Shown: positions 1-46,567 of the stretch, piece by piece | How positions within the stretch are numbered: the first letter of the stretch is position 1 | Layout: every line of letters begins with the position of its first letter | Assembly: GCA_944373065.1 (NCBI GenBank) | Contig: CALWAJ010000002.1 | Coordinates: forward strand, 1-46,567 | DNA from: an uncultured Bacilli bacterium | Lineage (GTDB): Bacteria > Bacillota_I > Bacilli_A > RF39 > UBA660 | Direction: 5' to 3' | DNA length: 46,567 nt | Position numbers and translations under genes: made by a program | The notes under the pieces: generated by a model | What the model saw: the letters and a program-made list of their open reading frames with translations, nothing else | Database searches by the model: none | What the model was told of the DNA's origin: nothing

Positions 1-1
1 G

Positions 2-319
2 TCATTGAGATTAACTAATAGAGGAAAAGAAGATAGTCTTTCTTTTGATGAGAGAGTTATGGCATCTGTTTTAAAAGACCAGAGTTTTGTAAATGATGCT
101 GATATAAATATAGTTTGTGATAGAGAACTTGCTATGGCTCTTTATAAAAAGATTAGAGAATATCATCCTGATATTGATGATAAAACAGTTATTAAGTATT
201 TCGAGATAGCTTTAGATAATATTAGAAATATAGAAGTATCTGAAGAAAGAAAAGCTAGTAGAGCTAAAAGATTAGGTTTAAGTAAAAATTTTAATCGTTG
301 GAGCAGTATGAATATTTAA
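2..319 (+). CDS. hypothetical protein, 5' end outside window
   Basis: Frame is open from base 2 to TAA 317-319. The TTG at 5 has no Shine-Dalgarno, so the gene probably starts upstream of the window. No recognisable motif. Confidence 0.4.
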   Translation, partial: SLRLTNRGKEDSLSFDERVMASVLKDQSFVNDADINIVCDRELAMALYKKIREYHPDIDDKTVIKYFEIALDNIRNIEVSEERKASRAKRLGLSKNFNRWSSMNI

Positions 320-336
320 TAAATATAGGGGGACTT

Positions 337-1401
337 ATGAATAATATTTATAACTTTAGTAAATATAAAAAAACTCCTAAAAGTAATGTCATTAATCTAT
401 TATTAACAGATAAAATGAAATACTTTGAATTAGATGATAAAGACAAATACGATTATGAGACTGTAAAGACTATCTTTGATACCTATCCTTTTGATTATAA
501 TTATTTAAGAGAAGTATATCTTGATATTTATAATCATGTAAAAGAAGACTGGTCCTTTGAATTTCTCTTAAGATTTCATGATTTATCTAAAAGCTTTATC
601 AACGTAAAATTAAAGGATTATATCAAAGATGTTGATACTAAAGACATGGCCTCTAAAAAAGCTGAAGTAAATATCCTTGAATTTGAAATAGAATTAAGAA
701 AAAGAAAATATTTAAATGCTTTAGAGGAAATTGTTAATGACAATAATGGAGATTTAGGCCTAGGCTTTATTATCTTAAAAAACAATTTTTCCTATAGTGA
801 AGTTATATTAAATTATCTTACTAAAGCTCTTCTAAGTAAATTATTTTTAGATTTAGATATCGAAACATATTTACATACAAATTACGAAAGTTATGATGAA
901 ATAAAAGGTAAAGAAAAAAGTATCATTATGAATATCATAATATCTAAAGATGCAACTCTTGCTAATTACATTATGAATCATATAGGACTATTAAATGAGC
1001 TTTTATATGCTTTTGACTACATTAAAGATTTTTGGAATAGTTATATAAATAGAAATATGAGAGAAATCTATAAATATTTAACCGAAACTCTAGATAACTA
1101 TATTAATAGCCATAAAGAAAATTATCCTACTAAGGATGAGTATAATGAATTCGTCGAAACTGCTAGTTATGCATTTTATTTTACATCTAATGAATATGGC
1201 ATATTAGATGAACTTTATAAATATAAAAATGGTCCTGATACAGTAATGTTAGATTTTTTAAAACTAGAATTTGCAGATGATGAAGAAATTGAAAAAACTA
1301 AAGAATATCAATACTTTAAACAAGTAATGAACATAAAATTAAATAAAGTTACTGATATTGGTAAAAGAAAGAGTATGAATTTACAAAATAAAAATATTTA
1401 A
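337..1401 (+). CDS. hypothetical protein (orphan, 354 aa)
   Basis: Long ORF in the track frame 298..1401. Start moved to ATG 337 because AGGGGG (327-332) lies just upstream and the previous gene ends at 319. Asn/Lys/Tyr/Ile-rich with no recognisable domain. Confidence 0.6.
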   Translation: MNNIYNFSKYKKTPKSNVINLLLTDKMKYFELDDKDKYDYETVKTIFDTYPFDYNYLREVYLDIYNHVKEDWSFEFLLRFHDLSKSFINVKLKDYIKDVDTKDMASKKAEVNILEFEIELRKRKYLNALEEIVNDNNGDLGLGFIILKNNFSYSEVILNYLTKALLSKLFLDLDIETYLHTNYESYDEIKGKEKSIIMNIIISKDATLANYIMNHIGLLNELLYAFDYIKDFWNSYINRNMREIYKYLTETLDNYINSHKENYPTKDEYNEFVETASYAFYFTSNEYGILDELYKYKNGPDTVMLDFLKLEFADDEEIEKTKEYQYFKQVMNIKLNKVTDIGKRKSMNLQNKNI

Positions 1402-1519
1402 AGTTCATATAAATAGAACTATTTTTCATTATATAAAGAAAATGTTAAATAAAATAAACACATTAAAAAAATTAATTATACTATATAATATCTTTCGAAA
1501 GGTTAAAGTGGTGAATTAA

Positions 1520-2467
1520 ATGGAACATGAAGATTATAAAAATATATATGTAAAAACTGTCTTAAATGAAGTAAAGATGGCTGTTAATTGTAATAATATG
1601 GAATTAAGTGGTAAAAAAGAGATTGAAACAGACACTAAATTAAAAGCAGTTATAGGTGATTTGTTTTTTAATGAAGTTTATCTTTCTAATTCTTTAGGAA
1701 CTGCTGTTGATAATGAAGAATCAGAAAGAATAATTTCTACTTTAACAGTATATTATGCTGCTTTATATAACGATAACTTAGAATTGTTAAATGAAATTTT
1801 AGATAATAGAATTTATCTTGGTAATAATAGAAATAATTTAAATATAGCTATCCTTGATAAAAGAATTACTTCTAAATTTGCTAAAGATGAATATCTAAAA
1901 ATGCTAGAAAAAGAAAAAGATACTATTAGAGATTTCTATAAAGGTCTTTCTAAAAACAAAAAATATGATGATATGTTTTATATAGATAAATTTTCTAGTA
2001 TATTAAATAAAGTTATGAAAGAACTATTAGATGAAGATAAAGAAAGTGTTAATCCTTTCGAATATTTAGGAGCATTTGGTATAATTAAATCCCTAGACTA
2101 TTTAGAAGAAGAAGCAATAATCAATTCTAGCTTAAAACAAAAGGAATATATATTAAATAGCGTTGGTAATTATTTTCCAAAACTTGATCCCTATGATAGA
2201 AAGCGCATTAACGATTTAATTAAAAATACAAATATTGAGTTTAATTTAGATACAATTATTATGTTTTTATCTAAATTTAGCGATGAAGAGATTGTTAAAA
2301 TTGACAAGTTATTTAAAGAAAATAAATCTTTAGAAGATGCTTTTATCTTAAGACGGTTAAGCAATCTTCCTTTAAATAATGAAATATTGAAATTACAAGC
2401 ATTAATTTCTGATAATAGCAAGAGCAAAACTAAAAGAAAACGCATTTCTTTCTTCAGAAAACAATAA
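1520..2467 (+). CDS. hypothetical protein (orphan, 315 aa)
   Basis: Long ORF after a 118-nt AT-rich spacer containing a TATAAT box. No recognisable domain. Confidence 0.6.
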   Translation: MEHEDYKNIYVKTVLNEVKMAVNCNNMELSGKKEIETDTKLKAVIGDLFFNEVYLSNSLGTAVDNEESERIISTLTVYYAALYNDNLELLNEILDNRIYLGNNRNNLNIAILDKRITSKFAKDEYLKMLEKEKDTIRDFYKGLSKNKKYDDMFYIDKFSSILNKVMKELLDEDKESVNPFEYLGAFGIIKSLDYLEEEAIINSSLKQKEYILNSVGNYFPKLDPYDRKRINDLIKNTNIEFNLDTIIMFLSKFSDEEIVKIDKLFKENKSLEDAFILRRLSNLPLNNEILKLQALISDNSKSKTKRKRISFFRKQ

Positions 2468-2526
2468 TTAATATTTAAGAATCAATAAAAATATGTTATA
2501 ATCTACAAGTAGAAAGAAGGAGTAAT

Positions 2527-4149
2527 ATGGAAAAAATATATGTTTTTGGACATCGTAAACCTGATACAGATTCAGTAAGCGCAGCGATAAGTTATTCTTA
2601 TTTAAAAAAACAATTAGGCTATAATGTAGAGCCTCGCGTATTAAGTGCTATTAATAAAGAAACTAAATATGCTTTAAATTATTTTAATGTAAAAGAGCCA
2701 ATGTACTTAAATGATGTTAAGTTACAACTTAAAGATATCAATTATCATAAAGGATACTTTCTAAACGAAAAGAAATCTATCTTTGATAGTTATATCTATA
2801 TGCTTAATGAAGGTTTAACTGGTGTACCTATTGTTGATGATAAAAATAAATTTATGGGAATAGTAACTATTAAAGACTTAGCACATGCTTTTATCGATAT
2901 AAAAGTAGAAAATCTTGAAACTAGTTATGATAACTTACTTAATGTTTTAAATGCTGAAGAAGTAAATAGAGTAGATGATGAAATTATAGGTAATATCTTA
3001 GCAGCTTCATATCGTAGTACTACTTTTATAAATACAGTAAACCTAACTAGTAACGATATTTTAATAGTAGGAGATAGACATAGTGTTATTGAATATGCTG
3101 TTAAATCTAAAGTTAAAATGATAATATTATCAGGATTTAGCGAAATAAAAGATGAACATATTAAACTTGCTAAAGAAAATGGTGTTAATATCATTAGAAG
3201 TAGTTATGACACTTATCATATTGCTAAATTAATTAGTTTATCTAATTATATTAGAACTATGAGAAGAACTACTAAAGATGCAGTTTACTTTGATGAAAAT
3301 AGTTATGTAGATGATATATTAGATGTTAATAAGAAACTAAGACATACTAACTATCCTGTAATTAATGGTAGAACTGGTAAATGTTTAGGACTTTTAAGAA
3401 TAACAGATTTAGACTCTAAAAATCCTAAGAAAGTAATACTAGTTGACCATAATGAAGAAAAACAAAGTGCTGAAGGATTAAATGAAGCAGAGATTATAGA
3501 GATAGTAGATCATCATAACTTAAGTAGCCTATCAACTGCTAGTCCTATTAACTTTAGAAATATGGCAGTTGGGTCAAGTAATACAATTATCTATTCTTTA
3601 TATAAAGAAAGAAATATTGAGATACCTAAAGAAATAGCTGGTATGATGTTATCAGGAATTCTATCAGATACCTTAATATTAAAATCACCTACCACAACAG
3701 AATTAGATAGAAAAGCAGTCAAAGAATTATCTAGTATTGCTGAAGTTGATTATGAAGAGTATGGTCTTAACTTAATTAAGGCAGGTACTTCTCTTGAAGG
3801 AATGACTCACGAAGACGTTCTATATAATGACTTTAAACTATATACAGTAGATGATAAAACTTTAGGTATAGGGCAATTCTTTACAACTAACTTTGATGAA
3901 ATAGAAAAAGATATGGATGCTTATCTTGATACTTTAGATAGAGAAGCAGAAGGTAATAATTATTCACTAATCGCTTTATACATAACAGATATTATTAAGA
4001 ATGGTTCTTATGTTTTATTTAATAGAAAAGCTAAAGATATAATGGATAATGCCTATGATAAAGAAATGTGTGAAGGTGAATATTTACAAGACTGTGTTTC
4101 TCGTAAAAAGAATGTTGTACCAGTAATTATGGCAAGTTTTGAGAAATAG
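2527..4149 (+). CDS. ppaC: CBS-domain-containing family II (Mn-dependent) inorganic pyrophosphatase
   Basis: DHH-family motifs are present: GHRKPDTDSVSAA, VLVDHNE and IVDHHNL. A CBS/DRTGG-like segment is inserted between them, followed by a DHHA2-like C-terminus (GMMLSGILSDTLILKSPTTT). The 540-aa length is typical of CBS-PPases. GAAGGAG SD; TG-extended -10 tgttataat at 2494-2502. Confidence 0.9.
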   Translation: MEKIYVFGHRKPDTDSVSAAISYSYLKKQLGYNVEPRVLSAINKETKYALNYFNVKEPMYLNDVKLQLKDINYHKGYFLNEKKSIFDSYIYMLNEGLTGVPIVDDKNKFMGIVTIKDLAHAFIDIKVENLETSYDNLLNVLNAEEVNRVDDEIIGNILAASYRSTTFINTVNLTSNDILIVGDRHSVIEYAVKSKVKMIILSGFSEIKDEHIKLAKENGVNIIRSSYDTYHIAKLISLSNYIRTMRRTTKDAVYFDENSYVDDILDVNKKLRHTNYPVINGRTGKCLGLLRITDLDSKNPKKVILVDHNEEKQSAEGLNEAEIIEIVDHHNLSSLSTASPINFRNMAVGSSNTIIYSLYKERNIEIPKEIAGMMLSGILSDTLILKSPTTTELDRKAVKELSSIAEVDYEEYGLNLIKAGTSLEGMTHEDVLYNDFKLYTVDDKTLGIGQFFTTNFDEIEKDMDAYLDTLDREAEGNNYSLIALYITDIIKNGSYVLFNRKAKDIMDNAYDKEMCEGEYLQDCVSRKKNVVPVIMASFEK

Positions 4150-4198
4150 TATAGTTTGTAGTCTAAACTATACTATTTTTTTAAAGGAGGTTTTGCTT

Positions 4199-4918
4199 GT
4201 GAAAGATGTTATAACTTGTAAAGATATATTAGACTGTTTTTTGAAAAAAAAATCTACTGAAGACGAGATAGTACCTAGTCAAGATGAAAGATTTAAAATT
4301 TTAGAAGAAAACAAGGCAGATATTGAAGTATATAAGTATTTAAAAGAAAAACTAAAGAATTTAACTATAGAAGTTTGTGGTGATTACGAGGGCTTAGTTT
4401 TAGATTTAATGAGTTGTAGAGCTTTAGAAGGCTGGTGTTGGCAAACTACCGAAAGTTCCATAGTATTTCTTAATAATGATGATTATATAGAAAGAGGAAA
4501 TTTAATATTTGATCAATACAAAGAATATTGGCATTCTTGGATTAATTTTCATTATAGAGATAATGAATATACTTTTGATCCATGTTTAAATATTTTGTGT
4601 GATAAAAAAATATATCAAGAAGTTTTTGAAACAGAGGTAAGAGGAATTGTTAACGCTAACGAAGTAAGAGGTGAATTAATAAATGCTATTTTAAATCCTA
4701 AACCTAAGAAAATAGACAATTCTCCTAGTGCTATACTTGTAGAAGAATTTATGAAAAAATATTTTAGAGATTCTTTGGAAAGACAAAAAAATGAGACATT
4801 GATTACAGGTAACGATGATGTGAGTTCACCAATGTACAGAAATAATACGGGATATAAAGCTAAAATTGAAGATGGTAAAATAAAAAAACTAGTTGCTCAT
4901 TTTTATTCAAATGGATAG
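4199..4918 (+). CDS. hypothetical protein with Cys...His...Asp pattern (possible transglutaminase/papain-like fold)
   Basis: Start moved from the track's 4139 to GTG 4199, because AGGAGG (4185-4190) sits 8 nt upstream and 4139 would overlap ppaC. Pattern EGWCWQT ... YWHSWINF ... YTFDPC has the spacing of a Cys-His-Asp triad. This is inference only. Confidence 0.6.
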   Translation: MKDVITCKDILDCFLKKKSTEDEIVPSQDERFKILEENKADIEVYKYLKEKLKNLTIEVCGDYEGLVLDLMSCRALEGWCWQTTESSIVFLNNDDYIERGNLIFDQYKEYWHSWINFHYRDNEYTFDPCLNILCDKKIYQEVFETEVRGIVNANEVRGELINAILNPKPKKIDNSPSAILVEEFMKKYFRDSLERQKNETLITGNDDVSSPMYRNNTGYKAKIEDGKIKKLVAHFYSNG

Positions 4919-5029
4919 TGTTTAGATGTGTCTAACATGTTTTTAGTTCTTTTATTTCTATATTTTTAATATTATAACTGGCTAGTAGAAAAAGGTTAAT
5001 TATGTAAGATATTATTAATACAATTATTT
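4917..5029. repeat. Direct repeat copy A: decayed duplicate of the uppP upstream region and first codons
   Basis: Aligns by eye with 6355-6467 at roughly three quarters identity with a few indels. The last 24 nt (agatattattaatacaattattt) are identical. In copy A the uppP ATG is followed directly by TAA (atgtaagat versus atgacagat). Confidence 0.8.
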
Positions 5030-5310
5030 ATGTATACTGTCTAATTTTTATTTATTTGTATTGACACGATTTATCTATTATGATACCTTATAGATAGAAG
5101 AGGTGATACATAAAAGTTGGGGAATGGAGAAATTTTAAATTTTTTGAAAAAAGTATGAATTTTGTAATTTGGAGAAGTTTTGGATATAAATATTTAAAAT
5201 TCCTCTAGAGAAAATAGTAAATTGAGGACTTATTTTTCTTGAATTTTGAAAATTGCCTTTTTGCATTAGTTTATAGACTGTGTTATAAGTAGTGCAGAAG
5301 GAGGAAGAAT

Positions 5311-6129
5311 ATGAATAAAGTTCCAAGGTTTATTTCCTTATTAGCAGATACAACTGCTAAAGCTTTACTTAAAGATAAACACTATAGCTGGTTCTATGAG
5401 GAAATTATTAAATATAAAACTAGTATTGACTTAAAGAAATATAAGCTAGTTGATCCAGAAATGAATACTGGTAATAAAGTTAAAGATTATAGAGCAGATT
5501 TAATTTATGAAAAAGGAAAACAAATTATTAATCTTGAATTAAATCAATTTGTTTACAAATATACTTTAACAAAGAATCTATACTATGCTTTAAGATTAGC
5601 AGGTTATGGATATTTAAGTGGTAAAGATTTTGATGAAAGATATGTAACCCAAATCAATTTAAACAATAAAATAATAAATGACGGGAAGAAAGGTAATAGT
5701 TTAATAAATTATAAGTTGCAAGATCCCAAATATGCAAAAATATTAAAAAATTTAAATATTATAGATATATATCTTTTAAATTACAAAGGAATAAGATATA
5801 ATGGAACTAACAAATATGAAACGTACTTATCTATGTTAACAGCAAACTCTTACGAAGAGATGGAAGAAATAATAGGTGATTTAGAAGAAGGGAGAATAAT
5901 TATGGAAAAGTTAAAAGAATTAGGATTAGATGATAAATTTGGAATGCTTTATGATGCAGAGATAGTACAAAAGAAAGAAGTAAATTCTGCTAGAAGTGAA
6001 GGCAGAAAAGAAGGTGCTAAAGAAAGAGAAAAATCTATCGCTAAAGCAATGTTAAAAGCCGGAGAAAGCGTTAGTAAAATAATGAGTTACACTGGATTAA
6101 AGAAAAAAGATATTCAATTGTTAAGGTGA
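5311..6129 (+). CDS. Rpn/YhgA-like PD-(D/E)XK recombination-promoting nuclease / putative transposase
   Basis: N-terminal LADTTAKALLKD, nuclease-core-like YRADLIYEKGKQIINLELNQ, and the family-typical C-terminal tail EGRKEGAKEREKSIAKAMLKAGESVSKIMSYTGLKKKDIQLL. GAAGGAGG SD lies upstream of ATG 5311. Confidence 0.6.
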   Translation: MNKVPRFISLLADTTAKALLKDKHYSWFYEEIIKYKTSIDLKKYKLVDPEMNTGNKVKDYRADLIYEKGKQIINLELNQFVYKYTLTKNLYYALRLAGYGYLSGKDFDERYVTQINLNNKIINDGKKGNSLINYKLQDPKYAKILKNLNIIDIYLLNYKGIRYNGTNKYETYLSMLTANSYEEMEEIIGDLEEGRIIMEKLKELGLDDKFGMLYDAEIVQKKEVNSARSEGRKEGAKEREKSIAKAMLKAGESVSKIMSYTGLKKKDIQLLR

Positions 6130-6161
6130 GAAGAATAATTATAGAGAAGTTGAAACAGCTA

Positions 6162-6275
6162 GGTAAAGAAAGAGAAAAATCCATTGCTAAAACTATACTT
6201 TCCAAAATGATGAATATACATTTAATTAGTGAAATAACAGGATTATCTAAGAAACAAATAACTACTTTGATATAG
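6162..6275 (+). pseudogene. Out-of-frame remnant duplicating the Rpn-like C-terminal tail
   Basis: Translates as GKEREKSIAKTILSKMMNIHLISEITGLSKKQITTLI*, parallel to KEREKSIAKAMLKAGESVSKIMSYTGLKKKDIQLLR* of 5311..6129. At DNA level aaagaaagagaaaaatc is shared. It has no start codon and is in a different frame from the main gene. Confidence 0.6.
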
Positions 6276-6286
6276 CCAAGTAAATA

Positions 6287-6333
6287 AAGGGACTGAGTAA
6301 AAAATAAAAATATTATTTTTACTCAGTCCCTTT
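6287..6333 (+). terminator. Rho-independent terminator
   Basis: Perfect 18-bp inverted repeat aaagggactgagtaaaaa / tttttactcagtcccttt with an 11-nt loop, followed by T-rich sequence. Confidence 0.85.
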
Positions 6334-6354
6334 ATTAATTTAATATAAGTTTCT

Positions 6355-6467
6355 AGTGTTTATAAATGTCTAATATGTTTATTCTACTTTCTTTTATTAT
6401 ATTTTAATGATATACTTATTAGAAGAAAAGAGGTTTATTATGACAGATATTATTAATACAATTATTT
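6355..6467. repeat. Direct repeat copy B: functional uppP promoter/RBS/first codons
   Basis: Partner of 4917-5029. Includes the uppP SD and ATG 6440. Confidence 0.8.
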
Positions 6468-7255
6468 TGGGAATTATTCAGGGGATTGCCGAGTTTTTAC
6501 CTATTTCAAGTAGTGCTCATCTAATTGTTTTTAGAGATCTTTTTGGAATAGGAGCTGATATGTCTAGTAAAGTTGCTTTATGTTTTGATTTAGCTCTACA
6601 TTTAGGTACTTTGTTAGCGATAGCTGTTTTCTTCTTTAAGGATTTCTTAAACATGGTTATAAAAGGTGTTACCAAGGGAGTTAAAGATAAAGATGGTAAA
6701 TTATTTTGGAAAATAGTGGTTGCAACTATTCCTGCTGCTATCGTAGGTGTTTTATTTGAAGAAACAATAGAAAATGCTATTAGAACTAATTACTTATTAA
6801 TTGCTACTGCTCTAATAGTTATGGGTGTTATCATTTATTTAGTAGATAAAAATAGCAAGGAAGAGAAGACTACAAAAGAAATATCTTTTAAAGATGCTTT
6901 TATTATTGGATGTTCTCAAGTCTTTGCACTAATACCAGGATTTTCTCGTAGTGGTACTACTATCGCTAGTGCAAGAGCCTTAAAAGTAGATAGAGAAAGC
7001 GCTGCTAAGTTTTCATTTTACTTATCAGCACCTGTTGTTCTTGGAGCTTGCATTCTTCAATTACTTGATGATGGGGCAGTAGAATTAATAATGCAAAATG
7101 CAACTATCTTTATTTTGGGAATTGTTGTATCATTTGTTACTGGTTTAATTTGTATTAAGTTCTTATTACAATATCTTAAGAAACATGACTTTAAATTATT
7201 CATGATTTATCGTATTATCCTTGCTATAATTGTTATTTTAACCGTTATATTTTGA
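6440..7255 (+). CDS. uppP: undecaprenyl-diphosphate phosphatase
   Basis: BacA/UppP motifs GIIQGIAEFLPISSSAHL and PGFSRSGTTI; polytopic membrane protein. Start set to ATG 6440 (MTDIINT), preceded by AAGAGG. Confidence 0.9.
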   Translation: MTDIINTIILGIIQGIAEFLPISSSAHLIVFRDLFGIGADMSSKVALCFDLALHLGTLLAIAVFFFKDFLNMVIKGVTKGVKDKDGKLFWKIVVATIPAAIVGVLFEETIENAIRTNYLLIATALIVMGVIIYLVDKNSKEEKTTKEISFKDAFIIGCSQVFALIPGFSRSGTTIASARALKVDRESAAKFSFYLSAPVVLGACILQLLDDGAVELIMQNATIFILGIVVSFVTGLICIKFLLQYLKKHDFKLFMIYRIILAIIVILTVIF

Positions 7256-7269
7256 GGAGGTAGTGCATC

Positions 7270-8283
7270 GTGCTAGATAAATCATTTAAAGAACTATGTG
7301 ATGGTATTAAAAAAGATATTAAAGACACGCAGTTAGAAATTATGGTAAATGCTAATACTAATTTAGTTAATCTGTATTATAGAATAGGGAAAACATTAGA
7401 TGAAAATAGTAAATGGGGAAATAAATTTGTAGAAACTGTGGCTTTCGAACTTAAAAATACATTTCCTACTTTAAAAGGGTTTTCCGTTCGTAATTTAAAG
7501 TATATGAAAGCATTTTATAATGAATATAAAGATGATGCTGAATTTGTGCACTGTTTAAACTGTGCACAATTGCCTTGGAAACACAATATTACTTTAATTC
7601 AAAAAGTAAAAGATAAAAATATTCGTAAATGGTATATGGAAAAATGTTTTGAAGAAGGATGGTCAAAGAATGTTTTAATATATCAGATAGATACTGATTT
7701 ATATAAAAGACAGGTAGAAAATAAAAAACACAATAATTTCAAGTTAACTTTAAAAGAAAATAGTGATCTTGTTAATAACATTATGAAAGAACCTTATGTA
7801 TTTGATTTAATAGAATTAACTGAAGATTATAAGGAAAGAGAATTAGAGAATAAAATGTTAGAACGCTTAAAAAATGTTCTATTAGAATTAGGTAGTGGTT
7901 TTTCCTTTGTTGGCAATCAATATAAAATCACTGTTGATAATGAAGATTTCTATATTGATTTGTTATTCTATCATATTAAACTTAAATGTTATGTGGCAAT
8001 AGAACTTAAAGTAGGCAAGTTTAAACCTGAATTTGGTAGTAAAATGGGCTTTTATTTAACTGCGTTAGATGAACAAATTAAAGATGATAATGATAATCCT
8101 TCTATTGGTATAATTTTGTGTTCTAGTAAAAGCAACAAAATAGTAGATTATACTTTAAAATATATTAATAAACCACTAGGAGTTAGTGAATATAAAATCT
8201 TTAATGAACTCCCTAATAATTTACTAAAAGATTTTCCAACAGAAGATGAATTAAACTTATATATGGATATAGATGAGGAGTGA
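7270..8283 (+). CDS. YhcG-like PD-(D/E)XK nuclease domain protein (DUF1016)
   Basis: DUF1016-type N-terminus (NLVNLYYRIGKTL, GFSVRNLKYMKAFY). C-terminal nuclease core FYIDLLFYHIKLKCYVAIELKVGKF and PSIGIILC. GTG start lies 9 nt after GAGGAGG. Confidence 0.8.
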   Translation: MLDKSFKELCDGIKKDIKDTQLEIMVNANTNLVNLYYRIGKTLDENSKWGNKFVETVAFELKNTFPTLKGFSVRNLKYMKAFYNEYKDDAEFVHCLNCAQLPWKHNITLIQKVKDKNIRKWYMEKCFEEGWSKNVLIYQIDTDLYKRQVENKKHNNFKLTLKENSDLVNNIMKEPYVFDLIELTEDYKERELENKMLERLKNVLLELGSGFSFVGNQYKITVDNEDFYIDLLFYHIKLKCYVAIELKVGKFKPEFGSKMGFYLTALDEQIKDDNDNPSIGIILCSSKSNKIVDYTLKYINKPLGVSEYKIFNELPNNLLKDFPTEDELNLYMDIDEE

Positions 8284-8289
8284 TAACTT

Positions 8290-9039
8290 ATGCAAAATAC
8301 ACTTGCTTTATTTATAACATTTCTTTTAGGATTTTTTATCCTTATTGGTGTTATAATAGCATTTTTCTTAAAAAAACAACAAAAAGTCTTAGATTTTATC
8401 TTTGCTTTTGCCTTTTCTCTACTTACAATGTTAATATTAGTAGATTTATTAGGTCATACTATTGAGCATCTTGGTATAACTCATATCTATCTTTTTATTC
8501 TCTTTACTTGTCTTGGCCTACTAATTTTCAAAATAATAGATGATTTAATTCCTGAACATGATGATAGTAAAATGAATAAAAAAGAAGTTAAAAAGAATAT
8601 TGTTCATATTGGCCTTCTTGCTACTATTGCCCTTATAATTCATAATTTTGTAGAAGGTATGGCTATCTATTTAACAAGTGCTAGTGATATAAATTTAGGT
8701 ATAATGATGGCTTTGGGAGTAGGTCTTCATAATATTCCTTTAGGAATAATTATTACTACGGCCTTAAATAGTGATTCTAATATTAAAAAATATGTCTTTT
8801 GTATAATTTCCTTATTTATTTCAAGCTTTATTGGTGGCCTAGTACTATTCCTTCTAAATATTAACACAGTTAGTGATGTTGTAATAGGTTCATTACTAGC
8901 TCTAACTATTGGTATGCTTCTATACATAATAATATTTGAATTATATCCTAAAGTTAAGAAGACAAAGAACAAAAAAATTACTACTATTGGTCTAATAACA
9001 GGTATTATCATTTCCCTTATTGGTATGTTACTAGGATAG
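8290..9039 (+). CDS. ZIP family metal cation transporter
   Basis: HNFVEGMAIY and GLHNIPLG motifs; multi-pass membrane protein. GAGGAG SD lies 9 nt upstream. Confidence 0.8.
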   Translation: MQNTLALFITFLLGFFILIGVIIAFFLKKQQKVLDFIFAFAFSLLTMLILVDLLGHTIEHLGITHIYLFILFTCLGLLIFKIIDDLIPEHDDSKMNKKEVKKNIVHIGLLATIALIIHNFVEGMAIYLTSASDINLGIMMALGVGLHNIPLGIIITTALNSDSNIKKYVFCIISLFISSFIGGLVLFLLNINTVSDVVIGSLLALTIGMLLYIIIFELYPKVKKTKNKKITTIGLITGIIISLIGMLLG

Positions 9040-9048
9040 GTGATGACT

Positions 9049-9762
9049 ATGTTTGATAAAATTTGCTATCTTTTTATAATATTTATATTATATTCTTTTA
9101 TTGGTTACATTCTAGAAATTTCTAATTGTTCATTAAGAGAAAAAAAGTTAATATTAAATAGAGGTTTCTTTTTAGGCCCCTATCTACCTATATATGGTAT
9201 TTCTTGCCTTTTAATGGGAAGTATTATTATCAAATATAAAAATGATTTTTTAACAGTCTTTGTCATGAGTGCTTTTATATGTACAACCGTTGAATATATT
9301 ACAAGTTATATATTAGAAAAAATGTTTAAAGCTAGATGGTGGGATTATAGTGACCATAGATTTAATATTGAAGGAAGAGTTTGCCTTTTTAATGCTTGTT
9401 TATTTGGTTTAGGAGGAGTAGCTTTTACATATCTTGTTAATCCTTTTGTTACTAACATCTTAGATTCATTTTCTCCTTTTATCTTAAGAATAGTCGCTAT
9501 CATCCTTTTTACTATCTTCATTATCGATGTGATTATTACAATAACGACTCTCTGTCAAGTAAAAATATCATCTCTAAAATTTAAAAATAAAGATGTAACT
9601 AGTGAAATAACTAAAATTATAAGAGAAGAAATCAAAAGGAAAAGGGAAATCAAAAATAACTTCTTTGTTAGGCATATGTTAAGAGCATTCCCTAAAATAG
9701 ACTTAAAAGACAACACTTCCCTTGCTAAATTAAAAAAATATGTCTTAAAAAAGAAACACTAA
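9049..9762 (+). CDS. membrane protein, putative ABC-transporter type IV family (PF06541-like)
   Basis: Polytopic protein with the RWWDYSDHRFNIEGRVCL motif typical of that family. The start is ambiguous (GTG 9040, ATG 9043, ATG 9049). 9049 was chosen for its spacing from AGGTGA. Confidence 0.6.
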   Translation: MFDKICYLFIIFILYSFIGYILEISNCSLREKKLILNRGFFLGPYLPIYGISCLLMGSIIIKYKNDFLTVFVMSAFICTTVEYITSYILEKMFKARWWDYSDHRFNIEGRVCLFNACLFGLGGVAFTYLVNPFVTNILDSFSPFILRIVAIILFTIFIIDVIITITTLCQVKISSLKFKNKDVTSEITKIIREEIKRKREIKNNFFVRHMLRAFPKIDLKDNTSLAKLKKYVLKKKH

Positions 9763-9841
9763 TTGTCAAATTGTGTAGAAGTACTATAAAGATAAAAGTT
9801 TAATCAAAAAAACATGCTATAATAAAGAAAAGAGGGATAAA

Positions 9842-11215
9842 ATGAAAATAAAAACAGATATTAATAAAAACATCTTTAGAGCTTATGATATTAGAGGAGT
9901 TGTACCTACTGATATAGATATAGATACAGCATATACAATAGGACTTGCTTTTGGTTCTAAATTGAAAGAATTAAATAAAGATAAATGTGTAATAGGACAT
10001 GATAATAGAATATCTTCTCCTGATTTGCATCAAGCTTTAATGCAAGGAATTATTGAAACAGGTATTAATGTTACTGATATAGGACTTACTACAACTCCTA
10101 TGTATTATTTCGCTTGTATCTATTTAAAAATAGATTCTGGTATTATGATAACAGCAAGTCATAATCCTAAAGATGAAAATGGCTTTAAAATAGCTTTTAC
10201 AAACTATGATAATGCTAAAGGAAAAGAGATAGAAGACTTCTATAACTATATATCCTTAGGAAAATTTAGTGAAGGTAATGGTTCTATCGTTAAGAAAAGT
10301 GTTAAAGAAGAATATTTTAAAGCTTTAACAGATAATCTATCATTTGGTAAAAGAAAAGTAAAAGTTGTTCTTGACCCTGGTAATGGTACAGTTTCTACTA
10401 TTTTAGATGATGTTTTTAAAAGAATTAATGTAGAATATTCTATTATCAACGGCATAAGTGATGGAACTTTTCCTAATCATCACCCAGATCCTTCTATTGA
10501 AAGTAATCTAGAAGAATTAAAAAAAGTAGTTAAAGAAAAAAATGCCGATGTTGGTCTTGCTTTCGATGGTGATGGTGATAGAGTAGGCGTTATATCTAAC
10601 TTGGGTAATTTTATTCCTATTGACTATTATATGATAATAATTATTAGAGATATTATAAATAAAGTAGATAATAAAACATTCCTATACGATGTTAAATGCA
10701 GTAAATCTTTAGAAGATGAAATCATTAAATTAGGAGGGACACCTTACTGTTATAGAACAGGTAATTCCTATACTAAAGCGAAAGTAAAAGAATTAGATTT
10801 AGCCTTTGGAGGAGAATTATCAGGACATGTCTATTTTAGAGATAAATTCTTAGGTTTTGATAGTGGTATTTATGCAGGACTTAGACTACTAGAAATACTT
10901 TCTAATACTACAAAATCAGTAGAAGAGTTGTTAGATGGTATCAATAGATATTTTTCAACTCCAGAAATGAAATATAAATCAGACGATAATATTAAATTTA
11001 AAGTCGTTCAAAAAGTAATAGACTATGCTAAAGAAAAAGGATACAAATATAACGATATCGATGGTATCAGAGTAACATTTGATTATGGTTGGGCAAGTGT
11101 AAGAGCAAGTAATACAGGTCCTAACTTAACAGCAAGATTTGAAGCATCTACTAAAGAAGCTTTAGAAAAGATAAAAAATGAATTCGAAGAAATAATTTTT
11201 AAATATAATAAATAA
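9842..11215 (+). CDS. phosphomannomutase/phosphoglucomutase (alpha-D-phosphohexomutase)
   Basis: Four motifs are present: FRAYDIRG N-terminus, phosphoserine loop TASHNPKDENGFK, metal loop FDGDGDR and sugar loop GELSGH. Confidence 0.85.
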   Translation: MKIKTDINKNIFRAYDIRGVVPTDIDIDTAYTIGLAFGSKLKELNKDKCVIGHDNRISSPDLHQALMQGIIETGINVTDIGLTTTPMYYFACIYLKIDSGIMITASHNPKDENGFKIAFTNYDNAKGKEIEDFYNYISLGKFSEGNGSIVKKSVKEEYFKALTDNLSFGKRKVKVVLDPGNGTVSTILDDVFKRINVEYSIINGISDGTFPNHHPDPSIESNLEELKKVVKEKNADVGLAFDGDGDRVGVISNLGNFIPIDYYMIIIIRDIINKVDNKTFLYDVKCSKSLEDEIIKLGGTPYCYRTGNSYTKAKVKELDLAFGGELSGHVYFRDKFLGFDSGIYAGLRLLEILSNTTKSVEELLDGINRYFSTPEMKYKSDDNIKFKVVQKVIDYAKEKGYKYNDIDGIRVTFDYGWASVRASNTGPNLTARFEASTKEALEKIKNEFEEIIFKYNK

Positions 11216-11250
11216 AATTAACATATATTATACTAGGAAGGATGAAAAAA

Positions 11251-12327
11251 ATGAAAATAGTTATAACAGCAGGAGGAACAGGAGGTCATATTTTTCCAGC
11301 ACTAGCAGTAATAAATAAACTTAAAGAAAAAGAAAAAAATATAGAATTTTTATACATAGGTACTACTGATAGAATGGAAAAAGATATAATTCCTAAAGAA
11401 GGAATACCTTATCTTGGTATTTCTATGATGGGATTAAATAGAAAGAATTTCTTTAAAAACTTTAAAGTTATGAAAGCTTACTACAAAGCCTGTAATAAAG
11501 TAAAATTAGAGTTACTTAAATTTAAACCCGATGTTGTTATAGGTTTTGGTGGTTATATAACTGCCCCTGTTATCTATACAGCTAGTAAATTAAAAATAAA
11601 AACTATCATTCATGAACAAAATAAAGTTCCAGGTGTCTCTAATAAATTTTTATCAAGATATGTTAATAAAGTATTAGTCTCTTTTAAAGAAAGTACAAAT
11701 GATTTTCCTAAAGATAAAACTGTCTATACAGGAAATCCTAGAAGTGAACAAATAAAAGATGTTAAGAAAATACCTAAAGAAGAATTAGGATTCAAAAAAG
11801 ACTTACCTCTTGTTATCATTGTTATGGGGTCTTTAGGCTCTCTTACTATTACTGAAAAATTAAAAGAAATAATACCATGCTTTAAAAATAAAAAATATCA
11901 AATATTATTAATTACAGGTTCTAACTACTATGATTCTTACAAAGACATAAAAACTCCATCTAATGTCAAAATAATACCATTTACTAATGATTTAATAGGT
12001 ATTATGAAAGATGCAACCTTAATGGTAACTAGAAGTGGGGCTAGTACAATCGCCGAGATTACTAGTATCGGCTTACCTTCTATAATGGTACCAAGTCCTT
12101 ATGTTACTAACAATCATCAATATAAAAATGCCAAAGCCTTAGGTAAAGGTGTAGAGATTATAGAAGAAGCTAATTTTAATAAAGATACCTTAATAAAAGC
12201 AATAGATAGTATTATTAATGATAAAGAGAAACTAAAAGAAATGAAAGATAAACTTTTAGAAAATGGGGTTAAAGACAGTGCTAGTAAGATATATGAAGAG
12301 ATAATAAAATTAGTAAAGGATGAGTAG
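11251..12327 (+). CDS. murG: UDP-N-acetylglucosamine--N-acetylmuramyl-(pentapeptide) pyrophosphoryl-undecaprenol GlcNAc transferase
   Basis: GGTGGHIFPALAV motif, GT28 architecture, C-terminal TRSGASTIAEI. Start moved to ATG 11251 because AGGAAGG (11235-11241) abuts the track's ATG 11242. Confidence 0.9.
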   Translation: MKIVITAGGTGGHIFPALAVINKLKEKEKNIEFLYIGTTDRMEKDIIPKEGIPYLGISMMGLNRKNFFKNFKVMKAYYKACNKVKLELLKFKPDVVIGFGGYITAPVIYTASKLKIKTIIHEQNKVPGVSNKFLSRYVNKVLVSFKESTNDFPKDKTVYTGNPRSEQIKDVKKIPKEELGFKKDLPLVIIVMGSLGSLTITEKLKEIIPCFKNKKYQILLITGSNYYDSYKDIKTPSNVKIIPFTNDLIGIMKDATLMVTRSGASTIAEITSIGLPSIMVPSPYVTNNHQYKNAKALGKGVEIIEEANFNKDTLIKAIDSIINDKEKLKEMKDKLLENGVKDSASKIYEEIIKLVKDE

Positions 12328-12328
12328 A

Positions 12329-13237
12329 ATGAAAGAATTTCTAAAAGAAGTAGAAGAATGTGATATAGGTAAAATCACTAAAGATGTTTTCGCTAGTAAA
12401 TTTACTACTTATAAAGTAGGAGGACTAGTTAGAGCGATAATTTATCCTAAAAATACAGATAAATTAGTTTTACTATGTAGGCTTATTAAAAAACATAACA
12501 TTAAATATAAAATATTAGGAAATGGTAGTAATTTATTATTTAGTGATAAAATTTATGAAGGAGTTCTAATTAAACTAGATGAATTTGATAAAATAGAGTT
12601 TTTTGGTAATAAAGTAGTATGTGGTGCAGGAGCATCCTTAATGAAAGTAGCAAGAGAAGCTATCAAAAGAGGTCTAGCAGGCTTAGAATTTGCAGCAGGT
12701 ATCCCTGGTACTATAGGTGGTGCTGTTTATATGAATGCTGGAGCTTATAAAAGTGATATGGGCTATGTTACTAGAACAGTTAAAGTATTAACAGATGATT
12801 TAAAGATTATAACTTTAACTAATGAAGAGATGAACTTTCATTATAGAAGTAGTTTTTTACAAAGTCATCCAAACTACATATGCTTAGAAGCTACATTAAG
12901 ATTAGAAAAAGGAGATAAAAGTGCTTTAGAAGCTGTAGTTAAAGATAGAAAAGAAAGACGTGTTAAATCACAACCTTTAAACTATCCTAGCGCTGGCAGT
13001 GTTTTTAGAAATCCAGAAAATGCTGATCCTGCTGGTAAATTAATAGAAGATATAGGACTTAAAGGTCTAACTAAAGGAGGAGCAGAGGTTAGTAATATTC
13101 ATGCTAATTTTATTATTAATAAAAAAGAAGCTAGTGCACAAGATATTCATGATCTAATTATGTTTGTAAAAGATGCTGTAAAAGAACACTATGGTATTGA
13201 ATTAAGAGTTGAACAAGAATTTGTAAATTGGGAGTAG
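12329..13237 (+). CDS. murB: UDP-N-acetylenolpyruvoylglucosamine reductase
   Basis: FAD-binding GNGSNLL, AGIPGTIGGAVYMNAGAY, and C-terminal PSAGSVFRNP. Start set to ATG 12329, 8 nt after AAAGGA. The track's 12320 overlaps the murG stop. Confidence 0.9.
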   Translation: MKEFLKEVEECDIGKITKDVFASKFTTYKVGGLVRAIIYPKNTDKLVLLCRLIKKHNIKYKILGNGSNLLFSDKIYEGVLIKLDEFDKIEFFGNKVVCGAGASLMKVAREAIKRGLAGLEFAAGIPGTIGGAVYMNAGAYKSDMGYVTRTVKVLTDDLKIITLTNEEMNFHYRSSFLQSHPNYICLEATLRLEKGDKSALEAVVKDRKERRVKSQPLNYPSAGSVFRNPENADPAGKLIEDIGLKGLTKGGAEVSNIHANFIINKKEASAQDIHDLIMFVKDAVKEHYGIELRVEQEFVNWE

Positions 13238-13243
13238 TGATTT

Positions 13244-13927
13244 ATGACTAAAGTAATTAAAAAGAAAAAACTAAGGCTTTTACCTTTTTTTATATTTGTT
13301 ATAGTAATCGCTATAATAGTTTTTCTATTTCTAATTATCGCTGATACCAAAGTAAAAAACATAATTATTACAGGTAACGATATAATTAGTGATGAAGAAA
13401 TATTAGAAGTGACCGGATTAATTAATTATCCAAGCTTTTATAAGACAACTAAAGGTAAAATAGAAAAAGATATCTTAAAGAATCCTTTAGTCAAAAGTGT
13501 TAAAATAGATAGAGAATTCTATCATATCTTTGATATAGAAATAGAAGAATATGAAATATTATATAAAAGAGAAGATAATGGTAAATATGTATTAGAAAAT
13601 AAAGATGAAATTACTTTAGATAATAATATTCCCTATATGATTCCAAGATTAATAAATGAAATACCAGATAATAAGATAAATAGTTTTGTTAAATATTATA
13701 AAAGAATAGATAGAAGTATAAGAGAAAAAATAAGTGAAATTAAATATGATCCTAATGAGTATGATAAAGATAGATTTTTAGTTTATATGGATGATGGTAA
13801 TTGTGTTTTCTTGACTATTACTAAATTTGAAAGATTAAATTATTATAATGATGTCTTACCACAACTAGGAGGTAGAAAAGGTTATTTATACCTTGATTCA
13901 GGAAATCATTTTCAGATTATGCAGTAA
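13244..13927 (+). CDS. divIB: cell division protein DivIB/FtsQ
   Basis: N-terminal transmembrane helix followed by a POTRA-like segment (VKNIIITGNDIISDEEILEVTGL). Canonical position after murG-murB. Confidence 0.7.
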   Translation: MTKVIKKKKLRLLPFFIFVIVIAIIVFLFLIIADTKVKNIIITGNDIISDEEILEVTGLINYPSFYKTTKGKIEKDILKNPLVKSVKIDREFYHIFDIEIEEYEILYKREDNGKYVLENKDEITLDNNIPYMIPRLINEIPDNKINSFVKYYKRIDRSIREKISEIKYDPNEYDKDRFLVYMDDGNCVFLTITKFERLNYYNDVLPQLGGRKGYLYLDSGNHFQIMQ

Positions 13928-13944
13928 GAATAAATTAATATAAC

Positions 13945-13988
13945 AAACTATAATTTAGATATTTGTCTAATTTTATAGTTTTTTTCTT
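13945..13988 (+). terminator. Rho-independent terminator
   Basis: aaactataa...ttatagttt outer stem with inner ttaga/tctaa pairing, followed by a T-run. Confidence 0.7.
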
Positions 13989-14068
13989 TTTAATTTCTGG
14001 CTATACTAATTAATGGATTATTTACTATTATTTATGAATATGCTAAAATAAGAGCCAGGAGGTTACAT

Positions 14069-15271
14069 ATGTTTCGTAAAATTAAAGATTCTGAATTAGA
14101 TGTTAAATCTATTAATAATTTCTTTAGATTATCTAATAATTTAATTAAGTTTGTTTTTATTTTAGTTATAATACTAGTAATATTAGTAGGTACTTACTTA
14201 ATAAAAGAATGGAATATTCTTGGAGTTATTGGAACAATTCTCTCAGTTATATCTCCAGTCTTTATTGGCTTTGTTATCGCTTGGTTATTAGATCCTCTTG
14301 CCACTAAATTATCTACAAAAATGCCTAGAGTTCTTGCCTGTATCTTAACATATTTAATTATATTTGGCTCTATTATCCTGCTTTTAGTTTTTACTGTTCC
14401 AACCTTTTCAAGTGGTGTTTCTGACATAGTATCAGTCGTACCAGAACTTGTTGATAATGCTCAAGATTTTGTCAGTGATACTTTAGAAAACTTAGGAGAT
14501 AGTAAACAAATAGAGGAATATAAAGATACCATTTTAGATAAAATAGAAGAAGTTGGCTCATCTCTTGCTAGCACTCTTCCTAATAGTATTTGGAATTTTG
14601 GTAAAGGTTTAATTAGCGTTTCTACCAATATTATCTTAGGAATTATGATTGGCTTTTATTTATTATTTGATTTTCGTAAATTTCAAGGCCATCTACTTAG
14701 TCTTATGCCAACCTCATGGCACAAAAATGCTAAAGATTTAATGAAAAGAGTAAATGTTAAATTAAGAAGTTATGTTGGAGGAGTATTACTTGTATGTTTC
14801 TTAGTTTTTATAACTCAATCTATTGGCTTTAGTTTAGCAGGACTAAGCGCTCCCTTCCTTTTCGCTTTATTCTGTGCTGTTACCGATATTATTCCTTATA
14901 TTGGACCATGGATTGGTGGGGCTCCAGCCGTAATTGTTGGCTTTACCATAGATCCTATGGTTGGTATTTTCTGTCTAGTATCAGTAGTAGTATGTCAACT
15001 TTTAGAAAATAATTTCTATCAACCTTTAATAATGGGAAAAACAATGAAATTACATCCTGTAACAATTATGCTTGGACTCTTGCTTTTTAACTATTTCTTT
15101 GGTATGATAGGAATGATAGTTGCAACACCTATAATTGCAACAGTTAAGATAATTTTTGAATTTGTTGTAGAAAATACTGATATTAAAGAAAAGTTCGATA
15201 ATTATCAAAAGAATAATCAGAAAACAGTGAGAGAAAAGAGTACAAAAGATAAATCTTATATAGAGAGTTAA
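14069..15271 (+). CDS. AI-2E family transporter (PerM/UPF0118)
   Basis: About 8 transmembrane helices in the family-typical layout, with the conserved DIIPYIGPWIGGAPAV segment. AGGAGG SD. Confidence 0.8.
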   Translation: MFRKIKDSELDVKSINNFFRLSNNLIKFVFILVIILVILVGTYLIKEWNILGVIGTILSVISPVFIGFVIAWLLDPLATKLSTKMPRVLACILTYLIIFGSIILLLVFTVPTFSSGVSDIVSVVPELVDNAQDFVSDTLENLGDSKQIEEYKDTILDKIEEVGSSLASTLPNSIWNFGKGLISVSTNIILGIMIGFYLLFDFRKFQGHLLSLMPTSWHKNAKDLMKRVNVKLRSYVGGVLLVCFLVFITQSIGFSLAGLSAPFLFALFCAVTDIIPYIGPWIGGAPAVIVGFTIDPMVGIFCLVSVVVCQLLENNFYQPLIMGKTMKLHPVTIMLGLLLFNYFFGMIGMIVATPIIATVKIIFEFVVENTDIKEKFDNYQKNNQKTVREKSTKDKSYIES

Positions 15272-15348
15272 TGGTTGGTGTAAATTAACTAAGATTCTTT
15301 TGGAAAGCAAGTTCTTGAGTTTTGTGGGGATACCCTTATAAAAATTAA

Positions 15349-15400
15349 GACCAAAGTAGGATGGTAACGTGTAATTTACACTCCTACAGTGGTCTTTTTT
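15349..15400 (+). terminator. Rho-independent terminator embedded in a larger structured intergenic region
   Basis: gacca..gtagga / tcctac..tggtc stems with an apical gtgt/acac stem, followed by TTTTTT (15395-15400). Confidence 0.7.
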
Positions 15401-15425
15401 ATGTATTTGATGGAGTGTGATATAG

Positions 15426-15974
15426 ATGAAAATATATTTATTAGCAGGAAAAGCTGGAAGTGGTAAAGATTTACTTGGTAGTTATATGAAAACTAAATAT
15501 GATTTTAAAGGAGATAGTGCTTGCATTCTTCATATTACAACCCCTTTATATGAATACGCTAGAAACTATTTCAGTTGGGATGGTAACATGGAAGAGAAGC
15601 CAAGAGAGTTCTTACAAGAAATGGGAATTGAAGTAATAAAAAATACTCTTCATAAAGACACCTTTTTAGTAGATAGATTATGTGAAGATATAGATATATT
15701 AAAACATTACTTTGATGTCTTTATCATAACTGATGGAAGACTTGTTAGTGAATTTAATTTATTAAGAGAAAGATTTCCAGATATTAAAATAATTCATGTA
15801 ATTAGAGAAAACTATAATAATAATCTAACAGAAAAAGAAAAAAATCACATTACTGAAAAAGATATGGAAAACTATGATGATTATGATTATACAATAGAAA
15901 ATACAACTAAAGAACATCTATATAAAGAAGCGGATAAAATAATTGATTTAGAAAGTGGGGTCGAGTATTTATGA
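15426..15974 (+). CDS. P-loop deoxynucleotide monophosphate kinase-like protein
   Basis: Walker A GKAGSGKD at the N-terminus; the small size and layout resemble the dNMP kinase family. Family assignment is by recollection only. Confidence 0.5.
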   Translation: MKIYLLAGKAGSGKDLLGSYMKTKYDFKGDSACILHITTPLYEYARNYFSWDGNMEEKPREFLQEMGIEVIKNTLHKDTFLVDRLCEDIDILKHYFDVFIITDGRLVSEFNLLRERFPDIKIIHVIRENYNNNLTEKEKNHITEKDMENYDDYDYTIENTTKEHLYKEADKIIDLESGVEYL

Positions 15975-16519
15975 AAAAATTAATTGCCATTGTTGGTATG
16001 AGTGGAACGGGTAAAAGCGTTGCCACTACTTACTTAGAAGATCAAGGATATAAAAAAATCTATTTTGGAGGAGTAATTTATGATAAGATGAAAGAAGCAG
16101 GAATTGAAATTACTCCTGATAGTCAAAAAGAATTTAGAGAAAATCTTCGTAAAGAACATGGAATGGGAGTAGTCGCGAAACTTTTACTTCCTAAAATAGA
16201 AAAAGCTTATAGTATGGGAGATACTGTTTTAGATGGATTATATTCCTGGGATGAATATTTAATACTTAAAGATAAATTTAAAGATTTAAAACTTGTTTGT
16301 GTTTGCACAGATAAGAAAATTAGATATAATAGAGTAGAGTCAAGACCAGATAGGCCCTTTAATCACGAAGATATAATTAAAAGAGATGTCGCTGAGATTG
16401 AAAACTCTGCTAAAGGAGGTCCTATTGCCTTTGCCGATTATTATATCTTAAATAATGGAGATTTATGCGACTTTTATAAGAGATTAGAAGAAATCCTTGA
16501 AAGCATTGATAATGACTAA
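15971..16519 (+). CDS. P-loop nucleotide kinase-like protein (dephospho-CoA kinase / UPF0200-like)
   Basis: Walker A GMSGTGKS. The ATGA overlap with the previous gene indicates translational coupling. Confidence 0.5.
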   Translation: MKKLIAIVGMSGTGKSVATTYLEDQGYKKIYFGGVIYDKMKEAGIEITPDSQKEFRENLRKEHGMGVVAKLLLPKIEKAYSMGDTVLDGLYSWDEYLILKDKFKDLKLVCVCTDKKIRYNRVESRPDRPFNHEDIIKRDVAEIENSAKGGPIAFADYYILNNGDLCDFYKRLEEILESIDND

Positions 16520-16520
16520 T

Positions 16521-16546
16521 ATTTTGCCACCGATGGTGGCAAAATT
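16521..16546. terminator. GC-rich hairpin after the kinase pair
   Basis: attttgccacc-gat-ggtggcaaaat is a perfect 11-bp stem with a 3-nt loop, starting 2 nt after the stop codon. It is flanked by A/T runs on both sides. Confidence 0.6.
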
Positions 16547-16565
16547 AAGACATTAGATAGACGTA

Positions 16566-16637
16566 GTTGTGCAACAGCATGTTGCACAACTATAAAATAA
16601 AAAGAGAAATTGATTTGTGCAGACATCATCTGCACAA
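16566..16637 (+). promoter_or_regulatory. Two related palindromes in the alaS leader (TTGTGCA-N9-TGCACAA)
   Basis: 16566-16590 is gttgtgcaac-agcat-gttgcacaac (10-bp arms). 16615-16637 is ttgtgcaga-catca-tctgcacaa (9-bp arms). Both have 5-nt loops and share the TTGTGCA/TGCACAA ends. Confidence 0.6.
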
Positions 16638-16678
16638 TTACCTAAATTAAAAATTAATACAAGAAGGAGAGTAGTAAT

Positions 16679-19369
16679 ATGAGATATATGACTAGTAATG
16701 AGATTAGAAAGATGTGGGTTAAGTACTTTGAAGAACATGGGCATAAATATGTTAAATCAGCTCCCTTAATCCCAATCAATGACGATTCACTTCTTTGGAT
16801 TAATGCTGGAGTTACCCCTTTAAAAAAATATTTTGATGGAAGTGTTACTCCTGAATCTAGAAGAATTGTAAATATTCAAAAATGTATTAGAACTAATGAT
16901 ATAGAAAATGTAGGTATTACTAAAAGACATCAGACTTTCTTTGAAATGATGGGTAACTTTTCTATTGGTGATTACTTTAAAGATGAAGCGATAGAATTTG
17001 CCTATGAACTTTTAACAAGTAAAGATTGGTTTGCTATTCCTAAAGAGAAGCTTTATGTAACAGTATATATCAATGATACTGATGCTTATAACAAATGGCT
17101 AGAAGTAGGTATGGATGAGTCACACATTATAAAACTAGAAGGAAACTTTTGGGAAATAGGAGAAGGTCCATGTGGTCCAGATAGTGAGATATTCTTTGAT
17201 CAAGGTGAAAAATTAGATCCTGATGGTACTGCTTGGGAAAAATTCATTAATGATGAAGACCAAGATCGCTATGTAGAAATTTGGAACAACGTTTTCAGTC
17301 AATATAATTCTAAACCTGGTGTTCCTCGTGAAAAATATAAAGAACTACCTCATAAAAATATTGATACTGGAGCAGGACTTGAAAGATGGGCATGTATTTT
17401 TCAAGGAGTTGACTCTAATTTTGAAACTGACCTTTTCAAACCTATTATTGAAAAAATAGAAGAACTAAGTGGAGTTTTATATAATGGTGAAACAGCCTTT
17501 AAAGTTATTGCCGACCATATGAAAGCTGTAACATTCGCTATTGCAGATGGTGCTAGTTTTGGCAATACAGGACGTGATTATGTCTTAAGAAGATTAGTAA
17601 GACGTAGTGTTAGATTTGGAAGAACTCTAGGTTTCAAAGAACCTTTCCTTTACAAACTAGTACCTACTATTGTCATGGTTATGGGAGATGCTTATCCTGA
17701 ACTTAAGACTAACTCTGGAGAAATAGCTGTTTATATTCTTGATGAAGAAAAATTATTCTTTAATACTCTAGAAGATGGAGAACGTCGTCTAAAAGAAATA
17801 ATGAAAGATGATAACGATAAAGTGATAAGCGGTTATGATGCTTTTAAACTATACGATACTTTTGGTTTTCCTTTTGAACTTACAGAAGAAATAGCTAAAG
17901 AAAATGGTTATACAGTGAATTTAGAAGAATTTAATGATTATATGAATAAACAAAAAGAACTAGCTAAGAAAAATGCTCGTACTAAAACTGCTATGGCTAG
18001 TCAAAAGAAAGTATTAATGGAATTTACTAAAAGCTCTACCTTTGTCTATGGTTTATATCGTCTAAAAAGCAGTGTTCTTGCAATTGTTTCTAAAGACAAG
18101 TTAGAAAAGACTCTAGATCATGATGGTTATATTATCTTAAAAAGAACATGTTTCTATTCAGAGTCTGGTGGTCAAGTATCAGATACAGGTATGATTGTTG
18201 GTAAAAGCTTTAAAGCAAGAGTTGTTGATGTCTTTAAAGGTCCTAATGGTCAACATATTCATAAAATTAAACTATTAGATGGTAAAATTACTGTTAACGA
18301 TGAAGTTGAAGTAATTATCGATAAACAAAGAAGAAAAGAAATAGAAGCTAATCACTCTAGTGTTCATATCTTACAATATGCACTACAACAAGTAGTTGAT
18401 AAAAATATTAGACAGGCAGGTAGTTATGTTGATGAATTCAAACTAAGATTTGACTTTACTTGTCCATCTAAAATAAGTGATGAAGAAATCGTTAAAACAG
18501 AAGAACTAGTTAATAAAATTATTAAAAAAGGTGTTATTACTTCTACAGAGACTATGCCAATTGACAAAGCTAAAGAACTTGGGGCTATGGCTTTATTTGG
18601 TGAAAAATATGGTGAGACTGTTAGAGTAGTTAAAATTGATAAGTCAATCGAACTATGTGGTGGTACACATGTTGCCAACACTAAAGACATTAAACGTTTC
18701 GCTATCTTTAATTTTGAATCTAAAGGAAGTAACACCTATAGAATAGAAGCAGTTACTAATGATAGATTAGAAAATACATTATTTGAAGTTATTAAGCCAT
18801 ATAACGATGAAATGGTTAAACTATTAATAAAAGCTAAAGAGATACTTGCTTTAGCAACTAAACAAGGTATTAAATTAGATTTTGATGTAGATATCGATAA
18901 TACTGCACCAACTTCTTATAAAGACATAGTCTTTAATCAAAATGAACTTAGTTATATTCAAAGCGAAGTTAAAACCTTAGAAAAAACATATAACAATGAA
19001 TTAGAAAAATTAACTCTTAATAACTTAGATATATACTTAGATAGAGTTAAAGAAATAAACGGTAAGAAATTCTTATACTTAGAACTAGATAATATTGCTA
19101 TGTTCTTAGTTAAAGCTATGGCTGATGATTTATGTAATAAATTTGATCATGTCTTAATCTTTATCGCTAATATAAAAGAAGATAACAGCGTTAACTTTAT
19201 CTGTCGAAGTTCTCTAGATGATATAAATGCCGGTCTTCTTGTTAAAAGTGCTACCACTTCTTATGAAGGAAATGGTGGTGGAAGTGCTACTTTTGCCCAA
19301 GGTGGTATTAAGAATAAAAAACATCTTAAAGAAATCAAAAAAGAAATTGAGGCTTTACTAAATGAATAA
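16679..19369 (+). CDS. alaS: alanine--tRNA ligase
   Basis: Class II AlaRS N-terminus (FFEMMGNFSIGDYFK), editing-domain HSSVHIL and CGGTHV motifs, and a C-terminal GNGGGSATFAQGG segment. AAGGAG SD lies 9 nt upstream of ATG 16679. Confidence 0.95.
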   Translation: MRYMTSNEIRKMWVKYFEEHGHKYVKSAPLIPINDDSLLWINAGVTPLKKYFDGSVTPESRRIVNIQKCIRTNDIENVGITKRHQTFFEMMGNFSIGDYFKDEAIEFAYELLTSKDWFAIPKEKLYVTVYINDTDAYNKWLEVGMDESHIIKLEGNFWEIGEGPCGPDSEIFFDQGEKLDPDGTAWEKFINDEDQDRYVEIWNNVFSQYNSKPGVPREKYKELPHKNIDTGAGLERWACIFQGVDSNFETDLFKPIIEKIEELSGVLYNGETAFKVIADHMKAVTFAIADGASFGNTGRDYVLRRLVRRSVRFGRTLGFKEPFLYKLVPTIVMVMGDAYPELKTNSGEIAVYILDEEKLFFNTLEDGERRLKEIMKDDNDKVISGYDAFKLYDTFGFPFELTEEIAKENGYTVNLEEFNDYMNKQKELAKKNARTKTAMASQKKVLMEFTKSSTFVYGLYRLKSSVLAIVSKDKLEKTLDHDGYIILKRTCFYSESGGQVSDTGMIVGKSFKARVVDVFKGPNGQHIHKIKLLDGKITVNDEVEVIIDKQRRKEIEANHSSVHILQYALQQVVDKNIRQAGSYVDEFKLRFDFTCPSKISDEEIVKTEELVNKIIKKGVITSTETMPIDKAKELGAMALFGEKYGETVRVVKIDKSIELCGGTHVANTKDIKRFAIFNFESKGSNTYRIEAVTNDRLENTLFEVIKPYNDEMVKLLIKAKEILALATKQGIKLDFDVDIDNTAPTSYKDIVFNQNELSYIQSEVKTLEKTYNNELEKLTLNNLDIYLDRVKEINGKKFLYLELDNIAMFLVKAMADDLCNKFDHVLIFIANIKEDNSVNFICRSSLDDINAGLLVKSATTSYEGNGGGSATFAQGGIKNKKHLKEIKKEIEALLNE

Positions 19370-20273
19370 CTACATCTTAATAAGTGATAGTAAAACCTTA
19401 ATAGATAAAAAAATAGAGGAACTTATTAATAACGGCTTTAAAGATGCCATAGTTACTCATTATGACTTAGAAGAGAATAGTATCAACTCCTTAATAGAAG
19501 ATGCTGATACTATTTCTTTTCTTTCCCCTAATAAAGTAATTATAGGAGATAATTTCAATACTAATAATAGCTTAGATTCACTATTAAAATATCTAGATAA
19601 TCCTAATAATGACGTTCTCTTAATTTTAACTACCAAAAAATTAGATGAAAGAAAAAAAGAAATAAAAACACTTATGAAAAAATCTAATTATCTAAAATTA
19701 GAAGTTAGTCCTAAAAATATCTTAGATATGGAATTTAATGGCTATAAAGTAGATTTTAAAATTCTTAGACTCTTAGAAGAATATTATAAAAGTGATAATG
19801 AAAGACTAATAAGTGAATGTCAAAAATTAAAATTAGCATTCCTAGAAAGTAAGAATATTACTTATAAAGAAGCAAAAGAACTATTAGTTAAGCCTCTTAA
19901 TGATCAAGACAATCTTTCCTTTTCTTTAGTTAGAAATATTGCTATTAAAGATAAGAAAAATGCACTCTTAAATTATCAAGAACTTCTAAATTATAATATT
20001 GAATTTTTTACTATTATGGGGCTTTTAGAAAGTCAGTACCGTTTATTATATCAAGTAATGATTTTATCTAAACAAAATATCTCTTATAATGATATGGCTA
20101 AAATATTAGATGTTCATCCTTTTAGAGTTAAGAAAACTTTAGAATTACTTAGTTATTATACTAAAAAAGAGCTAACTAAAATCATTAAAAATTTAGCATC
20201 GCTTGACTATAAAGTTAAAAGTGGAGAAATGGATAAAGATTTAATAATAGACTTGTTAATTTTAAATAATTGA
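19362..20273 (+). CDS. holA: DNA polymerase III delta subunit
   Basis: KLDERKK and VHPFRVKK...LDYKVKSGEMDKDL segments follow the Bacillus HolA (YqeN) pattern. Overlaps the alaS stop by 8 nt. Confidence 0.85.
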   Translation: MNNYILISDSKTLIDKKIEELINNGFKDAIVTHYDLEENSINSLIEDADTISFLSPNKVIIGDNFNTNNSLDSLLKYLDNPNNDVLLILTTKKLDERKKEIKTLMKKSNYLKLEVSPKNILDMEFNGYKVDFKILRLLEEYYKSDNERLISECQKLKLAFLESKNITYKEAKELLVKPLNDQDNLSFSLVRNIAIKDKKNALLNYQELLNYNIEFFTIMGLLESQYRLLYQVMILSKQNISYNDMAKILDVHPFRVKKTLELLSYYTKKELTKIIKNLASLDYKVKSGEMDKDLIIDLLILNN

Positions 20274-20289
20274 CTAAAGTCTATTTTTT

Positions 20290-20298
20290 TGGTATAAT
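20290..20298 (+). promoter_or_regulatory. TG-extended -10 box (tggtataat)
   Basis: Located 28 nt upstream of ATG 20326 and followed by an AGAGGGGG SD. Confidence 0.5.
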
Positions 20299-20325
20299 AC
20301 GGCTACTTACAGAGGGGGTATTTAT

Positions 20326-21597
20326 ATGAAATGCGATTTAAGTTTTGATCAAATAATATTATTGCTAGAACAAGCTACTACTAAGGAAGAATTATTATTA
20401 ATTAAGTGGAAATATAATAGATATTTATCATCAGCACACAAATCTATAGAATTTCAAGAAAAGTTTAATAAGTACTTTGATATGCTTGCTTTAAAAGAAG
20501 CGAAAAATAATAAGAAGGATATTGTCTTAAGTTTAGTTAAAACCTATAAAATTAATGGTGATATATATAAAGAAGCCTTAAATAAAGCTGAAGAATATAA
20601 TATTGGTATTTACAATATTCTAGATTTATTAAACTTACTATTTAAAAGTAAAAACTTTACTAGCAAAGAATTATATATAATAAGCAATATAAAACAAGAA
20701 ATAGAACATAAATTAATTATTTCCCGTAATTTAAAAGAAATGGATACAGACTATGTTATTGCTAAAACAATTTTAAACATGTTCTTATCTTATGGAGTTA
20801 TAGAGTTAAAAGAATTTAGAAGCAAAACTAACTGTACAACTTCTGCTTTTGATAATGCTTTAAATATATTAAATAATAGAAATCATCCTTTATATTTGCA
20901 ATACATCGATATAAAAGAAAAGAAGTTTAAAGAAAAAGTTGCTTTTAGAAGAGAAATAAAAGAAGATGCCTTTCAAGCAGAAAGAAGAAAAATGATTGAA
21001 AAAATAACATCTGCTAATGGAAAAGAAATATGTGAAATATTGTCAGATATCAATAAGTATCATAATGAATATGCTATTTTTTGTGAAGTGTATGACTTAA
21101 ATAAATTCTTCTTAACAAAACTAATAAGAAGATTTCCTAAAACTATTTTAGAACTTACTAGTGATTTAAGTAATCTAAAAAATGTTTATAACGAATATAA
21201 AGCTAGATATTTATTATTGATTGATAAAGTAATAGAAGAAATAAACGAAGCTAAACTAACTGGAGTGCCTTTTGATTTATATCATTATTATTTAGAAAAC
21301 AGCATTCCAATTGAAGAATTAGAGTATATTGCCAAAGAATTAAAAGAGCAAGATAAAGATATAATTCAACAATATATAATGAGTAACTATAAGCTGTTAA
21401 AAGGTTATGGTAAAAAAGAAATAGACATTGTAAGAGATAGAAAAATACTTACTTGTGATAACGCAACGATAAATTTCACAAGAGAAGAACTTGATAATGC
21501 TTTAGAAGATATTGAAACTAATAATTTACCTTTATATAAAGGAATTCTATATGGAGCTATAAAAGAACAAAAAAGTAAAACTAAAAGAAAGGCTTAA
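20326..21597 (+). CDS. hypothetical protein (423 aa); C-terminal domain shared with the product of 39362..41110
   Basis: Long ORF with a strong SD and helical-looking composition. The C-terminal ~110 aa (VPFDLYHYYL ... NNLPLYKGILYGAI) is colinear with RPFEILDYFL ... NNIPLYTKVYKQAL of the 582-aa protein. Confidence 0.7.
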   Translation: MKCDLSFDQIILLLEQATTKEELLLIKWKYNRYLSSAHKSIEFQEKFNKYFDMLALKEAKNNKKDIVLSLVKTYKINGDIYKEALNKAEEYNIGIYNILDLLNLLFKSKNFTSKELYIISNIKQEIEHKLIISRNLKEMDTDYVIAKTILNMFLSYGVIELKEFRSKTNCTTSAFDNALNILNNRNHPLYLQYIDIKEKKFKEKVAFRREIKEDAFQAERRKMIEKITSANGKEICEILSDINKYHNEYAIFCEVYDLNKFFLTKLIRRFPKTILELTSDLSNLKNVYNEYKARYLLLIDKVIEEINEAKLTGVPFDLYHYYLENSIPIEELEYIAKELKEQDKDIIQQYIMSNYKLLKGYGKKEIDIVRDRKILTCDNATINFTREELDNALEDIETNNLPLYKGILYGAIKEQKSKTKRKA

Positions 21598-21602
21598 GAA
21601 TA

Positions 21603-22949
21603 ATGCATGATTTCGTTAATGAATTAAATAAAATAATGGCTATTAGAAGTATTATTATAGATAAATCTAAGAAAAATATGTCTTTAAAAGAAGCTATATA
21701 TTTTTCTTTAGAATATCAAAAACACATATATAGTGATGTTGCTTCAAAATTATATGAAATAGAAGAGGCTATGTTTGAAAATCATGATAATGGTAATTTG
21801 TTTATCAATGATAATGGCGGTTTTGATTTAGAATATAGAAATGCTGAAAACGATATTATAAAAATAAAATTTTGTATAACAGGACACGATGGTGAAAAAG
21901 CCGAAGTAATGATTATTTGTCCTGAAAACGGAAAAGAATTAATAAATAGAATTAAATTTTATGCTAATATGTATTATAAAGATTTCATGAAAATAGAAGA
22001 AACAAATAATGAAAATAAAAATATAACGTTCTTTGATAAAAACTATGATACCTTACAATTTCCCTTCATAACAAAAAAAGAAAACGATAATTACAATTTT
22101 AAAGTTAATTTAGAAATACATGATAATATATTAATTTTTAAAGCTCAAATTATAAATAAAGAAGATGATATTAGCTGTATTACAATTAAATATGATAATG
22201 TCAAAATGAATTATTTTGAATGTACTTATCAATATTCCTATATTTTCGATGGTAAAATATGGACGCAATCTCTAAATCAAGAAGAAATAAGCTATATTCT
22301 AAATAACTTATATATTCCTACTAATTATTTTGAAAATTATATATTAAGTTATATGGGTGAAAGAGCTAGAATTAGGAAAAACTATATAGAAAGAAAAGAA
22401 GAACCCGAAATTGCTGAAATTAGTGATTTAAGGAAATCTATAATTAGCGAAAAAATAAATAAGAATAAAGAATTAATAGATGAATTAATAAAAGAAAATC
22501 AAGAATTAGCTGAACAATTAAAAATTAAAATGCCTATTTTAAGGGAAGAGTTATTAGATGAAATAAATGATAATTATTATATTATTAAAGATAAATATAA
22601 AAATGTCTTAAGTGATTATGATTTATCTAAAATATCATTTGATAACGTAGATATAAGAGGAATAGACTTTAGAGGAACAAATATTAATAGTAGTTTATTT
22701 GATTTACAAAAAGTTCATAATAAATATGCCTCAGACTGTAACTTTTCAACAGATGAAGATAATGTTAAAGATTATATTTTTGGCTATGATACAGATTTTA
22801 CTGGTGTAAATTTAAGTGGAACAGATATGAATAATCCATATCCTATTCTTTTAAATTCTACTATTAATAAAGCCTATATTGATGAATTTACAATTTTACC
22901 TGGATTCTATCAAGATAAAGTTAAAAAGAAAACTTTGTTTATGTCTTAA
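21603..22949 (+). CDS. pentapeptide-repeat protein, paralog 1 (divergent N-domain + coiled coil + pentapeptide C-domain)
   Basis: C-terminus DLSKISFDNVDIRGIDFRGTNINSSLFDL ... DFTGVNLSGTDMNN has the pentapeptide periodicity. It is preceded by a heptad-like NKELIDELIKENQELAEQLK segment. Confidence 0.75.
   Translation: MHDFVNELNKIMAIRSIIIDKSKKNMSLKEAIYFSLEYQKHIYSDVASKLYEIEEAMFENHDNGNLFINDNGGFDLEYRNAENDIIKIKFCITGHDGEKAEVMIICPENGKELINRIKFYANMYYKDFMKIEETNNENKNITFFDKNYDTLQFPFITKKENDNYNFKVNLEIHDNILIFKAQIINKEDDISCITIKYDNVKMNYFECTYQYSYIFDGKIWTQSLNQEEISYILNNLYIPTNYFENYILSYMGERARIRKNYIERKEEPEIAEISDLRKSIISEKINKNKELIDELIKENQELAEQLKIKMPILREELLDEINDNYYIIKDKYKNVLSDYDLSKISFDNVDIRGIDFRGTNINSSLFDLQKVHNKYASDCNFSTDEDNVKDYIFGYDTDFTGVNLSGTDMNNPYPILLNSTINKAYIDEFTILPGFYQDKVKKKTLFMS
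22617..22931 (+). repeat. Near-identical 315-bp block, copy 1 (3' end of paralog 1)
   Basis: By-eye alignment with 24154-24468 shows about 14 mismatches and no indels. Identity falls sharply upstream of the block. Confidence 0.85.
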
Positions 22950-22995
22950 GTAGATTACCCTACATTATATTTATTATTGCAATTATATATTTTTT

Positions 22996-23004
22996 TGATA
23001 TAAT
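22996..23004 (+). promoter_or_regulatory. TG-extended -10 box (tgatataat) with possible TTGCAA -35
   Basis: tgatataat at 22996-23004; TTGCAA at 22977-22982 with a 16-nt spacer. Confidence 0.5.
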
Positions 23005-23028
23005 AAACCATACTGGCAGGTGGCAGGA

Positions 23029-24480
23029 ATGGAAAATAATTATTTAAAAAAAACATTAAGGGAATTAAAAAAAACAATTTTAAAAGAAAAAGCCTTTAGA
23101 GATTTCTTTAATTTTGAAGATAAAATTAATTTAATTAAATTAAACGATCTTTATAGTAATTGTTTATATAGTATTTCTAAAGATATATTAGATGAAAAGA
23201 AAGTTTTAGAAAAAGAATTAAGTACATTAAATAACAAGAAAATCAGTATAGATTTTTCTTGTTATGTTCAACATTACGTTTCTGGAAATAAAGAATTAGA
23301 AATTAACTTAAACTACCAAAAAGATTATTTTTGCAATTTAACGGTAAGCGACTCTTCTCCTATAGCATTTGAAATTTATGATGATAAAGAAAAAAAATAT
23401 TATATTACCTGGTCTCCTGACTATGAATCTAGAATTAAGGATATAGATGAAGAAATTCATAGAAAAATAGTTAATTTAGGAGTTAAAATTAAATTTTTTC
23501 TCGACAGCACAGAAGAATTTACATATTATTACGTTACAAAACATATAGATGATAATATTGACTATAATATTAAGATTAAATTTCAGCACTATATACTAAC
23601 AGATGAAAATAAAAAAATTGAATATTTTAATAAATATATGATTAAAATAAAATTTTTTAATATAAAACATGAAGATGCATTTTCAAAAAAAGAACCATTG
23701 TTAAGATTTAATGAAGAGAGTATTATTTTAGAATTTGATATAGAAAAAAATTATTTAACAGGAAAGTATATCTATTCTAAAAACGGATCTGGAAGTATAT
23801 ATGGACATATAGATGAAAAAATTGAAATTAAAAATATGGACATACTCTATAGCCTATTACATTTAATAAAAATACCAAAAAAAGATTTACCTAATATACT
23901 TTTAGAGCAATCAGAAAGTAGTTTAATAGAAGAAATGACTTCTGAAGAAGATAATTTGGAAAATCAATTAATTGAAAAAGAAATAGAAGAAAACAATAAA
24001 AAGATTGAAGAACTTTTTTCTAAGAACAAAGAATTAATGGAAAAATTACATAGACGTTTACCAATTTTATCTACACAATTATTTAAAGAAGTAGAAAAAA
24101 ATGGTGAAAAATATTATATTATAAATTATGAATATAAATATATCTTACGAAACTATGATTTATCTAAAATATCGTTTGATAACGTAGATATAAGAGGAAT
24201 AGATTTTAGAGGGACAAATATTAATAGTAGTTTATTTGATTTACAAAAAGTTCATAATAAAGATGCTTCAAACTGTAACTTTTCAACAGATGAAGATAAT
24301 GCTAAAGATTATATTTTTGGCTATGATACAGATTTTACTGGTGTAAATTTAAGCGGAACAGATATGAGTAATCCATATCCTATTCTTTTAAACTCTACTA
24401 TTAATAAAGCATATATTGATGAATTTACAATTTTACCAGAATTTTATCAAGATAAAGTTAAAAAGAAATCTCTATGGTAA
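23029..24480 (+). CDS. pentapeptide-repeat protein, paralog 2
   Basis: Same architecture as 21603..22949. Start set to ATG 23029, 7 nt after AGGTGG. The C-terminal ~105 aa are nearly identical to paralog 1. Confidence 0.75.
   Translation: MENNYLKKTLRELKKTILKEKAFRDFFNFEDKINLIKLNDLYSNCLYSISKDILDEKKVLEKELSTLNNKKISIDFSCYVQHYVSGNKELEINLNYQKDYFCNLTVSDSSPIAFEIYDDKEKKYYITWSPDYESRIKDIDEEIHRKIVNLGVKIKFFLDSTEEFTYYYVTKHIDDNIDYNIKIKFQHYILTDENKKIEYFNKYMIKIKFFNIKHEDAFSKKEPLLRFNEESIILEFDIEKNYLTGKYIYSKNGSGSIYGHIDEKIEIKNMDILYSLLHLIKIPKKDLPNILLEQSESSLIEEMTSEEDNLENQLIEKEIEENNKKIEELFSKNKELMEKLHRRLPILSTQLFKEVEKNGEKYYIINYEYKYILRNYDLSKISFDNVDIRGIDFRGTNINSSLFDLQKVHNKDASNCNFSTDEDNAKDYIFGYDTDFTGVNLSGTDMSNPYPILLNSTINKAYIDEFTILPEFYQDKVKKKSLW
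24154..24468 (+). repeat. Near-identical 315-bp block, copy 2 (3' end of paralog 2)
   Basis: Partner of 22617-22931. Confidence 0.85.
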
Positions 24481-24493
24481 ACTTTAATATATT

Positions 24494-24502
24494 TGATATA
24501 AT
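24494..24502 (+). promoter_or_regulatory. TG-extended -10 box (tgatataat)
   Basis: Same nonamer as at 22996-23004. Lies 14 nt after the stop of paralog 2 and 22 nt before ATG 24524. Confidence 0.45.
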
Positions 24503-24523
24503 ATATTAAAGAGGATGATAACA

Positions 24524-24811
24524 ATGAATAATAAAGTGATTAAAACAAGCCAAGGAACTTTTCCAATATCCGTTTTAGAAAAAGATATGTATGATGTGAA
24601 TCTTCCAGAATATCTTGATAACGATATAAAAGCTTTACTAAAAGGCATTAAAGAAGATAGTAATCTACTAGATTGTTTAATGTATGAAGTGTATAGTTCG
24701 ATAAATATTGCTTATTTTGAAAATGAAATTAGTGAAAAACATGCTAATCATCTAAGAGAAAAGTATTTATTAATGAGCTGTAAAGTAAGAGGTGACAAAG
24801 ATGCTAAATAA
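24524..24811 (+). CDS. hypothetical 95-aa protein, overlapping partner of the HipA-type kinase gene
   Basis: Start set to ATG 24524, 9 nt after AAAGAGG. The stop TAA 24809-24811 overlaps the kinase start by 11 nt. No HTH or other motif recognised. Confidence 0.6.
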   Translation: MNNKVIKTSQGTFPISVLEKDMYDVNLPEYLDNDIKALLKGIKEDSNLLDCLMYEVYSSINIAYFENEISEKHANHLREKYLLMSCKVRGDKDAK

Positions 24812-25703
24812 TTTTAATAATTACAAAATAAATAAATTTAAATATTATGATGGTAGAAACGGTAATAAAATCTGCCTTGAAGATGAGTTTGGAACAAAAT
24901 ATATGTTAAAAACACCTCCAGTAAAAAATGAAAAAGATGAAAATAAATATTATACTAATGGTTGTATTTCTGAACATATAGGATGTCTAATATATAAATC
25001 ATTAGGATTTAAAACTCAAGAAACTAAATTGGGTCTTTATAACATCAACGGAAAAAATAAATTATGTGTTTTATGTAAAGATTTTGAAATAAATAATAAA
25101 AAACTCTTTAAATTTGCTGAAATTAAAAATAGTATAATCTCATCAAGTGAAAACGGCTTTGGAGTAGAATTATCTAGTGTATTAGAAGCTATAGAAGAAC
25201 AAAGTAATATTGATCCTATAAAATTAAAAGAATTTTATTTTGATATGTTCATTGTTGATGCTTTTCTTGGAAATTTTGACCGCCATAATGGTAATTGGGG
25301 ATTATTATTAGATGATATTAATAAAACTAGTGAAATCGCTCCTATTTATGATTGTGGCAGTTGTCTATATCCAGCACTTGATGATGAAAAGATAAAAGAA
25401 ATTCTAAGCAATCCTGAAGAAATTGAAGCAAGGATTTATATTTTTCCTAATTCGATTTTAAAAATTAATGGTCAAAAAATCAATTATTTTGAATATATCA
25501 GCTCTCTTAAAAATAAAGACTGTAATGAAGCGTTAAAAAGAATTGGTAGAAAGATAAACTTAGATAAAATTAATAAAATTATTGATGGAATAGAAGAAAT
25601 ATCTGATATAAGAAAAGAATTTTATAAAACTATACTAAATTTACGCAAAGAAAAAATTATAGATTATTCACTAAATTTATTATCTGAAAAAGAAGAATTT
25701 TAA
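24801..25703 (+). CDS. HipA_C-type Ser/Thr kinase lacking the HipA N-terminal domain
   Basis: Catalytic loop FLGNFDRHNGNWG and Mg-binding-like APIYDCGS match the HipA C-terminal kinase core. ATP-site-like GTKYMLK lies near the N-terminus. At 300 aa it is much shorter than the ~440 aa of canonical HipA. ATG 24801 lies 9 nt after AAGAGG. Confidence 0.75.
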   Translation: MLNNFNNYKINKFKYYDGRNGNKICLEDEFGTKYMLKTPPVKNEKDENKYYTNGCISEHIGCLIYKSLGFKTQETKLGLYNINGKNKLCVLCKDFEINNKKLFKFAEIKNSIISSSENGFGVELSSVLEAIEEQSNIDPIKLKEFYFDMFIVDAFLGNFDRHNGNWGLLLDDINKTSEIAPIYDCGSCLYPALDDEKIKEILSNPEEIEARIYIFPNSILKINGQKINYFEYISSLKNKDCNEALKRIGRKINLDKINKIIDGIEEISDIRKEFYKTILNLRKEKIIDYSLNLLSEKEEF

Positions 25704-26917
25704 GAATCCTTCTTTAATTTTTCTAAATATAAATATATCTCTTTTAATTTAGATTCATAACCTAAATTTTTAGGATGATAATATTTCTTATCTTTTAATT
25801 TATCAGGCAAATACTGTTGTCTAACAAAAGCATTTTTATAATCATGAGGATATTTATAAGTATTAGATGGATTCTTTAAGTGCTTTGGAATATCACCGAC
25901 ATTTCCTTTTTCTATATCACTTAAAGCTTCATCTAAAGCTATATGAGCAGTATTACTTTTAGGAGACAAAGCCATCTCTGTAACAATTGTTCCAAGAGGA
26001 ATTCTAGCTTCCGGTAATCCCACTAACTTAGCCGCTTCAATTGCAGACATTACTTTAGGACCAATAGAAGGATTAGCAAGACCTATATCTTCATAAGCAA
26101 TAACTGCCATTCGTCTAAAAACACTATCTAAATCACCAATCGTAATTAATCTTGCTAAATAATGTAAGCTTGCATCGACATCACTACCTCTAATAGACTT
26201 TTGAAAAGCTGATAACATATCATAATAAGCATCACCATTTTTATCTGCAAAGAAAACAGGCTTAGTATTTATCTTTTTTACAACTTCTAAATCTACTTTA
26301 AAATCGCTAGTAGAAAAGTAAGATATTTCTAAAAGATTATAAGCAAATCTTAAGTCATTTCCCGATATATTAGCAATATACTTAATAGTTTCCTCATCTA
26401 TTTTAATATTAGGTAAATAAGGACTTTTAATCGCTCTTTTTAAACCTTCAACGATATCTTCAGTTTCTAGCTCTTTAAGTTCAAATAATTGACATCTTGA
26501 TCTAATAGCAGGATTAATTGCATGATATGGATTACTAGTAGTCATCCCTATTAAAGTAATAAGGCCACTTTCTAACTGTGGTAATAAAATATCTTGTTTA
26601 TCTTTATTTAGTCTGTGTATTTCATCCATAACTAAAACTAAACCATCATACATTTTCGCCTCTTCAATAACAATATCTAAATCTTTTTTAGAATTAACTG
26701 TAGCATTTAAAAATCTATGTCTAATACCCAAATCATTAATCATAGCATTTGCAATAGAAGTTTTACCAATTCCGGGCTTACCATATAAAATCATCGAAAA
26801 CAACTTCTTATTCTTAACAAGATTGCTAAGAATCATATTATCTCCAATTAAATGTTTTTGTCCAAGAACTTCATTTAAATGCTTTGGAGCCATTTTTAAC
26901 GCTAAAGGCTTATCCAT
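25700..26917 (-). CDS. rarA: replication-associated recombination protein A (AAA+ ATPase)
   Basis: Walker A GKPGIGKTS, Walker B LVLVMDEIHR, and the MgsA C-terminal domain (YYDMLSAFQKSIRGSD, PKHLKN, YKYPHDY). Confidence 0.9.
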   Translation of the reverse strand: MDKPLALKMAPKHLNEVLGQKHLIGDNMILSNLVKNKKLFSMILYGKPGIGKTSIANAMINDLGIRHRFLNATVNSKKDLDIVIEEAKMYDGLVLVMDEIHRLNKDKQDILLPQLESGLITLIGMTTSNPYHAINPAIRSRCQLFELKELETEDIVEGLKRAIKSPYLPNIKIDEETIKYIANISGNDLRFAYNLLEISYFSTSDFKVDLEVVKKINTKPVFFADKNGDAYYDMLSAFQKSIRGSDVDASLHYLARLITIGDLDSVFRRMAVIAYEDIGLANPSIGPKVMSAIEAAKLVGLPEARIPLGTIVTEMALSPKSNTAHIALDEALSDIEKGNVGDIPKHLKNPSNTYKYPHDYKNAFVRQQYLPDKLKDKKYYHPKNLGYESKLKEIYLYLEKLKKDS

Positions 26918-27007
26918 GTTACCATCTCCCTCGTATAAAGTATTTTATCAAAAAAAGCTGTCTTTTTGAAGATAATAATGTTATACTTTACTTAAGGAGG
27001 GTTTTGT

Positions 27008-27973
27008 ATGGAATATAAAAACGAATTAGAAGGATATTGTAAAGAATATAAAAATTTAACAACTTTATTAAAAGTAGATGAAAATAGTTTAGAAGGAATT
27101 AAAGAAAACTTAAGAAAAACTAGAGCTGGGTCTTTCTTTTTAAGCTTAAATGAAAATCAAAGAGTTGAGTTTTCTACAATTTATAAAGATAGTAATATTG
27201 ATAACTATATCTTGAAAGAAGAAAGCATTAAAAAGGAAAAAGAGGAAAAAAGGCAATTAATACAAAAGATATTATCGTGCCAAGAATTTCCATTTTCTAA
27301 AGATGATGAACATATATTTATAAAAAGTGGCAACGAACTATATAATGCCGTAACCGCTGAAAGCACTGAGTCTATTAAAAATGACGATATAAAAAAAGTT
27401 ATTATTGATGTAGTTGGAGAAAGTTATAGTATAAGTAAATTTAACTATTTTGATATACCATTAATTAAAGTACTTTATGAAAGGTATAAAAGATATAATC
27501 AAACAGAAAACAGCAAAGAATTAGAGTTAATTATAATAGAAAAAGCTAGTCAAATTTTATATAATGAGAAAAAAGAGGAAAAAAGAACACCACTTATACC
27601 TGATGAAGAATATAATAAGTTAAAAGAAGAATTGTTTACTAAGATAACAGACTTAGAATATGGTAATATTACTTTTACTCCTGAAAATAAAAAGCTAGTT
27701 GAAGAAATGCTTTATACTGCCAAATTCGAAATTGAACTACTTCATGGAAAAAGTATTGAAGAGTTAATTGATTATACTAGAAGTTCTGTTACAAAAGATA
27801 ACTACGAACGAGAAATAACTTATTTAGCAAAAGCATGCTATAACTTAACTAATCAAAATTTTGTTTATGATTGTACATATCCTAATACTTTTGATTTATG
27901 GAATAAAACTGATATGTTCGAAACAAGTAATCGTGTAATTAATCAAAAAATACTTGAAATGAAGAAAAGATAG
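27008..27973 (+). CDS. hypothetical protein (321 aa); N-terminal ~100 aa paralogous to 27980..28393
   Basis: AAGGAGGG SD. The first ~100 residues align without gaps to the next gene's product (L7, Y10, KEY12-14, AG40-41, L45, L47, F55, IY58-59, D61, Y67, FPF). Confidence 0.7.
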   Translation: MEYKNELEGYCKEYKNLTTLLKVDENSLEGIKENLRKTRAGSFFLSLNENQRVEFSTIYKDSNIDNYILKEESIKKEKEEKRQLIQKILSCQEFPFSKDDEHIFIKSGNELYNAVTAESTESIKNDDIKKVIIDVVGESYSISKFNYFDIPLIKVLYERYKRYNQTENSKELELIIIEKASQILYNEKKEEKRTPLIPDEEYNKLKEELFTKITDLEYGNITFTPENKKLVEEMLYTAKFEIELLHGKSIEELIDYTRSSVTKDNYEREITYLAKACYNLTNQNFVYDCTYPNTFDLWNKTDMFETSNRVINQKILEMKKR

Positions 27974-27979
27974 AGTTTT

Positions 27980-28393
27980 ATGATAAACGAAACAAAATTA
28001 AGAGAATATTATAAAGAGTATCTTTTAATAGAAAAAATTATAGCAGAAAGAGAAACAAAAAGAGATAAATTATATAATATTTTTAAAGAAAGTAAAGCCG
28101 GGAAACTTTACTTAAGATTAAGTGAAGAAGAACAACAAACTTTTGAATATATTTATACCGATGCAACATATCAACAATATTTATTTTATGAAAAGCAAGT
28201 AACTGAATTCAAAGAGGCAAGGAATAAATTATTATTAAATATTTCTCAAGATAGGGAAGTTTTTCCGTTTAAACAAAATGAGATACTTGAATCATTAAAT
28301 ATTTCTGATGATTTAAAAGAATTTATGCAAATGATAACTTTGAAAATCAACAATACAAATAATAATTATAAATTTAATAAAAATAAATTATGA
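27980..28393 (+). CDS. hypothetical protein (137 aa), paralog of the N-terminus of 27008..27973
   Basis: Starts 6 nt after the upstream stop. Colinear conserved positions are listed under 27008..27973. Confidence 0.65.
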   Translation: MINETKLREYYKEYLLIEKIIAERETKRDKLYNIFKESKAGKLYLRLSEEEQQTFEYIYTDATYQQYLFYEKQVTEFKEARNKLLLNISQDREVFPFKQNEILESLNISDDLKEFMQMITLKINNTNNNYKFNKNKL

Positions 28394-28408
28394 AAGAGAG
28401 TGATAATT

Positions 28409-28579
28409 ATGCAAACTAACAATTTAAAAATATATCCTATGAGTTATAGATACACTATGAATGGTTTTAACTTAGCAGTAGATAATAAAGTTCTTCCTTT
28501 AACTTATAGATATAAGCAAAGAGGATTTAATCATGTAAATATTGTAAACGATACTGAAATAAAAAATAGAAAGAAGTAG
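28409..28579 (+). CDS. small ORF (56 aa) with an internal repeat, not in the ORF track
   Basis: MQTNNLKIYPMSYRYTMNGFNLAVDNKVLPLTYRYKQRGFNHVNIVNDTEIKNRKK. Two copies of P-(M/L)-(S/T)-Y-R-Y-x-x-x-G-F-N lie 20 residues apart. Starts 15 nt after the previous stop and ends 3 nt before the mutS ATG. The SD is weak (AGAGAG). Confidence 0.4.
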   Translation: MQTNNLKIYPMSYRYTMNGFNLAVDNKVLPLTYRYKQRGFNHVNIVNDTEIKNRKK

Positions 28580-28582
28580 TAT

Positions 28583-31153
28583 ATGAAGAGAAGTGAAGTA
28601 GATAGAGATAAAATAAGCCCAATGATGAGGCAATATTTAGACATAAAAGATAAGTATGAAGATACTATTATCTTTTTTAGACTTGGGGATTTTTATGAGA
28701 TGTTCTTTGAGGATGCTATAACCGCTTCTCATGAATTAGAATTAACTTTAACAGGAAGAAATGCTGGACTTGAAGAGCGAGTTCCTATGTGTGGCATTCC
28801 TTTTAAAGCATATGAAGGATATCTAGATAAACTAATAGATAAAGGTTATAAAGTAGCAATAGTAGAGCAATTAGAAGATCCTAAGACTACTAAAGATATG
28901 GTAAAAAGGGATGTTATTCAAGTTGTTACTAAAGGGACGAGATTAGATACCTCTATTAATGCTAAAGACAATAATTTTATCGCTTCCATCTATGATTTAG
29001 GATATTGTTATGTCATATCATATTCTGATATATCAACAGGAGAAATATATGTATCATTAGAAGAAGGAGACAAGGACACTTTACTAAGAGATATTTTAAG
29101 ACATAACTTTAGTGAAATAATTGTTAATGATAAGATAGATAGAGAACTTGTTAATACTCTTAGAACAACATATCATTTAAATGTTACAATTTATGATGAA
29201 CTATATGAAGGTAGTGCCTACAATTATGTTTATAAAAATTTAAAAGATATAAGAGAAGAAACAGGTATTAAACATTTACTTGCCTATTTAACAAATACCA
29301 AAAAAGGAGATTTATCTCATCTAGGAGAAGCGAAAAAAGAAAACACCAAAGACCATCTTTTAATAGATAATAATACTAAAAGAAACTTAGAACTTACTGA
29401 GACAGTAAGATTAAGAGAAAGGACTTATAGTCTATTATGGCTTTTAGATAAAAATAAAACTGCAATGGGTAGTAGATTACTAAAACAAAACATAGAAAGC
29501 CCTTTAACTAATAAAAAAGAAATAGAAAAGCGTTATGATTTTGTAGATAAATTAAGAGTTGAATTTATATTAAGAGATGATTTAAAAAATAACTTAAACG
29601 AGGTCTATGATTTAGAAAGACTCGCATCAAGAATTACTTATGGTAATTTAAATGCCAGAGATTTATTACAACTTAAAAGCAGTTTAAAAGTATTGCCTGA
29701 AATTAAAAAAATATTAAAAGAACTTAACTATTATAAAGAAATAGAAGACTTTCCTGAAGTTTATAGTTTACTTGATAAAAGTATTATTGAAGATCCGCCT
29801 ATAACTTTAAAAGAAGGCCATTTAATAAAAGATGGCTATAACGAAGAATTAGATGAATTAAGAAAAATATCCAGTGGTTCAAAAGATTTTATCTTAGAAC
29901 TTGAACAAAAAGAGAAAGATAGAACTGGTATTAAAAATCTAAAAGTAGGATTTAATAAAGTCTTTGGTTATTATATTGAAATTAGTAAAGGACAGGTTAA
30001 AGAATTAAAAGAAGAATATGGCTATGAAAGAAAACAGACATTATCTAACTGTGAAAGATTTATTACACCTTTACTAAAAGAAAAAGAAAATATTATCTTA
30101 GGTGCAGAAGAGAAGATTATCAACTTAGAATATGATTTATTCATGAAAATAAGAGAAACTATCAAACGTTACATTCACCCCTTACAAAAGACTGCAAATG
30201 TTATTGCCGAAGTTGATATGCTACAAGCATTTTCTACAGTTTCTGATATGTATAATTTTGTTAGACCAACGATAACTGATAATCACTCTGTTAAAATAAT
30301 TGCTTCACGCCATCCTGTTATAGAAGAAGTAATGGCTCACGAAGATAAAAAATATGTCTCCAACGATATAATTATGGATGAAGACACTAGTATTCTCTTA
30401 ATAACAGGGCCAAATATGGCTGGTAAATCAACATATATGCGACAATTTGCTATTACAGTTATTATGGCTCAAATAGGTTGTTTTGTGCCTGCTAAAAGCT
30501 GTTCTATGCCAATATTTGATAAAATATTTACAAGAATAGGAGCGAGTGATGACCTTGTTAGTGGAGAATCAACTTTTATGGTAGAAATGAAAGAAGCTAA
30601 TCTTGCCTTAGAAAATGCTACTAAAAACAGTTTAATTCTTTTTGATGAATTAGGTAGAGGAACTGCTACTTATGATGGAATGAGTTTAGCACAAGCAATA
30701 CTAGAATATATTCATGATAAAATAGGGGCAAAAACAATGTTTTCTACCCATTATCATGAATTAACCGATTTATCCAATAGTCTAAAACATTTACAAAATG
30801 TCCACGTTTCAGCTGTTGAGGAAGATGGCAAGCTAACATTTTTACACAAAATAAAATTAGGCGCCGTTGATAAAAGTTATGGTCTTAATGTTGCAAGTCT
30901 TGCCCATTTACCAGAATCATTAATCAAACGAGCTGAAGAGATACTTAATATCTATGAAAGTGAAGGTACCAAAGAAAAACAATTTACTCAAACTAGTCTG
31001 TTTAGTTTAGATGAGCCAGAAATAAAAGAAGAAGAAAAGAAAAATGAAATAGAAGAAACGATTAAAGAAGTAGATCCATTAAATATGACACCGATTAATG
31101 CCTTAAACTTCTTATATGAATTAAAAGAAAAAATCAGAAATGAGGAAAAATAG
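28583..31153 (+). CDS. mutS: DNA mismatch repair protein MutS
   Basis: Mismatch-recognition GDFYEMF (Phe-X-Glu), Walker A GPNMAGKST, Walker B LILFDELGRGT, and STHYHEL. Confidence 0.95.
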   Translation: MKRSEVDRDKISPMMRQYLDIKDKYEDTIIFFRLGDFYEMFFEDAITASHELELTLTGRNAGLEERVPMCGIPFKAYEGYLDKLIDKGYKVAIVEQLEDPKTTKDMVKRDVIQVVTKGTRLDTSINAKDNNFIASIYDLGYCYVISYSDISTGEIYVSLEEGDKDTLLRDILRHNFSEIIVNDKIDRELVNTLRTTYHLNVTIYDELYEGSAYNYVYKNLKDIREETGIKHLLAYLTNTKKGDLSHLGEAKKENTKDHLLIDNNTKRNLELTETVRLRERTYSLLWLLDKNKTAMGSRLLKQNIESPLTNKKEIEKRYDFVDKLRVEFILRDDLKNNLNEVYDLERLASRITYGNLNARDLLQLKSSLKVLPEIKKILKELNYYKEIEDFPEVYSLLDKSIIEDPPITLKEGHLIKDGYNEELDELRKISSGSKDFILELEQKEKDRTGIKNLKVGFNKVFGYYIEISKGQVKELKEEYGYERKQTLSNCERFITPLLKEKENIILGAEEKIINLEYDLFMKIRETIKRYIHPLQKTANVIAEVDMLQAFSTVSDMYNFVRPTITDNHSVKIIASRHPVIEEVMAHEDKKYVSNDIIMDEDTSILLITGPNMAGKSTYMRQFAITVIMAQIGCFVPAKSCSMPIFDKIFTRIGASDDLVSGESTFMVEMKEANLALENATKNSLILFDELGRGTATYDGMSLAQAILEYIHDKIGAKTMFSTHYHELTDLSNSLKHLQNVHVSAVEEDGKLTFLHKIKLGAVDKSYGLNVASLAHLPESLIKRAEEILNIYESEGTKEKQFTQTSLFSLDEPEIKEEEKKNEIEETIKEVDPLNMTPINALNFLYELKEKIRNEEK

Positions 31154-31155
31154 TT

Positions 31156-32007
31156 ATGAGATATGATGATTTAATGATTTTAGAAGGAATGTTTATTGAT
31201 GTTACAAGAGAAGATGTTAAAGATGTAATAAGAACAGAATTAGGAGAAAATATAAGTTATTGCATAGAAACATTTGATTTTGAAAATAAAAAAATAAAAT
31301 TAAAAAAAGATGAAACAGATGAAAGTTATGAGATAGTACCTATAAAAAGAGATGATGCAACTTTAGGAATAAATATTAAAAGGGTAAAGAAAGAAGAAAA
31401 TGGTGAGAAATTTAGTTTATCTAAAAATATTGTCTATACAGGTAAAGAAAAGAAAGGTGTTGTTGTTTCAACTTTAGAAACAGTAGAAACTAAAGATTAT
31501 ACTATATTTTTTGAAAATACTAAAAATATAATAAAAAATGAACATGGTACTTATATAAAAGATCAAGAGAGTCTTGGATTATGGGTTTATGACAATAAAA
31601 TTTTACAAAATGAGAATAATAAATATTTTGGTATTTTTGAAGATACAACTTGTTATGGCCAATTTAATTATCATGAAAGATTATCCCAAATAGAAAAAAC
31701 TATAAATAAAAATTATTTATTACCAGATTATATTACTAAAATAGAAACAGAACTTAATGAACATGAAAAAATGGTTGGGACTATTTATATTAATTATTTA
31801 ATTAATTATTTAGAAGCTATTGAATATGAAAATGATGATATGTTCTATTTTGACCATTCGAGATGGAAACGTGATATTTATAGTGATATAGAAAATTATG
31901 TTGAAGAAATGAAAAAACTTCTATCACTAGAGACAAGTTTTGATGGTACAGAAAAAAGAATATATGATTACAGAGTAAGCGGACAACAAAAAACAAAACA
32001 AATATAG
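31156..32007 (+). CDS. hypothetical protein (283 aa) occupying the position usually held by mutL
   Basis: ATG lies 2 nt after the mutS stop, with GAGGA 9 nt upstream. No GHKL ATPase motifs. The first 12 nt (atgagatatgat, MRYD) are identical to the start of 32105..32872. Confidence 0.7.
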   Translation: MRYDDLMILEGMFIDVTREDVKDVIRTELGENISYCIETFDFENKKIKLKKDETDESYEIVPIKRDDATLGINIKRVKKEENGEKFSLSKNIVYTGKEKKGVVVSTLETVETKDYTIFFENTKNIIKNEHGTYIKDQESLGLWVYDNKILQNENNKYFGIFEDTTCYGQFNYHERLSQIEKTINKNYLLPDYITKIETELNEHEKMVGTIYINYLINYLEAIEYENDDMFYFDHSRWKRDIYSDIENYVEEMKKLLSLETSFDGTEKRIYDYRVSGQQKTKQI

Positions 32008-32104
32008 ATATAAACAAATTATAGATAAATTATTTATTAGCTTTAAGAAAATTTATTCCAATAATTTTAAAATTAAATAAAGATTAAAAAAATAGGTGAT
32101 TATA

Positions 32105-32872
32105 ATGAGATATGATTTATTACAATTAATAAAAGATAGAGTACCTTTATTAGATAAAAATTTTTTAGCAAGTAATTTAATAGAATCTTTTCTAAAAGAA
32201 AGCTGCAATTCTAAAATTAAAAACAATATAAAAGAGAAACGAATAGATTTAGACGATAATGTTACTATAATTACTGATGGCAATAATATTATAATTGATA
32301 AATCAAATGAAGATGCTTTTGAAGGAGAAAAGATAAAAGTTACACTTTTAGATAATAATGATGAATTTATCTTTTCATACTATAACTATGCCAAAAAAGA
32401 ACATATTAACATGTTACAAAGTTATAGATTGTCATTTACAAAATATGATATAGAAGTAGCAGATATTAGTGAATGGATTTATAGAAATGATGTACCTAAA
32501 ATAGAAGAGTATATTGATACTGTCATTATAAATTCAAACAATATTAGTACTGGAGATTATTATAATTATCTAAAGCTATATATAGTAGATGAATATTATG
32601 AGGAAGAAAGAATTTTACCAGATTATTATAGAACAATGCGTATAAATAAAAAATTAAATGAATTTTCTTTAAATATTAACGGAAAACTTACCAAATATAA
32701 TTATGATAATGATATTTTAGGATCACTTATATTCTTTAACGATTTAGAAAAAGATTGCCTTGATACAAAAACTAAAAAAAATTTATTAAAGATAAAAAAT
32801 GTCCTAGAAAAAAGCTCTTTTAAGGGAAGACAATATATAAAATTATTTGAAATAAAAAGGGATGAAAACTAA
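32105..32872 (+). CDS. hypothetical protein (255 aa)
   Basis: Start set to ATG 32105, after TAGGTGA. Begins MRYD like the previous gene. Contains ILPDYY, compared with LLPDYI in the previous product. Confidence 0.65.
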   Translation: MRYDLLQLIKDRVPLLDKNFLASNLIESFLKESCNSKIKNNIKEKRIDLDDNVTIITDGNNIIIDKSNEDAFEGEKIKVTLLDNNDEFIFSYYNYAKKEHINMLQSYRLSFTKYDIEVADISEWIYRNDVPKIEEYIDTVIINSNNISTGDYYNYLKLYIVDEYYEEERILPDYYRTMRINKKLNEFSLNINGKLTKYNYDNDILGSLIFFNDLEKDCLDTKTKKNLLKIKNVLEKSSFKGRQYIKLFEIKRDEN

Positions 32873-33387
32873 TGAATTATGTTCTTATATACAAAGATAA
32901 TAAAAACTATATAAATTATTATTACAATTTTACTGATAATTTAGTTTATACAAGTAATGCCAAAAACAATAACTGTAATCTTTTAGGAATGATAGGAATA
33001 ATCATTGGCTTTATTTTCTATCTTCTTATCGCTACTATTAGTTACTATATACCATATTCTTATCTATTTATAATTATAATTGGTATTATCTTTGGCCTTA
33101 CTATAACTTTTATCGCTAATAGAACTATAACTGATATCTTTAAAAGTAAAGGTAAAAATATCTCAAAAAAAGACTTAAAAGATATGTATATGAAAAACAA
33201 ATCATTTAGAATAAAATATTTTATTTTAACATTATCTTTCTTTATTCTTTCGATATTATCTCTAATCTTATACAAAAATACACTTGCAATTAATTTTATA
33301 ACATTTACAAGTATCATTATGACAACATTTTTATTGTTTCTGTATAGGCCTATAAACAATTATAAATTTTTAAAACTTATAAAATAG
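32872..33387 (+). CDS. hypothetical membrane protein (171 aa)
   Basis: TAATG stop/start overlap with the previous gene. About four hydrophobic helices. Confidence 0.6.
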   Translation: MNYVLIYKDNKNYINYYYNFTDNLVYTSNAKNNNCNLLGMIGIIIGFIFYLLIATISYYIPYSYLFIIIIGIIFGLTITFIANRTITDIFKSKGKNISKKDLKDMYMKNKSFRIKYFILTLSFFILSILSLILYKNTLAINFITFTSIIMTTFLLFLYRPINNYKFLKLIK

Positions 33388-33393
33388 AATAAT

Positions 33394-33422
33394 TTGACAA
33401 AATACCAAATTAGGTATATAAT
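33394..33422 (+). promoter_or_regulatory. Consensus sigma-A-type promoter
   Basis: TTGACA (33394-33399), a 17-nt spacer, then TATAAT (33417-33422). Lies 25 nt upstream of GTG 33448. Confidence 0.75.
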
Positions 33423-33447
33423 TTAATACACAAAAGGGGGAATATGT

Positions 33448-34224
33448 GTGAAAAATAAAGATATTGAAAAATTAAAAAAATTAAAAATTAAACTATTAAC
33501 CTATGCGACTATAGTAGGTTTAACATCATCTATGGGTGGATGCAATAAAATAAAAAACGAAGATAGTAATTCTGAAGTTGGTTATTTAATCGAATCTAAT
33601 GAAAACTTTTATGAAAGTGATAAAGCAGGCTTATATTCTTATTTAATCAATACTAATGGCTTTGAAAGTTCAAATCATGATTTTTCTAACACTAAGACTA
33701 AATTAAGATATGCTCAAGTAGCTGCCGAAGAAACATACAATAATAGTTCTAGTAATTTTGATTCTGATTATATTAAAGATAATTTTAAATTAATTTGGCC
33801 ATCTTCTTATGCAAATTATGATGAGGATGAATTTAATCTTACAAATACAGACTTTTCTCTTGAAATAGAGCAGTTAAAAGATTTAAGTGGAACAAGTTAT
33901 AAAGTTATATATTCATCTCTTGAAATAACAAAAGACTTAATACCAAGTAATCAATTAAATAATACTGCTAAAACTTTGTTAGAAGGAGATAATTTCTCAA
34001 GTACCGCTATATATTATAACGATGATTTAATCGCTTATAAACAAACTGGTAGTGGTAGTAATGATGAAAATGTAGTAAATGCTACAAAAGGAGATGTAGA
34101 TACAGCTATTTCTACTTTAAAAGAATTAGATATGTTAGAAGAAACAACAAAAGTAACATATCAAGAATTAGAAACACAAGAAAAAATTATCAATGAAGAA
34201 AAGAATCTTGTAAAAAGAAAATAA
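33448..34224 (+). CDS. putative lipoprotein (258 aa)
   Basis: GTG start after an AAGGGGG SD. Basic N-region, hydrophobic stretch, then a lipobox-like LTSSMGGC. The mature part is Ser/Asn/Asp/Glu-rich. Confidence 0.6.
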   Translation: MKNKDIEKLKKLKIKLLTYATIVGLTSSMGGCNKIKNEDSNSEVGYLIESNENFYESDKAGLYSYLINTNGFESSNHDFSNTKTKLRYAQVAAEETYNNSSSNFDSDYIKDNFKLIWPSSYANYDEDEFNLTNTDFSLEIEQLKDLSGTSYKVIYSSLEITKDLIPSNQLNNTAKTLLEGDNFSSTAIYYNDDLIAYKQTGSGSNDENVVNATKGDVDTAISTLKELDMLEETTKVTYQELETQEKIINEEKNLVKRK

Positions 34225-34238
34225 ACATTTGTAACTAT

Positions 34239-34276
34239 AAAAGACTATTGATAACTATATTTGTCAATAGTCTTTT
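34239..34276 (+). terminator. Rho-independent terminator
   Basis: Perfect 13-bp inverted repeat aaaagactattga / tcaatagtctttt with a 12-nt loop. Confidence 0.75.
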
Positions 34277-34367
34277 AATATTGTAATGAAAGCCTAAAGT
34301 TACACTATTAAAATTAATTAATGTTTGATATAATAGAACTAGACAAAAAGAGAGGTAGTGATAACTT

Positions 34368-34775
34368 ATGAAAACAAGAAATGAAGTGCGTGAGATAGCT
34401 CTTCGTATAATATATAAAATCAATATCTTTGATGATGCCAAAGTCTATTATGATGTAAATGATTTAATTAAAGAAGAATATGAAGTTGAAAATGATTTCG
34501 TCAATTCTTTAGTTAATGGAGTTATAGAAAAAAAAGAAGAATTAACATCTTTAGTTAATAAATATATGACTGATTGGTCTCTTGATAGGTTAAATAAAGT
34601 TGATATTGCATTATTTCTTTTAGCAAGTTACGAATTAAAATATGAGAAGACTCCTAGCATTGTATGTATAAATGAATGGGTAGAAATTTCTAAAAAATAT
34701 AGTGATGAAAAAATAACAAAAATGCTAAATGGAGTTTTAGATAACATATACCATAGTGAGGAATGCAATGAATAA
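34368..34775 (+). CDS. nusB: transcription antitermination factor NusB
   Basis: NusB-like REIALRIIY N-terminus and DRLNKVDIALFLLASYEL. Size and position upstream of xseA are canonical. tgatataat -10 at 34326-34334. Confidence 0.85.
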   Translation: MKTRNEVREIALRIIYKINIFDDAKVYYDVNDLIKEEYEVENDFVNSLVNGVIEKKEELTSLVNKYMTDWSLDRLNKVDIALFLLASYELKYEKTPSIVCINEWVEISKKYSDEKITKMLNGVLDNIYHSEECNE

Positions 34776-36021
34776 AGAATATTTAACAGTTACTCAGTTA
34801 ACTAAGTATATTAAATATAAGATAGATAATGATATTAACTTAAGAGAAGTTTATCTTAAAGGAGAAATATCTAACTTTAAAGCTCATACTAGAGGACACT
34901 TTTATTTTACTATCAAAGATGAAGGGAGTAGAATCAACGCTGTTATGTTTGCAAGTAGTGCTAGTAAAGTTAAATTTACTCCTGAAGATGGAATGAAAGT
35001 ACTAGTAACTGGAAGAATATCTGTTTATGAAGCTACAGGAGGTTATCAAATCTATGTTAATGAAATGATGGAAGATGGAGTAGGTAACCTTTATGTCGCT
35101 TTTGAACAATTAAAGAAAAAACTTGCTAGTGAAGGATTATTTGATGATAAATATAAAAAGCCTATACCTAAAATCCCCGAAAGAGTTGGCGTAATAACCG
35201 CTCCAACAGGTGCTGCCATTAGAGATATCATATCAACTATTAATAGAAGATTCCCACTAACTGAAGTAATACTTTTACCTAGTTTAGTACAAGGAGAAGG
35301 TGCTAAAGAAGATATTGTAAGGCAGATAAAACGAGCTGAGAATTATAACCTTGATGTTCTAATAGTAGGAAGAGGTGGAGGCTCTATTGAAGATTTATGG
35401 GCCTTTAATGAAGAAATAGTAGCAAGAGCAATATTTGAGTGTCCTATTCCTATAATCAGTGCCGTAGGTCATGAAATAGATTTTACTATTGCAGACTTTG
35501 TAGCAGACTTAAGAGCACCTACACCAACAGGGGCAGCAGAGATTGCTGTTCCTAATAAAGCAGATGTTATAAACTATATTAATCAGTTAAATTTAAGAAG
35601 CAGGAAAGCTGTAGGTAATATTTTAGAATTAAAGAAAAAAAGACTTGATAATATTAAGAGTAATTACATCTTAAATAATCCACTAGATTTATACTCTGCT
35701 AAAATTCAAAAACTTGATTATTTAACTGAAAGTTTAGTTAAAAATTATAAAAATATTATTGATAAAGAAAAAATTAAACTAAATAATATTAAAACAAGGC
35801 CATTATTTAGCAATCCCTTATTAATATTAGATAAGACTAAACAAAAATATACTTTATTACTTGGTAAATTAGATGCTTTATCTCCTTTAAAAACATTAGA
35901 AAGAGGTTATGGCATTATTAAACTTAATGATAAAGCTGTAACTAGTATAAAAGACTTAAAGAAAGATGATTTAATAAATATAGAATTAAAAGATGGCAGT
36001 AAGGAAGCCATTATAAAATAG
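34768..36021 (+). CDS. xseA: exodeoxyribonuclease VII large subunit
   Basis: OB-fold N-terminus (YLKGEISNFKAHTRGHFYFTIKD), VGVITAPTGAAIRD, and LIVGRGGGSIEDLWAFNEE. ATG 34768 follows GAGGAA. Confidence 0.9.
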   Translation: MNKEYLTVTQLTKYIKYKIDNDINLREVYLKGEISNFKAHTRGHFYFTIKDEGSRINAVMFASSASKVKFTPEDGMKVLVTGRISVYEATGGYQIYVNEMMEDGVGNLYVAFEQLKKKLASEGLFDDKYKKPIPKIPERVGVITAPTGAAIRDIISTINRRFPLTEVILLPSLVQGEGAKEDIVRQIKRAENYNLDVLIVGRGGGSIEDLWAFNEEIVARAIFECPIPIISAVGHEIDFTIADFVADLRAPTPTGAAEIAVPNKADVINYINQLNLRSRKAVGNILELKKKRLDNIKSNYILNNPLDLYSAKIQKLDYLTESLVKNYKNIIDKEKIKLNNIKTRPLFSNPLLILDKTKQKYTLLLGKLDALSPLKTLERGYGIIKLNDKAVTSIKDLKKDDLINIELKDGSKEAIIK

Positions 36022-36033
36022 GAGGAATTGATT

Positions 36034-36264
36034 ATGGAAAAGAAAGAAATAAAATTTGAAGAGAAAATAACAGAATTAGAAACACTTGTTAAAGCCTTAG
36101 AAAATGGTGACGTAGAACTAGATAAAGCGATAGATTATTTTACAAAAGCAACTAAACTTGCAGCATCTTGTGATAAAGATTTAAAAGAAGCAGAGAAAGC
36201 GCTAACATCTATTGTCAATGAAGATGGAAGTTTATCTGAGTTTAAAGGTGAAGTAGAAGCATAA
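36034..36264 (+). CDS. xseB: exodeoxyribonuclease VII small subunit
   Basis: FEEKITELETLVKALENGDVELDKAIDYF is the typical XseB helix pair. ATG lies 8 nt after GGAGG. Confidence 0.85.
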   Translation: MEKKEIKFEEKITELETLVKALENGDVELDKAIDYFTKATKLAASCDKDLKEAEKALTSIVNEDGSLSEFKGEVEA

Positions 36265-36278
36265 AAGGAGAGACAATT

Positions 36279-36938
36279 ATGGAAAAAATTAATTATAAAG
36301 AATTTAAAATGTTTTTAGATAGTGATGTAGATGAAGCAACATATTTTGGATATAGCAAAGAAGATTTAATTAGTTTGAAAGAACGTTTAGAAGGCTTAAG
36401 GGAACGCTTTGATGTATGTGAATCTAGAATAGAAGGAGATAGAGAAAAAATAGAACAAGCATATAATAATATAAGTGGTATTATCTATAATAATTATCGC
36501 AAAAGTCTAACTTTCAATGATGATAAATCTTCATATTATTTAACTAAAGATAAAGAAAAAAATATATATAAAATTAATTGGTATGCAAGTAGTGAATCAT
36601 CAATATTAACTAATATGAAACTAGTTAAATATAGAAGTCTTGGAAGAAAGTTTTCTAGAGAAATAGACAATATTGTAGAAAACAGTGTTAAATACTTTAA
36701 TAAAGAAAATACTATTGAATCAATAAGTTCAATATTTACTTTAGAAGATAACTATAAATCTTCATTATTAAATTGTAATAACCTTCCTTTCTTCTTTATT
36801 GATAAAAAAACTCTTATACCTGATAAATACATAATCATACCATTTGATGAAAATCTAGACGATAGAAAACAATTAACTATAGAAGATAAACAAAAACTAT
36901 TAACTAAAATAATGGTACCAAGAGGATTTTTAAATTAA
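36279..36938 (+). CDS. hypothetical protein (219 aa)
   Basis: AAGGAGAG SD. No recognisable domain. There is a weak resemblance (DKEKNIYKINWYASSES versus DKEKKYYITWSPDYES) to the N-domain of pentapeptide paralog 2. Confidence 0.65.
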   Translation: MEKINYKEFKMFLDSDVDEATYFGYSKEDLISLKERLEGLRERFDVCESRIEGDREKIEQAYNNISGIIYNNYRKSLTFNDDKSSYYLTKDKEKNIYKINWYASSESSILTNMKLVKYRSLGRKFSREIDNIVENSVKYFNKENTIESISSIFTLEDNYKSSLLNCNNLPFFFIDKKTLIPDKYIIIPFDENLDDRKQLTIEDKQKLLTKIMVPRGFLN

Positions 36939-36970
36939 ATAAGAGTGTTAGCATTAGCTAGCACTCTTAT
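36939..36970. terminator. Bidirectional hairpin between convergent genes
   Basis: ataagagtg / cactcttat outer stem plus an inner tagc/gcta stem. The right arm lies within the last codons of spoIVB. Confidence 0.6.
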
Positions 36971-37961
36971 CTCCTTCTTCTAACATTGTTATTATAAAAA
37001 TACCATACCCTTTCTTTGCATCACTTACAATAACATGAGTAACCGCTCCAATTATCTTATTATTCTGAATAATAGGTGAGCCACTCATACCTTGGATTAC
37101 ACCTCCGGTTTCATTTAAAAGTTCATCATCTGTTATTTCGAAAAGAATATTTTTAATATCACTATCTTTATTAATATTTAAAATATTTATATTATATTCT
37201 TTTACTTCATTACCGTTTATAACAGTTCTTATTACTGCTTTACCTTTCTTAACATCATCCTTTGTTCCTACTTCTAAAGCCTCAGTTTCTAATAATTCGC
37301 TCGTATATTTTCCAAAAATACCAGCTTCTTCATTAGAATTAATCTTACCATAAGTTACAGATTCATCATAAGTTGCATTTTTCTCTCCAGGTGATCCGTT
37401 TTCACTTTTAGTATTATCAGTTACTGTTGCTTTAAATATTTTACCATCTTTAATTTCAAATCTTTCACCAGTAGTTCTCTCTGTAATTTCATGCCCTAAT
37501 GCTCCGAAAATAGTTGTCTTAGGATCAATATAGGTTAAAGTACCAATTCCTGTTATTTCATCTTTTACATAAAGACCAGTTTTGCAAACATTATTACTAT
37601 CACAGATCATATTTAAATTTAATGTCGAAGACTTACTATCACGAGTAATTGTTACCTCTAACTCATTACTATCTTTCGCTTCTTCATTAACAACATTGAC
37701 CATTTCATTAATACTATCTACTTTAGTACCATTTATCTTTGTAATAGCATCACCAATTTCAAATCCTGCATCTTTTCCAATATATCTATTATCAACTTCA
37801 TAAAAGCCTACAACTAAAACACCGTCAGAATTGACTTCTATACCAATGGTTTCTCCACCTGGGATAATATATTTGGAATAAGCATAGATATTTATGGGCA
37901 TAATAAAGAGTATAAGAAGAGGAAAAATTATTTGTAGCTTTAATTTTTTAAAAAAATGCAT
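36954..37961 (-). CDS. spoIVB: SpoIVB peptidase (S55 family)
   Basis: Signal anchor, PDZ segment (GDAITKINGTKV), catalytic His (GALGHEI) and Ser (GMSGSPII). Start set to ATG 37961, 8 nt after AAGGAG. Confidence 0.9.
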   Translation of the reverse strand: MHFFKKLKLQIIFPLLILFIMPINIYAYSKYIIPGGETIGIEVNSDGVLVVGFYEVDNRYIGKDAGFEIGDAITKINGTKVDSINEMVNVVNEEAKDSNELEVTITRDSKSSTLNLNMICDSNNVCKTGLYVKDEITGIGTLTYIDPKTTIFGALGHEITERTTGERFEIKDGKIFKATVTDNTKSENGSPGEKNATYDESVTYGKINSNEEAGIFGKYTSELLETEALEVGTKDDVKKGKAVIRTVINGNEVKEYNINILNINKDSDIKNILFEITDDELLNETGGVIQGMSGSPIIQNNKIIGAVTHVIVSDAKKGYGIFIITMLEEGDKSAS

Positions 37962-38080
37962 TTTAATCACTCCTTAGCTACATTACTATTATGGAGCGTT
38001 TTATAAAAAAAAAGACGTGTTAAATCTTGCCAATATTAAACAAATATGATATAATAATAGCCACTTATAGGGGGAATAAT

Positions 38081-38383
38081 ATGAAAGTATGGAAAACAGC
38101 TAAATTTTTAAAAAAAGATAAAAATATAGATTTAATTACAAGAAGTTATATAAATTATATTTATAAATATGGTCCAATTAATGATATTATTAGAAAATAT
38201 AATATAAATCCTAGTGATATTTATAAACTTAATCAATATACTGCTGATAGAATTGCTGGACTTATTTTATTATATCTTGCTAAAGATGAAAAAAGACTTA
38301 ATGATATAGTTTTAAAATATGATACTAGTGATTTATTGGTTAGTGATATAACACCAGAAATAGAAGGATATATAGAAAGGTAA
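38081..38383 (+). CDS. hypothetical protein (100 aa)
   Basis: ATG 38081 lies 6 nt after AGGGGG. tgatataat -10 at 38047-38055. No recognisable motif. Confidence 0.6.
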   Translation: MKVWKTAKFLKKDKNIDLITRSYINYIYKYGPINDIIRKYNINPSDIYKLNQYTADRIAGLILLYLAKDEKRLNDIVLKYDTSDLLVSDITPEIEGYIER

Positions 38384-38392
38384 GGGGAATTT

Positions 38393-38500
38393 ATGGAAGC
38401 AAAAAAAGTAAAAGGAAATTACAATAAAAAGAAAAATATAAAAAAAGTAAATTGTCTATCTAACAGTAAAAGAGTTAATACAACAAAGTTATTTAAGTAA
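38393..38500 (+). CDS. possible small basic ORF (35 aa), not in the ORF track
   Basis: MEAKKVKGNYNKKKNIKKVNCLSNSKRVNTTKLFK. AAGGGG SD lies 6 nt upstream. The sequence is low-complexity, so it could be a non-coding 3' UTR. Confidence 0.25.
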   Translation: MEAKKVKGNYNKKKNIKKVNCLSNSKRVNTTKLFK

Positions 38501-38512
38501 TAAAACAAAAAA

Positions 38513-38540
38513 AGAAATAGATGAAACAAAGTCTATTTCT
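38513..38540. terminator. Bidirectional terminator shared by convergent small ORFs
   Basis: agaaataga / tctatttct 9-bp stem with a 10-nt loop. An A-run lies upstream and a T-run downstream. Confidence 0.7.
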
Positions 38541-38542
38541 TT

Positions 38543-38635
38543 TTATATTACATAATAAAATATTACACTAATTACTCCTGCTAATATAGCTATTAACATA
38601 ATAGCAGAAATTATCTTTACCATTTTCTGATTCAT
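38543..38635 (-). CDS. small hydrophobic membrane peptide (30 aa), not in the ORF track
   Basis: MNQKMVKIISAIMLIAILAGVISVIFYYVI. It has a GAGGTG SD (38640-38645), its own TTTACA-N17-TATAAT promoter, and a terminator immediately after the stop. Confidence 0.55.
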   Translation of the reverse strand: MNQKMVKIISAIMLIAILAGVISVIFYYVI

Positions 38636-38652
38636 AATGCACCTCAAAATTA

Positions 38653-38681
38653 ATTATATATAAAAAGTCTATATTTGTAAA
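38653..38681 (-). promoter_or_regulatory. sigma-A-type promoter for the small hydrophobic peptide gene
   Basis: On the minus strand: TTTACA (38681-38676), a 17-nt spacer, then TATAAT (38658-38653). Confidence 0.6.
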
Positions 38682-38735
38682 ATGTTTTTTGTAAATAATA
38701 AATTATTCTTGAATAATCTTTACTAGGTGATAATA

Positions 38736-39365
38736 ATGGATCTAAAAATTAAAAATGTAAAAAATAAAGTAACAAATAAGCTAGAAGAACAAAAGAAAAT
38801 ATACATATTCTTAATAATTATTATGCTAATAGGATTAATAGGTGGCATTATTTATGCTGTAATATTAAATAAAAGTGATCATAATCTTGTAACGACAAGT
38901 CTAGACAGTTTCTTTACTAGTATTAAAAATAATGATATAGATTATAAAAATGCTCTCATTAATAGCTTAATAGGTAATATAGCATTCGTAACCTTTATCT
39001 TTCTACTTGGTATCTCTATAATAGGAATTCCCTTAATAATCATGAGTTTAGCTATATCATCATTTATATTTGGCTTTTCTTTATCTTCTATTATTTATAC
39101 ATACCATTTAAATGGCATTTTAAGGGCTATTACGTACTTGTTTCCTCATCAGATTATTACTTTATTAATGAGCTTGTTTTTAGGCTTCTATGCCCTTTAT
39201 TTTGGTATTAAATTATTTAAATATTTATTTAGAGGAGTAGATATAAACTTAAGAAGCTCTATGAAAAGATATTTACAAGTATATATAACAGTCTTAATAT
39301 TCTTTATAGGATGTAGTTTCTTAGAAGTATTCTTATCTCCTGCTTTAATTAAATTAGTTATTTAA
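38736..39365 (+). CDS. spoIIM: stage II sporulation protein M
   Basis: Colinear with Bacillus SpoIIM: LGISIIGIPLII (Bacillus LGISVIGLPLIF), FPHQI (LPQNL) and EVFLSPALI (EAYLSPVLM). About 5 transmembrane helices. ATG 38736 follows TAGGTGA. Confidence 0.85.
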   Translation: MDLKIKNVKNKVTNKLEEQKKIYIFLIIIMLIGLIGGIIYAVILNKSDHNLVTTSLDSFFTSIKNNDIDYKNALINSLIGNIAFVTFIFLLGISIIGIPLIIMSLAISSFIFGFSLSSIIYTYHLNGILRAITYLFPHQIITLLMSLFLGFYALYFGIKLFKYLFRGVDINLRSSMKRYLQVYITVLIFFIGCSFLEVFLSPALIKLVI

Positions 39366-41110
39366 TGTTTATTATTAACTTTTCCATCTTCAATTAAATT
39401 ACCATTAATATGTCTTCTTAAAGCTTGTTTATATACTTTAGTATAAAGAGGAATATTATTACTCTTTAAATAGTTAATAGTATCTCTTTTCTCATCATTA
39501 CTAACTTCATAAGGCATATCATTTATCATAAAAACAGTACTTCCACTAAGTTCTGTAGAGGTTTTAATCTTCGTAGTTAATTTATTTTTAGCAAAGAAAA
39601 TTTTAATACTTCTTAATTGTTCTTTACTAGCTTTAGGATTAATTTTAAGATATATATCTATAAAATCATTAAAATCTAATTTAGTAGCAAGAAAATAATC
39701 AAGTATTTCAAAAGGTCTAACTTCATCATCACTAACTTTAATACCATTTATAATATTATCTACAATTGTATTTACTTTATTACTTAATATGGCATATCTT
39801 TGCTTTTTTAAATTATTTATTTTGTCTTTTATTTTTAAATACATATCTTCATCTAAAGACTCTAAACATTCAAAAGCAGCATAAAATTCGTTTTTAGTTA
39901 TATTCATAATTTCACAAAATTCCTCAATAGTTTTAACATCAGGATTTAGCAAAATATTAAAATTTATTTTCTCATAAGCATCAACAATAGTTTTCTTTTT
40001 ATTACTAGCTTTTATATCATTTTTTATCATATGTATTTTAGCAAGTAACGATTTTTGCAACTGTTCTTTTTCCTCCATACTTAAAGTAATTCTATAAATA
40101 GAAAGGAATCGTTTTATATTTACATTCGCCAAAAGGTCATTGTTGTTTTTAACAATTAATTTTATTTCTTCTTTATCATTAGTTTTCTCTAATTTACTTA
40201 AAGCAATAGAGTAGTGAACATATTTATGTTCTTCCAACAGACTTGAAACAGCCATATTAACTTTTTTCATTATATTTTCTTTCTCTTCTGAAGAATAAAT
40301 AAAAGATCTATAATTATTTATAATTTGTGAAGCCTCATATGGTGTAATATGATTTTTTAAAACGATGGATTTTATATCATTTAAATCATTACTATACAAT
40401 ATATTAGAAATACAGTTATCTAAATTAATAAAATTAGAAAGACGACTACAATTTGCATCAATAGATCTTATTCTTTGATTAACTTCCTCTAAAGAAATAT
40501 TCAAATAAAGAAAAGCATAAGCTCTAACAAAGTCCTTAAATACGTCATAGTCAATTCCATATTTCTTTACAAAGCTCTTCTTCCTATCATAATACTCTTC
40601 CTTTAAAGAATAATTATCTAAAGTAAAATAAACGTTATAAGCTTCCTCTAACATTTTTTTATCAACATTACTATATTTATCTTTAATTTCTTTCTCTTTA
40701 TTATATATATTTAAATTTTCAACCAAAACTTTATCATCAATTAAATCATTATTAACTAAAAAATGATATCTTTCAAGACACTTGAAATAGATAGATTTAT
40801 CTATTCCTTCTAAAGTTTCTTTTTTAAATAAATTAAAATACATATCTCCATATAATGTATATGTATAAAATAAAAGGCTATCTATCTTATAAACATTTTT
40901 CTCATATGAATTTGTAACAGGATATTCTTCTACTTTAGATAATATTTTAGGTAAATATTTTTTAATAGCAATTATATATTTATCAAAAAAATCATGTTTT
41001 AACTTCGAATCTTTTAAAGTGAGATAATATTCCAAAGCTTCTTTAAAAGACACTTCATTTAAACTTTCAATATCAAGATCTATAATTTTATCAAATGCTT
41101 CTTTTTTCAT
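39362..41110 (-). CDS. hypothetical protein (582 aa); C-terminal domain shared with the product of 20326..21597
   Basis: Long ORF with a GGAGGGG SD and helical-looking composition. See 20326..21597 for the shared C-terminal motifs. Confidence 0.7.
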   Translation of the reverse strand: MKKEAFDKIIDLDIESLNEVSFKEALEYYLTLKDSKLKHDFFDKYIIAIKKYLPKILSKVEEYPVTNSYEKNVYKIDSLLFYTYTLYGDMYFNLFKKETLEGIDKSIYFKCLERYHFLVNNDLIDDKVLVENLNIYNKEKEIKDKYSNVDKKMLEEAYNVYFTLDNYSLKEEYYDRKKSFVKKYGIDYDVFKDFVRAYAFLYLNISLEEVNQRIRSIDANCSRLSNFINLDNCISNILYSNDLNDIKSIVLKNHITPYEASQIINNYRSFIYSSEEKENIMKKVNMAVSSLLEEHKYVHYSIALSKLEKTNDKEEIKLIVKNNNDLLANVNIKRFLSIYRITLSMEEKEQLQKSLLAKIHMIKNDIKASNKKKTIVDAYEKINFNILLNPDVKTIEEFCEIMNITKNEFYAAFECLESLDEDMYLKIKDKINNLKKQRYAILSNKVNTIVDNIINGIKVSDDEVRPFEILDYFLATKLDFNDFIDIYLKINPKASKEQLRSIKIFFAKNKLTTKIKTSTELSGSTVFMINDMPYEVSNDEKRDTINYLKSNNIPLYTKVYKQALRRHINGNLIEDGKVNNKH

Positions 41111-41205
41111 AAACCCCTCCTAAAAATGCTTTATTATTATATCACAAATTTATTGAAATGAAAAGAAAAATATAGTATAATTAGCATGAATTAGAGGTGA
41201 GTAGT

Positions 41206-42315
41206 TTGAAAAAAGTTGTTGTTGGAATATCAGGAGGAGTTGATTCCTCTGTTGCCGCCCTTTTATTAAAAAAACAAGGCTATGATGTAATAGGTTTATT
41301 TATGAGAAATTGGGATAGTTCTATTAACAATGATTTTTTAGGTAATCCCAATTTAAATAACAATATTTGTCCCCAAGAAGAAGATTATAATGATGCCAAA
41401 GCAGTATGTGACAAGTTAGAAATACCATTACATAGAGTTGATTTCATTAAAGAGTATTGGGATGATGTCTTTACTTATTTTCTAGATGAATTAAAAAAAG
41501 GAAGAACTCCTAATCCCGATATTATGTGTAATAAGTATATTAAGTTTGATTTATTTGTAAAAGAAGCGAAAAAGTTAGGAGCTGATTATATCGCTACAGG
41601 TCATTATGCCAAAATACAAAACGGAAGACTAATGAGAAGTCATGAACACAATAAAGATCAAACATATTTCCTATCGCAGGTAAGTAAAGAACAATTAAAA
41701 AATGTTTTATTTCCTTTAGGTGATATAGATGATAAAAAAGAAGTAAGAAAAATAGCCGAAGAATATGGACTTGTAACTGCTAAAAAGAAAGATTCTACAG
41801 GTATTTGTTTTATAGGAGAAAGAAATTTTAAAAACTTTTTAAAAAACTATTTACCTAACAAGAAAGGCAATATTGTAAATATAGATACCAATGAAGTATT
41901 AGGAGAACATATTGGGCTTATGTATTATACAATAGGGCAGAGAAGGGGACTAGATGTAGGTGGTACAAAAGATAAATTATTTGTTGTTGGCAAAGATTTA
42001 AATAAAAACATTTTATATGTAGCGGAAGGTGAAGATAACAAGTACCTATATTCAGATAGTGCTATTTTAGAAAATATTAATTTTAATTGTGATGAAAGAC
42101 CAGTAAAATGCACTGCTAAATTTAGATATCGTTCTAAAGACGTTCCTATTACTTTAGAATATTTAGATAATGGGGAAATACTTGTAAGATATGATAATGT
42201 TAAGGCCGTAACTCCCGGTCAAGCTTGCGTTTTTTATGATGGAGATTATTGTCTTGGTGGCGGAATTGTTAAAGAAGTAAGAAAAGATAATAAAAAACTT
42301 TGGTATCTTCTTTAA
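41206..42315 (+). CDS. mnmA: tRNA 2-thiouridine(34) synthase
   Basis: PP-loop [12 protein letters not shown], catalytic Cys motifs [12 protein letters not shown] and [11 protein letters not shown] 41206 lies 6 nt after GAGGTG. GTG 41197 is an alternative start. Confidence 0.9.
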
Positions 42316-42342
42316 TTACTTAGTCATTTTACAGATTTTTAC

Positions 42343-42371
42343 TTGACTATTCTTGTCAAACTAATTAAAAT
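42343..42371 (+). promoter_or_regulatory. Promoter with an overlapping palindrome (possible operator)
   Basis: TTGACT (42343-42348), 17-nt spacer, TAAAAT (42366-42371). The inverted repeat TTGAC-N7-GTCAA (42343-42359) covers the -35. Confidence 0.55.
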
Positions 42372-42388
42372 GATTATAGGAGGTTAGC

Positions 42389-43156
42389 ATGAAAAGAGTA
42401 AACGAACTATTGGTTGAACTAGGTATATCTAAAGTAAGATTAGCAAAATATTTAGGAGTATCAAGACAAATGCTATATAACTATCTTGCTATGGATAGTT
42501 TATCACTATGGCCTAAAGAAAAAGTTGTAAGGCTACTTGCTTTATTAAATGTAGATGATGAAGATGGAGTAAATAATATAAATGTAACTAGTGATTATAT
42601 TATAGATGTCGAAAGAAGGCTTAATGAAGGAGTAAAAGACTCTTCAAATAGAGAAGTTTTAGCAGACTTAAAGAATTTTAACAAGAAAGATCAAGAAATA
42701 TTAGCAGATATTATAAATTTATTAAAAGAAAAATTAGCTGAAGACAAGACTAAGAACACATATAATACTTATGTATATTTATATCATTACTTACAATCAA
42801 TGGAAACAGCAGATGAATTAAAATACATTTTAGCATATATGTCAAAGTCAATGGGATTTACTAATCCTTCAGAATTTGCTTTCAATGAAGATAAACAATT
42901 TATTTTTGAAAGTATTTTATTCTCAGCAATGACTTTATATCACAATGGAGGGGCATCAAAAAATAAGATTGCTGAAACACACAAAAGATTTGTTCAAGAT
43001 ATTGAAATGAAAAAAGAAGAGAAGTTAAGTAGAACCCAAGAGTTAAACACAGCTAAAGTACAAGCTTTAAGAGAACTTGGATATAGTGAGATTAATGAGA
43101 CTAATGCTAAAGAAGTTCTTGAAAAAATAGCGGAAATACAATCAAGGAAAGTATAA
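42389..43156 (+). CDS. HTH-domain protein (XRE-like N-terminus, 255 aa)
   Basis: N-terminal LGISKVRLAKYLGVSRQMLYNYL is a helix-turn-helix pattern. The remainder is unassigned. AGGAGG SD. Confidence 0.65.
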   Translation: MKRVNELLVELGISKVRLAKYLGVSRQMLYNYLAMDSLSLWPKEKVVRLLALLNVDDEDGVNNINVTSDYIIDVERRLNEGVKDSSNREVLADLKNFNKKDQEILADIINLLKEKLAEDKTKNTYNTYVYLYHYLQSMETADELKYILAYMSKSMGFTNPSEFAFNEDKQFIFESILFSAMTLYHNGGASKNKIAETHKRFVQDIEMKKEEKLSRTQELNTAKVQALRELGYSEINETNAKEVLEKIAEIQSRKV

Positions 43157-43159
43157 GCT

Positions 43160-44242
43160 ATGTATAATGACATATTTCCAAAAGAAGCCATAGAGCTTTA
43201 TTTAATATTAAATTTAGATACAAATAACTCTTATATGGAAGATGTTTTTTATCTTATATATCATCTTTCTAAAACTGAAAATATTAGAGATACTATTTAT
43301 AATATAAAAAGCATTCTTTTAAAAAACAATTCTATTTATGATATTGAAAAATATTATTTATCTAATGAACAATTAAAGTGTTTATATTATAATTTTAGCA
43401 TTAGTGAATATCTAAAAGATAATACCATAAAAAAAGAATATACTAATGTTTATATCGAAATAAAAAAAATATATATAAATAATAACTTGGATAACATAAT
43501 AAATATTTATAATGCCAAACAAAAACTATATAATGTTTTAGATAACTTATCATCTGATAAAAAAAGTAGTGAAGAGTTTTATAAATTAATAAACATTATA
43601 TCCAATTATACAGATAAAAATGACTTAAAATCTTATTGTGATTATTATGAAAGTAAAAACACCTTAATATCAAAAACATTTGATTTTAAAAGGGGAAAAT
43701 TTAAGTTTAATCAATTAAATCAAATAAAAAACTTAAAAAATATAGCTTTAAAAAGTAAAAAAATCCCTAAAAATATTTTCAAATATAATGAAATACTAAA
43801 AGAAAAGAAAAAAACAATAATTACTTATTACATAAAATCAGCATTTTTCCAAATTATAGTTATGTTATTCTTATTTTTCATTTTTCATCCAATTGAATTA
43901 TTAAAAAGCTATATAAGTAGTAATAATACAAATTTATTACCACCCCTTATTGTTTATTTGATTATTAATATATTTATCATTGTATGTCTATTTATTAACA
44001 TATCATCTGTCATTAAAACAAATTCAAATAAGATAAAAACTGCCAATAATGGCTATATAAGCAACATAAGTACTTCAGCAAGTACTAGATATAATATAAT
44101 TACAATATATTTTCCAATATATAATGCACATTTAAATGTAACTTTTAAGCAGCTTACCTCAAAGAATGTATCTATAATGGATAAAGTATTAGTAATAAAA
44201 ATTCACAATAAATATCTGTGTATTCCTAACAATAACAATTAG
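43160..44242 (+). CDS. hypothetical membrane protein (360 aa)
   Basis: Starts 3 nt after the HTH gene stop. Two strongly hydrophobic helices in the C-terminal third. Confidence 0.6.
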   Translation: MYNDIFPKEAIELYLILNLDTNNSYMEDVFYLIYHLSKTENIRDTIYNIKSILLKNNSIYDIEKYYLSNEQLKCLYYNFSISEYLKDNTIKKEYTNVYIEIKKIYINNNLDNIINIYNAKQKLYNVLDNLSSDKKSSEEFYKLINIISNYTDKNDLKSYCDYYESKNTLISKTFDFKRGKFKFNQLNQIKNLKNIALKSKKIPKNIFKYNEILKEKKKTIITYYIKSAFFQIIVMLFLFFIFHPIELLKSYISSNNTNLLPPLIVYLIINIFIIVCLFINISSVIKTNSNKIKTANNGYISNISTSASTRYNIITIYFPIYNAHLNVTFKQLTSKNVSIMDKVLVIKIHNKYLCIPNNNN

Positions 44243-44247
44243 TACTT

Positions 44248-44271
44248 AACTAGATTTATATCTAGTTTTTT
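44248..44271 (+). terminator. Rho-independent terminator
   Basis: aactaga / tctagtt stem with a 6-nt loop, followed by a T-run. Confidence 0.65.
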
Positions 44272-44307
44272 ATTATAGATAAAAGTGTAAACTACATGTA
44301 AAGTGTT

Positions 44308-44320
44308 ATTGAAGTAGGGG
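44308..44320. repeat. 13-nt direct repeat ATTGAAGTAGGGG, left copy
   Basis: The identical 13-mer recurs at 45075-45087. The two copies bracket the ~750-bp AT-rich decayed segment. Confidence 0.6.
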
Positions 44321-44327
44321 GGTAGTA

Positions 44328-44596
44328 TTATAATTTTCTTCCAAAGTAAAATAACATAATAAAGAATATTAATACCAAAACAAATAAATACACTAATAGA
44401 TAAAGAAAAAATGAAAGAGAAATACTAATATAAGATAACAAATTACTTTTATAATATTTAAAATCATTTTCAAGGAATTCAATAGATTCTAAAGTTAATT
44501 TAAATTCATAATTATTTTTAATTAATTTTTTTGTTTTAACATATCTATAACTAATTTAATTGTATCTATATTAATATTAGTATTTTTATTAATCAT
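44328..44596 (-). pseudogene. Frameshifted small membrane-protein gene (interrupted at an A7 run)
   Basis: On the minus strand, ATG 44596 opens MINKNTNINIDTIKLVIDMLKQKN*. The stop falls right after an A7 homopolymer (plus-strand T7, 44526-44532). One extra A would join it to the start-less open frame that runs to 44328 and ends in a transmembrane helix, giving 89 codons in total. Confidence 0.35.
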
Positions 44597-45074
44597 CTTT
44601 ATAGTATATCTATATCTGGATTATAGTAAAATTTTTCAATAAGATAATGTTTAACATCAGAAATATCTTCTTTAATATTATTTTTTTCATAAACACAACC
44701 GTCCTTACATATATTATATAATGAAGCAATTTTCAAAGCCAATACATTAGTTAACATAATATATATTATAGGAAGTTAAATATCTAAATTATAAAGATGA
44801 ATAATTATTCATTATCAATCAATGCTTAATATTTCTAAAAATCGAATTATATATTATTTTAATAAATTTTTTTTAATATATATATTAATAACTAATTGAC
44901 TATAAGAATATTTATAATTATAAAACAAATCCTATAATACTGCGTAATGATATATACAATGCTAACCTAACGTTATATAAATAATTATTATATGAAGTAA
45001 AAATTTAACTAATTATCTAATATAAGATAATCTTATTATCTTTCAATTGATAACTACCCTCTTTAGTAATAAAA

Positions 45075-45087
45075 ATTGAAGTAGGGG
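45075..45087. repeat. 13-nt direct repeat ATTGAAGTAGGGG, right copy
   Basis: See 44308-44320. Confidence 0.6.
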
Positions 45088-45131
45088 AAGTGACCAAAAA
45101 AATAGGGGAATAAAATACCTATTTCGGGGAA
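45082..45131 (+). promoter_or_regulatory. Three phased T(A/C)GGGGAA boxes upstream of the DUF1540 gene
   Basis: TAGGGGAA at 45082-45089, TAGGGGAA at 45103-45110 and TCGGGGAA at 45124-45131, so the starts are exactly 21 nt apart. The GAAGGAGAG SD follows at 45142-45150. Confidence 0.55.
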
Positions 45132-45155
45132 TTATATTAAAGAAGGAGAGATAAA

Positions 45156-45335
45156 ATGAAAAAGAAACAAAACATTAAATGTGACGTTGATAGTTGCAAA
45201 TATAATAACAATAAAAAAGAATGCAACTTAGAAGAAATTAAAGTTAGTAGCAACTGTGATTGTCCAAAAGATGAAGTTTGTGATCAAGAACAAACAGTAT
45301 GTGCAAGTTTTGAAAAAAACGAAGAAGAAAACTAA
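45156..45335 (+). CDS. DUF1540 domain protein (59 aa), not in the ORF track
   Basis: MKKKQNIKCDVDSCKYNNNKKECNLEEIKVSSNCDCPKDEVCDQEQTVCASFEKNEEEN matches the Cys pattern of DUF1540 (KCxVxxCxYN...C...I.V...TxCxSF). Strong SD, and a terminator follows directly. Confidence 0.7.
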   Translation: MKKKQNIKCDVDSCKYNNNKKECNLEEIKVSSNCDCPKDEVCDQEQTVCASFEKNEEEN

Positions 45336-45362
45336 TAGGGCGTTCAATCCTATTAGTTTTTT
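45332..45362. terminator. Terminator between the DUF1540 gene and convergent deoB
   Basis: ctaatagg / cctattag stem with a 9-nt loop and TTTTTT downstream. An A-run upstream could serve the minus strand. Confidence 0.75.
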
Positions 45363-45376
45363 ACTTCTTCCCTACT

Positions 45377-46546
45377 CTATTCTAATTCATCTAAAATACT
45401 CGTACCAATTTCAGGAGGGTCAACTTCAAAATTATCAGCAATAGTAGAACCAATATTAGCCATAGTATCTTGAATTTCTAATCGATGAGGATTCTTAAAA
45501 CTCCGACTATATAATATTAAAGGAACATTCTCTCTTGTGTGGTCATTTCCTTTAAAAGTAGGATCATTACCATGGTCAGCAGTTATAATAAGCAAATCAT
45601 CAACTTCTAATTTATTTAAAATTATTGGAATCTCTACATCTAATTCTTCTAAAGCTCTTGCATAACCTTCAACGTCTCTTTGATGGCCATATAAACTATC
45701 AAAATCACATAAATTAACCATACAAATACCAGTAAACTTCTTATCCATTATATTAGTTAATTTATTAATAGCATCAATATTAGAAGAAGCCTTTAAACTT
45801 TTATTTATACTTGTTTTACTAAAAATATCATTCATTTTTCCAATCGCTATAACATTATAATTATTATCATTTAATTCATCTAAAATAGTTTTACTAGGAG
45901 GACTAACTGGATAATCCTTTCTACCAGCATTATTTAATTTAAATTTACCATTAGTACCAGTAAAAGGTCTTGCTATTACCCTACCTACTAAAAATTCATC
46001 TTTTAGAGTTAATTCTCTAACTTTTTCACAATAACTATATAAAGTTTCTGGACTAATAACATCTTCATGAGCTGCTATTTGCAAATCAGAATCAGCTGAA
46101 GTATATACAATTAAAGACCCATAATTAACTTGACGTTCTCCAAGTTCATTAATAATATTATTATCATTACTACATTTATTTCCAATAACTCTTCTACCAG
46201 TTACCATCTCAATCTCATCAATTAACTCAATAGGAAAGCCATTTTCATTAAAAGTCTTAAAAGGAATATTAGAAGTAATCCCCATCATTTCATAATGTCC
46301 TGCTAATGTATCTTTACCAGCATTATTAGGTCTTGCAATAGTATAATAAGCATCTACATCAGTATTTTCATCCATATTTAACGTATTTAGAAAACCTATC
46401 TTAGCAAGATTAGGGATAAACAAATCATAATTTTCTCTAATATGTCCTAGGGTATTAGCACCACTATCTCCATAACTAGCTGCATCAGAAGCTTCCCCTA
46501 CTCCTAAGGAATCCAAAACCATTAAAAATATTCTTTTAAATCTCAT
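45377..46546 (-). CDS. deoB: phosphopentomutase
   Basis: MVLDSLGVGE N-terminus, DFDSLYGHQRD, and ITADHGNDPT metal-binding motifs. Start set to ATG 46546, 8 nt after GGAG. The track's TTG 46552 is less likely. Confidence 0.9.
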   Translation of the reverse strand: MRFKRIFLMVLDSLGVGEASDAASYGDSGANTLGHIRENYDLFIPNLAKIGFLNTLNMDENTDVDAYYTIARPNNAGKDTLAGHYEMMGITSNIPFKTFNENGFPIELIDEIEMVTGRRVIGNKCSNDNNIINELGERQVNYGSLIVYTSADSDLQIAAHEDVISPETLYSYCEKVRELTLKDEFLVGRVIARPFTGTNGKFKLNNAGRKDYPVSPPSKTILDELNDNNYNVIAIGKMNDIFSKTSINKSLKASSNIDAINKLTNIMDKKFTGICMVNLCDFDSLYGHQRDVEGYARALEELDVEIPIILNKLEVDDLLIITADHGNDPTFKGNDHTRENVPLILYSRSFKNPHRLEIQDTMANIGSTIADNFEVDPPEIGTSILDELE

Positions 46547-46567
46547 AATCAATTCTCCTTCTTTGCT

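Follow-up and report, generated by a model that had tools for sequence, protein, structure and literature searches.

We propose that the five genes lying between holA and rarA in an uncultured Bacilli bacterium are a composite of two independent units rather than one system. The first unit (24494-25703) consists of a small partner gene and a kinase gene and is a widespread, mobile pair with a toxin-antitoxin layout; the second (20270-24480) consists of an orphan gene and two pentapeptide-repeat (PRP) genes, which evolve fast and are found only in this bacterial lineage. In our best reading, the partner and the kinase would form a HipBA-like pair of kinase and inhibitor for which we have found no earlier description, beside the orphan genes. 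We assign this explanation as a whole a probability of roughly 0.6.

Layout of the locus

The window, that is, the whole stretch of DNA analysed, is 46,567 nucleotides long. When the coordinates were rechecked, all five same-strand open reading frames were present where the preliminary description had placed them, and Pfam supports its account of the flanking genes, with holA ending at 20273 and rarA converging at 25700. The features of the region are as follows.

19362..20273, + strand: holA (DNA polymerase III delta), left flank, outside the modules; Pfam DNA_pol3_delta_C E=1.2e-29, DNA_pol3_delta E=1.2e-16
20270..20298, + strand: predicted promoter-like site upstream of the orphan (TTGACT, 17 nt, TGgTATAAT); 11/12 match plus TG extension
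20326..21597, + strand: orphan, 423 aa, first gene of the orphan-PRP unit
21603..22949, + strand: PRP-A, 448 aa; unique N-terminal domain, long helix, pentapeptide-repeat tail
22555..22949, + strand: homogenised PRP-A tail, repeat partner of 24092-24480; 300-nt direct repeat, 91% identity
22977..23004, + strand: predicted promoter-like site upstream of PRP-B (TTGCAA, 16 nt, TGaTATAAT)
23029..24480, + strand: PRP-B, 483 aa (486 aa if begun at GTG 23020); alpha/beta N-terminal domain, coiled-coil helix (by model), pentapeptide-repeat tail
24455..24523, + strand: conserved junction; PRP-B last codons (KVKKKSLW*), TGATATAAT box at 24494-24502, small-ORF ribosome-binding site
24524..24811, + strand: kinase partner (small ORF), 95 aa, putative antitoxin or inhibitor
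24801..25703, + strand: CtkA-family Ser/Thr kinase, HipA-like fold, 300 aa; 3' end overlaps the rarA stop by 4 nt
25700..26917, - strand: rarA/mgsA, right flank, outside the modules; Pfam MgsA_C E=2.5e-53

The kinase belongs to the CtkA family

What kind of kinase closes the block? A phmmer search against the PDB identifies CtkA of H. pylori as its closest solved homologue (3AKJ; E=6e-77, query residues 5-290 aligned to chain residues 6-286 of 325), and a relative 57% identical to the window kinase bears the NCBI label 'CtkA family protein'. Initially taken for a truncated HipA-type kinase, it is in fact a complete protein of the CtkA family, of the usual family length and with more than 5268 homologues. 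In an alignment of 11 diverse family members, G18, N20, G21 and K23 (the Gly-rich loop), K37, R161-N165 and D184-G186 (the DCG motif) are invariant, and D160 of the catalytic DRHNGN motif (D160-N165) is nearly so. Judged by these residues, the kinase carries an intact Gly-rich loop, ATP-binding Lys, catalytic DxHxxN and Mg-binding Asp. Its tie to the HipA superfamily comes solely through the PADLOC models, where it matches PDC-M03A (best PDLC04340, E=2.7e-32, and seven further PDC-M03A models), and through the CtkA structure. The Pfam HipA_C score falls below the gathering cut-off (26.2 versus 30.5 bits, E=7.4e-6), which counts against a HipBA-like pair.

Could the kinase be a secreted, host-directed effector like H. 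pylori CtkA, with its neighbours as unrelated cargo? To our knowledge, CtkA is the only characterised member of the family, and its description as a host-directed kinase rather than a toxin is a further point against our reading; the closeness of CtkA among solved homologues and the gut-dwelling habit of the organism (judged by sample names) both suit an effector. However, the C-terminal region of CtkA has been proposed as a secretion signal (PMC12443045), and this extension is absent from the window kinase, which stops about 30 residues short of the CtkA end (300 versus 325 aa), with 10 query residues past the end of the alignment at CtkA residue 286. [quoted passage not shown] We regard a secreted effector as very improbable, the least probable of the alternatives.

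A small partner travels with the kinase

Mapping the neighbourhoods of the kinase family, as the preliminary description had proposed, shows that the kinase travels with the small ORF only. By tblastn with the 95-aa query, 81 of 84 kinase loci from other genomes have a partner homologue immediately upstream of the kinase, and the family motif is visible in the upstream ORF of two of the three loci that this search missed (L084 and L086; loci are numbered with L). Beyond this pair no gene is conserved, none being common to more than 12 of 76 neighbourhoods. The partner family (201 representatives at 50% clustering) shares a conserved helical domain of ~60 aa, LPxYL...LDCLxxEvYgSIN...ISxExAxxLRxKYL, which has no match in Pfam, NCBIfam or the PDB.

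Antitoxins usually carry an N-terminal Cro/C1 HTH. Of 73 partners from loci outside the clade, 44 bear this signature, and in the long forms Pfam HTH_26 (E 1e-9 to 1e-13) is followed by the shared C-terminal domain. By Pfam, the window partner has no HTH domain; a classical type II antitoxin would be expected to bind DNA through such a domain, and its absence weighs against a HipBA-like pair.

How might the pair work? We propose that unit 1 is a self-promoted bicistron in which partner and kinase would be translationally coupled. The last 11 nt of the partner ORF are shared with the kinase ORF, and a strong kinase Shine-Dalgarno sequence lies within the partner ORF, with AAGAGGTG 6 nt upstream of the kinase ATG. 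We infer that the ~60-aa helical domain of the partner would bind the kinase and keep it inactive, and that upon loss or titration of the partner the kinase would phosphorylate an intracellular target. In most relatives, the N-terminal Cro/C1 HTH of the partner would autoregulate the operon; the window partner would have lost the HTH or never had it.

Promoter-like sites and junctions

TG-extended -10 boxes (TGNTATAAT) are indeed found at 20290, 22996 and 24494, as first described. By itself, the TGnTATAAT motif is weakly enriched in the window (15 observed versus 9.4 +/- 2.8 expected). Good -35 hexamers accompany two of the three boxes (TTGACT at 17 nt, TTGCAA at 16 nt), and the site at 20270..20298 is the region's top promoter match. 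The third box, upstream of the small ORF, is conserved across species: the same stretch of ~70 nt leads into the small ORF in L010, L011 and L013, but there the orphan is the upstream gene. The promoter and junction of the partner-kinase pair are kept regardless of the gene that precedes them.

Do the five genes form one system?

In the window's own species the five genes are contiguous and on the same strand in all strains sampled (L001, L093-L098), and therefore there is room for a lineage-specific functional link. One may imagine an integrated conflict or defence system in which the pentapeptide proteins are variable-head sensors, the orphan a scaffold or regulator and the kinase the effector; besides the contiguity, this would suit pentapeptide heads that differ while the tails are kept identical, and a partner that has no HTH of its own and could depend on another regulator. 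Yet the components separate. In L090-L092 the orphan and a pentapeptide gene adjoin rarA and the kinase is absent; L010 and L013 have the orphan, partner and kinase and no pentapeptide gene; and in L011 a rearrangement has put the pentapeptide gene on the opposite side of the kinase, PRP-B being preceded by an intact pair and followed by a decayed copy. The components are likewise apart in L012 and in about 75 unrelated kinase loci, where the pair stands without pentapeptide genes. The three separate promoter-like sites, and the lack of PADLOC matches for the orphan and pentapeptide proteins, also argue against a single system. The preliminary description had itself offered linkage in relatives as a test of the five-gene system; since the genes separate in relatives, the system fails it. 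We consider the integrated system very improbable, and the same holds for the idea of a kinase module that, being HTH-less, depends on its neighbours, with the orphan as regulator and the hypervariable-head, homogenised-tail PRPs as interchangeable sensors, which would amount to a new multi-component kinase-based conflict system in a reduced-genome gut lineage. The original reading of the region as a conflict locus holds for the small ORF and kinase, given their toxin-antitoxin layout, the PDC-M03A match and relatives on plasmids and conjugative elements; it does not hold for the five genes as a unit.

Orphan and pentapeptide genes

Full-length homologues of the orphan, at 27-30% identity, occur in L006, L010, L012, L013 and L092; it has no match in Pfam, NCBIfam, PADLOC, the PDB or a fold search, and is predicted to be all-helical from a poor model (pLDDT 53.6). 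The orphan stop is 5 nt from the PRP-A start; in this kind of unit a pentapeptide gene follows the orphan after 2-5 nt.

The account of PRP-A and PRP-B as tandem paralogues, each with a divergent N-domain, a coiled coil and a shared C-domain, is borne out, the coiled coil by model only. They have only the C-terminal ~190 aa in common, at 68% identity; neither BLASTP nor hhalign finds similarity between their N-terminal domains. Both proteins pass the gathering score of Pfam Pentapeptide (PF00805; 20.2), PRP-A with 22.4 and PRP-B with 23.3 bits, and the pentad register is visible in the tail (DLSKI/SFDNV/DIRGI/DFRGT/NINSS...). In the AF2 model of PRP-B (pLDDT 67.5; tail 83-92) a long helix at residues 307-340 is consistent with a coiled coil, and the model has no significant fold match in the PDB or BFVD. 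At PRP-A residue ~337 and PRP-B residue ~374, amino acid identity between the two proteins jumps from 43% to 93%, and past this point the nucleotide sequences are 92-96% identical. The tails have been homogenised, in our reading by recombination, and the heads are unrelated in the comparisons above. The PRP family comprises 22 clusters in total, among 5.8 billion, and is restricted to a small clade in which the copy number and position of the pentapeptide genes differ between species. The orphan and pentapeptide genes matter less than the kinase pair; they are an example of how lineage-specific genes in a small genome turn over fast, are duplicated and undergo gene conversion.

Mobility and inheritance of the kinase pair

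The pair is common in gut Bacillota, is found also on plasmids and conjugative elements, and is mobile across Bacillota and Campylobacterota. For example, partner, kinase and a Fic gene stand one after another on a C. fetus plasmid; on a Megamonas plasmid the kinase sits among VbhA/Fic and Fst toxin-antitoxin genes; and subsets of the kinase loci have relaxase-, VirB4- or integrase-like neighbours. In H. pylori, an ICE hot spot carries as cargo either ctkA or, in its place, AbiE-like and Fic genes (PMC12443045).

Within the clade, the pair is chromosomal and lies against the rarA 3' end in the window's species and in all four of the other related species sampled, with identities of 82-83% for the kinase and 69-75% for the partner across these species; purifying selection is therefore indicated. 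Presence at the same site in all five species looks more like stable vertical descent than like the patchy spread of a selfish element, and such retention would also be compatible with a regulatory kinase that has been domesticated. Kinase and 95-aa partner might then be a housekeeping signalling pair, a regulatory subunit with its Ser/Thr kinase, belonging to the core genome of the clade and not a toxin. The absence of the HTH autoregulatory domain points the same way, as does L011, which kept one intact copy while the duplicate decayed. Nevertheless, a close relative (L092, rarA 88% identical) is without the pair, and outside the clade the pair is patchy, on plasmids and conjugative elements and beside other toxin-antitoxin genes. 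In addition, toxin-antitoxin modules typically consist of two short, overlapping genes, one of them for a partner with an HTH. We judge domestication unlikely, while giving it more weight than any other alternative, and prefer the HipBA-like kinase/inhibitor pair.

Comparison with known systems

Kinases of the HipA superfamily serve as model toxins in the study of persistence and of abortive defence against phage, and ten layouts of their operons are on record. A CtkA-type pair would add another, with an upstream partner, often HTH-fused, built on a domain absent from Pfam, NCBIfam and the PDB. In common with HipBA, HipBST, hipRG, hipIN, hipJS and hipMP (Gerdes et al. 2021, PMC8262856), the window pair has a HipA-superfamily kinase without N-subdomain-1, a compact operon and a small partner, here adjacent and overlapping by 11 nt, with an internal Shine-Dalgarno sequence and a promoter-like box of its own. 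The partner is upstream, as in hipBA and hipRG, and many of its homologues carry an Xre/Cro HTH, as do HipB and HipR. The pair differs from these modules in a partner domain that matches nothing in Pfam, NCBIfam or solved structures, and in a Pfam HipA_C score below threshold. CtkA is not mentioned by Gerdes et al. (PMC8262856), and in the part of their Table S1 that was compared neither of the two CtkA motifs, RHNGNWG and DCGSCL, occurs. PADLOC PDC-M03 is a two-gene phage-defence candidate made of a HipA-like kinase and a HIRAN-domain protein (PMC13245101). The window kinase resembles the first component, matching the PDC-M03A models, but no neighbour matches component B by PADLOC or Pfam HIRAN, none of them matches any PADLOC model, and the downstream gene is rarA.

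The likeness of PRP-A and PRP-B to Qnr and MfpA (PF00805) is confined to the C-terminal ~100 aa, with about 14 pentads and a hydrophobic centre residue. Here the repeats occur in the tail only, preceded by an alpha/beta head of ~300 aa and then a coiled coil (by model); whole-protein similarity to Qnr and MfpA is lacking, as is a fold match, and the PRP family is confined to its 22 clusters.

Finally, the window kinase is homologous over its full length to H. pylori CtkA (JHP0940; PDB 3AKJ, 3AKK and 3AKL). Both are short, HipA-like and without HipA N-subdomain-1, and the catalytic and Mg-binding Asp residues are conserved (by alignment offset, window D160 corresponds to CtkA 155 and D184 to 179). 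Relatives of the window kinase are likewise mobile-element cargo, and the C. fetus plasmid homologue has the upstream partner. Unlike CtkA, the window kinase is without the last ~30 residues, the proposed secretion region, and is chromosomal, adjoining rarA. It is conceivable, at a little less than even odds, that the whole CtkA family, the H. pylori 'virulence' kinase included, is the toxin of an undescribed HipBA-like family whose antitoxin carries a new ~60-aa helical domain. H. pylori CtkA, treated as a host-directed virulence kinase, may be a mobile-element toxin or immunity kinase, and the pair described here offers a concrete way to re-examine it.

Results

Do the five genes between holA and rarA form a single system? 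The preliminary description had proposed one five-gene conflict locus, and the five plus-strand ORFs lie between holA and the convergent rarA exactly where it had placed them:

19362-20273: holA, left flank of the block
20326-21597: plus strand, orphan (423 aa)
21603-22949: plus strand, PRP-A, pentapeptide-repeat paralogue (448 aa)
23029-24480: plus strand, PRP-B, pentapeptide-repeat paralogue (483 aa)
24524-24811: plus strand, 95-aa ORF (the partner)
24801-25703: plus strand, kinase, 300 aa
25700-26917: minus strand, rarA, right flank, convergent with the block

The window has a G+C content of ~25% and comes from an uncultured gut bacterium whose relatives have been deposited as MAGs labelled 'uncultured Bacilli' or 'Tenericutes', one of which has a 1.5-Mb circular chromosome. 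The three TGNTATAAT boxes previously described were confirmed at 20290, 22996, and 24494; the motif is only slightly over-represented in the window (15 observed versus 9.4 +/- 2.8 expected). Because good -35 hexamers accompany two of these boxes and the third is conserved between species, three transcription units are plausible: the orphan with PRP-A, PRP-B alone, and the partner with the kinase.

Gene order among loci from related genomes (L handles) argues against a single system.

Gene order in the window's species and in related loci
Window's species and its strains: holA, orphan, PRP-A, PRP-B, partner, kinase, rarA
L010, L013: holA, orphan, partner, kinase, rarA
L012: orphan preceded by a pentapeptide-head remnant plus two further ORFs
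L006, L011: holA, orphan, partner, kinase, second copy of the rarA 3' end (~88-93 codons), PRP-B, degenerate pseudogenes of partner and kinase, rarA
L090-L092: tyrS, orphan, pentapeptide gene, rarA; without partner or kinase

Since the order varies in this way, orthologues of the five genes are dispersed among relatives rather than linked, and the proposed five-gene system does not hold. In L090-L092 the left flank is tyrS instead of alaS-holA, so this region has been rearranged. In this kinase-less relative, an IS110-family transposase (L090-L092:1550-2875) is located ~4 kb upstream of the orphan and its pentapeptide gene.

The kinase, which had been thought truncated, is full-length: its alignment with H. 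pylori CtkA (PDB 3AKJ, E=6e-77) covers it from end to end. It has more than 5000 homologues of ~290-315 aa, chiefly in Clostridia, some of which NCBI names 'CtkA family' or 'HipA domain-containing', and the glycine-rich loop, the lysine that binds ATP, and the DRHNGN (catalytic) and DCG (Mg-binding) motifs are invariant or nearly so. Pfam HipA_C scores 26.2 bits, below its 30.5-bit threshold. The PADLOC PDC-M03A kinase models match strongly (E=2.7e-32); PDC-M03 is a candidate system of a kinase and HIRAN (PMC13245101), and membership was ruled out because the locus has no HIRAN gene.

What accompanies the kinase? Species-representative genomes were scanned with the kinase alignment, 80 loci were kept, and further loci were added by exact look-up. 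In 81 of 84 loci, a tblastn search with the 95-aa ORF found a match directly before the kinase gene, and in two of the three misses (L084 and L086) the upstream ORF visibly bears the partner-family motif. The 95-aa ORF is a conserved partner of the kinase. Apart from these two, no gene is conserved at the kinase loci: the cluster ranking next occurs in 12 of 76 neighbourhoods, and the kinase travels with the partner alone. The region common to the partners is a ~60-aa helical domain with the consensus LPxYLQHDLDAxKxG...LLDCLWGELYGSINxAEIxDGxITxExAxYLRxKYL. A Cro/C1-type HTH precedes it in 44 of 73 non-clade loci (Pfam HTH_26, E 1e-9 to 1e-13), while the remaining partners of this set, like that of the window, are short forms without the HTH. 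Clustered at 50%, the domain has 201 representatives, and it has no match in Pfam, NCBIfam, PADLOC, or PDB sequences: the NCBIfam search matched the HTH parts alone, and the profile search against PDB returned chance matches only (e.g., S20 and VSG). Kinship with VbhA-like Fic antitoxins, considered because some of the kinases have VbhA and Fic genes as neighbours, was dropped, as no model supported it. In the window, the partner and kinase ORFs overlap by 11 nt, and a strong Shine-Dalgarno sequence for the kinase (AAGAGGTG) lies inside the partner ORF.

Mobile contexts are frequent. For example, the partner, the kinase, and a Fic gene are consecutive on C. fetus plasmid pCfviMP1 (L099:3745-5732), the kinase of a Megamonas plasmid is surrounded by VbhA/Fic and Fst toxin-antitoxin genes (L100:2430-4885), and an unverified 'phage' scaffold has a relaxase-like ORF together with the kinase and a partner that bears an HTH. 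On the Megamonas plasmid a different 136-aa ORF replaces the usual partner upstream of the kinase. The ctkA gene of H. pylori belongs to the ICE cargo and occupies a hot spot at which AbiE-like and Fic genes alternate with it (PMC12443045); the position of CtkA-type kinases beside Fic-family and VbhA antitoxin genes on both plasmids mirrors this ctkA/fic cargo hot spot of ICEHptfs3. Given an upstream, overlapping, and often HTH-bearing partner, a HipA-superfamily kinase, and the mobile context, the pair bears the hallmarks of a type II toxin-antitoxin or abortive-infection module, in which the partner would bind and inhibit a toxic kinase. A conflict-type module is thus present as proposed, with two genes (partner and kinase) rather than five.

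The orphan and pentapeptide genes are a separate, lineage-specific unit. The pentapeptide family comprises only 22 clusters among 5.8 billion proteins, and the orphan family can be traced no further than the same small clade, where its members share 27-30% identity from end to end; the orphan homologue search returned only relatives of at least 90% identity, and tblastn against retrieved loci recovered the distant ones. The orphan is separated from a pentapeptide gene by gaps of 2-5 nt, so that the two are probably co-transcribed. For the orphan, Pfam, NCBIfam, PHROGs, and PADLOC gave noise only, searching PDB sequences with a profile yielded no match below E=0.2, and Foldseek with a poor AF2 model (pLDDT 53.6) gave no PDB match below E=0.9. 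Likewise, the pentapeptide family has no family, defence-model, or fold match, and PRP-B has no Foldseek match in PDB or BFVD at E<=0.001; a resemblance of PRP-B to actin-capping protein was rejected, the matches being weak with TM ~0.09.

The variable heads and constant tail of the two paralogues were correctly recognised: the PRP-A and PRP-B heads share no detectable similarity, and the tails are near-identical. Beyond residues ~337 of PRP-A and ~374 of PRP-B, the proteins share 90-97% identity and the DNA 92-96%, and amino acid identity jumps from ~43% to ~93% at the tail start (22555-22949 and 24092-24480). This sharp switch suggests that the pentapeptide tail recently underwent gene conversion or recombination between the tandem paralogues. 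By hhalign, the B-type, P0133-type, and P0132-type heads show weak co-linear signals among each other (E 3e-4 to 0.07), which are at most suggestive; the A-type head matched none of these, and it matched P0131 only weakly, over 43 columns (E=0.004). In three samples of the window's species (L096:3351-4787, L097:8001-9437, and L098:825-2261), PRP-A allele P0128 has lost the stop codon near the KVKKK tail and reads 32 aa further, ending at the PRP-B start. An internal deletion in L097 shortens the orphan to 272 aa.

How might these gene orders have arisen? Upstream of the partner, ~70 nt are conserved whichever gene precedes: the pentapeptide gene's last codons (KVKKKxL*), a TGATATAAT box, and a ribosome-binding site. 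In L010 and L013 the orphan ORF runs into this KVKKKxL* tail stretch, which fits loss of the pentapeptide gene by deletion. L011 and L006 have an intact promoter-partner-kinase copy with a duplicate of the last ~88-93 rarA codons upstream of PRP-B, and downstream of it a decayed second copy with internal deletions and stop codons (L011:8640-9120 and L006:12685-13122). L011 can be read as an intermediate, in which duplication would have placed the kinase pair and part of rarA upstream of PRP-B and the original copy would then have decayed; recombination between the two rarA ends may have produced the L010-type order. In the window, the rarA terminator hairpin (25690-25725) has a left arm made up of the kinase's last codons (EKEEF*). 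A similar left arm, reading EEGF*, occurs in the kinase-less L092 (9414-9450), either as a deletion scar or as a consequence of hairpin complementarity, and the history of the kinase pair may be either insertion in the window's clade or deletion in L092.

Downstream of rarA lies another clade-specific orphan family (27008-27973 and 27980-28393), which in relatives forms two tandem paralogues of ~323 and 325 aa. The second copy in the window is 137 aa only and is followed by a short ORF before mutS, so it is probably a truncated paralogue.

Discussion

The orphan, PRP-A, and PRP-B are lineage-specific genes, and the block of five does not make up a new system. The value of the find lies mainly in the undescribed partner domain and its bearing on CtkA-family kinases, the H. 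pylori protein included.

The solved protein closest to the kinase is CtkA, and the described systems closest to the partner-kinase pair are the Hip kinase toxin-antitoxin modules. Gerdes et al. catalogued ten operon layouts of these modules, including short kinases preceded by an HTH/Stl-like HipR or followed by HipS, HIRAN, or resolvase-like partners (PMC8262856). Their article makes no mention of CtkA, and the portion of its Table S1 searched yielded no CtkA motifs; an apparent 'hipRG' match in that portion was rejected as a peptide string (PMC8262856). A literature search for the CtkA family, CtkA-like proteins, or CtkA homologs found nothing. Based on these comparisons and literature negatives, we class the partner-kinase pair as a further form of the known Hip-type module rather than as a new system category.

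Follow-up and report, generated by a model that had tools for sequence, protein, structure and literature searches.

How two neighbouring genes come to encode proteins that differ over most of their length and yet are nearly the same at the C-terminus is the question raised by a tandem pair, here named A and B, on the chromosome of an uncultured chicken-gut Bacilli bacterium (25% G+C, genome of roughly 1.5 Mb). The pair lies in the window, that is, the whole stretch of 46,567 nucleotides that was analyzed, and its features are collected in Table 1.

Table 1. Genes, repeat blocks and other features of the A/B locus (positions in the window)
Feature	Positions	Strand	Length	Remarks
Gene U	20326..21597	+	423 aa	orthologues in 4 lineages, identity down to 30%
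Paralog A	21603..22949	+	448 aa	head aa 1-261, coiled-coil linker aa 262-338, putative pentapeptide-repeat tail aa 339-448
High-identity block, copy 1 (A tail)	22575..22934	+		core in the original prediction 22617-22931
Promoter-like site, A-B spacer	22977..23004	+		TTGCAA-16-TATAAT with TG extended -10; then RBS AGGTGG
Paralog B	23029..24480	+	483 aa	head aa 1-~295, coiled-coil linker ~296-375, putative pentapeptide-repeat tail 376-483
Hypervariable cassette HV1 of B	23224..23448	+		codons ~66-140
Hypervariable cassette HV2 of B	23459..23929	+		codons ~145-300
High-identity block, copy 2 (B tail)	24112..24471	+		core in the original prediction 24154-24468
Small ORF S	24524..24811	+	95 aa	95 aa from ATG 24524; 98 aa from 24515; overlaps the start of H
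Gene H	24801..25703	+	300 aa	CtkA/HipA-like Ser/Thr kinase

Regarding the layout, 6 nt separate the stop codon of U from the start of A, and the 79-bp spacer between A and B contains a promoter-like site that is a match to the consensus only; its motif TTTG(A/G)TATAAT recurs upstream of U and of S, and a further promoter-like site, which likewise has an extended -10, lies upstream of U at 20270-20298. The start of B is most probably ATG 23029 rather than GTG 23020, given that AGGTGG sits 6 nt upstream of the ATG. Searches of the whole window for tRNA genes and Rfam elements returned none. Both A and B have a maximum Kyte-Doolittle score of 0.7-0.9 over 19 residues and no hydrophobic segment, and they are predicted to be soluble, cytoplasmic proteins.

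As for the similarity between the two genes, an abrupt change in identity rather than a uniform divergence had been predicted, with about 14 differences and no indels in a 315-bp block. The count proved exact: the ungapped alignment of 22617-22931 with 24154-24468 (offset 1537) has 14 mismatches in 315 positions (95.6% identity) and no indel, and an independent repeat search returned the same pair (22555-22854 and 24092-24391, 91%). The block as a whole extends over ~360 bp with 92% identity between A and B, and the longest exact run common to both tails is only ~50 bp. In a maximum-chi-square scan of the codon-aware A/B alignment, the change point fell at 22575, corresponding to ~24112 in B; the p-distance was 0.504 to its left and 0.079 to its right, and the chi2 of 198 was reached by 0 of 1000 permutations. 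When the scan was confined to the linker and the tail, chi2 was 103, a value again reached by 0/1000 permutations. At the other end, identity reaches as far as the stop codons, beyond which the two genes have unrelated 3' flanks. The N-terminal ~330 aa had been described as loosely similar, and this holds for the linker (~70 aa, 40-45% identical) but not for the heads: comparison of residues 1-261 of A with residues 1-~295 of B by BLASTP, by hhalign and by an all-against-all phmmer search of the heads gave no significant similarity. Possible homology of the heads is hinted at only by the order of their secondary structures, by a small number of invariant alignment columns ahead of the linker, and by matches to P0015-P0017 at the level of full-length profiles.

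The synonymous divergence between A and B follows the same partition, dS being 1.19-1.25 for the head, 1.10 for the linker and 0.13-0.31 for the tail; heads and linkers, outside the converted tract, have diverged to saturation, and the duplication is old and real. The synonymous sites of the tail are not frozen, because the dS of orthologous tails between the window strain (W) and strain L001 (0.19 for A, 0.34 for B) matches that of the orthologous heads (0.21 for A, 0.13 for B) and of the neighbouring genes (0.006-0.29). Calculated separately for heads and tails, as the original prediction had advised, dN/dS was 0.12-0.28 for the tail, 0.17 for the head of A (W against L001, between which gene A is uniformly 93-95% identical), and ~0.45 for HV2 of B between allele types. 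The tail is ~80% identical at the protein level to that of the outgroup P0011, where gene U is only 30% identical, and even this distant homologue, like the wider family, retains long invariant stretches of residues. Purifying selection accounts for the likeness of the tails as much as conversion does.

Comparison among strains, based on 12 tail alleles, all from metagenome assemblies, reveals how the tails have changed. The survey of relatives for copy number, also advised at the outset, found both A and B, with their distinct heads, at all loci of the species that are of sufficient length to contain the two genes, with gene A frameshifted in L003 and L004 and fragmented in L014 and L015. Among the 12 alleles no difference between A and B is fixed, 10 polymorphisms are shared, and all four gametes occur at 55 of the 171 site pairs of the tail. 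The excess of shared polymorphism has p 2e-4 when pooled and is modest when evaluated per codon position (p 0.047, 0.053 and 0.15). Tails cluster by strain lineage, not by paralog: A and B tails of the window's clade differ at 9-14 positions, compared with 21-31 to the orthologous tails of L001 and 33-34 to the sister species, whose B tail (L016_B) is about equally far from W_A (34) and W_B (33). At quartet sites the grouping (W_A,W_B) prevails over grouping by orthology by 5:0 and 7:1, counts that are small (0-7 sites each). Pairwise A-B tail distances range from 9 to 29 across strains, and the tails are patchy mosaics, with A-like states in L003_B and B-like states in L003_A, L017_A and L001_A. 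The whole locus is a recombination mosaic, and the donor in a conversion may be either the other paralog of that cell or DNA entering from a different strain.

The marks of concerted evolution, namely discontinuity, collapse of dS, likeness of paralogs within a lineage and shared polymorphism, are all observed at this locus. Likely, then, A and B are old tandem paralogs that encode modular proteins and whose last ~360 bp are kept alike by purifying selection together with recurrent gene conversion. Gene conversion was one of two alternatives in the original prediction, and it agrees with the drop in dS, the lack of fixed differences next to 10 shared polymorphisms, and the clustering of tails by lineage. 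The other, a recent partial duplication, fits less well; a single duplication of this kind, or a domain replacement, followed by ordinary divergence would explain the abrupt 5' breakpoint and the end at the stop codon, and the 14 differences between the tails indicate that the last exchange in this strain was not very recent. Nonetheless, an event preceding the split of the strains predicts an A-tail and a B-tail clade with fixed differences, which are not seen, and an event in a single strain predicts that others have diverged tails, whereas all two-copy strains have similar ones; shared polymorphisms, mosaic tracts, four-gamete failures and the spread of A-B distances also speak against a single event, which is improbable. 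Purifying selection without any exchange of DNA, such that the tails never diverged after the old duplication, would agree with the low dN/dS of the tail and with the residue runs that are invariant in P0011 and in the wider family; nevertheless, a constraint at the protein level could not keep synonymous sites at a dS of 0.13-0.31 when the linker is at 1.1, orthologous tails change synonymously at a normal rate (0.19-0.34), and tails without fixed differences that cluster by lineage make this explanation very unlikely.

Two further explanations concern the block itself. Its conservation as DNA or RNA, for example as a promoter inside the gene or as a structured RNA that acts on the gene downstream, is suggested by the next gene starting 35-80 bp past each tail and by the promoter-like motifs near both; these motifs, however, sit in non-homologous spacers outside the block, the block has no Rfam match, and the synonymous sites of the tail vary freely among strains, so that such a role is highly improbable. 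As for an assembly artefact, in which a repeat was collapsed or duplicated or two pieces were joined into a chimera, it should be noted that the window and all its relatives are metagenome contigs and that Logan unitigs break within the block. Yet the two copies differ at 14 sites and their longest exact run is below the read length and the final k-mers; moreover, the two-gene arrangement, with tails carrying their own variants, recurs in >10 contigs from at least four studies and several assemblers, an NCBI MAG included, and one Logan contig (run X2) spans both copies. An artefact is hence exceedingly improbable, and the block can be taken as real.

In addition to concerted evolution of the tails, the locus has a one-gene haplotype. 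Contigs L014 and L015, which are 99.96% identical and come from two different studies (independent metagenomes), carry the head of A joined to a single tail with a B-type 3' end, followed by S and H; this fusion lacks exactly one repeat period, and it is probably the product of unequal crossing-over between the tails. Both contigs have low coverage (2.7x for one), and a jump of the assembler from one repeat copy to the other could in principle have created the fusion.

The original prediction also held that a constant module is kept while the heads diversify, and in B this is visible within the head. The HV1 cassette of the window is 100% identical to that of strain L003 and, at its most variable, 61-70% identical to that of strain L001; HV2 is 100% identical to that of L001 and 51-88% identical to that of L003. 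Between allele types, dS is 0.55-0.86 for HV1 and 0.57-0.92 for HV2, and the two cassettes are reassorted among strains by homologous recombination. Together with the low dN/dS of the tail and the variety of heads found in the wider family, this upholds the prediction. The heads appear to be beta-rich and variable, and a division of labour between specificity and effector parts is suggested by the protein architecture.

The C-terminal module is common to 132 representative clusters of proteins, and in 117 of 129 no more than 60 aa separate it from the C-terminus; the 69 heads to which it is joined fall into 32 unrelated clusters, so that the survey of head diversity advised by the original prediction gives at least 32 kinds of head behind one module, WG-repeat heads among them. 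Another tandem pair belonging to the family is present in the unrelated genome L022. Relatives were not found in viral contigs, phage genomes, plasmids or JGI metagenome contigs, and a word-indexed protein search with the module alignment returned only 7 proteins. U, A, B and S had no match in PADLOC-DB v2 (E <= 0.1), NCBIfam or PHROGs, and the assignment of A/B to a known anti-phage defence system was rejected, no PADLOC-DB v2 model being matched; a search of the literature for defence proteins with pentapeptide repeats yielded no relevant result. The family of A and B is uncharacterised, while the evolutionary process that acts on the A and B tails is already known, domain-restricted concerted evolution being a textbook process.

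Regarding its structure, the tail is marginally assigned as a short pentapeptide repeat: the Pfam PF00805 scores of 22.4 bits (A) and 23.3 bits (B) narrowly exceed the cut-off of 20.2, and the best stretch spans only 14-15 residues. Hydrophobic residues follow a 5-residue register over about 9 + 3 units (for example VDIRG, IDFRG, TNINS, TDFTG and VNLSG), and the C-terminal module profile A3 matches pentapeptide-repeat proteins of solved structure, namely designed ones based on Np275/276 (E 2e-5) and, weakly, Np275-276, Alr5209, MfpA, Qnr and Rfr. Judged from the sequence, the tail would form a short beta-helix behind a conserved hinge motif. AF2 models built on an 8-sequence family alignment had mean pLDDT of 39.5 and 44.6, with ~30 for the tail in both, and Foldseek found no PDB match with E <= 0.001 for the low-confidence model of B. 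Comparison of the full-length family profile with the sequences of solved structures gave coiled-coil noise only.

As for the neighbours, gene U is always located in the holA-rarA interval adjoining the family gene or genes, and it has no match in Pfam, NCBIfam or PADLOC. S is a neighbour without a family match, and it is not claimed to belong to the A/B unit. H matches CtkA (PDB 3AKJ, E 5.9e-77) and the PADLOC candidate PDC-M03A (2.7e-32), the sole PADLOC match among U, A, B, S and H, while its score against Pfam HipA_C is 26.2 bits, under the cut-off of 30.5. The interpretation of S-H as a HipBST or HipA toxin-antitoxin pair was discarded on account of this HipA_C score, of an E of 0.89 for HipT (7AB3), and of S having no match. 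H is absent from L019 and from L005/L006, and the family gene is thus separable from it; a conserved linkage between family and kinase was likewise not retained, given that the 300-aa gene downstream of the L022 pair, which by eye resembled a HipA-type kinase through its D-x-H-x-x-N motif, has no PADLOC, Pfam or PDB support.

In the mechanism that is likely for the pair, strong purifying selection conserves the ~110 aa tail, and recurrent ectopic homologous recombination takes place between the two tails, which are 1,537 bp apart in direct orientation, with conversion tracts ending at the 5' side near 22575/24112 and at the 3' side at the stop codons. The same repeat permits unequal crossing-over, leading to a single gene in which the A head is fused to the tail, and the two cassettes of the B head are swapped between strains by homologous recombination. 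The proteins would be modular, with a variable head, a coiled coil that serves oligomerisation and a constant tail, the latter most likely touching one shared partner or giving one shared output, and the heads supplying different specificities; homogenisation of the tails would keep both paralogs compatible with the shared partner. As for function, the leading guess, and a doubtful one, is that A and B are variable intracellular recognition or immunity factors. A more specific and unlikely proposal is that they represent an unrecognised cytoplasmic recognition or immunity family of low-G+C Firmicutes, in which hypervariable heads that swap cassettes would sense different invaders or ligands and the tail, made uniform by gene conversion, would plug into one effector or target, for example kinase H or a DNA enzyme bound through mimicry of DNA; if this were true, the tail would be a handle for pull-down experiments and the heads the determinants of specificity.

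Irrespective of function, the locus offers unusually complete natural evidence of the process in an uncultured gut bacterium: the limits of the tract can be placed, polymorphisms are shared between the paralogs, and both a fusion haplotype and reassorted cassettes are present. It also delimits an uncharacterised module of putative pentapeptide type, confined to the C-terminus, that has been combined with dozens of different heads. From the identity profile one can tell the portion of the protein that has to remain constant from those portions that may vary or are driven to do so, and this division is a rational entry point to the partner of the module.

Regarding known systems, A and B share with the pentapeptide-repeat proteins (Np275/Np276, Rfr, MfpA and Qnr) the 5-residue register with its central hydrophobic residue, but their repeat covers only ~90 residues, roughly 4 interrupted coils, and follows on a large head and a coiled-coil linker. 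Qnr and MfpA are dimers of about 200 aa with an all-beta-helix fold, which act as DNA mimics and bind gyrase; A and B do not match this type of topoisomerase protector, in which a beta-helix takes up the whole protein (~180-220 aa) and dimerises through its C-terminus, as their repeat makes up ~90 aa at the end of a protein of 448 or 483 aa. With defence proteins that combine a variable sensor and a constant output they have in common one module with at least 32 heads, tandem paralogs and allelic hypervariable cassettes, as well as the location in a variable chromosomal interval beside the candidate defence kinase H; they differ in matching no system model, in having no recognisable effector chemistry, and in a kinase linkage that is not conserved, so that this comparison may indicate a possible working mode, not membership. 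In the mrp-emm-enn region of Streptococcus pyogenes, adjacent direct paralogs have a hypervariable 5' part, a coiled coil and a conserved 3' part, and M and M-like genes undergo recombination between paralogs, including emm-enn fusion by deletion of the intervening DNA (PMC6321872, PMC9993116, PMC6952200). M proteins are secreted, cell-wall-anchored LPXTG virulence factors, whereas A and B lack both signal peptide and anchor, are unrelated to M proteins in sequence, and have a candidate pentapeptide repeat as their conserved end; the likeness is in the evolutionary mechanics only, and there the emm-enn fusion parallels that of L014 and L015.

Regarding the tandem paralogs A and B (coordinates in the table below), they share an almost identical 3' block, as the original prediction stated, with 14 mismatches in 315 nt and no indel (22617-22931 versus 24154-24468); a repeat search recovered the same pair at a spacing of 1537. 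Codon alignment gave a profile with three levels: the heads had ~45-55% nucleotide identity, which is background at this composition (the G+C of the window is 25%), the coiled-coil linker 50-65%, and the tail 92-97%. The N-terminal parts had been described as loosely similar; this holds for the linker and not for the heads, which did not match each other in head-only searches or profile-profile comparison, and the BLASTP alignment was confined to A 262-446 and B 295-486, with 68% protein identity. The change in identity is as abrupt as had been proposed: a maximum-chi-square scan placed it at position 22575 (chi2 198; 0/1000 permutations), with a p-distance of 0.504 before and 0.079 after this point, and it was also found with linker and tail alone; at the other end, similarity stops at the stop codons.

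Features of the A/B locus (window positions unless a contig is named)
Feature	Position	Strand	Size	Remark
alaS	16679-19369			first in order; holA next, ahead of U
U	20326-21597		423 aa	
A	21603-22949		448 aa	
B	23029-24480		483 aa	
S	24524-24811		95 aa	small ORF, overlaps H
H	24801-25703		300 aa	
rarA		minus		after H; mutS farther along
rarA fragment, sister species	L019 6764-7051; L020 6761-7051	minus		compare window 25700-25966

As for the origin of the block, an assembly collapse or duplication was considered on the basis of contigs, and the block is not such an artefact: the copies differ at those 14 sites, with a longest exact common run of ~50 bp, and more than 10 contigs (several studies, several assemblers) plus an NCBI MAG have both genes side by side, each with variants of its own, at a copy spacing of 1528-1538 bp. 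A single contig of run X2 covers both copies; in the remaining runs, Logan unitigs break at places expected of a k=31 graph. Synonymous divergence (dS and dN/dS by Nei-Gojobori) between A and B was 1.19-1.25 in the head, 1.10 in the linker and, in the tail, 0.17 (window), 0.13 (strain L007) and 0.31 (strain L001), and synonymous differences differed between linker and tail with a Fisher p of 2.5e-5. Orthologous tails of the window and L001 had a dS of 0.19 (A) and 0.34 (B), matching the heads (0.21 in A, 0.13 in B) and the neighbour genes (0.006-0.29), so that constrained synonymous sites do not account for the low A-B value of the tail.

Among 12 tail alleles, 68 of 315 sites were polymorphic, with 10 shared polymorphisms and no fixed A/B difference, and all four gametes were present in 55 of 171 informative-site pairs. 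A single tail replacement, ancient or recent, does not explain these data, being at odds with the absence of fixed differences and with an A-B tail distance that ranges from 9 to 29 from strain to strain. This distance was 9-14 in the window clade; the L001 tails were 21-31 away, and the B tail of the sister species, equally distant from both window copies, 33-34. Quartet sites grouped the window copies together over the orthology grouping by 5:0 and 7:1, which are small numbers, and the excess of shared sites had p = 2e-4 pooled and only 0.05-0.15 per codon position; in the alignment, short patches of the opposite paralog's states occur in B of L003 and in A of L003, L017 and L001. The tail dN/dS was 0.12-0.28, and in the species encoding the homologous protein P0011 the tail has ~80% protein identity, the U orthologue only 30%. 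We conclude that the tail is under both purifying selection and recurrent ectopic recombination; of the proposed gene conversion or recent partial duplication, conversion agrees with the shared polymorphisms, the lack of fixed A/B differences and the drop in dS, and a single duplication is the poorer fit.

The separate head and tail estimates called for originally distinguish the two heads as well. That of A is uniformly 93-95% identical between the window and L001, with a dN/dS of 0.17. Window B equals that of strain L003 at nt 1-420 and is identical to that of L001 at nt 420-870, the other cassette being at 51-88%; it carries the first hypervariable cassette of L003 and the second of L001, each 100% identical (23224-23929). 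Between allele types, the cassettes had a dS of 0.55-0.92 and a dN/dS of ~0.45, with flanks at dS 0-0.1. Given this mosaic identity and the high between-allele dS versus the flanks, the B head carries two old hypervariable cassettes that reassort among strains.

The whole locus (16679-25703) is a recombination mosaic among strains: versus L001, dS was 0.006 in holA and 0-0.02 in S/H, against 0.15 for alaS and 0.29 for U, and the pattern versus L003 and L007 was the opposite.

The tail repeat also drives rearrangement. In two contigs from different studies, 99.96% identical (L014 34-2293, L015 5-2274), the last part of U is followed by a decayed A head, broken into three ORFs (72, 76 and 279 aa), and by one tail, with S and H after it; the B head is missing, one 1.5-kb repeat period is lacking, and the 3' end of the tail and the downstream genes are B-type. 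This haplotype looks like the product of unequal crossing-over between tails, with some doubt left by low coverage. Decay of A recurs across strains: in L003 (4576-5921) and L004 (499-1844), loss of 1 bp within the linker breaks it into 335 + 40 aa, and in L001 (4565-6001) its stop is lost, giving a 30-aa hydrophobic extension that brings A against the B start. As A is also absent from the sister species, it is dispensable.

Close relatives form only 11 clusters in a search of 5.8 billion proteins, and a profile search run exhaustively over 1.84 billion representatives gave 132 clusters (E <= 1e-3), of which most match linker and tail only; phage, plasmid and viral collections held no relatives. 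In 117 of 129 clusters the C-terminal module (roughly LF..VDDH.EI..Y..L..DLS.ISFDNVDVRGIDF..TN..NPQ.VYNKDLS.C.F...TDFTGVNL.G...A.IDE.T.LP) lies at most 60 aa from the C-terminus, preceded by 2-756 residues, and the 69 heads with a length of 120 aa or more fell into 32 clusters without mutual similarity, the biggest having WG repeats; together with the B cassettes and the conserved tail, this bears out a constant module with diversifying heads. By its sequence the module reads as a pentapeptide repeat: it is marginally over the Pfam cut-off, matches solved repeat proteins at E 2e-5 and has a hydrophobic residue in 5-residue register. No hydrophobic segment was found in A or B. Positions 44-106 of the module profile weakly match PDB 9NYI ("HalA in complex with oligodeoxyadenylate"; E 0.11), probably through generic repeat similarity. 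An unrelated genome (L022 5813-8498) has a second tandem pair, 390 aa with a head and then a headless 171 aa; its orphan 300-aa downstream protein was considered as a kinase from a D-x-H-x-x-N motif seen by eye, which no library supports. The 861-aa P0084 has two C-modules, and P0012 (229 aa, 1.8-kb contig) has a linker and tail of the sister-species type behind a different N-terminus and by eye may resemble a phage tape-measure protein; the junction may stem from assembly chimerism or be a genuine exchange of heads.

As for the surroundings, B most likely starts at its ATG at 23029, with AGGTGG 6 nt upstream; the 79-bp A-B spacer has a promoter-like TTGCAA-16-TGnTATAAT. An extended -10, TTTG(G/A)TATAAT, is common to the regions upstream of U, B and S (20282-20299, 22988-23005, ~24491-24501), and these consensus matches suggest three separate promoters (U-A, B, S-H). 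H is strongly homologous to the Helicobacter pylori kinase CtkA (PDB 3AKJ, E 5.9e-77) and matches the PADLOC phage-defence candidate PDC-M03A (E 2.7e-32), with HipA_C only below threshold; S had no relatives in any library searched. Together the two could act in defence or in the manner of a toxin and its antitoxin. A functional link of the family gene to them is not supported, since L019 and L005/L006 have this gene but neither S nor H, and in L020 a rarA fragment stands between it and the pair; only U is a constant neighbour. In the sister species, a duplicated 3' rarA fragment (96-aa ORF) precedes the single B-type gene, and an S remnant and full rarA follow; the order is U-S-H-rarA'-B-S'-rarA in L020, and L019 has neither S nor H. 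L019 and L020 share 93% identity over B+rarA and only 80% over alaS/holA, which suggests a recent exchange of the former segment between lineages. No tRNA or Rfam element was found in the window, whose sequence occurs mostly in chicken-gut metagenome runs. In the core-genome region, 7 of 10 scanned ORFs of 130-320 aa (27008-34224 and 36279-36938) had no Pfam match, interspersed with recognisable mutS, nusB, xseA and spoIIM; the proteome of this organism is poorly covered by current families.

In conclusion, the original observation was correct and its interpretation essentially right; we infer the function of A and B from architecture only. The mechanism is a known one, comparable with that of the emm/enn tandem in S. 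pyogenes, fusion alleles included (PMC6321872, PMC9993116); the novelty lies in the protein family on which it acts, which is modular and uncharacterised.
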